Origin: Rebecca billardiae RCC1528 | Taxonomy: Eukaryota > Protista > Haptophyta | Assembly: GCA_965240325.2 (NCBI GenBank) | Contig: OZ251244.1 | Location: forward strand, 1,351,379 to 1,415,378 | DNA length: 64,000 nt | Reading direction: 5' to 3' | In this document: piece by piece, positions 1-64,000 of the stretch | Layout of the letters: every line of letters starts with the position of its first letter | Position numbering within the stretch: the first letter of the stretch is position 1 | Notes under the pieces: generated by a model | Database searches by the model: none | Told to the model about the DNA's origin: nothing | Seen by the model: the letters and a program-made list of their open reading frames with translations, nothing else | Program-made: the position numbers and the translations under genes

Positions 1-28
1 CACCCTCGCTCGCCCGCGCGCGGCGCAG

Positions 29-647
29 CTACGCTGAGCACGAGGGCGCGGACGAGGGCGCGCGCGCCGCGGTCGACGGCGTCCCAATCGACGGGCTGCC
101 CACGGCCATCGCGGTGCCCGTGGGCGCGGCCGGCGAGGCCGCGGCGTCCGACGCCGCCGGCGCGGAGCCCGCGGCGGAGGAGGACGCGCGCGCCCTCGTC
201 GAGCGGCGCAAGCTCGCCGCCGGCGTCGTGGGCGCCGCGGGCGGGCTGCTGCTGACGGGCAACATGCTGTGCTCCGCGCTCGCGGGCGGCGCGGCTGCGT
301 ACGCGACGACGATGGAGGGCGACGTGGGCGCGGCCGCGCGGCGCGTGGCGGACGGCGCGGCGGAGACGTACGACAAGGCGCGCGCCGCGATGCGCGAGCG
401 CGGCGTCGGCGGCGCCGCCCGCGTCGCCGCCGGCGCGGCGCGCTCGGCCGCTGTGGACGTGGACGACCGACTTGGGCTGAGCGCGCGCGCGGACGTGATC
501 AAGCGCGACGTGGCGCGGAAGGTGGACGGGCTGCGCGGCGCGCGCGACGCGTCGCTCGTGGCCGCGGACGCCGCCGAGTCCGGGGCGGCGCAGCCCGCTG
601 CGAGCGGCGCCGAGACGGCCGCTGGCAAGATGGCCGCCGCCGTATGA
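29..647 (+). CDS. 3' exon of a hypothetical protein (gene begins upstream of the window)
   Basis: Frame is open from the window start to TGA at 645-647. Probable CGCAG acceptor at ~24-28. Gly/Ala-rich hydrophobic segment GVVGAAGGLLLTGNMLCSALAGGAAAYATT followed by helical sequence. No family recognised. Confidence 0.55.
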
Positions 648-1494
648 GCCGCGGACTGGCTGGGGCAGCCACCAAGGGCAGTGGACCCGGCGCGGTCCTC
701 GGACTGGCAGTCCGGTGCTGCCGCCACGGGGCGAGTCACAGCGCCCCGGGGGCAGCCGGCACCGTGTCCGCCGTCGGCCGCCTGCGGGCGAGCGCCGGTC
801 CGCGGCCGCGCCGCAGTCAGTGCCACTATGAGACTCACCGAGGCCGCACTGCCCGGGCCCGGCGCCGGCGTGCCGCCGACCCTGCTGGCTGCTGCTCGAC
901 ACGGTCGTGGCCGTTACTGTCACACTGTGACTGGCCGTGGGTCCTGGACCTGAGGTCGCGGCATATCAGTCGTATACATGATGACGACGATATGATTAAC
1001 ATTATACGCCGCCGCCATATGCGGCCACCCGCGCCACTTAATTCGTCCTATCGCGCCGATCGCCTCATCAGCATCATATATATATATACTACATCTATCA
1101 GCACTGTCAGCAGACGCGCGCGGTAATAACGTAAACGGTTACGCCTACAGGCTACACGCCCACGGCTACACTCTACGACTACAGTCTGAGTGAGTACGAC
1201 AAACTGTAGCGCGCGCAGCAGCGCGGAATGGCAGTAGAGTCGACGGTACCGAGCTCAGTTCACTCTGCTATCTGCATGCATGACGGCCACGGACAAGCGT
1301 CATCATCGTCAGGCTCAGAGTGCAGCGCGCCAGTCTTGCAGACATCATATACGCATCACATAGAATGCGTCCGCGTCTTCCGTCTCCGACCAGGTCTAAG
1401 GCAGTGCGCCACCCGCAGCCCTGCCCCCCTACGGGAGCCGGGCCGGGATGGAGCACCGCCTCGGCCTGGGGCGTATAGCAGCACATGCGCCCCC

Positions 1495-2970
1495 TCACTG
1501 CGAGGGCGGCCGCAGTGCGGCGACGCGCGGGAGCCGCTCGATGCGCGTGGGCGTCCGCCAGGCGTCAGCCTCGCCGCCGTCGTGATTTGCTGCCATGCTC
1601 ACACCGTGGCCGAGCGCGGCTGAGCGCTGGCCGCACGAGTGCACGCTGCCATCAGCGGCGACGTAGAGCGCATGCCAGTCGCCGATTGAGCAGCTGACCA
1701 CGCGCACGTTCGCAAGGGAGTGCACGCGCGTCGGCAGCGTGATGCGGCCCTCGCCCTGGTGCCCCAGCTGGCAGTAGCGGTTGTCCCCGAACGTGTGCAC
1801 GCTGCCGTCCGCGCCCAGCACCGCGCTGATGTCGCAGCCAGCGCCCGCGCGCACGGCGCGCACGCCCGCAAGGGCCTCCACGCGCGCGGGCAGCGAGAGG
1901 CGCTCGTGGTCACCATGGCCAAGCTGACCTGCATACGCGGCCCCGAACGAGTGCACGCCGCCCGCTACGTCCACCACCAGGCTGTGGTTAGAGCCCGCGC
2001 TCACGTGCACGGTGCGCACGCCCGCGAGTGCCTCGATGCGCGTCGGCGTGCGCTGATCACGCTGGTCGCCGTGGCCGAGCTGGCCATACGCGCCCGAGCC
2101 GCACGAGTAGACGGCGCCATCCGCCGATAGGAACAGCGTGTGCTCACCGCCTGCACCCACGCCGCCCACGCGCACGCCGTCCAGCGCCTCGATGCGCGTC
2201 GGCTCCCGCCGCTTCTTCGTGTCGCCGTGGCCGAGCTGGCCAAATTCGTTGAAACCCCAGCTGTACGCGCGCCCCGTAGCGGTAATGGCGAGGCTGTGCG
2301 CTGACCACGCAGAGATCCCCACGATGAGTTCGCTCGCAAGCGCATCCACCTGCGTGAACGTGCCCCGCGCCGCCGCGTCCCCCAGCCCAAGCTGGCCGTC
2401 CCAGTTGTGGCCGCAGCTGTACACGGCGCCGGCGTCGCTCAGCGCGAGCACGTGCCCAAAGCCGGCCGCGACCGCGACCACGCGCACGCCGTTGAGGGAG
2501 GCCACGCGCGTCGGCACGCTTACGGGCTGCCAGCCCGCGTGGCCAATAGCCACGTGCGTACGGAACTCGCCTGTCGGCTGCCAGTTGACATCGTCGCACA
2601 CCGCCTCCTCGCCGCACGTGTGCAGCCCGCCCTCTGCGTGCACAAACGCGCTCAGGCGCGAGCGTATGAGGCCCATCCCACCAGCAGCCACGGGCAGCGC
2701 GTGTGCCTGCGCCAGCTTGAGCACGCCCTCAAGCGCGAACAGCTCCTCGGACCACGTGCGCACGCCCGCTGGCAGCGCGCTGGGCAGCGCGCGCTCGTGC
2801 CCACGCGCGCGAGCGCGCTCGCGCAGCGCGTGCTCGACCGGCGAGCGGCCACCGGGCGCGCCGCGGAAGAGGCGCGAGGCGGCGTTGGCGGCAGCGAGGT
2901 CTTGCGGACGATCGAGCGCGAGCAGGATGCGCTCGACGACCTCGGCAGGGAGCTCCGCAATCGTCGTCAT
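1495..2970 (-). CDS. F-box-like / RCC1-repeat protein (UVR8/HERC-type beta-propeller)
   Basis: N-terminal IAELPAEVVERILLAL...L...SRLFR is F-box-like. About 6 RCC1 repeats follow (VAAGFGHVLALSDAGAVYSCGHNWDGQLGLG; YSWGFNEFGQLGHGD; YSCGSGAYGQLGHGD; HTFGDNRYCQLGH). ATG at 2970, intronless. Confidence 0.9.
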   Translation of the reverse strand: MTTIAELPAEVVERILLALDRPQDLAAANAASRLFRGAPGGRSPVEHALRERARARGHERALPSALPAGVRTWSEELFALEGVLKLAQAHALPVAAGGMGLIRSRLSAFVHAEGGLHTCGEEAVCDDVNWQPTGEFRTHVAIGHAGWQPVSVPTRVASLNGVRVVAVAAGFGHVLALSDAGAVYSCGHNWDGQLGLGDAAARGTFTQVDALASELIVGISAWSAHSLAITATGRAYSWGFNEFGQLGHGDTKKRREPTRIEALDGVRVGGVGAGGEHTLFLSADGAVYSCGSGAYGQLGHGDQRDQRTPTRIEALAGVRTVHVSAGSNHSLVVDVAGGVHSFGAAYAGQLGHGDHERLSLPARVEALAGVRAVRAGAGCDISAVLGADGSVHTFGDNRYCQLGHQGEGRITLPTRVHSLANVRVVSCSIGDWHALYVAADGSVHSCGQRSAALGHGVSMAANHDGGEADAWRTPTRIERLPRVAALRPPSQ

Positions 2971-3326
2971 CCTCGACGCGCAGGCGCACACGGGGGAAGA
3001 GGACGACGGTTTGCCGGTCCTGAAGATCTTCCGACTTGTCACTTGCCGCCCTTGCATCGAGCTAGTCGTCGACTACCCGGACATTCCGATCGACATAAGT
3101 CCACGGGCGGCTTCGTAATGACGACGCTCGTCGACACGCATGGTCACGTGCGCAGCCACAAGCCAGTCATGAGACTACAGTCAGTCACCGTCGAGTAGGC
3201 CGCCAGTAACATCGTCACTCATCAGTATAGTGTCAGTTACGATATAAGGCGGATTCGTTCGCGGCGGGAACGACGTATGAGCATACACAGCACCGTCTGA
3301 GCAGACGACCGGCGCGCCCGTTACCG

Positions 3327-4028
3327 TCAGTGCGCCTTGGCCTTGCCGGGCTGCCAGGCCGCATGCTGCTGGGGCCACTGAGACGGCGTCGTCTGCGCAT
3401 ACGACCCGCTGCCGCCGCCTGCCGCCGTGCCGCCTGCTGCCGCAGGCGCCGAGCCGTCGGATCCGTCGGCGGCCGGCGCGCGCTCGAGCCAAATGGCGAG
3501 CGCGCCCGCGCCCGCGAGCGCGCCCCCCAGCGCCAGCCCGGCGCGCAGCCCCGCGCCGTCGAGGGCGAGGCCGGCGGCGAGCGGCGCGCACACGCGGCAC
3601 AGCGCGTGCGCCGAGTCGAGCGCGCCCAGCGCCTCCCCCTGCGCGCGCGCGGGCGCAGCGAGCGAGAGCCGCGCCGCCGGCGCGGAGCGGAGGACGGCGA
3701 CGGCGACGGAGAGTGGCGCGAGGCACGCCCACGCGACGGCCTCGGCGCGCGGCCACGCGCACAGCGCCAAGTGCGCCGCCGCGAGCGCGGCGTACCCCGC
3801 CAGCAGCTGCGCGCGCACGCTCAGCCGAGCCCACGGCAGCCCAACCGCCGCCGTGCCGAGCGCGGCCGCCCCCCACGCGGAGTTGTAAAGCCCCAGCCGC
3901 GAGCGGCTCCAGCCGTGCGCGCCGCCGAGAGCGGGGAGGACGGTCGAGGTGAAGGCGACGAAGGCGCACTCGGGGCCGCACGTCGCGAGGATCAGCGCAC
4001 GCAGCCGCGGGTGCGCGCGCAGCACGCT

Positions 4029-4067
<39 letters not shown>

Positions 4068-4847
4068 CTCGTCGCCGCCGCCGCCGCCGCCAGCTCCGCC
4101 GTCGGCGCCAGCGGGCGCGGGGGCGCCGGCGTGTCGCGCGGCCCTCGAGCCCGGCGGGCGCGTCTCGGGCAGTCCGAGCCACACCGTCGGCCCGAGCACC
4201 AGCGCGAACACGCCCGCTGCCAGCAGCGCGGGCAGCGCCGGCCAGCCCGCCGCCCAGCGCGAGTCTGCGAGCGCGCCGCCCAGCCCTGGCCCGACAATGT
4301 AACCGACAGCCATGGCGGCATAGAGGCGCAGCATGGCCGCCGCGCGCTCGGAGGCGGCGGCGTCGAGGCCCGCGGGGCGCGACCGCCCGTCCCGCCCCGC
4401 TCGGCCCGCCGCCCCGCCCGCGCCGCCGGCCGCCGCCGCCGCCGCCGGCGTCGTGTCGGCGAGCACGGCGCGACCGATGGTCGTCGTCTGCTTGGCGAGG
4501 CCGACGGGCAGGCGCGAGAGGAGGAGGAGGAGGAGCGAGCCGCCGCCGAGGGTGGAGAGTCCCGCGCACGCGTACCCCACCGCCGAGCCCGCGCACGACG
4601 CGAGCAGCGCGCCGCGCCGCCCGTGCTCGTCGCTCCAGCGGCCGAGCACCCAGCCGCCGCCGATCTGCCCCGCGCCGTACAGCGCCTCGAGGGCGCCAAC
4701 GGTCGTGCCGCTGCCGCCGAGGGCGCGCGCGTAGGACGGGAGGAGCGTGCGCATCATGCCCACCGCGAGGTAGTCCAGCGCCGTCGTCGCGTACACCACG
4801 CGCTGCGCGCGCGCCGCCTCCGCGCCGCGCGCGTGCGGAGACGCCAT
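3327..4847 (-). CDS. MFS transporter (TetA/DHA1-like)
   Basis: MFS motif A (GRWSDEHGRRGALL), multiple hydrophobic helices, GYIVGPGLGG motif-C-like segment. Start 4847 or 4877. Confidence 0.85.
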
Positions 4848-5203
4848 GCTGGTGACAACCTGCGTACAATCACTCAATCAGTTTAGTACGACTCCGGACT
4901 CCTCGGCTGGAACCGGACCGATCCGGCCGGGTGCATGCACGTGGAGCCACTCTCAACTCTGACTAGTCCCCGCTGAAGATGAGCAGCCGCAGCGCGGCGC
5001 TGTGAAGGGGCTGGGGTCGGTTTGAGCTCAGGCGTGGCGGGCGCCAGTGCTGGTCAGCACCTGTGAGCGCCATCGCGAGCAGCAGAAGGCGAAGCTGGCT
5101 GGCCAATTGTTACGTTACTGACTGAATCACTGATTTAACAGTACGACTTACACGCCTGCGGCCCACTTCCCTGTTCCTGAGTGACCCCGCGCGCCGCCCG
5201 CCA

Positions 5204-6700
5204 TCAGGCAGGCCTGCCCTGCCTCTGCGGCCCGGGCTCGGCGTCGGGCGGGCAGAAGTCGAACTCCTCCACCACGCCGCCCTCGTACCCGGCGCGCCAC
5301 ATGCGCGCGCCGTGGTCGAAGTCGAGCATGGACGTGGGCAGCCCCTGAGGCGCGCGGCGGGCGCACGGCGCGGCCGCGAGCATTATATTGCAATCATTCG
5401 CGTCGATCACAAATAAATATTGGCACACGCATCCTCAGGCGCAGACGGGCGAAGGGGGCGCGCACGCGGAGTGGCCGCCGTGGCGGCGGCAGCCTGCCCC
5501 GCGCCCTGCGCGCGCGCGCGCGCGCACCAGCGCCGCCGACGGCGAGTGCACGCGCGCTCGGACGGCGGAGGCGACGCCGGGCGCGCAGCGCGCGCTCAGC
5601 TGGTGGTCTGCGGCCGTGGCCAGCAGGAGCTGCGCGGTGCGCACAGCGATCTCGAGCACGCCGAGGCGCTGCGACTGCTCCGGCGTGAGCGCGCGCGCGC
5701 GCGGCATCGCGTCGATGATCTCCAGCTCGACCGGCGCCAAGCGGTCCGGGCAGTAGCTGCGCAGCGCGCGCCGCGGTCAGCGCTCTTATTGATTGCATGC
5801 GCATACAGTAGTCTGACGGGGGCGTGCGCGCGCGCGCGCCGCGGCGCGGCGGCGCGCCCCGGGGCACGGGCGGGTGCGTGGCGTCGGCGCGCACGCCCCG
5901 CACCGCTGCAGCCCGTGGTAGGTGAGCACGTTGTGCGAGACGCCGCCGTCGATGTGTAACGACTTATTGACGGTTACGGGCGGGAATAGGAACGGGATGG
6001 CGCACGAGGCCATCAGGTGCGTGTGCAGCGCGGCGGCGCGTGAGGCGGCGGCGTCGGCGGCGGCGTGGTGCGCGCCGGCCGCGCCGCCGAGCACGCGCTC
6101 GTCCGCCACCACCGGCTGCCCCGACGCCAGGTTCGTCAGCCCGATCGAAAGGTTCCGCGAAAGCTCTCGGCCGGCCAGCGCTCGGCTGAGCAGCTCGCCC
6201 AGGGGGCGCGTGGAGAGGAGGGCGCGGGGGAGGGCGACGGGCTGGGAGGCGGGGCGGGGCTCGGCCGCGTCGATCGGCCCGCCGAGCGTCCACACGTCGC
6301 GCGTCCGCGTCTCGGACCACAGCGCCTTCAGCCGGTCCGCACCCGCGCGCAGCCCGGCCGCGCCGCGCGCGTGCGTCGCGAGCAGCCCGGCGTTGAGCGC
6401 GCCGGCGGAGACGCCGAGGAGGCCGTCGACGTCCCAGCCTGGCGTGTGCGCTGTGCGCTCCTCGACCAGCCGCGAGAGCACGCCCGCCTCGAACGCGCCC
6501 CAGCTCCCGCCGCCGGAGAAGGAGAGGAGGCGGCACGGCCGCTGCGGCACCACCGGAGCGGCGGCGGCGCCGCCGGCTGCGGCGGCGGCGGAGGCGATCG
6601 CGGGGCTGGCGGCGTGGCGAGGAGTCTGGGCGAGGGGTGCAATCGGCGTGGGTGGGCCGAGTGGCGCGAGGGTCGCGACGAGTGCGAGCAGCGGAGCCAT
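5204..6700 (-). CDS. Patatin-like phospholipase, likely secreted, 3 exons (6700-5904, 5756-5528, 5344-5204)
   Basis: Signal peptide MAPLLALVATLA; patatin motifs SGGGSWGAFEAGV, GVSAG and DGG. Two GT-AG introns join in frame (LQR|YCPDRLAPVELEII...; AAL|GLPTSMLDFDHGARMWRAGY). Confidence 0.85.
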
Positions 6701-7497
6701 TTGCGCCGCCACGCCGGGCCGGGCGGGGTCGCTTCGGCCGGCCGTGAGGCGCGACGGCTGCTGCCGGTTCCGTTGGTCGCAGCCAGACGAAGCAGTTCTC
6801 AACGCGCAGCCGTCCGCATGTGTGTGTCGTCGTCACCGGCGGTCACTGATCGTCACTGCTGATCCCTCGTCGGTGCTGCAAATAGGGTAGAGGAGTCGGG
6901 GGGGGAGCATCAGGTAAAATTGTGTTGTGCGTCAGCTTTATTCAGGCCGACAGCCGCAGGCACTCGTCGGCGAGTACGCGCGACTGGCCCTCTCTGACGA
7001 CGGAGCACCCGTCCGGTCTGCGATGCTGCTTCACATAACCATGCGCCTAACTCCATCTGTCGCCAGGCGGCGGGGCGGTGCTCACGACTGCGCGTTGGTG
7101 TCGGTTGGCGAATGGCGGAGCGCAGGGCAGTAGTATATATAGAATTAGATAGCTATAATAGATACGTACGGCGAGTGCACCCCATACTGACGATACACTA
7201 TACAGCGCGTACGTGCGGCGTCCTGCAGTGCAGTCGTCCGCCTGGATCGACCCCGCGCCGACAGCGAGATCGGACGCGGCGACGCAGCACTCCGCACAGT
7301 TCCTTGGCCCCGTTCTGCAGCGCCCGACCGGTCAGATATGGCTGCCGTCGAAACTTGTTACTGACCGTGCGCGGGTAGATGAGCGTGCAGCAGTAGCTAC
7401 AATCAGCTCGTAGTAGTAGTGACGATGATGATGCACGCATCAGTGCCGCCAGCGCATACGCTGACACGCACCACCACGCGCCGCGCGCCCGCGCGCG

Positions 7498-9051
7498 TCA
7501 CTCCCGCCGGCGCGAACGCCGTCGCCGCGACCGGTGGTGCCGCGGCTCGCGCCGGGCCAAGATCGCCGCGACGGCCGCGAGCGCGTGGCCGCGGAGCGGC
7601 TCGCACGTGCGCGGCGGCCAGGAGACGTGCGCCTTGGCGCGCGCGCTCGCGCCGCCAAAGCACGTGTCCGCGAGCGCGCGTTCGCGCGCGCGCGCGCGAT
7701 GCGCGCCCGGGTCGGGCATGGCGGCCAGGAGCATCGCGCGCACGGCGGGCACCAGCATCGACAGCACCGTCGCCAGGGCGATGGTGGCGGCGTGCGCCGC
7801 GCGGCCCGCGGCGCTCCGCGGCCGCGTCGCGCCGCGGCCCGTCGCCGTCCCGTTCGCGTCGCCGTCGGCGTCGTACTCGTCGAAGAGCACGAGCGGCGAG
7901 ACGCGCGTCGCGTGCGGCGGCGCGACAGTCACCACGCGATGCGCCCCGCCCGCGCCGACCACGCCGACGCGCTCCGGCGGGCGGTGGCGCAGCCGCGCGA
8001 GCGCGCGCGCGTTGTCGTCGGCGAGCGCGGCGAGGCGCGCGCGGTCGCGCGCCGCGCGCTTTGCGTGCTGCGTGACGGTGGAGAAGGCGACGCGCGCGGA
8101 GGGGGCGACCTGCACGTACTGCGGCCAGACGACGTACGCGTCGTGGCCGGCCATCTGGTACAGCAGGTGGTCCGACCCCGTCTTGTTCGTCTCGAGCGGG
8201 ATGGCGTCGCGCCGCAGCGCGGTGCAGCCGTCCGTCGCCGCGCACAGCGCGCGCGCCCAGCGGCGCGAGATGATGTACGCGGTCGTGCCCCAGAGCTCCT
8301 GCTTCGTGTGCGATGTGGAGAGCACGAAGACGGAGGTGTTGGCCACGCGCTCGCCCCAGTGCGTCAGCGGCCCGCCGCCCTCGCCCTCGCGCTCGATGGC
8401 GCCCACCGACGCCTCGTCGAAGTCGCGCTTCAGGATGCGCTTCACCGAGCACCGGCCGGAGAGCGTCTGCGCCGCGTGCTTGAGCTGGCCGGACCGGTCC
8501 CAGTGGTGCAGCGAGAGGGTGGTCCAGCGCGGCGGGAGCGCGGCGACGAGCTCGGCGAGGGAGTGGGGCCAGAGCGGCCAGAACGACAGGTCCGCGTCGT
8601 CCTCCAGCACCAGCGCCGCCTCGTGCCCGTCCTCGAGCAGCGCGCGCGCGGCGCGCATGTGCGAGAGCGCGCAGCCGAGCTCGCCCTTCGAGCGCCACGC
8701 AAAGCCCGAGTGCACGGCGGCGTCGTGCCAGAAGTCGTCGCCGCGCGCGGCGGGGACGCGCGTCATGGCGGCCGGATCGAGCCCCGCCCGCCGCGCGCCC
8801 TTGACGAAGCGCGCGCGCCGCGCCGTCGACTCGTCGAGGTTGATCCAGTACGCGGGCAGGTCGATGCCCGCCGAGCATGCGGGCGTGTGCGCGAGCGCGT
8901 GCGCGAGGTCGCGCGTGGCGGCGAAGGCCTCGTCGGCGTAGGCGTGCTGCCGCTCCATCTTCGCATGCATCGCCTCGCGCAGCAGCGCGGCGCGCCGCTC
9001 GCTGACGGCCGCCGCCGCGAGCACCGCCGCCATCATCGCGCCGCACGCCAT
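7498..9051 (-). CDS. Glycosyltransferase family 25 protein
   Basis: GT25 motifs AYWINLDESTARR, RVPAARG, SKGELGCALSHMRA, ALVLEDDA, WGTTAYIISR. Start could also be 9165. Confidence 0.85.
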   Translation of the reverse strand: MACGAMMAAVLAAAAVSERRAALLREAMHAKMERQHAYADEAFAATRDLAHALAHTPACSAGIDLPAYWINLDESTARRARFVKGARRAGLDPAAMTRVPAARGDDFWHDAAVHSGFAWRSKGELGCALSHMRAARALLEDGHEAALVLEDDADLSFWPLWPHSLAELVAALPPRWTTLSLHHWDRSGQLKHAAQTLSGRCSVKRILKRDFDEASVGAIEREGEGGGPLTHWGERVANTSVFVLSTSHTKQELWGTTAYIISRRWARALCAATDGCTALRRDAIPLETNKTGSDHLLYQMAGHDAYVVWPQYVQVAPSARVAFSTVTQHAKRAARDRARLAALADDNARALARLRHRPPERVGVVGAGGAHRVVTVAPPHATRVSPLVLFDEYDADGDANGTATGRGATRPRSAAGRAAHAATIALATVLSMLVPAVRAMLLAAMPDPGAHRARARERALADTCFGGASARAKAHVSWPPRTCEPLRGHALAAVAAILARREPRHHRSRRRRSRRRE

Positions 9052-10246
9052 CGTGCCGTGCCCTTGCTGAGGAGTCCCGCGCCCAAACACCGGCGGCGCG
9101 AGCCCGCCCGCAGACTCGTCGCGGCCGGCCCTACAATATACAAAACCGGTACCCCCGCCCATCATAATAAGCGCTAGTTATTGGCCACGCCGAAGATTCC
9201 GCGCGCGAGTCCAGGCTGGACGAGCGTATGGTCCCCGAGCGCAGCCATCGTCACTGCTGACGATAGATCGGCCTGTTTTATTTCTACCAGATTCCATTTA
9301 CTATGTCACGGCGACAAACCCGTGCCCGCCAGTGGGAATCGGTGTCACGCCCCGTTCAGTGTACCTCTCACGGCCGATGGCGGCCCCGGCGTGCGCGAGG
9401 AATGCGATTCCTGCACTCCTCGGTGACCGGTGAGTGCAGGAATCCAGTTGCGGCGCTCGTCCGCCTCGTCGTCGTCGCACACGAGGTACACTGAAGAGCA
9501 CGGGTCAGAAGCCAGATCTCTCTGCGCGCTCGCGCCCGCGCGGCGAGGCACTGGCAGGCTTGTTCTGGCATCATCTTGGCCAAGACTGCAGCCTGCCAGA
9601 TGCGCGAGGACGCGTGTGCACGCCTTTCCCGCGTCATGGGTGCGCGTGGCACGCACCCTGTCGTCATCTACGCCGAGGAGGCCTGAGCAACCAGCCCACC
9701 AACCTGCCGTGACCACGTTCAAATGCAGGCGGCAAGCTGCATGCGAGCGCACGCAACGGAAGCATCTCACGCTCGACAAGGAAGTGGCGGCGGAGCGAGT
9801 GTAGCTGGTATCGTTTGCAGCCCATCGGTTGTTCAACAATCCTGGTTCAACAACTGACACGGGCGCGACGCAGCCAAGGCAGAGTGCTTGCAGCTCGCAG
9901 CGCGCCCGCAACTGCGGTTTGCCGCCGCGGCGCGGCGATCGTCACACCGCCGTGCGCTGCGAGTGACCTCTGTGTCATGGCGAAGCACCATGGCAAGGCT
10001 AAGCAGCATGCCTTGGCAACACCTTTCGCTACAGCTCAGCGCCCTAGAATACGAACATGCGCCAACGACGTGCCATCCCTACTCCGCAATCGCGCCGGCA
10101 CCCACCACCAGCGGGCAAGCCGCGCCGCCATTTTACCCGGTTTTGGCGACGAATGTCGCCGTTGGGCTCTCGTAGAAATAAAACAGGCCTATCATATCGG
10201 ACGACGACCGGACGAATCGACGATGCGTCGGCCGCGGACAAAGTTA

Positions 10247-10250
<4 letters not shown>

Positions 10251-10331
<81 letters not shown>
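10251..10331. repeat. (TA)n microsatellite
   Basis: About 40 TA units, directly visible. Confidence 0.97.
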
Positions 10332-10334
<3 letters not shown>

Positions 10335-10427
10335 GCCGGCCGTAGTCCGCCTGCATTATACGGACGATGACGTGTACGTCGTACTACAGTAGCTAGTCGT
10401 GACTGACGCGCCGCGGCTCCGGCCACG

Positions 10428-17502
<7,075 letters not shown>

Positions 17503-17910
17503 CCCGCTGTCAGCCCCGCTGTGCCGGGGGCCCCACGCACGCCGCTGCGCGCGATGCACGCAGGCCGCGCAGCCAATCACGGGCGGCTGCCTGCTTGCGC
17601 GAGGGCGGTGCGGCAAGGCTGCGCGCGCCCCCGGAATGACGCCGCCGCGGCCGTCTCAGTGTGCCTCGGCAGGGCTGCGCCGGAGGGGAGGGGCGCTTCG
17701 GGCGAGAGGCGTTCAAGTCCGGCCACGGGCCGAGCGCCGCGTGATTACGCGCCGCGGGTAATCGCTACCCGCGCGCTATTATTCTCGCGACAGCAGGCGA
17801 GACCGAATACTCGCCGGTAATCGACCACCTCCGCCGGGCGCCCACCGGACTGCCGCGGAGCGCGCCGCGCTCGCATCAGGGGCACGCCTGCGCCGGGCCG
17901 CGCCGGCAGG

Positions 17911-18638
17911 ATGGCGGCGAACGCCGCGCACGCGCTGCTCAGCAGCCAGCTGCAGCGGCACACGGCCGCGCCGTACGCCGCGCACGGCGCCGAGCGCTCC
18001 GCGCCCACCACCCCCACCGCCGCCAGGCCCACCGCCCCCAAGCCCGAGCGCTCGTCCCTCGCCGGCTGCCTGCCGATCGCGGACGGCGGCGCTGCGCTCG
18101 TGGGCCGCGTGTGCCTGCTGCGCGCGCGCGCGGAGGGCGGCGGCGGCGGCGGCGGCGAGCGCGGGCGCGGGGGCGGCGCGGCAGCGGGCGAGCAGCACAC
18201 GCCGCCCGAGTTCGCCACGGGCACCGTCATCGACGTCGTCCTCGACACCGAAGGCGGCGGCGGCGGCGGCGGCGGCGGCGCGTCGGCTGCCGCGTCGCCG
18301 CGCGCGGGCGGCGGCGCGTCGGAGGCGCCGACGTCGGGCGCGGGCCGCGGCGCGGGCCCGCGCGTGCGCGTGCTCGTCCGCCTCGACGCGTCCAACGCCC
18401 ACGACACGCTCTGGCTCGACCCGCACGGCGGCGCGTGGGAGCTACTGGTTGGCGGTGCGGTGGCGTTGGCGCGCGTGCAGCCGTGGCCGCCGTGGCCCGC
18501 GCGAATCTTCCGGAAGTTTCCGCCGGTGGCGGCGCTGGGCGGCGCGGGCGGGCGGGGCGGGGCCCCGCGCACGCTCGCCGTGCCGCCCAAGCCCACCGTC
18601 TACTTCTTCGGCTGGCCCGACGCGGACGCCGACGCCGA

Positions 18639-18686
<48 letters not shown>

Positions 18687-19103
18687 TCGCGGCGCGGGCG
18701 GCGCGGCGGGCAGCGGCGACGGGCCCAACTGCCTCGGCGTGGTGGGCGCGGAGGACGTGTACCCGCTGTGCTACTGGGGCAGCGCCGCGCTCGGCGCGGA
18801 CGCCGCGCCGCCGCCGCACCGCGCCGCGGGCGAGGCGGCGGGCGCGCGCGCGTGGGCGGGCGCGCGCGCGTCCGCGCCGCTGCCGGCGGTGCCGCGCGGC
18901 GCGAGCGGCGCGGAGCTCGCCGGCGCGATCGCCGCGGCGGCGCTCGCGCGCGTGGGCACGCGGATCGAGCCGGCGCACGTGCTCGCGCCCGGCGCGGAGC
19001 CCGACGCGCCGGCCGACGCGCCGGCCGACGGCGCCGGCGGCGGGCGGCGCGCGCGCGGCGGCGCGGCGCCGGGCGCGGCCGCGGGCGCGGGCGCGCGCGG
19101 CGG

Positions 19104-19142
<39 letters not shown>

Positions 19143-20512
19143 GCACAGCGAGGCGCTCGCGCTGATGGCGGCGACGGCAGAGGCGGTGACGTGGGCGCTC
19201 TCGCACCCCGCGCACGACCCGGGCCCCGCCGACATCCCCGCCGCCGCCGCCGCCGCCGCCGCGTCGCCGCGCGCGGCGCGCGCGCCCGCGTCGCCGCGCG
19301 CAGCCGCGGCGGCCGGCGGCGGCAGCGGCGGCGGTGGCGGCGGCGGCGGCGGCGCCCCGGGCACGGCGGAGGTGTGGGCGCGCGCGGCGGTGGCCCCGGG
19401 CCGCGCGCTGCCCGCGGGCTCCACCGCGCGCGAGGCGAGCGCGCTCGAGGCGCTCGTCGGCACACGTGCGCGCCGCGCCGCCGCGCCGCGCGCGCCGCGC
19501 GCGCCGCCGCGCGCCGCCGCGCCGCGCCGCGCCGCCGCGCGCTGACGCGCGCCGCGGCCGCGCCGCGCGGTGCGCGCAGCGGTGGCGGTGTTCTGGCCGC
19601 GGCACGCGACCGCGTACGCCGGCGTCGTCGAGAGCTTCGACGCCGCCACCGGCCGCCACTTTGTGCAGTGCGCGCCGCGCGCGCCGCGCCGCGCCGCGCC
19701 GCACCGCCGCGGGGGCGGGCGCGCGGCCGCGGGCGGCGCGGCTGTGGCCGCAGGCCGCGGGCTGCCGGGCCCGCGCGGCGTGGGCGCGCCGGCTGGGCCC
19801 TGACGCGCTCGCGCCCCCCCCCCGCCCCCGGCGCGCAGCTACCCGCATTACCCGCATTACCCGCATTCCCCGCGCCGGGGCTGCGCCGAGTGGGTGCCGC
19901 TCGGCTCGGGCGCGGTGCCGTGGCGCGCGCTGGCCAAGGTGCGCGCGCTCGCGCGCTCTACCCGGATTACCCGCATTACCCGGCTGACCCGGAGGGCGGC
20001 GGCGGCGGCAGCGGCGGGGAGGGCGGCGCTCGGGCCGCGCGTGCGCCCGGGCCGCGCGCGCTGCCGGCCCCAACGGCCGCTCCGCCCTTTTCTTTTCCTG
20101 ATTTCCCGCCTTCTTTCTTCTTCCCTTTTTGTTTTTTGTTTTTTTCGCGCGCCCGCTGCTGCCGGCTTGGCCGATGTGCGCGCGCGCAGGCGGAGGCGGG
20201 CGCGCTGCTCGCGCCCGCCGCCGCGCCGCCGCGCGCGCTGCCGCCACCGGCGCCGCCGCCGCCGCCGCCGCCCAAGGGCGGCAAGCGGCGCGCCGCGGGC
20301 TCGGAAGTCGCCGCGCCGTCGCACCACCACCCCGCCCCGCCCGCCGCCGCCGCCGCGGCCGAGCCCGCCGCGCCGGGCCGGCCTGCGCCGCCCGCGTCCG
20401 CGGCCGCGCTGCACGCGTGGGCGCGCGCCGCGCGGTGCTGCCTCGTGTGCGCGCGCGCGGCGCCGCCGCGCGTGCTCGGCGGCGGCGGCGGCGCGTCCTC
20501 AGCCGCGTCGCC

Positions 20513-20548
<36 letters not shown>

Positions 20549-21352
20549 AGCCGACGCCGCCGCCGCCGACGGCGGCGGCGGCGGCGGCGGCGCGCTGCTG
20601 AGCTGCGCGGTGTGCCTGGGGCCGCACCACGCGGCGTGCGCGCGGCCGGCGCAGCCGCGCGGCGCGCCGCCGGGCGCGCGCTGGCGGTGCCACGCGTGCG
20701 CGCGCTGCGACCGGTGCGGCAGCGCGGGCGCGGGGGAGGAGGCGGGGCGGTGGGCGTTTGTCGACGGGCGCTGTCTGTGCGAGCCGTGCGCAGCGATGGC
20801 GGGCGCGGGCCGGCTGTGCGCGGCTTGCCTCCGGCCGTGGCGCCCCGGCCAGCGCGGCACGCACTGCCGAGGTGCGGCGCGCGCGCCCGGACTGCCCGCC
20901 CGGACTGCCCGCGGGGGGCGGCGGGGGAGGGCGCGCGCGCGGGTGGTGCCGAGGCGGGCGCGGGCGGGGGGCGCCGCGTGTCTGTGTGGCCGGCGCGCGC
21001 GGCCGGCGCGTGCACGCCGCCGCCGCCGCGCTCGGGCCTCAGGACGCCCCCCGCCCCCCGCGCGCGCGTGCGTGTGTGCGCGCGCGCGTGCGTGTGTGCG
21101 CGCGTGCGCGCAGGCTGTGGCGGCTGGTCGCACGTGCCGTGCGCGGCCGACGGCGCCGCCCTCGCCCCGCGGCCGCACGCCGGCGGTGCGGAGGGCGGCG
21201 GCGCGGCGGCGGCGGGCGCGGGCGGTGGCGCGGGGGCGCCGCCGCCGTTGGAATGGTGGGCGGACGAGGAGGACGATGGCGGCGGCGGCCGAAGCGGCAG
21301 CGGCAGCAGCGGCGGCAGCGGCAGCAGCGACAGCGGCGGCAGCAGCAGCGAG

Positions 21353-21384
<32 letters not shown>

Positions 21385-24300
21385 TGCCAGCGGCGGCGGC
21401 CGCGGCCGCGGGGCGCGCGGCCGCGGCGGCGCGGCGGCGCGCGGGCGCGGGCGCGGCGCGGCGCGCGGCGCGCCCGCGCCCAAGCGCGGGCGCGGCGGCG
21501 GCGGCGGCGGCAGGGGCGCGCGCGGTGGCGCGCGTGGCGGCGCGCGCGCGCCCCCGAGCGCGCCGCGCGCGCGGCCCGCCGCCGCGCCCAAGCCCGCCGC
21601 CGCGCCCACGCCCGCGCCGCCGCCGTCCGCGCCGCCGCCGTGCGCGAGCGTGCCGCGCTGCGCCGCGTGCGCCGCCGCGCGCCGCCGCGAGTCGCTGTGG
21701 TCGCTGCTGGGCACGCTGGCGGCGCTGGACGAGGACCGCGTGTTCGCGCACCACGTGGACACGCGGCTCGAGCCCTCGTACCGGCTGCACATCCCGCAGC
21801 CCATGGCCTTTGCCGAGATCCGAGCTCGGCACTGCGGCGGCAGGTAAGGCACCGCAGCCGCCGCGGTGCGCGAGGACGGCAGAGCAAGCAACCCTAACCC
21901 TAACCCTAACCCTAGCACCCTCGCCCTCACCCTATAACCCTCACCCTGGACCCAGGTACGCCACCGCGGCCGCGCTGCGCGAGGACGTCTACTTGATCTG
22001 CCGGAACGCGATGGTGTTCAACGTGTCGAGGGCGTCGCCCTTCTACCGGCTGGCGGAGCGGCTGTTCAGGGCGGCGCAGAAGACCATCGACGAGGTGTGT
22101 GCGTGTGTGTGCGTGTGCGCGTGTGTGTGCGTGTGCGCGCGTGTGTGCGCGTGTGTGTGCGTGTGTGTGCGCGTGTGCGCGTGCGTGCGCTGTGCGCTGT
22201 GCGCCGTGCGCTGCGCGCTGTGCGCTGTGCGCTGTGCGCTGCGCGCTGCGCGCTGCGCGCTGTGCGCTGCGCGCTGCGCGCTGCGCGCTGAGCCGCCCGC
22301 CGCGCGCGCACCGCACCGCACGCCTCGGCCCTCCCCCGCCCCGCCCCGCAGTACGACGCCTCGCACAGCGTGGCGGAGGGCGGCGCGCTCGTCGAGACGG
22401 AGGGCGGCGCGCGCGCGGGCAAGCGCGGCGGCGGCGGCGCGGACGGCGGCGGCGGCAAGCGGCGGCGCGGCGGCGGCGCGGACGGCGGCGGCGCGGACGG
22501 CGGCGGCGGCGGCGCGGCCGCCGCCGCCGCCTCGCCCGCCGCCGACGCCTCCGCCGCCGCTGCCGACGCCGCCGACGGTACCGACGGCGCGAGCGCGGAC
22601 GCAGACGCGGGCCCTGTCGACGGCCGGCCGTACGCGTCGATGCCGCCGCTCGTGTGTGAGCCGTGCGAGGGCGCGTGGGCCCTTGAGCTGTGCGCGCTGT
22701 GCGGCGCGGGCGGCGGGGCGTCCGAGCTGCGCGTGTGCGAGTGCTGCGGCGAGGGGTACCACTGGTACTGCGACGGCGGCGGCGGCTCGGCGCGCGCGGC
22801 CAAGGGGTGGCGGTGCGTCGGCTGCGTGGTGTGTGCCGTGTGCGGCGACGGCAGCGACGAGTCCCGGCTGCTGCTCTGCGCGTGCGGCGCGGCCGCACAC
22901 AGCGGCTGCCTGAGCCCGCCGGTCGACGCGTGGCCCGCCGCGGTGGACTGGCGCTGCGCCGCGTGCGCCGCGTGCGAGCGGTGCGGGCTCGAGCTGCCGC
23001 ACGCGCACAACACCGCAGTGCCGCCGGCCGAGCACCTCGCCCCGCTCAAGGCGCCGCTGGCCGCGCTGGCCGAGCGGCTGCTGCTGCCCCCCGCGCAGCC
23101 GGCGGCCGACGGCGGCGGCGGCGGCGGCGGCGGCGGCGCGGGCGCGGGCGCTGGGCGCGCAAAGGAGCGGCGGAGGGCGCGCGCCAAGCCGGGCGGCGCG
23201 CGCCGGCGCGCGCGGCCGCGACCGGCCGCCGCCGCGGCCGCCGCCGCGGCCGACGGCGGCGGCAGCAGCAGCAGCGCGGCGCTGGCGGGCGCGCGGGCGC
23301 ATGTCACCACGGCAGCAGAGCGCGCGCGGCGCGCGGCCGGGCGCGCCGAGCCCGGCGCCGCCGGTGCCAGCCCAGCGGCCGCCGCGTCGGCCGGGCGCGC
23401 CGGCGCCGGCGCCGAGGGCGGCGGAGGCGCCGAGGGCGGCGCTCGGCCCGAGGGCGACAGCGCGGACGGGGCGGACGCGGCGGACGCCGACGCTGGCGCG
23501 GCCGACGCGGAGATGGGCGAGCGCGGCGCCGACGCCGACGGCGACGACGACGACGAGGAGGAGGACGAGGAGGCGGAGGCACCGGCCGCTGCCGGCGGCG
23601 GCGAGCCCGCGAGCGCTGCGGCCGACTCGCCCGCCGACGCGGACGCGCACGCGCACGCGGACGCGGACGCAGCCGCGCGCGGCGCCCCGCTGCGCGCGGC
23701 CGTGCTCGAGCTGAGCAGGCGCGTGCGCGGCGTGGCCGGCGGCATGCCCGCCGGGTACGGCGCCGACCCGCTGCGCGCGCGGCTCTGCGCGCCGTGCGTG
23801 CGCGCGCACCGCGCGCGCGCGTACTGCGGCGTGTGTCTCTCGGCGTGGGAGCCGCTCGGGCTGGACGCGCTCGCGGCGGCTCTGCCCGCGCGGCTGGGCG
23901 CAAGCCTGCGCGCGCGCGCCGCCGCGGAGCGGCCCGCGGCGGGCGGCGCCGACGGCGGCGGCGGGCTCGGCGGCGCGGACGGCGGCGCGGACGCGGTCGC
24001 GTGCGACGGCTGCGATTTCTGGGTGCATACGGAGTGCGACCGCGCGCTGCGCGCGCACCCGCGGCTGCTGGGCTCGATGCGCTACCTCTGCCCGCGCTGC
24101 CGCGGCGAGCTGAGCGCGCCCGCGCCGCCGGTCTGCGCGGGCGCGCGCCGCTTCGGCGCGCTGCCCGAGCGCGTGCTCGGCGACCGCGCCGCGCCCGACG
24201 CGCCGCCGTGGCCGCCGCTGCTCGAGCCGCCGCCGCCGAGCCGCGCGCAGCTCGCCGCGCAGCAGGCGGCGGCGGAGGCGGCGGAGGCGGCGGCCGCGGC

Positions 24301-26051
24301 GGAGGCGGCCGCGCGCAAGCGCGCGCGCGCCGCCGAGGCCGCCGCCGCCGCCGCCGCCGCGCGCAGGCGCCAGCGCGAGGCGGCGGCCGCGGCGGCCGCC
24401 GCGGCGGCCGCGGACGCGGCGGCGGCCGCAGCCGCGGCCGGCGGCGGCGCGCCGCCGCCGCCGCCGGCCGCGCCGCCGCCGGCTCGGCCCGCGCAGCCGC
24501 CGGCGGCGCGGCGCGCGCCCGCGCTGCCGCGCGCGCTGCTGCCGCCCGAGTGCGGCCGCTGCGCCGGCTGCCTGGACAAGCCCAAGTTTGGAGGTGCGGC
24601 CGGGCGCAGCCGCGCGGCGCCGCCTGCGCGCGCCCCCAGCGCGCGCGCGCGCACGGCTCACGCAGCGCGCGCGCGCGAACGCGCCCGCTCGCGCGCAGGG
24701 CGCGGCACGCTGCACCGCATGTGCGACGCGCGCAGGCAGGCGCGCAAGGCGGCGCGCGCGGAGGAGGCGGCGGAGGCGGCCGCGGCGGGCGGCGGCGCGG
24801 GCAGCGGCGCGGCCGCGCAGCCGCAGCCGCAGCCGCAGCCACCCCGACCCGACCCGAGCGCTCGAGGCGGCGGCGGCGGCGGCGGCGGCGGCGGGTGCGC
24901 GTGGTGGGAGGCGGCACTGGGGCCGGCCGACGGGGCGCCGCTGGGCGTGGGCGCGGGCGCGGGCGCGGGCGGCGGGCTCGGCGCGGCGGCTGCGCACACC
25001 GGCGTTGGCAGCCCCGGCGGCGGCGGCGGCGGGTGCGCGGCGGGCGGCGCGCTGTGGGGGCTGGAGGGGCTGGCGGCACTGGCGGCAGGCGACGACGGCT
25101 GCTCGCCGCTCGAGAGCTGGCTGATGGCGGGCGCGGGGGGCACGCTCAGCCCGCCTGGGCCCGGCGCGCACGGCGGCGCCCGGCCCGAGGCGGCGCGTCA
25201 GCCGCAGCCGCAGCCGCAGCCGCGGCAGAGGCCGCAGCCGCAGCAGCAGCGGGCGTCGCTCGCCTCGCCGCCCGGGCCCTCGCCGGCTGCGCCGCCAAGC
25301 CCCCTCGCCGCATTCTTCGGCGGCGCGCAGCCGGCGCCGCAGCAGCCGGCGGAACGGCCGGGTGCGGCGGCGCGGCTGCTGCTGCCGCCGGGGCCGCTGC
25401 TGCCGCCGGGGCGCGCGGGGGCGGCGGGCGCGGGGGCGGCGGGCGCGGGGGCGGCGCCGTGGGGGCCGCCGCGGGCGCAGCAGCAGCAGCAGCAGCGCGC
25501 CCAGCCGGGGCGGCAGCGGCCGTGGGGGCAGCCGCCGCCGCCGCAGCCGCCGCAGCCGCAGCTGCAGCAGCCGCAGCCGCCGCAGCCGCAGCTGCTGCAG
25601 CCGCAGCAGCAGCAGCACTGGCCGCAGGCGCCGCAGCAGCAGCCGCCGCAGCCGCCGCTGGCGAGCTGGGCGCAGGGCGCGGGAGGGCACCCCTTCGCAC
25701 CGCCGCCTCCGCGCCCGCCCTACCCACCGCCACCGCCGGAGGCGGATGCGCAGCAGCAGCAGCAGCCGCCGGCGGCGCGGCCGCGCGCGCGCGCGCCGGC
25801 CGAGGCGGGCGCGGCACGGCTGCATGCGCCGCCGCCCGCCGAGCCCGAGCCCGACGCAGCGCAGCGCGGCGCGCCCTCGCCGCCGCCCTCCTCCTCCCCT
25901 TCGCCCTCCGCCTCCTCCCCCTCGCCCTCCGCCTCCGCCTCCGCCTCCGCCTCGGACAGCGACGACGACGGCGACGACGACGGCGGCGGCGCAGACGACT
26001 CGGGCGGCGCGGCCGGCGCCGAGCACGCGTGGGACGCCGACGCGCCGCAGC

Positions 26052-26083
<32 letters not shown>

Positions 26084-27064
26084 GCGGAGGCGGCGGGCGG
26101 CGCGGCCGGCGGCGGAGGCACGGCGGACGCGCCGCGCCGCCGCGCGCGCGCGGGCCGCGCCGCCGCGCCGCGCGCACCCTCGCCGCCGGTCTCGCCCACG
26201 CCACGGCCCGTGCGCATCGAGCGCGGCCGACGGCCAGCCCTGCCGCCTGCGCCGCTCGCGCCGCACGGGGCGCACGCGCCGCACCGCGCCGCGCCGCCGC
26301 CCGCGGGCCCCGCCGGCACGGCGGCGGCGGCCGCGGCGCGCGCGCCGCTGGTGCCGCCCGACACGCGCGTGCGCGCGCGCGCGTGCGCGCTGTGCGGCGG
26401 CTGCTCTGACGACGGGCGCTCGCTGCCGCAGCGGCTGCTGTGGGCGGATGCGGGGCAGTGGGTGCACGCCAACTGCGCCAAGTGGTCGGCGGAGGTGACG
26501 GAGGCGAAGCCAAAGGCGGACGGCGGCGCGGACGGAGCGCCCGAGCCGCCGCCGCCCGCCGCCGCCGCCGAGGGCGGCGCCGACGCGGGCGGCGGCGGCG
26601 GCGGCGCGGCCGGCGGCGGCGGCGCCGCCGAGGGCGAGGGCGGCGGCGCGCCGTGGGCGCCCTTCGAGCTGACCAACGTGCACGGCGCGATCGCGCGCGG
26701 CCGGCGCACGCACTGCACCGCGCCCGGCTGCGGCCGCGCGGGCGCCTCCCTCCTGTGCAACCTCAAGACGTGCTCGCAGCGGCTGCACCTGCCGTGCGCC
26801 GTCCGCGCGGGCGCGGTGCTCATGGCGGACGGCCGGGTGTACTGCGCGGCGCACGCGGCGCACGCGCAGGCGCTCGCGCCCGGCGGCTGTGTGGTGGGCA
26901 CGCTCGCGCTGCGCCGCGCGCTCAGCGTGCGCCGCGTGCGCGGGCGCACGCTCGGCGCCACGCGCTGGCGGCCCGGCCGCACGCTGCGCGTCGGCGGCTG
27001 CACCGTCCTCGACTTGGGCGACGCGGCGGCGGCGCGCGCGCCCACCGCCGCGCAGCCGGCGGCG

Positions 27065-27095
<31 letters not shown>

Positions 27096-28358
27096 GCGCG
27101 GCGGAGGGCGCGGCCGCCGACGGCGGCGGCGGCGCGCGGCGCAAGGGCGGCAAGGCCGCGCGGCGCGCGCACGCCGCGCACGCCGCACCAAGCGCGGAGG
27201 CGGAGGCGGCGGTCGCGCTCGCGGCCGCGCGCGCCGCCGAGCCGCTTGCGCCGCCCGGTGCGCGCGCGCTCCGCGCGCCGCGCCGCGCCGCGCGCGCGCG
27301 TGGCGCTCAGCCGCGCGCGCCCCCTCGCGCGCGCTCTCGCCGCCCCCAGGGTACGTCGCGCTGCGGCGCGTGTGCCGCCACGGCGGCGGGGGCTCTGTGG
27401 TGCGCGCCCTAGTGCTGTGCACCGTGCGCGCGCACGCGCCGCCGGCCGCGGGCGGCGGGGCGCGCGGCCGCGCCGCCGCCGCCGCCGCGCGCCGCGCGCT
27501 GCCGCCGCTCCGCTTCCGCTGCGAGGTGCTGGGCATGGCGCCGGCCGAGCAGGCGGCAGCGCCGGCCGACGCCGCCGCCGCGCCCGCGGCCGAGCCCGCC
27601 GCCGCCGGTGGCGGTGGGCGGTGGGGCGCGCGGCCGTTCCCGCCGCGCGCGGCCGCGGGCGCGGAGGGCGGCGGCGCCGAGGCGGAGGACGAGGGCTGCG
27701 CTGCGGGCGCGGTCTTCGAGTCGGTCGGCTCGCCCGAGGGCGCGGTGGGCGCGCTGCTGGCCGCGCTGCTCCCGCGCGGCGCGCCTCCGCCCGTGCTCGA
27801 CGGCTGCTGCTTCTTTGGCTTCGCGCTGCCGCACGTCGGGGCCCTGGTGAGCGGCGGGCTACTGCGCGCACACGCGGACGCGGCGGCGGCGGCGGCGCTG
27901 GCGGCCGAGGCGGCGCTGCTAGGGGCGATCGGCGGGAGCGGCGGCGGCGGCGGCGGCGCGGGCGCGGGCGGCGGCGCGGACGGCGGCGGCGGCGCGGCGG
28001 ACGGCGGCGGCGCGGCCGACGACTCGCTCGTGCGCGAGCGGGTCGCGCGCGCCGCAGCCGCGTGGGCGGCGGAGGCGGCCGCGGCCGGCGCGGCCGCGGC
28101 CGCGCCCGGCCTCGCCGCGGCCGGCGCCGACACAGCCGCCGCGGCCGCGGGCTGCGCGCGGCTGCTGGACTACATGGCCGCGCGGCCGCCGCTGCACGAG
28201 CGCCCGCCGCCGCCGCCGGGCGGGGGCGCGGGCGGCGCGTGGGGCGCGCACCTGCGCGGCGCGGTGCTCGGCCTCGCGCCGGCGGGCGCGGCGGCGGGCG
28301 GCGCGCTCGGCGCGGACGCGGCCGCCGGCACGCTGGAAGGCGGCGCCGCGCTCGCGCT

Positions 28359-28403
<45 letters not shown>

Positions 28404-29393
28404 GGGCGGCGCGCTCGTCGTCGGGCGCGCCTCCGCGCGCCGCGCCGCCGCCAACGCCGCCGCGGCCGCCAGCGCCGCGGACGAGCCGGAGTCCGCGGCG
28501 GCCGAGGGCGAGGGCGCGGGCGGCGCTGGCGCGGCGGGCTCGGAGGCCGGCGGCGGCTGTGCGCTCGGCGGCGTGGTGTCGTCCTACCTCGCGATGCTCG
28601 CGTCGGTGGGCAGCGCGGCCAGCTCCAAGATCGCCGTGATGCGCAGCCGCATCCACAACTGGGGCGTGTTCGCCACGCAGCCCATACACAAGGTGCGCGC
28701 CCTCCCGCCGTGGCGGGGGCGGCGGCGGGGTGGCTGGCGCGCGCCTCACGCGCTCACGCGCCGCCGCTGCGTGCGTGTGCGCGCGTGTGCGCGCGTGTGC
28801 GCGCGCGGCCCCGCTGTGCCGCTGTGCCGCGTGCCGCGTGCCGCGCGCCGCGCCGCGCCGCGCGTACCTCGCAGGGCGAGATGGTGGTCGAGTACGCGGG
28901 CGAGCTGATCCGGCAGACGGTGGCGGACCGGCGCGAGAAGGAGTACGAGCGCGCGGGGATGGCGGGCGACTGCTACATGTTCCGCGTGGACGACACGGTC
29001 GTGGTCGACGCGACGCGCTGCGGCAACGTCGCGCGCTTCATCAACCACTGCTGCGCGCCCAACTGCTACGCGACCGTGATCGAGCTGCCCGCGCTGCCCG
29101 GGCTGCGCGGCGGCAAGAAGATCGTCATGTACGCGCGCAGGACCATCCGCGTGGGCGAGGAGCTCACGTACGACTACCAGGTGCGCGCGCAAAAGCGCAA
29201 AAGCGCAAAAAGGCGGCGCCGGGGCGACGGCTCGGCGCGCGGCGTGGCGCGGCCGCGCCGCGCGCGGCGCGCGCATGCGCGCGCTCACGCGCCGCGCGCC
29301 GTTGCCGCCACGCCGCTGCCGCAGTTCGCCCTGGGCGCGGACAAGGTGGCGTGCTACTGCGGCGCGCCCGAGTGCATGGGGCGCATGAACTGA
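17911..29393 (+). CDS. Trithorax/MLL (KMT2)-like histone H3K4 methyltransferase, multi-exon
   Basis: In order: PWWP-like ([13 protein letters not shown]...VYFFG), Tudor-like ([20 protein letters not shown]), PHD fingers, bromodomain (VFAHHVD...[11 protein letters not shown]...[13 protein letters not shown]), further PHDs ([14 protein letters not shown]), CXXC half ([15 protein letters not shown]), ePHD ([13 protein letters not shown]...LTNVHGAI...LHLPCA), FYRN/FYRC-like, Win motif GCAR, SET ([10 protein letters not shown]; [10 protein letters not shown]; [12 protein letters not shown]; GEELTYDY) and post-[16 protein letters not shown]. Confidence 0.92.
21890..21915. repeat. Intronic telomere-type repeat (CCCTAA)n near a 3' splice site
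   Basis: aaccctaaccctaaccctaaccctag followed by decaying variants up to the CAG acceptor at ~21955, within the bromodomain-coding region. Confidence 0.85.
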
Positions 29394-29743
29394 TGCAACG
29401 ATGAGCAGCGGAGGCGCTGCTGGCGGCAGGCGCGGGGCGAAGCCTGCGCGAGTGGCACCTGAGCCGATCGGCGCACTGCGCCCAGGCAGCAGCCTGAAGC
29501 CGGCACGGCTCACTGTCGGCTGCTGCCGTGCTGCGCTCAATTCGGCGCCGGCTCGGTGTGAATGTGTTATGTGATTCATCGCGGTCGCGGATAGTCGTCA
29601 TTCCGAACCGGTCAGCAGATCGCCGCGCGCCGCCGAGTCGGATCGGGAACTCGGTGGGCAGCCCGACCGCAGAACGCGCGGCCGGCGGAGTATATACTAT
29701 ATGTGGCGGGGTTATTATTGCATGGCACTGTCACAATATAATA

Positions 29744-32383
29744 CACAGTGCCGGAATAATAAAACTGCTCAGGGTGACGTTTTAAGTTGTCCGCACCACT
29801 AGTCGAATCATCGGACAATTCTGAAGCGGTGCGCCTAAATTCGGCGCACCATAGGCGCGTCGAATCGTGGCACAGACCTTGGTAGCAGGCCACACCTGAG
29901 CGCGCTGCGCGCGCCGACGCGCGCTCGGCGCGGGCAAAAAATCATGCGCCGTTGGCATTACGCAGCCCCGCGCAGCGCTGTGCTCGAGCTCGGCGGCGGC
30001 GAAAGCGGGCGGGCGCACACGGCGGTGCCCGTGCGCGCTGCTCCGAGCGCAGCTGCGGCCACCCCGGCGGCATACCGCCGGTCGAGGGCACGAAAACCGA
30101 TTTTTCGGGAAAATGCAGAGCAGCGGCGCCCGAGCGCGCCCGAGCTCGTCGCAGCACAGTCTCCTGGTGGCTGCGCCCCGTGAAGCCACGCCACGCGGGG
30201 CGCTGGCGTGCGCGTGGCCTGCGCCCACCGTGCGCTGCCCGATCATGGCCGTCGACCGCTCCGAGCGCCTCACCACGCGTGCTCGAGCCCACCGATACTG
30301 ACGCCCGAGCACGGTGCCGGCAGCGCTCGCAGGTGGGCGTCGGAGAAAACACGCCGGCCGAACGAGCTTGAAGCGTCCGCCGCGATGCCAACGGCAGCGG
30401 ACGACGTGCGCGCCACCTCGGCGCCAGTCGCCCAGCCCTTGCGCGGCGGTGCGGGCTCGCTCGTTCGCCGCCATCAGCTGCGCGCGCGCAGCCCGATCAC
30501 TGCCCGCTGGTTCTGTTGTCGAGCAGCTGCGGCCTGCCACGAGCACTGCCGGACATTGAGCCACAGCGCGAGCACGCGCCTCGTCTGGCACGCGCGAGCA
30601 CTCAGCATCGTGCGTGGCCACCATGACGCGCCCATCTGCGCCAGCAGCGATGAGCACGCCGCCGTTCAGCTCGCATCGGGCTCGCTCGCGACGCAGCAAC
30701 GCGCGGCCGTAGCGGCAGCAGCGGCGCCGTCGAGCACGCGCAGCAAACAAATATGCAGCGCGGGCGAGTCGACGGTCTGGAAAATGCGCGATCACGCCAC
30801 AGCAGGCTGGCAGAGCCCGCCCGAGCTGCAGCATGCCGTAGGTGCTGCCCCAAGCTCTCGACTGCCCGTAAGCGGCGGCATGTGCGGCGGCGCCGGCGGC
30901 GGCCATGCTGCCACGCCGTTGCGCGCCGCGGGGCGCCGTCGGCACCTCTGTGGTGAAGCGCACAGAGCTCGAGCCCACGGGGGCTGGCGACCGTCAAACC
31001 GACACCCCATGACGCGGGGCTGCGTGCGCCAGCTGCGCGCACTCCGTGGGCCCACCTAGCCCGCTCGAGCAGCTCGCCTTGGGTGCGCGCAGCTGCTCGA
31101 GCACACTGGTATGGGACGCCTGCCTGCGGTGCCGCCGAGCACATGCGGCCGACGGTCACTCAGCACGGGCGACTCGACGGCGGCGAGCAGGCGCGACGGC
31201 CTCGCCGCGCCGCGGAAAAGCCTGCCCGGGCTGCAGCACGCCGTAGGAGCAGCCCAGCGCCCTCCTCCGCCCTCCAGCTTCGGCGCGCGCAGCAGGCCCG
31301 GCGGCGGCCATGCTGGCGTGCCCAAGCATGAAGATGGGCGCGGCCGGCCGCGCCGTCGCAAAGCGCGCAGAACTCGAGCTCGGGGGGGCGGACGGCCGCC
31401 AAACTGGCGCGGCAGGACGTGGCACTGCGTGCGCCAGCTGCGCGCACCCGCTGCGCCCGCGTGGCCCGTGCGAGCGCCGCGCCTCGAGCACACGCAGCTG
31501 CTCGACACAGCCACGGCAGTGTGGCTTGTGCGCGTGCACGTGATCAGTCTCAGCTCTGAGGCGCGCGCTCAGGAGGGCTGCGGCCGGGCCGAGCGCGATC
31601 TGCGCGGACGGTACAGCCTGGCGGCTCATGCCAGCCAGCCCAAAGCCCGCTCCGCCATCCGCGTCATGGCGCTCCAGCCTCTCGCGTGCTGCGCTGCAGC
31701 CGCGCTCGGCTGAAGACGTCGCCCAGCCCGCCTTGCACGCGGCTGAGCAGTGGCAGCCAGGCGAAGCGTCGTCGCGGGCGAGGCTGCGCTGGGTGATGCG
31801 GCTCGGGTCGGTGGGCAAGTCGCACCCCGCCGTCGGTCGCCTCCACGCCTCAGGCTCGCTCGAGGTCAAAGACAACTGCGCGGCGCGGCGTTTGCGCGGG
31901 CGGGCCGCGGGCGTGGCGGGGTGTACGCGTGCAATGTCACAGCCTCCCACACAATTTCAGGAGGGTGAGACGCACCGCCAGCGGCACCCGCACACAATCC
32001 CACCCTGCGCGAGCCACCTGCCGTGTCGACTGAAGCATCAGGCTCGGGCGCAACCGCGGGCGGCGCATGCAAGAAGCTCGCGAAACGCACCGCGCGCGCC
32101 GTGAGGGCGAAAGGAGAGCACCCGTCAGGGCGGCGAGGAACTTGCCCAGCGCCACGCGGAAGACGACCCCAGCCCGCGTCGACGCATAGTCGGGCCCGCG
32201 AGCAGCCTCGTCGGTCTTCGCCGAGTAGATCGCGCCGCGAGCCGAGGCACCGCTCGTTTGAGGCTCCGTCCGCCGCGAAGTCGCGGCTTCCACCCGAGTT
32301 CCACTGTCCGGCCGAGACCGGATTCGCTGACTCGAGCTGCGGACCGTCCGAAGCGTCACGGAAAATTCCAATCCTGCACTGTG
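29744..32383. mobile_element. Element A: non-autonomous DNA transposon with CACAGTG...CACTGTG termini (CMC/Transib-like ends)
   Basis: Left end CACAGTGCCGGAAT; right end (reverse complement) CACAGTGCAGGATT. TA flanks both ends. Both ends share a subterminal GTGACG...GTCCGCA block. The right ~460 bp are colinear (inverted) with 58436-58899. Internal degenerate duplication ~30750-31100 vs ~31180-31510. No intact transposase seen. Confidence 0.7.
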
Positions 32384-34411
32384 TATACATATATATATAT
32401 ATAACTGATCAGATTGACGACGATCATCGGCTGTCCGTAAGATCGATGACGGTGCTGGGAGCGCAATATGCGCCGCCGCCGGTATCAACAGCACTCCTGC
32501 CTGCCATTCGGCGGCCCGAGCCAGGGCCGGGCCGAGCTCAAGTCCGGCTGCCATCTAGTGGCCACCCCAGTCTGTTCTTGCGGTCATTGCGCGGTGCCAC
32601 GCCAGGGGCTTATAGTCGAGCCTGCTCTGATGTGCGCGGCGCACAACGACCCCGAACTGAATAGGTGGGTCCCTGGCGATTTTCCAGCGGTCTTTTAAAC
32701 ATTTACCGGGTTTTCTGGCCGGATTTCTTTTCGCGCGGGGCGCGGCTCGGGAAAATCGCCGGGCCGCCGGCCGAGGTCCGATCTGAACGCTCCCGACGAT
32801 GTCGGAGCGCCTCTCCAGCGCGACCGAGCCGCCGTGTGTCGGGTAGACCACAGCCAACACCTATCGCGCGCTCCAGCGCTTTGCGCGTGCTCACGGATGG
32901 GATCCGTGGTCACACATCCCCCGCCTGGCACGTGCCCGCATGTTTGACTCTCGCCCGGCTAGACGCGTACAGACAACTTGAATCGATCGGCGGGTGTTCG
33001 ACCCGTGCCTTCGAGCAGGGTCAGTTTTTGCCACATGCGGGTCAGGCGACGGGAGGCATGGGCCAGTGTCGTGCACGGGCATGCTCTTGACGCTCCCGCC
33101 ATCTTGAGCAGCTCAACGCACCGTGAAGGTGACATTTGGGCTGTGCGCAAGCTGCTCGTGAGAACGCACGACAGCCAGCCCCGGGCTCTCGGGGAGCCAT
33201 GTGAGCGATTGGCGACTTCCGAGAGGGCGTGTTTGGTGGGGGTTGGTACCAATCATCGACCAGCAGGCCTAGGATGGGTGCACTGAGGACTTGGGATGCT
33301 GAGAAGCCGCCGCGATGTGCGGCGAGCACGCCGACTTGCCATCCGTGTGCAAGATCCAGCGCCAGGAAGATCAGCAGGGCCTTTGACAGCGGCAGCAGGC
33401 GCTCAGCGATCCTTCCCTATGCCGAGTGTGGGCATAGTATGCGGTGCTCGAGGGTGGTCGCAGGATATGGGTCCATTCTTGACAGAACGCGGTCGCGTTG
33501 ACAGGCGCGGGTGCCACCCCACGCTGTTGCTCCTGCCATTGGGTGGTCCCACTCGTTCCGCTTGTGGTCTGCGAAGACTCGTACTCAGCAACTCTACGGC
33601 TAGGCGTAGTAGACCCCTCAGACGCATGTCTGATGATTGCCCGGCACGTTCTCGTCGTCACGTTGGGTGTACTTGAGCGAGCGGAAGCCGCAACGTGATG
33701 GCTAGGCCAGCAGCTCAACCATCTGACGTCTCGCCGGCCAACTGGCTGAGTGCTCTCAGCCTAGCAGCAGCGTCGGTGAACCTATCGTATTGCTGCCTGG
33801 CGAGAAGATGGTAGGAGGCATCGTCGGCGGCATGGGCTGCAGCTGCGGTAGTCATGGACTGGTGGCGGCCTCACGCGGGTGGGCATACGACGACCGGTGA
33901 CACGCGGAGTACGAGCACGGAAGCCGCCGAACGCGGCAAGCTCCGGCGGTGGCGTTGGCTGATAGTCCAGCCTCGACGGCGGAGGGCTCCCGTGTGACGA
34001 CGGTGGCATGCTCGGTGGCGGGCGATGGTGTGTGCCTCGGCACGCAGCCCGCCACAAACACTGCCACTCGCGCGCAGGCAGTCCGGTTGCGGCCCGGGTT
34101 GCCTGTGTCCGCGTCGCTGGCGGCGCCTATTCGATGACCCAACAAACGTACCCACATATATCGGAACGAATTTGAATACATAGTGAACCGCATCCACGGT
34201 CAATATAAAGTGGGTAACACTCATACTATATACGGGTAAGTGGCTATATATGAAGTGGGTAATATGCTCTATCTAGGGGGTCCATGACAGCAGCCCACTG
34301 ATTTGTGATTTTCGACAACTATGCGATTTAGGTGTCTGACGAGCGAGGCGCTTGCGAAGGCACCCACAAATATGTCCCGGAACCCAGCCCAGCCGTCAGA
34401 AGCACGCAATA

Positions 34412-36340
34412 CCAGGTCGTTCCCCCTGCACTGGGAATCCGCGGTTTCGCACTATTCAGAGCACGAGGCCGCGGCATAGCAACGCAGATTTATTCTTCCG
34501 CTTGCTCTATCAGACCACTTGAACGATCTAATCGAGGTTTCCAATTGAAAATGACGAAAGTACATCCATCCATTAGAGAACCCAAATCCCGAGCGCGGCA
34601 AAGCCGTGGAACGCAGTAATCAGCCTCGTCAGCGATAGTCCGCTCACGAAATCGAGGCGCTGGAAATGAGTTCTTCGCGTGCAACCGCGGAGGCGGGAGC
34701 CCTCCCGCGGGTGCGGAGCACCGATTCTGACCCGCCCCCTGCGCCTGCGGCCGGGCGGCGAGTGCGATGCAGCTGGCCCGGCGCTGGGGGGCGCGGATGT
34801 GCTTGCGGAGCCGGCGTGCGTGGACGGGCTGTTGCGGGAGAGTATCTGCCGCCCTCCTGCGCCGCGCGACTTGCGCCACGCCTCTTTCGCCTCGGCTCAG
34901 GGCAGCGCGCACGCGCGCGCCGCCTCCGGGGCCAGCCTTCGGCCTGCGCCGCAGCCGACCGCGCGCGCGCCGTGCGCGGCGTGGTCGGGAAGGAACGGGC
35001 GCGGCTGCCGGGCGAGATGGCGATATCATGTGCGCACGCCATGCCGCCCCGCCACGCCTTGCCGAGCGTGTCGCTGGTCCATTTGCACGCCTCTTCGAGT
35101 TGTCACAAATGGTGTGCACGCGGCCAATCGCGGTCGTGACCGCTGGGGGCCGCGCCCGGGCCAGGGCGCTGCGGGCGCGGATGTGCTTGCGGAGCCGGCG
35201 TGCGTGGACGGGCTGTTGTGGGAGAGTATCTGCCGCCCTCCTGCACCGCGCGACTTGCGCCACGCCTCTTTCGCCTCGGCTCAGGGCAGCGCGCACGCGG
35301 CGCGTCGCCTCAAGGCCAGCCTTGCCTGCGCCGCAGCCGACCGCGTGCGCGCCGTGCGCGGCGTGGTCGGGAAGGAACGGGCACGGCTGCCGGGCGAGAT
35401 GGCGATATCATGTGCGCACGCCATGCCGCCCCGCCACGCCTTGCCGAGCGTGTCGCTGGTCCGTTTGCACGCCTCTTCGAGTTGTCACACTATGAATGGT
35501 GTGCCACGGCCTCGCGGTCGTGACCCTTGCCGGGACGATCATTGAGACACAGAACAGTGCCAAGCGGGCACGCGGGATACTCTTACATGAATGTTCATCA
35601 CCACGTGGTCGTGTAGAAGTGCTGGGTGCGACGCTTTCCTCGCGCGGATGCACTTTCATCATCTTCTTCGAGCTCCGAGGTCTGGCTTCAGGCACGACAA
35701 GAAATCAGCACTCGTCAACAGCTGTGCGGATCCGTTATCGTGCCCTTTCGCGGCGCCGCGGGGCGGCATGGCGTGCGCACATGATGTCGTCATCTCGCCC
35801 GGCAGCACCCCCCGTTCCTTCCCGACCACGCCGCGCACGGCGCGCGCGCGGTTGCGGCTGCGGCGCGGGCACGGTGCGGCCCTGGCCTCCGAGGCGGCGC
35901 GCGCGTGCGCGCTGCCCTGAGCCGCGGCGAAAAGAGGCGTGGCGCGAGACGCGCGGCGCAGGAGGGCGCCATATACTCTCCCGCAACAGCCTGTCCACGC
36001 AAGCCGGCTCCGCGAGCACATCCGCGCCCGCAGCGCCGTGCCCCGGGCGCGCCGGCCGCCAACGGCGCTCGGCCGCCTTCGCCTGCCCGCCCTGCCGCCG
36101 AGGGCAAAGGTCAAGATTTGGTCGGCCCTCGCCTGCCGAGCCGCCACCGGCCGGGGGCTCCCTGCACCATCTATCTCATTGCGGCTCAATTTTGGGATTG
36201 CGAGACCAGCTCATCGATTGACGCACATCCGCACCCGCGAGACCTGAAAATCTTATTCGCGGGTAGCGACGGGTGCGTCCTGCGGCTGTTTTTCTCGTAT
36301 GTCCAAACCGCGGATTCCCAGTGCAGGGGGAACGACCTGG
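34412..36340. mobile_element. Element D: foldback/MITE-like element with perfect 36-bp TIRs and TA TSD, inserted in C
   Basis: CCAGGTCGTTCCCCCTGCACTGGGAATCCGCGGTTT at 34412-34447 and its exact reverse complement at 36305-36340, TA on both sides (Tc1/mariner-type target). Internal ~370-bp direct duplication (~34790-35140, ~35175-35525) and an inverted copy (~35755-36030). Confidence 0.9.
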
Positions 36341-37024
36341 TAAACCGACTCCGCGTGCCGTCACGCGGTCGTGCGCGCGCGCCAGCTGCGCCACTGTGTC
36401 ACATACAGATTCAGCCAAACGTCAACGACTTGTTATGGCGGCTAAATGACGGTATATCGTCGAACATACTTATTCATAACCGTTGCAACCCGCCCAAATA
36501 AAATTACGGTGGAATTGCTGATTTTTAGAAGGCACGATGAGTGCGCGTAGAGGGCGAGGAAAAACTACTCCAAGATCGAGCATGTTACCCATTTAATTAG
36601 AGACATGTACCCGTATATATGCGCATATCTACCCGTTTATTATATAACGCGGGTGCGGTTTAAATATATATTCAGGGTGCTGTCAATATGGGGGTACCTT
36701 GTTCACTATTCGTGCCGGGTCATCCGAATAGGCCGCGCCGCCGCGCGGAGACCGCGGGCTCATGCCACTCGAACCGTGCCGCAGCAGGCCCGGACGGACC
36801 TGATGCGGGCGGCGGGCTGCGTGCCGAAGCACACTACCAAGCCCACCTCTGAGCATGCCACCATCCCCATAGTCGTGAGAGAGTCCTCCGCCATCGAGGC
36901 TTGCGTGCGCAGACTAGCAGTCGCCGCCGCCGAGCTTGCCGCGGTCCGTTCGGCGACTTCCGTGCCCGTGCTCTGTGTCACCGGCGTCGTCGCCGTTCGT
37001 CGTACCCTAGCCCACGCGAGGGCG

Positions 37025-38352
37025 TCACCGGTCCACCAGTACTGCGGCGGACTGCGCGCGCTTCGCCGCGCGCTCGCCCTCGAGCTCCGGTGCTCTCCTC
37101 TCGCGCTCGAACTCGGCGCAGTCGGCAGCCATGGCAGCCCGCTCGGCCGCAGCTCGATCTGTGCCCCCGCGCGCTCTGCGCTCGGTTGCGTTGGCGCGCA
37201 AGCTGGCGCGCGCAGCGTCGGCGACGGCGCGCGCGATCGCCTTGCGCGACGAGTTCAGCTCCACCTGCTGCTCCGTCAGGCGCACCTGCTGCTCCAAGAT
37301 GATCGCGTGCTCAGCAGGAGTCACGCGCTGCTCGTGCAGCTGCACCTGCACGCGGCCTGCTGCGGACGCGCGCGGCGCGCTGGCGTCGGGGGGCGAGTAG
37401 AGGTCGCGGAAGGGGCAGCTGTCGTCGCCGGCGCCCAGCGACGTGTCGTCGACATCCAGCTCCGCCTTCCTCTCCGCCGCCGACGCGCCCTGCTTCCGGC
37501 TCAGGATGCGCTCCATGTCCTCGTGCTTGCCCTTCCACCACCTGTGCACGGTCATCAGCCAGATGCCGATCACCTCCAGCAGCGGCGAGTCGTGGCGCAA
37601 CGAGATGCCGAGCGCATCCACGCAGACGAGCGTGAGCGCCTTGGGCTTCTTCGTCCGACCGTCGCGCGCGGTCTGGGCGCACGCAGGGGTGAACACTCTG
37701 ACCAACGGCTTGTGCTTCTTCAAGTTCTCAAGCATGAGCTCCACGAGACCACGAGCGTGCGGAGGAGGTCGAGGAGCATGAAGTCGAGCACCGATGCGTA
37801 CCGCGGGCGAGTGCCGGCCACGCGCCAGCTGGTCGAAGGCTGTAGCACGTGGATGGCGCGCGCCGCCACCGCCGTCTCCTCGAGCTGCTGCGCGCTGACG
37901 TTGACGTCAGGCCGTAGCTCGGGCCTGCACGGTTGCTCACAGTCGAGGCCGTCCGCGGAGGAGGCGAGCCCCTCGGCGGTGCCGGCAGGGACCTCGGGCG
38001 GGTCGCACACACCCATGGGCACGCGTGCATCATCATCTGCCGCGCCCTGGACCTCGTCATGCCCGGCACAGCGGTCCGCAAGTTGGTCGGCGGCAGCTGG
38101 CCCTTGCGGCAGAGGCGTCGCGGGCACGTCCGAGGGCGAGATGGCAGCGACGGGTGGGGAAGGAGACAGTGTCCAGTCGTTGTCGATGCCCATCCCACCA
38201 TATTGCGCATGTTCGTCTCCGTATTGCTCTCCTGCACGTGCTCCCAGGACGCGCTCCTTGGTCGCGAGCAGCACACGTCGAGCACGCAGATTCAAATGAT
38301 GAAGCACGAGCGTCGTTTGGCCAGCGACTCCCAGCGAGAGCCCGGTCCACAC
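37025..38352 (-). pseudogene. Frameshifted or split ORF of unknown function carried by element C
   Basis: Two overlapping ORFs (37720-38352, 37025-37744) with protein-like composition (YASVLDFMLLDLLRT; LLEVIGIWLMTVHRWWKGKHEDMERIL; coiled-coil-like EQQVRLTEQQVEL). No DDE motif recognised. Confidence 0.45.
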
Positions 38353-39356
38353 GAACCGTGGCTACGTGTCCGTGTCCACCGAGTCGCTCGGCGAGGCGCC
38401 TGCGCCGATGTGGGCGCGCCCAATGGCGAGCGGACGGCCGTCGACGAGGGCCATCAGCCTTGCCGACCCCGTTCAGAGCTCCGCTCCCGCGCCGGGCCGA
38501 GCCGAGCGCGGATTTGGAATCTGCCGATCGCGAAAACACGCCGAACAAGTTCTGAAAAGGAAAAGAAAAGAAATCAAAACTCGATTTAATCAGATGGACC
38601 CCCTACTCTATCTTGCTGTAGTTTGTTGGAGGTATCAGCGCACAGCATAGAGCCCCACTCTTTGCTTCATAAAATGGTTCGGTCGGGTGTCAACGGTTGT
38701 CAATAAGTAATTTCGATCGCATGTCGCCATCTAGCCACCATAACCATGAAGTAACGCTTCGCAAAATCTCTATGTGACAAGCTACTGGCGCGGCGCGCGC
38801 GCGCTCGGCCGCGCGACGGCACGCGGAGTAGGTTTTGAGGTCGAAACTTTTGCTCCGCCCCGATGGGACGCATTTATAGCGTCGATTCTGGGTGAGAGAC
38901 AAAAGCTAGGACGTCATTCTGAGTGCGCCAGAATATCGCCCCAGTTGGGAGGGACCCACCTATTAAACTGAAGTTACTCCGGCATGTGATGCTCTGCCTG
39001 GGCCTTAGGCAAATAAAAAATTATTAGGCGCAAGGCCGGTTGGCGGCGCCGGCGGCTGACTGCAGGACGGCCGCCAATAGTCGGGAGAACTGGCGGCGGC
39101 GGTCTTTTCACGACATATATATCAGGCTCCGAGCGAACCGGCGACGCAGCCCAGTGCCTCTCGCTCACTCGCAGCCGGAACGCGGCCGGGAAGTGCCCAC
39201 TGGCATGCCGATGGCTGCAGCTGTACCGGTTAGTTCTGCCTGAACCGTGGGCCCTGCCATCTTCCGGTGACTGCCCGCCGCTCATGCGCACGATGGTGCT
39301 TCGGGCCGCCTTGCTCTCGTGCAGGCTTGGCGGCTCTCTAGCTGCGCCTTCCAAGC

Positions 39357-39571
<215 letters not shown>

Positions 39572-39688
39572 CGGTCGGCGCCGACCGCGACCGCAGCTGC
39601 GCGCGCCGATATTAAGCAGCTGCTCCGGGCCCGTGGCCGTTGCCGTTGCGGACGGACAGCGACGCAGATGGCCTGTGCGCGCGCGCCC

Positions 39689-41150
39689 TCAGCCAGAGCC
39701 GCCGCCCCTACTGCCCGTGGCGGCTGCGCCCGAGGCCGCTCGTGCCCAGCGCAGCAGCAGCTCGCCGAGCCGCCTCCGCCTGGTGCTGTTGCTGATCACG
39801 CTGGTGACGCCGCGCGTGTTGGCGTGCGCCTTCTGCCCGAACAGCCCCGCCTCGGAGGGCCGGCCCTTCGCCTTGTCGATCGGGCGGTGCGGCAGCACGT
39901 ACACGTGCCTGCGGAAGCCGAGCATGTCGACCGCGTAGAAGAAGGACACCTGCTCGCGCATCGAGAAGTGCGCCACCTCGTTGAACCAGACGCACTCGAA
40001 CGCGCGGAGCAGCATGGGCGGCGAGGGCAGCGGCAGGCCGCTGTGCGGCCGCCCGCGCTCGTTCCGCTGCTGCGCGAGCACCACTGCGTCGATCATGCCC
40101 GGCTGGTTGTTGTAGTGCCCCTCGGCCGCGTACGCCGCGCGCGCGCGGTCAATGTCCTTCAGGTCCTCGTGCCAGCGCGGCCGCTTCTGGAAGCGCACGC
40201 GCACCTGGCCGCGGAGGGCCGCGGGCAGAGGGGTTGGGTTGGGCACGGGTGGGGGTGGGCAGCGCACACGCGCGCGCACGGGGTGGGCGAGCGCGCGCGT
40301 CCGCCCCAGGCCGCCCTCACCCCGCGCCCACACAGCCCCCAGGCCGCCCTCTCCCTCCCCCTCGCACCTTGTTGTACTCGGCCTCGAGCTCCGGGTAGAG
40401 GCTCCACGGGTGCTGCAGCACCACCGAGGGCAGCTTCGTCAGCCGCGTCAGCTGGGCGAGCGTGGCGGAGATCGTGGCGTTGAGCTTGGCCTTGCCGTCC
40501 GCGTACAGCACGCGGCTCGCGTTCGGGAACAGCGCGAGCATCGTCGCCTTGAACGAGTGCGCGACGCGCGCGGGTCCGGGGAAGATGGGCGCGGCCGGCA
40601 GCGCGAACCGAAACCAGCTGCCGGGCGGCGCGTCGAGGGCGCGGCGGCCGTCGGCGGGCGGCACGTTGACGGGCTCGAGGAGCGCGATCGCGCACACGCC
40701 CCGCGCCCCCTCGCCCGCCTCCGGCAGCAGCGGCGACAGGTTGTCCGAGCCCGCCGTCACGACCGTGAAGAGCACCGTCTCGCAGCCGGACGTGGCGCGG
40801 TGCAGGGCGGCGAGCCACGCCTGCGCGGCCGCGGACTCGAAGCCGCAGAAGGCGCGCGGCGCGCCCGGCGGCGCGCTCGCGGCGGGCGTGGGCGAGAGCA
40901 GCGCCGCGCACGCGCGGCCGCGCCACGTGTGCGCGGGGTACGCCTGCAGCACGCACAGCTGCGCGAGCGCGAGCGTCTCGTTGCGGCGCTGCGGCGAGAG
41001 GCAGCCGTGGAAGGTGCGCTCGCAGCCGGCGGGCGCGCGCGAGAAGTCGCCAGGCCGCGCGGGGCGCGCGCCGAGCGCGAGGCCGAGGCAGCACCAGCAG
41101 TGGCACACGCGGCCGAGGCGCCGCATCGGCGCCGTGCTCGTCGTCGCCAT
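39689..41150 (-). CDS. DUF616 (TOD1/MUCI70-type) glycosyltransferase-like protein, 2 exons (intron 40205-40367)
   Basis: [14 protein letters not shown]...[28 protein letters not shown] and [21 protein letters not shown] match the DUF616 pattern (Y.DGK...WFNEV..F..RDQ.SF). In-frame GT-AG intron. Confidence 0.8.
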
Positions 41151-41387
41151 ACCCGTCGTCGTCGCGAAATCGAGATCTGAATCCGCTTCGTCGGTCTGTC
41201 ATCAATTACGACGACTACATTTAAATTCCCCTTTATAACGGGCTCCGGGTGATCAGACTGGCGGCCGAAGCCTCCAGCCCTACCCTGGCCAGCCCCCGTG
41301 CAGCAGCAATTGCCGCCACTATTACGTACGATCAATTAATACTGCTCATCGGCATCAATCGAAATCGTAAGTAGCATCGTCGTCCTA

Positions 41388-42941
41388 TTATTCTCCGGCC
41401 CCGCTGCCAGCATCGCGTCCATTCGGGCACAGGGACGGAGCGCGCCTGGGCCACATGGCAGTGGTGCTGTCGCTGTCGAGGTGGCCAGCCGGCTGAGCCC
41501 CCTGCTTGCTCGACGCAGGCGCTCGTGTAGTCGCGGGCCGCTTCTTGCCGAGGAAGATGACGCGGTCCAGCTCTGCCGGCAGCGGGGCGAACGGGTTTCG
41601 CCGCGCGGCGCCGAGCACGTCGGCGAACGCGTCGGCGAGCAGCGCCGCGAAGCGCTCGTACTCGTCGATGGTCACGCCCTCCTTGTCAAGCAGCGCGCGC
41701 AGCGCACGCTTCTCTTGCTCGGCGTCGCACAGCGGCTGCTCCCGCGGCACGTTCGAGCTCTCGAGCAGCCGGCGCAGCGCTGCGCTCAGCTCCGCTGGCT
41801 GGTAGCCGCAGTCCCACGCCGCCTGGTCGCCGTCCAGCAGGGAGAACGCCCCTGCAAGAGCGTCGCCGCCCTTCGGGCCGAACGCCAGCACGAAGCGCGC
41901 CACGAGCTCCGCGTGCGCGCTGCGATCAGCCGCGTCCCGCCCCTCGGGGCGCTCAGCGCCATCCGCCCCGGGCGGCAGCGGCGTGCGCGCACCGAGCTCG
42001 TGCACCAGCCCCACCAGCGCTGCGGTCGAGAGGTTGTACTGCGCGACGAAGACGCGCGCGCCGGGGTGCGAGCTCGGCTGGCCGGCGCGGCGTGCCGCGA
42101 CGGCGTGCGCGTGCGCGAGGTGCTTCGTCATCATGTTGGCGAGCGAGCGCGTGGCGACGTGCAGCACCGCCGAGTGCCGGAACGGCCGCTGGCTGTGGGG
42201 GAAGCCTGCGCGCGCGCGCTTGTCGCCCTGGACCTTCACCGCGCCCTCGAAGTGGGTGTAGAAGTAGCGAGCCTTGGTGAGGACGAAGCGGTGCGAATCG
42301 TACTGCCGACCAATCGCGTCTGCGCGCGCCATCTGCCGCACGAGGACGCCCTGCACGGGCTGGGCCGCGAGGACGGCCGGCGCCATCGCCTGCGCGCAGT
42401 GCGGCCGCGCGTCGTGCGCGACCGCCCAGCGGAAGTGCATCGAGGCGAGCCTCCGCTGCTCCTGCTCCGGCCGCCCCGCGCGCACGGCGTCCACGTACTC
42501 CTGGATCGTCGGCCGCGAGAGCACGAGGAACTCGTCCGAGTCGATGGTCAGCACCCAGTCGCGCGCGCTGCGCGTGTACACGTGCTGGGTGAACGCCCGG
42601 TCCTGCAGCAGCGCGTCGCCCTTGTCCTCCGGCGCGGCGAGGACGAGCAGCTTGCCCGATGGGTGCGGCGCGTACGTGTTGTTCATCGCCGCATCCGACT
42701 GGATCGCCACGACGCGGTCGAAGCCGAGGCCGACGTACCAGTCCACAAAGTGGTGCAGGTACGGCGTGTCGAAGTGCAGACGCGTCAGGACCGTGAAGCG
42801 CTCGCGTTGCTCCGGCTGCGGCGGTGGCGCCGCTGCCCCCGGCTGCTCGGAGCCGAGCGCGCCGAGAACGAGCATGGCCACCAGTGTGAAGGTCGCCGCG
42901 CTCGACCACGAGCGCACAGCCTCGCGAGCAGCAGCAGCCAT
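41388..42941 (-). CDS. Type II membrane glycosyltransferase (GT92 / GT2-like)
   Basis: N-terminal TM segment; DTPYLHHFVDWYVGLGFDRVV and DWVLTIDSDEFLVL (DxD) motifs. Start 42941 or 42980. Confidence 0.8.
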   Translation of the reverse strand: MAAAAREAVRSWSSAATFTLVAMLVLGALGSEQPGAAAPPPQPEQRERFTVLTRLHFDTPYLHHFVDWYVGLGFDRVVAIQSDAAMNNTYAPHPSGKLLVLAAPEDKGDALLQDRAFTQHVYTRSARDWVLTIDSDEFLVLSRPTIQEYVDAVRAGRPEQEQRRLASMHFRWAVAHDARPHCAQAMAPAVLAAQPVQGVLVRQMARADAIGRQYDSHRFVLTKARYFYTHFEGAVKVQGDKRARAGFPHSQRPFRHSAVLHVATRSLANMMTKHLAHAHAVAARRAGQPSSHPGARVFVAQYNLSTAALVGLVHELGARTPLPPGADGAERPEGRDAADRSAHAELVARFVLAFGPKGGDALAGAFSLLDGDQAAWDCGYQPAELSAALRRLLESSNVPREQPLCDAEQEKRALRALLDKEGVTIDEYERFAALLADAFADVLGAARRNPFAPLPAELDRVIFLGKKRPATTRAPASSKQGAQPAGHLDSDSTTAMWPRRAPSLCPNGRDAGSGAGE

Positions 42942-43274
42942 CGTGGACGGCAAGGTGGCGACCGGCACATGCACTGACACTGTCCACTATCAGTGTATGT
43001 ACGTATTGTACTACCGAACGAAGTTGAAAGTACACTGCAGTGACAGTAGTGTACATATATATATATATATAGTACTCGCGCGTACATCAAGTACGGTACT
43101 ACGACATGTACTACCTGAACATTGCTGCTGACTACGACCGTTTATTGTATATAATATATATATATAATAACATCAAAGAAGAACATAAGCGGCGCCAGTC
43201 TCGCGCAAGTCACAGCAGTCTGACGGACGGCCACGCTGCGCACAGCCCGTGCCGGCGTGCCCCGTCCGTGGGCC

Positions 43275-43368
43275 TCAGCGCCGGCCGAGCGCCGGCGCGC
43301 GGCCGGCCGCGGCCGCAGCCAGTGCCCCGCTGCCGCGCCGCTCGCGCGCGCCGCCGCCACCGAGCGCG

Positions 43369-43404
<36 letters not shown>

Positions 43405-45263
43405 TTCGGCGCGGCCTCCTTCGCGCCGTGCCGCCTGCTCGCCTCGCTCGCCGGCCGCGCCGCCGGGTCGCCGAGCGCGCGGCGGCCGCCGCCGGCGCGA
43501 GCGCCGCGCGCGCCGGGCGGCGCGAGCGCCGGCTCGGCGGCGGCGGCGGCTGCGCCACGCGGCGGCGGCTGCGCCGCGCTCGGCCGGCGCGCCGCGCCGG
43601 CTGGCGGCACCGGCGGCGGCGGCGGCGGCATGGGCGCCTCGAGCGCCGTCGGGTCGAGCAGCTGCGCCGCGCTGTGCGCGCGCGCCACGACGCCAACCGC
43701 GCCCGCGCCGCCCGGCGCGCCGCCGTCGGGCGGCGGCGGCGCCACCGCAGCCGCCGCCCACGCGCCCGCGCCCGCGCCCGCGCTGAGCAGCTGCGCGGCG
43801 CTCGGCCGGCGCGCCGGGTCGAAGGTGAGGCAGCGCGCGAGCAGGTGCAGCGCGGAGGAGGTGTGCTCGCACGCGTGCGGCATGGCGGGGAGCGCGCGCA
43901 GCGCCGCGCGCAGCCCCGGCGCCGCGCCCTCGCCCCCCGCCCCGAGCAGCGCGAGCTGCTGCTGCAGTATCCGCAGCGGCGCGCGCGCGGCCGCCCCGAA
44001 CGGCCCGCGGCTGAGCACCACGCGCCCGTCGCGCGGCCGCGTCGCGCGCATCTTGTACGCCAGCCACAGAGGCAGGCCACAGCTGAGCTCAAGCAGGGTG
44101 GCGCCCGCCGCCCACACGTCCGCGTGGCCGAACGGCGCGCCGCCGCGCGCCGCCGCGCGCAGCGCCGCCGCGGCCGCCGCGCGCGCGTCGAGCGCGGTCG
44201 GCGGCGGCGCGCGGCCCGCGCCGCCGCCGCCGCCCGGCTGGCCGCCGCTGCCGCGCCGGCCGAGCGCGGCGGCGGCGCGCGCGCCCGAGCCGGCGCTCGC
44301 GCCGGGCTGCGCGGCGCCCGCGCTCAGCGCGAGCAGCTCGGGCGCGGCGAACTCGGGCGACGGCGCCACGTGCACCGCGTTCGCCGTCGCCGCCGCGTCG
44401 TGCCGCTGCCCACCGCCTGCACCGCCGCCTTCGCCGCCGCCTTCGCCGCCGGCCGCGCGTGTGCGCGCGTGCGGCTGCTGCTGCTCGCCGAGCGCGGCCG
44501 CGCCGAGCGTGGCCGAGCCAAAGTCGATGAGGAGCAGCCGCCCCGCGGGCAGCGGGGCGAGGCCGGGCTTCGCCCCCGTCGCGCGCGCGCTCCTCCCGCC
44601 GCCGCCGCCCGGACTGCCCGGACGTCCCGGACCCGCCGGACCGCCCGGACTCCAGAGGACGTTGGCGGGCTTGACGTCGTTGTGCGCGACGCCGAGCGCG
44701 TGCAGCGCGCTCAGCGCGCGCAGCAGCTGCGCGGCGAGGGCGTCGAAGGCGGCGGGGTCGGCGGCGAGCGCGGTCCAGAGCGGCAGCGGCGTCACGTCGT
44801 ACACCCGCTCCCCGCGCACCGTCGCGCCGCGGTACGCGTAGCACAGCTCGGAGAGCGGCAGCCCCCCGCGCGGGTAGGCAATCCACACGTGCCGCGCCGA
44901 GGCGAACGAGTCGACGGGCGCGGCGAGGAGGCGGAGGCCGGCGGCGTGGGCGTGGGCGTGCGCGGTGGGGTCGTGCGCGCGCGACGCCGCGTCCGCCTCC
45001 GCCGCCGCCGCCGCGCTGCTCAGCACGCGGCCCGCGCGCAGCTCGCGCAGCGCGGACGAGGCGTGCGCGTCCTTGCGGATGCGCTTGAGCGCGCACGCGG
45101 TGCCGTCGGGCGCGCGCGCGTCGAAGACGACGCCGAAGCCGCCCTCGCCGAGGACGCGCCACCCGCCGCCGCCGTCGTCCGCGCCCGCCGCGCCGGGCAG
45201 CAGCACGAACGCCGTGTCGGCCACGCGGCCGTCGGGCGCCACCTCGAGCGCGTCCGCCGCCAT
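43275..45263 (-). CDS. Ser/Thr protein kinase (CMGC/DYRK-like, non-RD)
   Basis: LGEGGFGVV, ALKRI, AHNDVKPANVL, IDFGSA, FAAPE, ADVWAAG...ELSCGLPLW, RCLTFDPARRPSAAQLL. Confidence 0.88.
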
Positions 45264-45978
45264 CCCGCACCCGTAACCGTCGCGCCGCTCAAATGCGCCG
45301 CTCTCGAGAGCGCGAAGCGACCGGACGAAAGGCAAAGGCGCGAATGCGCGGGAACTCAGGGGCGTTGCGCCAGCTGGACAAACGCCCTCCGGTCTTTTCA
45401 GATCTGCGCTTTTCAAAACGAAATGTTCCGCGCTCTGTTTAGGGCGAAGCGCGGTGGATGGCGGCTCGCCGCCGCATGGGCGGGCGAGTCGCCGCTGCCC
45501 GCAGAAAACGTGCGTCGGAGGCAAGGAAGCAGGCAGATGGCGCGTCGCGCGCGTCGTAGAATTCGGCCGTGACGCTCGCCAGCCTCAGCGCGCGCGGCGA
45601 AGCCAAGTCCATGGGCGCACTGCGTGCAGGCGGCACGGCCACGCCGCTCGGCCGCGCGACCGGCCTCGCAAGCGTCCTTGCGGCGCGAAAGGGCATCCCA
45701 GCTGCGGTCATTCGACTTGTGCGTCGGGAGACGTGTGCCATCTAGCCAACGCGCACGCGCCGCGAGCTGCACGGCGTGCGCACACGTCGCCCGCCGCACC
45801 GGTCAGGCGTGCGCCGCAAGCGGCACAGCGGGAGAGGGCCCCGATCCGAGTGCAGGTCTCGCCGGGGCCCTCCACAAGTCCAAGGATCCTGGACGGTGGG
45901 TCCCTTCGCGTTTGTCCAGCTGGCGCAACGCTCCGTGCAGAACGCCCCGACGTGAAGACGTGATCACAGCGCGCAGCG

Positions 45979-47610
45979 ATGGCGGCCGCGCCGCCGCCCC
46001 GCTGCAGCACTGACGAGGACGAGGCGGAGGGCGCGCCGGCCCCGCGCCGGCCGCGCAGCCGCGCGCGCGCGGAGGCGTGCGGCCTGCTGCGCCTCGCGCT
46101 GCCCTCCGTCCTCGTCCAGGCGCACGTCTTCCTCCTCTGGCTGCGCAACGCCGCGGCGGCGGGCACGGAGCTCGGGCCCGAGGCGATGGGCGCGGTCGCG
46201 CTCGCCAACCTCGCGGGCAACCTGTCGGCGCTCTCGCTGCAGTACGGGCTGATCTTCGCGCTCGAGTCGCTCGCCTCGCAGGCCGTCGGCGCCGGGCGCC
46301 ACGCCGAGGTCGGCCTGCTCACGCAGACGTGCGCGCTCGGCTGCGCGGCGCTGCTCGCGCCCGCGCTCGGCCTGTGGTGGCACGCGGCGCCGCTGCTCGT
46401 CGCGCTCGGGCAGCCGGCGGGCGTGGCGGCGCTCGCGCAGCGCTTCCTCCGCGTGTACGCCGCCGGCGTCCCCGCCTTCTCCGCCTTCGAGATCGGCCGC
46501 CGCTTCCTCGGCTGCCAGGGCGTGATGCTGCCGTTGGTGCCGATCACGGCCGCGGTCGCGTGGGGCGTGCACCCGGCGCTGCTGGGCGCCGCCAGCCGCG
46601 CGGGGCTGGGGTTCGACGGGCTGGCGCTCGCGACGGTGGGCTCGATGTGGGCGCTGTGCGCGCTCTCGCTCGGCTACACCTGCGCGCGCGCGCCGCACGA
46701 CCCGCGCACCTGGCCCGGCCTCGCGCCGCGCGCCGCGCTCGCGCCGCGCCGCGTGGGCACGTTTGTTCGGCTCGCGCTGCCGGGCGTGCTCGGCATGTCG
46801 GAGTGGTGGTTCTGGGAGGCGACGTGCTTCGTGGTGGGCGTGCTGGGCGAGGGCGCGCTCGCGGCGCACGCGATCGCGTACTCGCTCGTGCCGATGCTCG
46901 TGATGCTGCCGCTCGGCGTCGCCGTCGCCATCTCCGTCCGCGTCGGCCAGCTCGTCGGCGCGGGCGAGCCGGCGCGCGCGCGCGCGCTCGGCGCGTGCGG
47001 CGTGTGCGCGGGCATGGCGCCCGTGTGCGCGTACACGCTCGGCGTCGGCCTCGCGCCCGAGGCGACGATCGGGCTGTTCGTGCCGGCGGGGGCGCACCCG
47101 GCGGTGCGCGCGCTCGCGCGCTCGCTCTGGCCGCACCTCACCGCCTTCCTCCTCTTCGACGGGCTCTTCATGCTAACGATGGGCGCGGTGCGCGGCGCGG
47201 GGCTGCAGCTGCGCGCGGCGCTCGCGGTCGGCGGCGCGCTGTGGGGCGTCGGGCTGCCGCTGGTGTGCGCGGTGGCGTGGCGCACGGGCGCGGGGCTGCG
47301 CGGCGTGTGGGCGAGCCTCTGGCCGACGTACGCGCTGCTCGACGCGCTCCTCATCGCGCTCGTCGCCACCGCCGACTGGCGCGCCGCCGCCGCGCGCGCG
47401 GCGCGGCACCGGCGCGCAGACGGCCGCTCGGCGACGCCGCCGCCGCCGCGCGGCGCCGCAGAGCCGGCGGGCGCGGCGACGGAGCTCCAGTCCGTGCCGC
47501 TCGCGGCGGCGGACGGCGCGCGCGAGGCGGCGGGCGTGGCGGCGCAGGCGGAGGGCGCGCCCGCCGACGCGCCCGAGCCCGCCGAGCGGTACGCCGCGCC
47601 GCCGCGCTAG
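45979..47610 (+). CDS. MATE family efflux transporter
   Basis: GLIFALESLASQAVGAG, LALPGVLGMSEWWFWE, AISVRVGQLVGAG; about 12 TM helices; intronless. Confidence 0.92.
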   Translation: MAAAPPPRCSTDEDEAEGAPAPRRPRSRARAEACGLLRLALPSVLVQAHVFLLWLRNAAAAGTELGPEAMGAVALANLAGNLSALSLQYGLIFALESLASQAVGAGRHAEVGLLTQTCALGCAALLAPALGLWWHAAPLLVALGQPAGVAALAQRFLRVYAAGVPAFSAFEIGRRFLGCQGVMLPLVPITAAVAWGVHPALLGAASRAGLGFDGLALATVGSMWALCALSLGYTCARAPHDPRTWPGLAPRAALAPRRVGTFVRLALPGVLGMSEWWFWEATCFVVGVLGEGALAAHAIAYSLVPMLVMLPLGVAVAISVRVGQLVGAGEPARARALGACGVCAGMAPVCAYTLGVGLAPEATIGLFVPAGAHPAVRALARSLWPHLTAFLLFDGLFMLTMGAVRGAGLQLRAALAVGGALWGVGLPLVCAVAWRTGAGLRGVWASLWPTYALLDALLIALVATADWRAAAARAARHRRADGRSATPPPPRGAAEPAGAATELQSVPLAAADGAREAAGVAAQAEGAPADAPEPAERYAAPPR

Positions 47611-47990
47611 TCGCCAGCAGCAGACGATGATCATGATGATGATATGATGATGATGGATATTATTATTATATATATGTATATATCATCCGTCGTAGCGTCT
47701 TCTGTGCGCTCGTGCGGCCCGCGCCCCGCGCGAGAATTTCCCCGATACGAAAATCGTCGGCTCATGTCGCACGGGTTACGGTCGTAGTGATATATATTAA
47801 CGACGTGGTATATGTGATATATATATGACGATAATCCCGTAGTTTTATTAGTGTTCATCACTACTACGACTGCTGCTGTGTAGATGATGCTGACGGACAT
47901 CGTCGTCAATCAGATATACGCGCGCGCTGACGGCCATGCTGCTGCTACTATACTACATGCATGCGCGCGGCGGTGCTGCGTGCTGCCGCG

Positions 47991-49226
47991 CTACTCGGCC
48001 GCGTCGGCCGCGGGCTCCTCCTCCCACCAGCGCGGCTGCGAGTTGGCCGTGCGCGCGGTCAGGATCTCGACGCCGCCCTCGACGACGAGGAGCGTGTGCT
48101 CGAACTGGGCGGAGCGGCCGCCGTCCTTGGTGACGATCGTCCAGCCGTCCGGCCACTCCAGCGTCTCCGCCACCCCCTCGTTGATCATCGGCTCGATCGT
48201 GAACGTGTGGCCCACCTCCATCACGCCGTTGCGGTCCTCGTTGCGGTGGTGCACCACGTTGGGCGGCATGTGGAACGCCGAGCCGATGCCGTGGCCGACG
48301 AAGCCGCGGACGATGGTGAGGCCGGTGGGCGCGACGACCTCCTCGATCGCCGCGCCGATCGCCTTGTACGGCACCCCCGGCGCGCACACGCCGATCGCCG
48401 CCTGCCACGCGTCGTGCGTCACCTTCACGAGCCGCCTGCCCGCCGCGTCCACCGCCCGGCCGCCGCCCACCGCAAACGTCTCGGAGAGGTCGCCGTGCAC
48501 GCCGCCCACGTAGCAGGTGACGTCGACGTTGACGATGTCGCCGTCGCGCAGCACGGTGGAGTCGGGGATGCCGTGGCACACCACCTCGTTCACCGACGTG
48601 CACACCGACTTGGGGAAGCCGCAGTAGTTGAGCGGCGACGGGTACGCGCCGCGCTTGAGGCTCTCCGCGTGCACGATCGCGTCGATCTCGTCGGTGGCCA
48701 CGCCCGCGGCCACGGCGGCGCCGGCGATGTCGAGGACCTCGCGCGCGATGGCGCACGCCTCGCGCATCTTGGCGATCTCATCGGGCCCCTTCACCTCAAT
48801 GTCCCACGGCAGGATCGGCCGCACGTACCCGGGCCGGCCCGACGCCTGCGCTCGCGGCGCGCGGCGGGCGCGTGAGCGCGCGCGCGCGCGCTCGCGCGGT
48901 CGCGCGCGCGCGCGCGAGCGAGGCGGCGCGCGCACGTGGTAGTCGGGCTTGGCGATGGCGTCGGGCACGGGCCTGCGCGGCGAGAGCTCCCCCTTGCGCT
49001 GCGACCCCGTGTAGTGCCGCGGCAGCTTGGCCGGCGGCGCGTCCGCCTTCTTGGCGGCCGCCGCCGCCTTGGGCGCCTTGCCCTTGGCGGGCGCGCCAAA
49101 GCCCTTGCCCAGCGCGCGCGGCGCGGCGCGCGGCACGCGGGCGGGGCGGCGCGGCGCGCCGCCGCCCGCCCACGCCGCCGCCTCCGCCGCGCCGAGCAGC
49201 ACCAGCAGCAGCGCGAGCCTCACCAT
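47991..49226 (-). CDS. map: Methionine aminopeptidase type I, organelle (probably plastid) targeted; 90-bp in-frame intron 48846-48935
   Basis: RRPVPDAIAKPDY, AYPSPLNYCGFPKSVCTSVNEVVCHGIPD, DIVNVDVT, HGDLSET, GHGIG..FH, FTIEPMI, SAQFEHT. Signal peptide MVRLALLLVLLGAAEAAA-W followed by a basic transit-like region. Confidence 0.95.
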   Translation of the reverse strand: MVRLALLLVLLGAAEAAAWAGGGAPRRPARVPRAAPRALGKGFGAPAKGKAPKAAAAAKKADAPPAKLPRHYTGSQRKGELSPRRPVPDAIAKPDYHVRAPPRSRARARPRERARARSRARRAPRAQASGRPGYVRPILPWDIEVKGPDEIAKMREACAIAREVLDIAGAAVAAGVATDEIDAIVHAESLKRGAYPSPLNYCGFPKSVCTSVNEVVCHGIPDSTVLRDGDIVNVDVTCYVGGVHGDLSETFAVGGGRAVDAAGRRLVKVTHDAWQAAIGVCAPGVPYKAIGAAIEEVVAPTGLTIVRGFVGHGIGSAFHMPPNVVHHRNEDRNGVMEVGHTFTIEPMINEGVAETLEWPDGWTIVTKDGGRSAQFEHTLLVVEGGVEILTARTANSQPRWWEEEPAADAAE

Positions 49227-49400
49227 CGCGATGCGCTGCGGCTGATGCGCTGCTGCCGCCCGCTGCTGCTGCAGTGGGCACGGGAGGCGCCGAGCCCAAC
49301 GATGGCGGCCCGGCGGCCAGGAATGTTGTGGCGCCTTTGCGCATCTTCGCGCGGCCGGCCGTGAGCGCACGACACTCCGCGTGGTGGACGCGTCGCCGCG

Positions 49401-51149
49401 ATGGCCGCGCCGGCGGGCGAGACGCGGCGGGGCGGCGCGAAGCCATCGGCGGCGGCGCCCAACGGCGCGCCGCCGCTCCCACCCGCCCCGCCGCCGCCAG
49501 ACGCCCAAGGCGCCGCGCCCGCCGCCGCGCCCGCCGCCGCGCGCGTGCCGCTCGGTCTGACGCTCACGCTCGGGCTGTACCAGGCGATCTCGCCGATCAC
49601 GATGGAGCTGTACGTGCCCGGGCTGCCGGTGATGGCGGACTACTTTGGGACGGGGGTGGCGGAGCTGCAGTCGACCATCGCCACGCTCCTCGTCGGCATG
49701 GCGTGCGCGCAGCTCCTCGTCGGCAACCTCTCCGACACGCTCGGCCGGAAGGCGGTGGCGATCGCCGGGCTGGGCCTCTATAGCCTCGCGAGCGTGTCGG
49801 CGGGGCTGGCGGGCTCGATCGCGCAGCTGCAGCTGCAGCGCGCGGTGCAGGGGGTGGGCGCGGCGATCTCCATGGTCGTGGGCCAGGCCACCGTCCGCGC
49901 CGCCTTTGCCGACCAGCGCGCGCGCGAGCGCATCACGTCGCGGCTCACCTCGGTGCGCGCGCTCTCGCCCCTGCTCGCACCTGCGCTGGGCGCGTACCTG
50001 CTGCTGTGGTTCGGCTGGCGCTCGTGCTTCGTGGTGATGGCGGGGCTGGGCGGGCTCGGGCTGCTCGCCTCGCGCACGCTGCCGCCCGACCCGCCGCGCG
50101 CCGCCGGCGCCCCCGCGCCCTCGCTCGCCGAGCTGGGCCGCGTGTGCGCCGCGCTCGCGACCGACGGTCGTTACATGCGGCTGCTGGGCGCGGACGCGCT
50201 CAACTTCGCCGCCTTCTTCTCGTACGTGACGGCGAGCTCGTACGTGCTGCAGCGGCACTACGGCGTGCCGCTGGCGCACTTTGGCTTCGTGTACGGCATC
50301 AACGCCGCCGGCCTCATCGTCGGCACCGAGCTCTCGCCGCGGCTGTCGGCGCTGCGCGCGCTCGGCGGCGGCGTGGCCGCGCGCCCGTCCGCTGGCCAGC
50401 GCGGCGTGCTGCGGCTCGGGCTGGGCGTGAGCACGCTGAGCGCGTGCGTGCTGCTCGGCGTGGCGCACGCGGACGCGCTCGCCGCGTCGTACTGGTCCGT
50501 CGTGCTCCCCGCCATGCTCTTCTGCACCGGCCGCGGGCTGCTCTCGCCGCAGGCCATCGCGCTCGCGATGGAAGGCTACCCGCAGCTCGCAGGCAGCGCG
50601 GCGGGCTTCTTCTTCGCGACGCGCTTCGTCGTGTCCGCGCTGGTGGTGACGGCGCTGGGCGCGGTGTACGACGCGTCGGCGGGTGCGGGGGCGGCGGCGG
50701 GGGGCGCGCGCGCGGGCGCGCACGCCGTGCCCGACGCCTCGCCGCTGCCGCTCTGCTGGGCCATGCTGTGCGCGCAGCTGTGCGCGTGCGCATCGTACGC
50801 GTGGCCGCGCGGCTGCTGCTGCCGCCGCCGCGCCGAGCGCGCCGGCGGCGGCGCGATGGGGGTCGCGCTCGCCGACCACGACGGCGCCGCGGGGGAGCTG
50901 CCGCCCGACTCGCCGATGGAGGCGGCGGAGGAGGGGCGGGCGCAGCCGGCCGCACGCCGCGATGCCGGCGACGCTGCCGACCCCGCAGCGGCAGGGCTGC
51001 CGCCCGCGCGCTGCGGCATCACTGATGAGACCGACGGCGACGACTCGCCAGCCGTCCGTGCGGCGACCTGCGGCGGTGGCGATGCGGCGGCGGCTGGTGC
51101 GAGCAGCGGCATCAGCAGAATGATGGGGGCGAGGAGCAGCAGTACGTAA
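49401..51149 (+). CDS. Bcr/CflA-subfamily (DHA1) MFS drug-resistance transporter
   Basis: ISPITMELYVPGLP (cf. D.YLP.LP), QLLVGNLSDTLGRK, APALG...FGWRSCF, FFSYVTASSYVLQRHYG, AMEGYPQLAGSAAG. Confidence 0.88.
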   Translation: MAAPAGETRRGGAKPSAAAPNGAPPLPPAPPPPDAQGAAPAAAPAAARVPLGLTLTLGLYQAISPITMELYVPGLPVMADYFGTGVAELQSTIATLLVGMACAQLLVGNLSDTLGRKAVAIAGLGLYSLASVSAGLAGSIAQLQLQRAVQGVGAAISMVVGQATVRAAFADQRARERITSRLTSVRALSPLLAPALGAYLLLWFGWRSCFVVMAGLGGLGLLASRTLPPDPPRAAGAPAPSLAELGRVCAALATDGRYMRLLGADALNFAAFFSYVTASSYVLQRHYGVPLAHFGFVYGINAAGLIVGTELSPRLSALRALGGGVAARPSAGQRGVLRLGLGVSTLSACVLLGVAHADALAASYWSVVLPAMLFCTGRGLLSPQAIALAMEGYPQLAGSAAGFFFATRFVVSALVVTALGAVYDASAGAGAAAGGARAGAHAVPDASPLPLCWAMLCAQLCACASYAWPRGCCCRRRAERAGGGAMGVALADHDGAAGELPPDSPMEAAEEGRAQPAARRDAGDAADPAAAGLPPARCGITDETDGDDSPAVRAATCGGGDAAAAGASSGISRMMGARSSST

Positions 51150-51353
51150 CAATAACCGCGCGCATGCATAGCAGCAGCAGCGCTACAGCAGATCGATGAC
51201 CGCGACGACGCGAGTCTAGCGCAGCGCGCTACTGCTGCGCTGATGATGATCTGATTGATATATGATCTAGATGCTGCATCGCGTCGTCACACTCGAACAT
51301 GGACGTCAAGCCTGCTGCGCTGCGCATTGCGCCTGTCGCATATAGCCACAGCA

Positions 51354-53342
51354 TCAGACCAGGGGCAGCACCCGACTCCCTCCGCCGCCACCGCCCTCCG
51401 CCCCCGCGTCCGCATCCGCCTCCTCTCCGCCATCGCGCGCGTCGTAGAAGCATGGATGCTGCTGCTCGTCGCCTGCGGCGGCGCTGGGGTCGCACGCTGA
51501 TGGCGACGGCGGCGCGTCGGCGCACGGCGGCGGCGGGCGGCGCCAGCCGCGCTCCGCCGCCCAGGCCGCGACCGTCGGCTGGCGCGTGACGCCGAGCGCG
51601 TCCCACTCGGGCGGCAGCGCGCCGCTGAAGAAGGCGCACGCGGCGGCGCGGCTGACGGCGAGGATGGTCGCGGCCGAGAGCGCGCCGATCGCCGCGCGGA
51701 ACGGGAAGAGCTGCCGCCCCGCGTGCGGCGCGAGCCCGCCCTCGCAGTAGCCGGGCCAGCGCAGCGCGGACGGCACGCCGAGCAGCGGCTCGCCCGACGC
51801 GACGCGCAGCGCGAGCGTCGCCGCCTGCGCCGCGCCCACGCCGTACGCGTTCGTCGCGCGGTCGTGCAGCACGCACAGCAGCGGCGGCAGCACGAACACG
51901 AGCGCGAGGTCGTCAAAGACGTACACGAGCTGCACGACCGCGGACGCGCCGAGCGCGAGCCAGAGGCCGAGCCCGGCGACGCACGCCATGGTGAGGCGCG
52001 CGGCGACGCCGAGCGCGAGGCGGAGGAAGGCGCGCGAGCGCTCGTCCAGCGCGTCCGCCGCGCCGCCGTCGCGCGCCCACCCGCCGCCCACCCACAGCCA
52101 GTTCCACACGACGAGCGACGTGGCGGCGAGCACGGCCGAGTCGATGGACGACATCATCGCCGCGCACACGGCGCACAGCCCGCACAGCCCGACCCACGGC
52201 GGCACGAGGAGGCGCACGACGCACGGCGCGCGCAGCTCGGCCGACGCGGCGCAGCGCGCCGCGAGGTCGGGCGCGTCGCCGCCCCCGCCGCCGCCGCCGC
52301 CGAGCGCGCCCCAGTCCGCCTGCGCGCCGATCGCGCCGAGCGCGACGCACAGCGCGCCCACCGCCGCGTGCAGCGCGGCCGCGCCGAGCGACATGGCGCG
52401 CGCGGCGCGCACGTCGCGCGCGGCGAGGACGCGCTGCGCGTACACCTGCTGCGAGCACATCCCGCCGAGGCACGTGAGCGCGAGGTCGAGCCACTGCCCG
52501 CGCAGGTCGAGCGGCGCGCCCGGCGCGCCGCCGCACCACGCGCCGCCGCGCGGCGGCGGCACCGCCGCGACCGCCGCGCGCCACGAGGCGAGGTAGGGCG
52601 CGGCCGGGTCGAGGAGCGGCGCGACGCGGCCCGAGGCGAGCGCGTACGGCACGACGAGCCCGATCCCCGCCACGTACAGCCCGAGCTGCAGCACGTCCGT
52701 CGAGACCACCGCGCGCAGCCCGCCGACGAGCGTGTACCCGAGCGCGGCGAGCGCGGCCGCCGCCATCGCGGGCACGCGCTCGGCGCCGACCAGCACCTGC
52801 ACGGTGGCGCCGAGCGAGGAGAGGATGGCGGCGCACCACGCGACCTTGGCGAGCAGCAGCGGCAGCACGTGCAGCCCGCCGAGCACGCGGCCGCACCGCG
52901 ACTGCAGCGGGTCGACGATCGTCGTGCAGCCGGCGGCGCGCAGCCGCGGCGCGACCGCGAGCCCGCCCAGCAGCAGCGAGCCCGGCCAGAAGGCGACGCC
53001 GACGGCCCAGAGCAGCCCGGCGCCGGAGAGGGTCTCGGCGGTGCCGAGGATCATCCCGGCCGACGTGTACGACGCGGCGATCGAGCACGCGCCCACCGCC
53101 GGGTGCAGCGCGCGCGCGGCGAGGAAGAAGGCCGAGGGCGAGCCGCCCTCAAACAGCCGCGACGAGTGGCCGAAGAAGAGGCCGACGCCGAGCATCGCGA
53201 CGACGACGATGAGGAAGAAGAGCGTCGCCGCCTGCTCCGCCTCCAGCGCCGCGAGCGGCAGCGTCGTCAGCCGCAGCGAGCCCGCCAGCCCGCCGCGGTG
53301 GTCACCGCCCGCGTCGCGGTAGTACGGCAGCGGCTCCGCCAT
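51354..53342 (-). CDS. Sodium:solute symporter (SLC5, high-affinity choline transporter-like)
   Basis: FFLAAR, SIAASYTSAGMILGTAE, TTIVDPLQSRCG, WCAAILSSLGAT, YTLVGGLRAVVSTDVLQL, QVYAQRVLAA, AAMMSSIDSAVLA, LRVASGEPLLG, QLFPFR. Confidence 0.9.
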   Translation of the reverse strand: MAEPLPYYRDAGGDHRGGLAGSLRLTTLPLAALEAEQAATLFFLIVVVAMLGVGLFFGHSSRLFEGGSPSAFFLAARALHPAVGACSIAASYTSAGMILGTAETLSGAGLLWAVGVAFWPGSLLLGGLAVAPRLRAAGCTTIVDPLQSRCGRVLGGLHVLPLLLAKVAWCAAILSSLGATVQVLVGAERVPAMAAAALAALGYTLVGGLRAVVSTDVLQLGLYVAGIGLVVPYALASGRVAPLLDPAAPYLASWRAAVAAVPPPRGGAWCGGAPGAPLDLRGQWLDLALTCLGGMCSQQVYAQRVLAARDVRAARAMSLGAAALHAAVGALCVALGAIGAQADWGALGGGGGGGGDAPDLAARCAASAELRAPCVVRLLVPPWVGLCGLCAVCAAMMSSIDSAVLAATSLVVWNWLWVGGGWARDGGAADALDERSRAFLRLALGVAARLTMACVAGLGLWLALGASAVVQLVYVFDDLALVFVLPPLLCVLHDRATNAYGVGAAQAATLALRVASGEPLLGVPSALRWPGYCEGGLAPHAGRQLFPFRAAIGALSAATILAVSRAAACAFFSGALPPEWDALGVTRQPTVAAWAAERGWRRPPPPCADAPPSPSACDPSAAAGDEQQHPCFYDARDGGEEADADAGAEGGGGGGSRVLPLV

Positions 53343-53447
53343 GGCCGCCGCTTGCCCGTTGGCGAGGGGGGGGGAAAAGCGCGTCATCGTCACGTCCTTG
53401 AAGCCATCCGGCCGCACGTCATCATCACCTCCTCGCCCCGCGCACGC

Positions 53448-55067
53448 ATGGCCCTCGGCACCTCGCGCATCTCGGCTGCACGCGCGGCCCCGCTGCTCGC
53501 GCTCGCGCTCGCGTGCGTGCCCGCGCCCCTCCTCGCCCTGCCGCTCGGCGATGCGGCGGCTGCGCGCTCGGCGCACACGCGTCACGTGCGAGCGCGCGCC
53601 CTGCTCGCGGCGGCCGCGGCTGACGAGCTGCACGACGGCACGGCCGCGGCGGCGTGCGACGGCGGCGCGTGCGAGACGAACGCGACGGCCGCCTCCACGC
53701 CCCAAGACGACGCGAAGTCCTCCGACAACTCCACCGAGCACGCGGCCGCGCCTGCCCCGCCGACGCCGCCCAATCGCACGGCGCGCGAGCCGAGCGCCCC
53801 CGCGGCTGCAGACGAGACGCTGCCGACGGAGGGCGATGCTGGCGAGCCCGAGGCGCACGACGAGCGGCTGGAGACGGCGCTGTGCCTCCAGCGCATCGGC
53901 TGGGAGGACGAGCACTTCCTCCGCTCGCCCGAGACGGTGCTCGAGAAGCTCGGCCTTGCGGCGGTGGTGCTCCTGGCCGCGGCGGGCACCATGGCCATGG
54001 GCTGGCTGGTGATGCGGGCGTATCGCCGCGACGGCTGGGAGCCCTTCACGAAGGCGGCGATGATGCTCGGCGGCGCGCTGCTCGCAACCACCGACGGCGT
54101 GACGGACGTGCTGCTCGCGACCGAGTGGTACCGCTGCGGCCACCACGTCTGGGCGGCGATCGCGCTCGGCTGCGTCGGGCTGAACACGCTGGCGGCGCTC
54201 GTCTTCGGCGTGGTGATGGGCGCCATCCCTGGCGAGAACTCGAGCTGCAGCGAGCGCGCCGGGGCGGCCGTGACGAGCGTGCTGCAGCTCGGCGCCGTGC
54301 ACGCGGCGGTGGTGCGCGTGTGGCGCGGCGAGCACGTCGACCCATTTGAGGCTTCGGCTGTGCTCTACCTCAAGCTGCTTGAGGTGGCGCTCGAGGCTGC
54401 ACCGCAGGTGTTCGTGCAGGGGTACGTGCTGATGTGGCTGGGCGCGGAGCGCGCGTCGGCGCTGTCGTGGGTCTCGCTCGTCGTCTCCGTCGCGGGCATG
54501 AGCCTCGTGCTCGGTGGTGTTAACGCAGAGTGGATGCGCGACGCAAACTACCCCGGCGCGCGCGACGGCAGCGGGGGGGGCGGCGGCTGCGCGGTGTGGG
54601 CGGCGCGCGCGCTCGGTCCGCTGCCCGGCGTGGTGAGCCGCGCGCTGCCGATCGCGCTGTTCGGCTGTGCGCTCGGCAACTGGCTGGCGCTGCCGCTGCT
54701 CGGCGCGTTTGCCGTGCTCGTCGCCCTCGTGCGCTCCGCAATGAAGGAGGCAAGCGGGTGTGGGGCGTGGGGCGCTGCCGTGCTCGCCTCCTTCCTCTAT
54801 TACGCGGCCACGCCCCTCGTGTACCTGCAGGGCGCCTCCAGCGCGCGCGGCGAGGCGCGCATCGTCGCGTGGACGGCGGCAGTCGAGCTCGCGCTCGGCG
54901 CCGCCGCGCTCGGCGCGCCGTCGCCCTGGCGCGCCGCGCAGCCCACAGGCTTGCTGGTGGGCGCCGCGTGTCTGTTTGGCGTGTGCTGGCTGGGCCGGCT
55001 GGGCACAGCAGCTGTGCTGCTGCGTGCCAAGGCGGACCATAGGGGGGAGACGCTGGCGCTGCTCTGA
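53448..55067 (+). CDS. XK-related (XKR scramblase-like) membrane protein with signal peptide and low-complexity ectodomain
   Basis: DGVTDVLLATEWY...W and LKLLEVALEAAPQVFVQGY (XK family D..D and E..PQ motifs), SLVVSV; multiple TM helices. Confidence 0.75.
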   Translation: MALGTSRISAARAAPLLALALACVPAPLLALPLGDAAAARSAHTRHVRARALLAAAAADELHDGTAAAACDGGACETNATAASTPQDDAKSSDNSTEHAAAPAPPTPPNRTAREPSAPAAADETLPTEGDAGEPEAHDERLETALCLQRIGWEDEHFLRSPETVLEKLGLAAVVLLAAAGTMAMGWLVMRAYRRDGWEPFTKAAMMLGGALLATTDGVTDVLLATEWYRCGHHVWAAIALGCVGLNTLAALVFGVVMGAIPGENSSCSERAGAAVTSVLQLGAVHAAVVRVWRGEHVDPFEASAVLYLKLLEVALEAAPQVFVQGYVLMWLGAERASALSWVSLVVSVAGMSLVLGGVNAEWMRDANYPGARDGSGGGGGCAVWAARALGPLPGVVSRALPIALFGCALGNWLALPLLGAFAVLVALVRSAMKEASGCGAWGAAVLASFLYYAATPLVYLQGASSARGEARIVAWTAAVELALGAAALGAPSPWRAAQPTGLLVGAACLFGVCWLGRLGTAAVLLRAKADHRGETLALL

Positions 55068-55559
55068 TGAGCGCAGCAGCAGCAACCCTCAGCAGCAGCA
55101 AGCAATGTACACGGTGCGGCGACTCTTCGGACGCCGCCGAGTGTCCAGCGCGGGAGCAACGAACAGTAGCGCAGTACCGTCGTCGGGACGACCGTCACCG
55201 TGCGGGCCGCATCCGATAGCAGCGCAGACCATCCGATAGCAGCGCAGGGCGACGGGTTGGGCTGGCCGAAGCGGCGATGACGGGCTGCGCGTCTATCGAC
55301 GAGCCTTCAGGTTGTGTATAAGTCACTGTTGCACAGCCGATATGATGCAGCTTACTCGCGCGGTGGGGCCGTTGTGTGAGCCAGCGTCACGCTGCGCGCG
55401 CTCCGCTGCTGCACAAGGGCCGCAGTGGCCGCGCCACGAGTACGGCTGAGCGCCCGCCGACTGCCGAGTGCTGCTGCAGAGTATACTACTGCTGCCAGTC
55501 GGCCCGGACGCGCAAAGCTAGCCAGCGCCGGACGGAGGTGGGCATTGCGCCCCGGGAGC

Positions 55560-58435
55560 GCAGCAGCCGACCCAGCGCCTCGTCCTCGTCGAAGCTGCCC
55601 CCTCCCCGGCCCCCCATCTTGCCCTTCATCCAACCTGCGCCTGGTGCGCGTAGTGAGCTGCTCAACCGCTCTTGGCGCACTCAGCCGTCCCGCGTACGAT
55701 ACGCGCCCACTGCTGACTGCAGTGCAGCTGGTCGCGCCTCACGTCGAGAGAGCGGGCGCGCCTCACCGCGAGCGCGGGCACGTGGCGGTCGAGACGAGCA
55801 AACTCGAGCGCGATCATTTCGGGCCAGCGGCGGTGAGCAGCAGTCGCACAGACGCCGCCCTGTCCCACCGCGCCGGAAGGCACGACATCGCCACTTGCGT
55901 CTGGCAGGCCGCCCTCGTCCGGGCGCAGTCTTGGTGGGGCGGGTTGGGCGGATCAGCGACGACAGGCGTCTGCTGGCGAGGCTTCGCCGCATCATGCGCA
56001 TCATCTAGTCAAGCGCAGCCATCGCCCGCGTCCGCGCCTGCCGCCGCCATTTGTGGTCTCAGTTGCCGCGCACGGCGTGCCGACCACGTGGCAGCTGCTG
56101 GCCTCTGCCTTCCAGCGCTGGCGAGGCGCGATGAACCGCGGCGCAGCAAGCGGCGGTCAAGCCGAGCGCGAGGCGTGGAGCCCCGCGGGCTGCCCGTTTG
56201 AGGGCGCATGCGACGAGCCAGGCTCGGGCCGCGGTTGCGGCACCCAGGCTGCGTCCGGAGAAGTGCCGGCTCCGTCGAGCACGCGCTTCCGGGCCAGGCT
56301 GCTCGCCCATGCCGTGCTCCTCGGCTGGGATCGGCCATCCGCGCAGCACGCGGCGCCACGGCCGAGATCGAGACGCGGCGCCCCGCGGGATGCCCGCGCA
56401 GGCCCGCACTGGCTGGCGACGCTCCGCGATCGAGCCTTCGCGGCCGTGCCGACGCCGCGTCTGTGGCAGCGCGCCGCCGCCACCGGCTTCTCGGGGGGGG
56501 GCGCCCGCGCGCGCGATGGCGACGCGCGGGGTGGGCCAGCCGAGCGACAGCAGCGCATGCCGGTCGGCGGCGCGTGGCACGAGAGCGTTGCGGCCGCGTG
56601 GCTGGCGCCACGCACCGGCCCAGCCTGCCCCCGCCCCCGCGCCCCCATCTTCCACCTCGTCCGAGCTGACTCGGGTGCGCGCCATCACGGCCGCTAGCTG
56701 CCGGATGCCGCTGGTCGGTCGCGCGCGCGCCTCACGTCGAAGGAGCGGGCGGCGCGCCTTGCCGCGGCACGAGCGCATGGAGGCCAAGACGAGCACTTTC
56801 GAGCACGCCCACCGCGGGCCGGTCAGCGGTGGCGAGCAGCATCCGCGTAACCGCCTCCCTGCTCCACCTTGCAGGTCGCCCTCGCTGCATCTCCTGGCTC
56901 CTCGCTCGGCGGCGAGCTCGGGCGAAGTGCGCGGCGCGGCCGACGGCGGCAGTGCGTGCAATCGAGACGCGAGTGCATCCTCCCACCACGCGCGCTCGAC
57001 CGCCCGGTCGCGCGCGGCCGCGCGCGGCCGGCAGCGCGCGCTCGGCCGAGCGGCCAACACCGATTGACGGGAGGTGGCAGACGGTCGCGATGGCAGGCGC
57101 GTGGGGCGGTGCGAGGCGGTCGGGGCGCGCTGGGCACATGCTGCTCGTCGGCCCCTCTCGCGCGCCGCTGCCGCGCCGGCGTGCGCGCGCGCACCCGAGC
57201 GCACGACGGCCGCCGGGGCGTCCATCGCATGCGGCCGCCATCCTCGTCGCAGGCCGGCTTCCCCGAGCGAGATCGCCGCGTGAATGTGATCGCCCCTCCC
57301 CGCCTCCCGGTCTGAATTCGAGCATGCGATGGCGGCCCCGGTGCATGCCCGGGCGTGCCGGTGGCGTGCGCGGTGGCGGCGGCCCCGTCGCTCGCCGCGT
57401 GCGCGGCGCGGCAGGGGGCCTGCCAGGGCGCGGCACGCGCCGCCGCCGCAGCCGCCGCTCAGGGCCGCGCGCGCGGTCGCGCTCGGCTCCCGACAGCGCG
57501 CCGCGTGCGCCCGCACGCCGAGCGCGCGCCGCGCGCGCGCCGAGCGCGCGCCGAGCGAGGCGGCGCGAGCCGCGTGGGGGCAGAGCCTCCTTGCCGCCTC
57601 ACGCCGCGCGCGCGCTGGGCCGATGCGCTCGCGCCGCGTCCGCTCTCCATCGGCCCGCGCGGTGACTCTTGCTGCTGCCGCTGCGGCGGTCGCAGCCGCG
57701 CGATGTGCCGAGCAGCGCGTCGCGGCGCTTGGCGACGCGCTCGTCGCCACGCGCCTCTATGACGGGCGCGCCCCGCCGCGCGCAAACCGCACCCCACGAG
57801 GCCGCCGCGGCTGCACCGCGCTCGCTTCGAGCCGGCGCGCGCTGGACGCGAGCGTCTGCTGCTGCTACTGGCTGGTGTGTCCGTGGCCGCGCGCCGCGCC
57901 GAGCAGCGCATGGCGCCGGCCGATCGCGCGGCTCTCGTGCCGTGGTACGTTTGCGTCCACGTCCCGCCGCGCGAACCCCCGCTCCGCCGAGGCGCCAGCG
58001 GCCGCGCCGCGCTCGAGCCCAGCGCGCGGCGCGCGTGCCCGCCGAGGGCTGCTGCTGCGGGCGGCGGTTGCCGAGTGCTGCCCCGCGCGGGCCCGCGCGC
58101 CGGGCAGCTGCGGGCATGGAGCGCCACAGCCGTCCCAGCGCCCCGCCCTCGGTCAAAGCTACCCCCGGCCCGGCCCCCCATCTTGCTACTCGTCCGACCT
58201 GCGCCTGGTGCGCGCAGTGAGCGCCAGCCGCTGCGACGACCAGGCCCCTCACCGTGCGTGAGCGCCGGCTCTCGGCGCACTGCCGCCCTCCGGGTGCAGT
58301 CGGGTGTGTGTGTGTGGGATGGGTGGCGGATCGGCGACGACAGGCGTTTGCTGGCGAGCCTTGCCTGCGTCGTCCGCGTCCTCTAGCCAAGCCGCCATCG
58401 CCCGCGCCAGTGCCCTCGCCGCCATTTGTAGTCTC
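55560..58435. repeat. Subtelomeric non-coding region with degenerate internal duplication
   Basis: 55570-55660 resembles 58135-58222; 55940-56060 resembles 58320-58435. No credible ORF. Confidence 0.6.
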
Positions 58436-58569
58436 CACAGTGCAGAATCGGGATTTTCCATGACGTTCCGGTCGGTCCGCAGCCCGGAGTCGCTCAGATC
58501 GCCATCTGGGAGGGTTGCCAACCGGCCGCGCGCCTTCCGCCAACCTTCGCGAGCCGCGGGCGGAAGAGC

Positions 58570-59731
58570 TTGCCCCCAAAAGCAGCGCGCGCGCACGCGG
58601 CCAAGAACGGCGCGGGGGCGCGCGGGCCTGACTACGCGTTCGAGTGGGGTGCTGATCTCGTCCGCGCAGCGCGCGAGTTCTCCCTCGACACCGGATGGAT
58701 GGCCCGCTTTCGCCGTCACAGCAAGCACGGTGCGCGCCGCGCTGCTCGCTGGCGCGCCGCGCGCGAGTGCGACCGAGCCTGATGCCTCAGCAGACGTGGC
58801 AGGTGGCTCGCGCAGGGTGGGATTGTGTGCGGGTGCCGCTGGCGGTGCGTCTCACCCTCCTGAAATTGTGTGGGAGGCTGTGAAATTGCACGCGTACACT
58901 GAACTGCGTCTCGGCCCGCATGCGCTCGCATCGCCGCGCCGCGCAGGCTCAGACTGGAGCAAGGACTACAAGCGCCGGCCGCGGCGGAAGGCGGCGGGCA
59001 AGGCGCGCGGGGGCAAGCGCGGCCGGCCGCGCCTGCCGCCGCCGCCAGCCCACAAGGTTCTCGCGCTGATCAACGTGGATTTGCACATCTCGGGTCTGCG
59101 CAGGCGAATCTGGACCGCCCTTCAGCAGGTGCGTTTCAAGGCCTGCCGTGGCTTCGTTCGGGGGGTTTGGGACCCGTACGATTTCCCGGTGTTCGCGCAC
59201 ATGGTGGAGGCTCTGCTGGGCAAGCGCCCGCAGGCTTTGATCGACGACCGAGCGGAGGAGGCCTCCGACCTGCACTCGGCGGTGCGCGACGTCTTCACGA
59301 TCGATCTGACGGACCCGAAGGTGCTCGAGAGCGTCTGTGGCTTCCACACGTCGATCCCGCGCACAAAGACGGCGGTGGGGAACGCGCGCCGCACGCCGAT
59401 GGGCAACTACAACGTGCTCGTGCGCCTGCGCCTCACTCACACGAGGAAGCGCCGGCCGACGACCATCGGGCGGAGGGAGTGGCTGCAATGGGAGGCGTGG
59501 GCCGCGACGCTGCACACCGACGGCCGCATCTCGATGCCGACGGGCCTGGAGAAGGAGCTGCGCGCGAAGCAGCTGCGGCGGCTGAAGGAGCGGCTGCGAA
59601 CGATTCCGTACCAGGCGGGGCAGCGGGGCCAGCAGTACGACTCTCGCTTGGACGCCATCTGCCAGACCATCCTTCGGCAGGACCGGCAGGCGCGGCTGCA
59701 GCAGTCGGCGAGCGGCCCGGCCGAGATGTGA
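58570..59731 (+). CDS. Element E gene, part 1: basic protein of unknown family (probable intron 58730-58946)
   Basis: Phase-1 GT-AG intron joins ...FRRHSKH-G-SDWSKDYKRRPRRK in frame. NLS/AT-hook-like KRGRPR and a globular-looking region (FVRGVWDPYDFPVFAHMVEALL...WLQWEAW). Start codon not identified. Confidence 0.6.
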
Positions 59732-60840
59732 GCGCGCGCGGCGCGGGCGCGGGTGCCCAGCTGGGCGCGGGCCGGGTGGACGCAGCCGCGGGTACGTCGC
59801 CGCGACGCGCGCGGCGCGCGCGCACCGGCGCGTCTTCGCGCGCGCTCACGCGCCCCATCGCCCGCGCGAGCCCGAGCCCGCCCGCGCTCACCGCCGCCCG
59901 CCGCCCCCGCGCCGCGCGCCACCCCCGCGCCGCGGCCGCACGCTCTCGCGCAGGCGCGCTCAGCGCGCTCGGCGCGAGCGCGGGTGCCCAGCTGGGCGCG
60001 GTCGGGGTGGACGCAGCCGCGGGTACGTCGGCGCGACGCGCGCGGCGCGCGCGCGCAGGCGCGTCTTCGCGCGCGCCCGCGCGCCCCGTCGCCCGCCCGC
60101 GCCCGCGCCCGCCCGCGCTCACCGCCGCGCGCCGCCCCCGCGCCGCGGTCGCGCGCGCTCGCGCGCAGGCGCGCTCAGCGCGCGCGGCGCGAGCGCGGGC
60201 GCCCAGCCGGGCGCGGGCCGGGTGGACTCAGCCGCGGGTACGTCGACGCGCCGCGCGCGCCACGCGCGCGCCGCCGCGCGCGCGCAGGCGCGTCTTCGCG
60301 CGCGCCCGCGCGCCCCGTCGCCCGCCCGCGCCCGCGCCCGCCCGCGCTCACCGCCGCGCGCCGCCCCCGCGCCGCGGTCGCGCGCGCTCGCGCGCAGGCG
60401 CGCTCAGCGCGCGCGGCGCGAGCGCAGGCGCCCAGCCGGGCGCGGGCCGGGTGGACGCAGCCGCGGGTACGTCGACGCGCGCGGCGCGCGCGCGCGGGCT
60501 CGTCCTCGCGCACGCCCACGCGCCCCGCCGCCCGCGCCCGCCCGCGCTCACCGCCGCCCGCCGCTCCGGCGTTGCGCGCCGCGCTACACGCCGCGCCTGC
60601 GCGACGGCGGCAGGTGCGCCGAGCGCACGCGACGCGAGCGCGGGCGCTCAGGTGGGCGTAGGTGGGATGGACGCAGCCGCGGGTACGTCGGCGCGACGCG
60701 CGCGGCGCGCACGCGCCGGCGCGTCTTCGCGCGCGCCCGCGCGCCCCGTCGCCCGCCCGCGCCCGCGCCCGCCCACGCTCACCGCCGCGCGCCGCGCGCC
60801 GCCCCCGCGCTGCGCAGCGGCCGCGCGTGCTCGCGCGCAG
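59730..60840 (+). repeat. Tandem array of five ~215-230 bp units
   Basis: Anchor GGAC(G/T)CAGCCGCGGGTACGTCG recurs at ~59778, 60009, 60224, 60453 and 60669. Confidence 0.9.
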
Positions 60841-61920
60841 GCGTGAGCGCCGGTGCTGGGTCGTCGGGCTTGCCCGACGACCCCGGTGCGCGTGCGACAG
60901 GGCACGGCTCGTCCAAGAGGCGGTGGCGGCGGCAAACCCCTGGCTTCAACACGCGGTCGAAGCGGGCAAGATCGATCCGCGCCGCCAAGGCAAAGGCATC
61001 ACACGAACAGCAGTCTGACACAGACGACTGCGCGCCCGACGAGCCGCCACCCGGCGATGCTGCCGTCAACCCGGCGCAGCCGATCGAGGTGGACGCAGAC
61101 GGGCCGGCGTCGCCGCCAGCCATGCCGGCCCCGCCAACCCCGCCCACGGTGCCGGCCGCTGCCGCCGCCGCCGCCGTCGCCTCCCCGCCGTCGTCGCCGC
61201 CGCCGTTCGCCTCCCCGCTGCCGGCGGTCACGCGCTCTCGCGCCGCGCTCGGCCACCACGACGAGAATTACGAGCCGCCGCTGCCGCGCGACCTGGGCAT
61301 GACCACCGCCGAGTACAACGACAAGCTGGTGCTCGAGCTGAAGAAGCAGCGCCACGTGGTGGCCGACTTGCACGACAAGCTCGTCGCTCTGCAGGCGCTC
61401 GTCGACGTCGGCACGCCCGACACGCTCAACACCACCGTGGAGACGTACCAGACGGCCTTGCACCGCGCTGCCGAGCTCGAGGCGACGATGGAGCTGCGCG
61501 ACCGGCTGATCGAGGAGCTGCGGAAGGAGGCGGCGGTGTCGGAGCAGGAGAAGATGGACTTGCTGGGCCGCGTGTCCCTCCTGGACGAGGACGTGCGCCG
61601 TCTCGAGTCGACCGTCCACTCGCTGGTCCCAAAGCTGGCTTTGGTCGAGGCCGAGCTCACCGAGGTGATGGCCGAGGTGAGTTTGACGAGGACGCGCGAC
61701 GACAAGATGCTGGCCAAGGTGGCGACGCTCGAGAGGAAGTTGAAGGACGCGCAGGGGGAGTGCAGGCGGGCATCTGACCGAGCTCGGAAGGCGCAAGCTC
61801 GTCGCGCCGGCCAGACCGAGCAGGTCGCGGCCAATCACGCCATCGACCCGTCGGCCAACCCGCTCCGCGTGATCGGCGGGCAGCACTCGCAGCATCCGCG
61901 CGCCGTGCGGCAGCGCGGCT
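60841..61920 (+). CDS. Element E gene, part 2: Pro-rich plus long coiled-coil protein, truncated at the chromosome end
   Basis: After a GCAG acceptor at 60840: basic NLS-like tract, Pro-rich linker, heptad-rich segment (LVLELKKQRHVVADLHDKLVALQ...LERKLKDAQ). The frame runs without a stop into the AT-rich module and telomere repeats. Confidence 0.65.
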
Positions 61921-61931
61921 TAGAAGTATGT

Positions 61932-62044
61932 TTTCTCGAGATTGACCGAGCCAAATTCTCTCAAAATTGGAGGGCCCTTAGCCCTTCCCATTTCCATGGC
62001 AGAGCCCAAGTCTCGTTGAAATCAGTTCGGTCAATCTCGAGAAA
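61932..62044. repeat. Perfect 18-bp inverted repeat with 77-bp spacer (MITE-like or hairpin module)
   Basis: TTTCTCGAGATTGACCGA (61932-61949) / TCGGTCAATCTCGAGAAA (62027-62044); abrupt GC drop relative to upstream sequence. Confidence 0.85.
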
Positions 62045-62065
62045 TTCTCATTTTAGTACTGGCGA

Positions 62066-62166
62066 CCCTAACCACCACCCTAACCCTAACCCTTACCTGC
62101 GCCCTAACCCTTACCTGCGCCCTAACCCTTACCTGCGCCCTAACCCTTACCTGCGCCCTAACCCTA
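62066..62166. repeat. Reverse-oriented telomere-variant array, (CCCTAACCCTTACCTGCG)x4
   Basis: Four exact 18-bp units at 62084-62155 flanked by CCCTAA units. Confidence 0.95.
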
Positions 62167-62378
62167 GGTTAGGGTTAGGGTTAGGGTTAGGGTTAGGGTT
62201 AGGGTTAGGGTTAGGGTTAGGGTTAGGGTTAGGGTTAGGGTTAGGGTTAGGGTTAGGGTTAGGGTTAGGGTTAGGGTTAGGGTTAGGGTTAGGGTTAGGG
62301 TTAGGGTTAGGGTTAGGGTTAGGGTTAGGGTTAGGGTTAGGGTTAGGGTTAGGGTTAGGGTTAGGGTTAGGGTTAGGG

Positions 62379-62419
<41 letters not shown>

Positions 62420-62818
62420 GGGTTAGGGTTAGGGGTTAGGGTTAGGGTTAGGGTTAGGGTTAGGGTTAGGGGGTTAGGGTTAGGGTTAGGGTTAGGGTTA
62501 GGGTTAGGGTTAGGGTTAGGGTTAGGGGTTAGGGTTAGGGTTAGGGTTAGGGTTAGGGTTAGGGTTAGGGTTAGGGTTAGGGGTTAGGGTTAGGGTTAAA
62601 GGTTAGGGGTTAGGGTTAGGGTTAGGGTTAGGGTTAGGGTTAGGGTTAGGGTTAGGGTTAGGGTTAGGGTTAGGGTTAGGGTTAGGGTTAGGGTTAGGGG
62701 TTAGGGTTAGGGTTAGGGGTTAGGGTTAGGGTTAGGGTTAGGGTTAGGGTTAGGGTTAGGGTTAGGGTTAGGGTTAGGGTTAGGGTAGGGTTAGGGTTAG
62801 GGTTAGGGTTAGGGTTAG

Positions 62819-62856
<38 letters not shown>

Positions 62857-63002
62857 GGTTAGGGTTAGGGTTAGGGTAGGGTTAGGGTTAGGGTAGGGTT
62901 AGGGTTAGGGTTAGGGTTAGGGTTAGGGTTAGGGTTAGGGTTAGGGTTAGGGTTAGGGTTAGGGTTAGGGGTTGGGGTTAGGGTTAGGGTTAGGGTTAGG
63001 GG

Positions 63003-63043
<41 letters not shown>

Positions 63044-63887
63044 GGTTAGGGTTAGGGTTAGGGTTAGGGTTAGGGTTAGGGTTAGGGTTAGGGGTTAGGG
63101 TTAGGGTTAGGGTTAGGGTTAGGGTTAGGGTTAGGGTTAGGGGTTAGGGTTAGGGGTTAGGGGTAGGGTTAGGGTTAGGGGTTAGGGTTAGGGGTTAGGG
63201 TTAGGGTTAGGGTTAGGGTTAGGGGTTAGGGTTAGGGTTAGGGTTAGGGTTAGGGTTAGGGGTTAGGGTTAGGGTTAGGGGTTGGGGTTAGGGGTTAGGG
63301 TTAGGGTTAGGGTTAGGGTTAGGGTTAGGGTTAGGGGTTAGGGTTGGGTTAGGGGTTAGGGTTAGGGTTAGGGTTAGGGTTAGGGTTAGGGTTAGGGTTA
63401 GGGTTAGGGTTAGGGGTTAGGGTTAGGGTTAGGGTTAGGGGTTAGGGGTTAGGGTTGGGTTAGGGTTAGGGTTAGGGTTAGGGTTAGGGTTAGGGGGTTA
63501 GGGTTAGGGTTAGGGTTAGGGTTGGGTTAGGGTTAGGGTTAGGGTTAGGGTTAGGGTTAGGGTTAGGGTTAGGGTTAGGGTTAGGGTTAGGGTTAGGGTT
63601 AGGGTTAGGGTTAGGGTTAGGGTTAGGGTTAGGGGTTAGGGTTAGGGTTAGGGGGGTTAGGGTTAGGGTTAGGGTTAGGGTTAGGGTTAGGGGTTAGGGG
63701 TTAGGGGTTAGGGGTTAGGGTTAGGGTTAGGGTTAGGGTTAGGGTTAGGGTTAGGGTTAGGGTTAGGGTTAGGGGTTAGGGGTTAGGGTTAGGGTTAGGG
63801 TTAGGGGTTAGGGTTAGGGTTAGGGTTAGGGTTAGGGGTTAGGGTTAGGGTTAGGGTTAGGGTTAGGGTTAGGGGTTAGGGTTAGGG

Positions 63888-63928
<41 letters not shown>

Positions 63929-64000
63929 GGTTAGGGTTAGGGTTAGGGTTAGGGTTAGGGTTAGGTCGGGTTAGGGTTAGGGTTAGGGTTAGGGTTCGGG
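62167..64000 (+). repeat. Telomere (TTAGGG)n
   Basis: ~1.8 kb TTAGGG array to the window end, G-rich strand 5'->3' outward; scattered G/T indels. Confidence 0.99.

What the first reader, a model, noticed from the sequence alone, without database searches (positions are those of the whole stretch)
29744..32383. Transposon family whose ends are the V(D)J heptamer CACAGTG, with asymmetric bipartite TIRs
Seen: all three ends in the window (29744, 32383 reversed, 58436) start CACAGTGC, then a poorly conserved spacer, then a conserved block (G/A)TGACG...GTCCGCA. The spacer is 23 nt at one end and 17 nt at the other end type (both copies). Known: CACAGTG is the RSS heptamer; Transib and ProtoRAG ends resemble it and RSS/ProtoRAG ends are bipartite and asymmetric. 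Caveats: no nonamer, and only a 2-bp TA duplication rather than the 5-bp Transib TSD, so a CACTA/Chapaev-type element is equally plausible.
Basis: partly seen in the sequence, partly recalled or inferred. Interest (0 to 1): 0.75.

Follow-up and report, generated by a model that had tools for sequence, protein, structure and literature searches.

The report
RAG1-fold transposon family, symmetric ends
This is one of about sixty near-identical copies of a recently mobile, non-coding jumping element in a very GC-rich alga. Its 6.2-kb master copy encodes an enzyme that folds like the antibody-gene recombinase RAG1. The claimed 12/23-like asymmetry of its ends is only a private 6-base insertion in this one copy.

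Summary
The element at 29744-32383 is real. It is a 2.6-kb non-autonomous DNA transposon with about 60 copies, 0.19% mean divergence and perfect 2-bp target duplications of variable sequence in 29 of 30 copies. It sits in AT-rich islands of a roughly 72% GC genome.

All ends start CACAGTG and carry two further conserved boxes, TGACGYT and GTCCGCA. The asymmetry is refuted: 125 of 129 ends genome-wide have the same 16-nt gap after CACAGTGC, and the window's left end has a private 6-bp insertion.

The third end (58436) starts a telomere-truncated copy of a 6.2-kb autonomous element, which is intact on contig C14. That element's 795-aa DDE core has no Pfam match but folds like RAG1: Z 17-19 over about 470 residues in two independent models. 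BbRAGL and HzTransib come next, and other transposases score 9 or less. A chain of sequence profiles also links it to RAG1/RAG1L.

The 2-bp duplication, AT-rich targets, lack of a nonamer and lack of a RAG2-like gene exclude Transib/ProtoRAG membership. It is best read as a distinct haptophyte branch of the CACTA-Mirage-Chapaev-Transib assemblage.

A distant metagenomic relative keeps the CAC tip and a GACGTT box in the same register, so the bipartite but symmetric end design is conserved.

This scan had already followed up the C14 element on other DNA (s1-348445) and reached the same conclusion.

The parts
29742..29743 (.). Left copy of the 2-bp target site duplication (TA)
   Evidence: TA lies on both sides of this copy. 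29 of 30 copies have a perfect 2-bp duplication of variable sequence.
29744..32383 (+). Non-autonomous DNA transposon, 2640 bp (family norm 2633 bp), non-coding, about 72% GC
   Evidence: at least 40 full-length copies at 99-100% identity; 129 matching ends in the genome; 0.19% mean pairwise divergence among 30 copies; internal ORFs have no Pfam match.
29744..29795 (+). Left terminal inverted repeat. Heptamer CACAGTG at 29744-29750, GTGACGTT box at 29774-29781, GTCCGCA at 29789-29795. It is 52 bp here and 46 bp in the family.
29757..29762 (+). Private 6-bp insertion (TAATAA; placement ambiguous by a base or two) that creates the apparent 23-nt spacer
   Evidence: it is absent from all other listed left ends, and 125 of 129 ends have the 16-nt gap.
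30809..31505 (+). Internal direct repeat, two 292-nt units 405 bp apart at 72% identity. This is non-coding filler of the element.
32338..32383 (-). Right terminal inverted repeat, 46 bp. Heptamer at 32377-32383, GTGACGCT box at 32352-32359, GTCCGCA at 32338-32344, all read on the minus strand.
32384..32385 (.). Right copy of the 2-bp target site duplication (TA)
58436..58481 (+). 46-bp terminal repeat of the autonomous element (right-end type): CACAGTG, ATGACGTT box and GTCCGCA in the same register
   Evidence: It is identical to the end of the intact copy at G000:C14:822041.
58436..61917 (+). Truncated copy (3482 of 6204 bp) of the autonomous element. It keeps the N-terminal region, a ~230-bp tandem-repeat stretch and the coiled-coil region of the transposase gene, but lacks the whole catalytic core.
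   Evidence: 99.7% identity to L031:7204-3723; only one full copy (C14), this truncated copy and one 0.6-kb fragment (C7) exist in the genome.
61918..62075 (+). 156-bp subtelomeric unit that replaces the rest of the autonomous element. This is context, not part of the transposon.
   Evidence: about 40 copies, nearly all within 1-5 kb of contig ends and pointing outward.

Best explanation
The 2.6-kb element is a non-autonomous cut-and-paste DNA transposon. It carries no gene of its own. It is most likely moved in trans by the transposase of a related 6.2-kb element, which is intact once in the genome on contig C14 and present in this window only as a telomere-truncated copy at 58436-61917.

That transposase is a DDE enzyme with probable catalytic residues D161, D251 and E700, and a conserved C311-x2-C314 zinc knuckle. 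Its whole core adopts the RAG1/Transib architecture.

Both ends of every element present the same 46-bp design: the cleavage-site heptamer CACAGTG (12 conserved bases), about 12 variable bases, a TGACGYT box at positions 26-32, and GTCCGCA at positions 40-46. The enzyme probably reads the CAC tip in its active site and the inner boxes with a second DNA-binding part. This resembles how RAG1 reads heptamer and nonamer, but with equal spacing at both ends, so there is no 12/23 rule.

Integration is by a 2-bp staggered attack, strongly biased to short AT-rich islands in a very GC-rich genome.

Shown: mobility, copy number, duplication length, end architecture, fold, and homology to RAG1. Inferred: trans-mobilisation by the C14 copy, the catalytic triad, which protein part reads which box, and a hairpin-type excision chemistry by analogy with RAG1 and Transib.
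For: Mobility and anatomy:
- At least 40 full-length copies at 99-100% identity.
- 129 ends match the pattern, against 0 for the reversed control.
- 0.19% mean divergence among 30 copies.
- Perfect 2-bp duplications in 29 of 30 copies, with 11 different dinucleotides.
- Flanks within 20 bp are 33% GC, against 67% at 0.5-1 kb away.

Link to the autonomous element:
- It shares the 46-bp end design, about 190 bp of the left end at 90% identity, and about 300 bp near the right end at 80%.
- The C14 copy has its own 2-bp duplication, AT.

Enzyme:
- No Pfam hit.
- AlphaFold2 model from 86 sequences: pLDDT 81.8, pTM 0.78.
- The top 48 Foldseek PDB hits are all RAG1, BbRAGL or HzTransib.
- VIA-align gives RAG1 Z 19.2 (466 residues, rmsd 4.5 A; model residues 42-766 against RAG1 460-1007), BbRAGL 16.4 and HzTransib 16.0. 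The next best are P element 8.8, ISCth4 8.0 and Hermes 6.6.
- A second model built from 16 core-clade sequences only, searched without Foldseek against 48,161 chains, gives RAG1 Z 17.0, BbRAGL 16.1 and HzTransib 11.9, with everything else at 9.0 or below.

Sequence chain:
- Core clade against an outer group by hhalign: E 3.8e-42 over 496 columns.
- Outer group profile against PDB sequences: BbRAGL 8e-13 and RAG1 8e-12.
- The combined profile aligns the RAG1 D708/C727/C730 region and the H937/H942/E962 region.
- D161, D251, C311, C314 and E700 are conserved in nearly all relatives that cover them.

End design elsewhere:
- A 5957-bp metagenomic element encodes a relative that is about 25% identical over local BLASTP segments.
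- It has 33-bp perfect inverted repeats that start with CAC and carry GACGTT at positions 27-32, the same register as here.
Against: - No experiment and no insertion-polymorphism data were available.
- The C14 transposase gene needs at least one 46-nt GT..AG intron to be in frame. Its true N-terminus is unresolved.
- The right-end repeats of the two elements differ at about 7 of 46 positions, so cross-mobilisation is plausible but unproven.
- The core clade alone gives no significant sequence hit to RAG1, so homology for this protein rests on the fold plus a transitive profile link.
- The RAG1-type H(3-4)H pair before the last E is replaced in this protein, by A and W at the equivalent positions.
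- No solved structure of a CACTA, Mirage or Chapaev transposase exists, so the fold match cannot tell a Transib-like enzyme from a CMC-like one.
Confidence: 0.85

Rival explanations
1. This is the first reader's reading: a Transib/ProtoRAG-type element whose two ends differ in spacer length like a 12-RSS and a 23-RSS. On this view the enzyme would pair unlike ends.
For: - Heptamer CACAGTG at every end.
- RAG1-fold transposase in the autonomous partner.
- In the window copy the two gaps really are 23 and 17 nt.
Against: - 125 of 129 ends have the identical gap, and the 23-nt gap is a private 6-bp insertion.
- The autonomous element itself has both ends in the same register.
- The duplication is 2 bp, not the 5 bp that defines Transib (PMC1131882).
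- There is no A-rich nonamer, and targets are AT-rich, not GC-rich.
- Only one plausible coding gene was seen in the element, and no RAG2-like or other accessory domain was detected.
Confidence: 0.03
2. An ordinary member of an already named CMC lineage (Mirage, En/Spm or the fungal ESTA group). Its transposase looks RAG1-like only because all CMC transposases share that fold.
For: - CAC..GTG termini and a 2-bp duplication fit Mirage, ESTA and PlavakaA as described in PMC12730594.
- ESTA transposases also hit RAG1 by HHpred (PMC12730594).
- No CMC structure is solved, so the fold cannot discriminate.
Against: - None of 86 relatives matches DUF1258 (Mirage) or Transposase_21 (En/Spm) even at E 0.1. 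The only sub-threshold Pfam signals are DUF1280 (Chapaev; 4 members) and RAG1 (2 members).
- Protein-language-model neighbours rank RAG1 and DUF1280 clusters at 0.91-0.92, above Transposase_21/DUF1258 at 0.84.
- A 3-sequence profile found only 171 proteins at E<1e-3 among 1.84 billion representatives. Every one that carries a name is a hypothetical protein of Pavlovales or an unnamed transcript ORF.
- The duplication is not TA-specific, unlike ESTA.
Confidence: 0.12

Closest known systems
Transib transposons and RAG1 / ProtoRAG (HzTransib, BbRAGL, vertebrate RAG1 core)
   Same: - The transposase core has the same overall architecture: Z 16-19 over 420-470 residues, covering RAG1 residues 460-1007.
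- It has a DDE triad with a C-x2-C zinc knuckle after the second D.
- Element ends begin with the heptamer CACAGTG and have a second conserved box at a fixed distance.
   Different: - The target duplication is 2 bp, not 5 bp.
- Targets are AT-rich, not GC-rich.
- There is no A-rich nonamer.
- Spacing is equal at both ends.
- There is no RAG2-like gene.
- The RAG1-type H(4)H pair is lost in this protein.
[quoted passage not shown]
- The protein has an N-terminal coiled coil.
- It is below the threshold of every Pfam RAG1 model.
- The host is a haptophyte alga, not an animal.
Chapaev / Chapaev3 (Pfam DUF1280)
   Same: - CAC..GTG termini.
- Weak sub-threshold DUF1280 matches in four distant relatives.
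- Language-model neighbours include DUF1280 clusters.
- Chapaev is itself grouped with Transib by Kapitonov and Koonin (PMC4411706).
   Different: - Chapaev makes 3-4-bp duplications (TWA in Chapaev3; PMC4079192).
- This element's own protein has no DUF1280 match.
- The Chapa zinc-finger domain was not looked for.
Mirage (Pfam DUF1258) and En/Spm-CACTA (Pfam Transposase_21)
   Same: - 2-bp duplication (Mirage).
- CAC termini.
- Membership of the same broad assemblage.
   Different: - No DUF1258 or Transposase_21 signal in any of 86 relatives.
- Termini are CACAG, not CACTA.
- En/Spm makes 3-bp duplications.
ESTA, the fungal En/Spm-like transposons with TA duplications (Kojima 2025, PMC12730594)
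   Same: - 2-bp duplication.
- Transposase similarity to RAG1 detectable only by sensitive methods.
- Placed in the CMCT clade.
   Different: - ESTA duplicates TA specifically, whereas here only 10 of 30 duplications are TA.
- ESTA is known from rust fungi.

Membership tests
Transib superfamily | 5-bp target site duplication (PMC1131882) | tested here: not met
   2 bp in 29 of 30 copies; 2 bp (AT) for the autonomous copy.
Transib superfamily | About 38-bp terminal repeat made of a CACAATG-type heptamer, a 23-bp spacer and an A-rich nonamer | tested here: not met
   The heptamer is present. No A-rich nonamer lies at 12 or 23 bp. The inner boxes are TGACGYT at positions 26-32 and GTCCGCA at 40-46.
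Transib superfamily | Transposase homologous to the RAG1 core | tested here: met
   Fold Z 19.2 and 17.0 to RAG1 in two independent models. Transitive profile link: E 3.8e-42, then 8e-12. Pfam RAG1 models are not reached.
Transib superfamily | Preference for GC-rich targets | tested here: not met
   flanks within 20 bp are 33% GC in a roughly 72% GC genome.
RAG / ProtoRAG transposon | Asymmetric ends obeying a 12/23-type rule | tested here: not met
   125 of 129 ends have the same spacing. The window's longer spacer is a private 6-bp insertion.
RAG / ProtoRAG transposon | A RAG2-like partner gene inside the element | tested here: not met
   one gene on one strand. The other long ORFs are antisense or low-complexity, and no Pfam domain was found. 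This is a limited test because no expression data were available.
Chapaev | Invariable CAC..GTG termini (PMC4079192) | tested here: met
Chapaev | 3-4-bp target site duplication | tested here: not met
   2 bp.
Chapaev | Transposase of the DUF1280 family | tested here: inconclusive
   4 of 86 relatives match below threshold (best E 6e-5). The element's own protein has no match.
En/Spm (CACTA) | CACTA termini, 3-bp duplication and a Transposase_21 domain | tested here: not met
Mirage | 2-bp target site duplication | tested here: met
Mirage | Transposase of the DUF1258 family (PMC3985635) | tested here: not met
   no match at E 0.1 in any of 86 relatives; feature score 0.84 only.
CMCT clade (CACTA-Mirage-Chapaev-Transib, PMC12730594) | CA..TG termini and 2-5-bp duplications | tested here: met
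CMCT clade (CACTA-Mirage-Chapaev-Transib, PMC12730594) | [quoted passage not shown] | tested here: met
   C311 in 44 of 46 and C314 in 51 of 52 sequences that cover those positions. D161, D251 and E700 are conserved.
CMCT clade (CACTA-Mirage-Chapaev-Transib, PMC12730594) | H(3-4)H motif shortly before the last E | tested here: inconclusive
   present in 18 of 60 relatives (the outer group). It is replaced in the core clade, including this element's protein.
ESTA | TA-specific 2-bp duplication | tested here: not met
   TA in only 10 of 30 copies.
ESTA | Transposase clustering with ESTA references | not testable with these tools
Non-autonomous DNA transposon | Terminal inverted repeats, target duplications, many copies, no transposase gene, and ends shared with a coding element | tested here: met

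The most novel reading that the evidence does not exclude
The haptophyte clade may be a deep, previously unnamed branch next to Transib/RAG1 and Chapaev. It would keep an RSS-like bipartite end (a CAC-heptamer tip plus a second box at a fixed distance, conserved even in a relative only about 25% identical) but use it symmetrically and integrate with a 2-bp stagger. If so, the bipartite end design predates the 12/23 asymmetry, and stagger length is a freely evolving trait of the RAG1 fold. With one intact master copy and about 60 near-identical passengers, the family would be a currently active and experimentally tractable RAG1-fold system outside animals.
Probability: 0.35. Interest if true: 0.7.

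Novelty: new variant of a known kind. Interest (0 to 1): 0.5.

Why it matters
RAG1-like cut-and-paste enzymes are known almost only from animals, where they are studied as the ancestors of V(D)J recombination. Here a RAG1-fold transposase sits in an apparently active family in a haptophyte alga. It uses heptamer-tipped, two-box ends but makes 2-bp duplications and prefers AT-rich targets.

This gives a natural contrast for asking which features of RAG1 and Transib are ancestral. The heptamer tip and the two-part end recognition look ancestral. The 5-bp stagger, the GC-rich target choice and the 12/23 asymmetry look derived.

For genome annotation, it explains a prominent repeat family that current Pfam-based and library-based tools would leave unclassified.

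The window copy on its own is an ordinary passenger element, and the exciting asymmetric-end claim does not hold.

Tried and rejected
- The word-indexed protein search with the 795-aa core returned nothing, probably swamped by the Ala/Gly/Asp low-complexity insert. The exhaustive HMMER search replaced it.
- A single-protein search and a 3-sequence profile search against PDB sequences gave only low-complexity noise.
- Core-clade-only profiles did not reach RAG1 by sequence. I therefore report the link as transitive, plus the fold.
- A metagenome scan with the paralogue alignment found nothing. A second scan with P0153 found one complete element.
- I looked for family-type ends around the two distant genomic paralogues. 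The C13 gene is bracketed by CACAGTG and CACTGTG but has no inner boxes and no clean duplication. C20 has nothing convincing. Both are left as unresolved.
- Subterminal repeats of the GTCCG and TGACG motifs, of the kind seen in CACTA elements, show no evident clustering beyond the terminal repeats (positions listed, no statistical test).
- Internal ORFs of the 2.6-kb element have no Pfam family, so there is no evidence of a captured gene.
- The duplication of the metagenomic element could not be settled from one copy. It is AT only if its left tip has two extra bases.
- The spliced transposase was not assembled.
Full report
**Observation**

CACAGTGC occurs three times in the window: at 29744 (+), 32383 (-) and 58436 (+). 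Three hits to an 8-mer are not above chance on their own, since 44 of 100 shuffles give at least 3. All three sites, however, continue with an R-TGACG-YT box and then GTCCGCA. The full pattern occurs 129 times in the 72-Mb genome, against zero for the reversed control. The window belongs to a eukaryote with about 72-86% GC, and it ends in a TTAGGG telomere at a contig end.

**The element is mobile and young**

- The 2640-bp stretch has at least 40 full-length matches at 99-100% identity.
- Thirty extracted copies differ by 0.19% on average.
- Twenty-nine of the 30 have a perfect 2-bp target duplication, with eleven different dinucleotides and TA in only ten.
- Flanks within 20 bp are 33% GC, against 67% at 0.5-1 kb away. 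The element therefore lands in short AT-rich islands.
- Its interior has only chance ORFs without Pfam families, plus one internal direct repeat.
- It is a non-autonomous DNA transposon.

**The asymmetry is not a family trait**

- Typical copies are 2633 bp. Their left end has the same 16-nt gap between CACAGTGC and the TGACG box as the right end.
- Genome-wide, 125 of 129 ends have exactly that gap.
- The window's left end carries a private 6-bp insertion at about 29757-29762. Three other left ends carry +2 or +3 bp.
- Both ends of the autonomous element are also in register.
There is no 12/23-like design.

**The third end and the autonomous element**

- The end at 58436 belongs to a 6204-bp element that is intact once in the genome, at G000:C14:815838-822041 (L031:1001-7204), with an AT duplication.
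- The window holds only its first 3482 bp, at 99.7% identity.
- At 61917 it is replaced by a 156-bp unit found at about 40 places, nearly all within a few kb of contig ends, and then by telomere repeats. The window copy therefore lacks the catalytic core.
- The 2.6-kb family shares with the 6.2-kb element the 46-bp end design, about 190 bp at the left (90% identity) and about 300 bp near the right (80%). This is the usual relation of passenger to master.

**The transposase gene**

- On the minus strand of L031, a 795-aa ORF (1278-3665) is preceded by a coiled-coil ORF.
- A 46-nt GT..AG interval (L031:3723-3678) would join the two in frame. I established this by frame arithmetic only and did not join the exons.
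- The ORF has no Pfam match and no PDB sequence match.
- Two distant paralogues in the same genome (26% and 22% identity over the aligned core) lie in long ORFs near contig ends.

**Relatives**

- A profile of the three paralogues, run against 1.84 billion representatives, found 171 proteins at E<1e-3 and 45 at E<1e-10.
- The only ones carrying a name are hypothetical proteins of Pavlovales sp. CCMP2436; the others with a source label are unnamed MMETSP transcript ORFs or 'hypothetical protein'. The host is therefore probably a pavlovophyte haptophyte.

**Fold**

- An AlphaFold2 model from 86 relatives (pLDDT 81.8, pTM 0.78) matches only RAG1, BbRAGL and HzTransib among its top 48 Foldseek PDB hits.
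- VIA-align gives RAG1 Z 19.2 (466 residues, rmsd 4.5 A; model 42-766 against RAG1 460-1007), BbRAGL 16.4 and HzTransib 16.0. The next hits are P element 8.8, ISCth4 8.0 and Hermes 6.6.
- The relatives fall into two groups: a core clade and an outer group.
  - To check that the outer group did not drive the result, I refolded with 16 core-clade sequences only (pLDDT 73.6).
  - I searched that model against 48,161 chains without Foldseek. RAG1 scored 17.0, BbRAGL 16.1 and HzTransib 11.9. Everything else scored 9.0 or below, mostly over about 100 residues.

**Sequence-level link to RAG1**

- The core clade alone does not reach RAG1.
- It aligns to the outer group at E 3.8e-42 over 496 columns.
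- The outer group reaches BbRAGL at 8e-13 and RAG1 at 8e-12.
- The combined profile aligns the RAG1 D708/C727/C730 region and the H937/H942/E962 region.
- In this protein the corresponding residues are D251, C311/C314 and E700. D161 sits in the first strand of the RNase H fold. All are conserved in nearly every relative that covers them.
- The RAG1-type H(3-4)H pair is present in 18 of 60 relatives but is replaced in the core clade.

**End design in a distant relative**

- A marine metagenome contig (L038) carries a 5957-bp element encoding P0153. P0153 is 32% identical to one paralogue and about 25% identical to this transposase over local BLASTP segments.
- Its 33-bp perfect inverted repeats start with CAC, not with the full heptamer, and carry GACGTT at positions 27-32. 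That is exactly the register of the TGACGYT box here.
- The two-part end, a tip plus an inner box at fixed distance, is therefore conserved and symmetric. Only CAC of the heptamer is conserved.

**Classification**

- Transib is defined by 5-bp duplications, GC-rich targets and a heptamer-spacer-nonamer repeat (PMC1131882). None of these is met apart from the heptamer.
- Chapaev has CAC..GTG termini but makes 3-4-bp duplications (PMC4079192).
- Mirage corresponds to DUF1258 and Chapaev to DUF1280 (PMC3985635). Among 86 relatives there is no DUF1258 or Transposase_21 signal, and only sub-threshold DUF1280 (4 members) and RAG1 (2 members).
- Language-model neighbours rank RAG1 and DUF1280 clusters above Transposase_21/DUF1258. 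I treat these as leads only.
- Kojima (PMC12730594) defines a CMCT clade with CA..TG termini, 2-5-bp duplications and C(2)C/H(3-4)H motifs. It includes fungal ESTA elements, which have TA duplications and a RAG1 match by HHpred.
- This family fits that assemblage as a distinct haptophyte branch. It is not a Transib or ProtoRAG element.
- Placement relative to ESTA, Mirage and Chapaev needs reference sequences that I could not obtain as tool outputs.

**Earlier notes of this scan**

- The C14 element was already followed up (s1-348445), with the same conclusion, which I reached independently before reading it.
- Another CAC-ended 1.8-kb family with 2-bp duplications was noted (s1-346381).
- A note that a 2.6-kb copy was single-copy (s1-332074) is contradicted.

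**What is new in this report**

- The refutation of the asymmetry, with genome-wide counts.
- The passenger-master link between the 2.6-kb and 6.2-kb elements.
- The independent second fold model.
- The explicit profile chain to RAG1.
- The conserved inner box in a metagenomic relative.
- The telomere-truncated copy in the window.

**Limits**

- No experiment or population data were available.
- No CMC transposase structure exists for comparison.

Noticed in passing
window 61918-64000: Unusual chromosome end. A 156-bp unit is present at about 40 places, nearly all 1-5 kb from contig ends and always pointing outward. It is followed by about 90 bp of C-strand-type repeats (CCCTAA mixed with a CCCTTACCTGCG variant) in inverted orientation, and then by about 1.85 kb of TTAGGG. 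The same 156-bp unit also abuts a different breakpoint of the 6.2-kb transposon on contig C7 (4408-4563 next to 4563-5175). It therefore seems to cap broken sequences.
   Followed up: partly
window 61917, equivalent to L031:3723: The truncation point of the window's autonomous copy falls within a base or two of the predicted exon-intron boundary (the GT of the 46-nt intron) of the transposase gene. This may be coincidence and was not pursued.
   Followed up: no
L035:3684-8537 (G000:C13, about 4 kb from the contig end) and L036:3727-7569 (G000:C20, about 9 kb from the contig start): Two distant paralogues of the transposase lie in uninterrupted ORFs of 1617 and 1280 codons in subtelomeric DNA. 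They are 26% and 22% identical to the core over the full alignment. The C13 ORF is bracketed by CACAGTG and CACTGTG, but without inner boxes or a clean duplication. They may be old single-copy elements or domesticated genes.
   Followed up: partly
window 16000-28000: A 12-kb block reaches 81-86% GC, far above the window's already high 72-75%.
   Followed up: no
window 29729-29737: GGCACTGTC, one mismatch from the family's right tip GCACTGTG, lies a few bases upstream of the element's left end inside the AT-rich island. It may be a remnant of another insertion or a chance match.
   Followed up: no
window 31353-31519: About 167 bp inside the 2.6-kb element is 96% identical to sequence lying about 830 bp outside the left end of the intact C14 autonomous copy (L031:1-170). 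This could be a shared repeat or a captured fragment.
   Followed up: no
L010, L011, L021 (G000:C10 at 772-833 kb): Three copies of the element share identical flanks and the same AG duplication. They were multiplied by a roughly 20-40-kb segmental duplication and not by transposition.
   Followed up: no
L031:4784-5909, equivalent to window about 59730-60860: About five tandem ~230-bp repeats (82-84% identity) lie inside the autonomous element, between the N-terminal region and the coiled coil. They read as Arg/Ala-rich low complexity in all frames.
   Followed up: no
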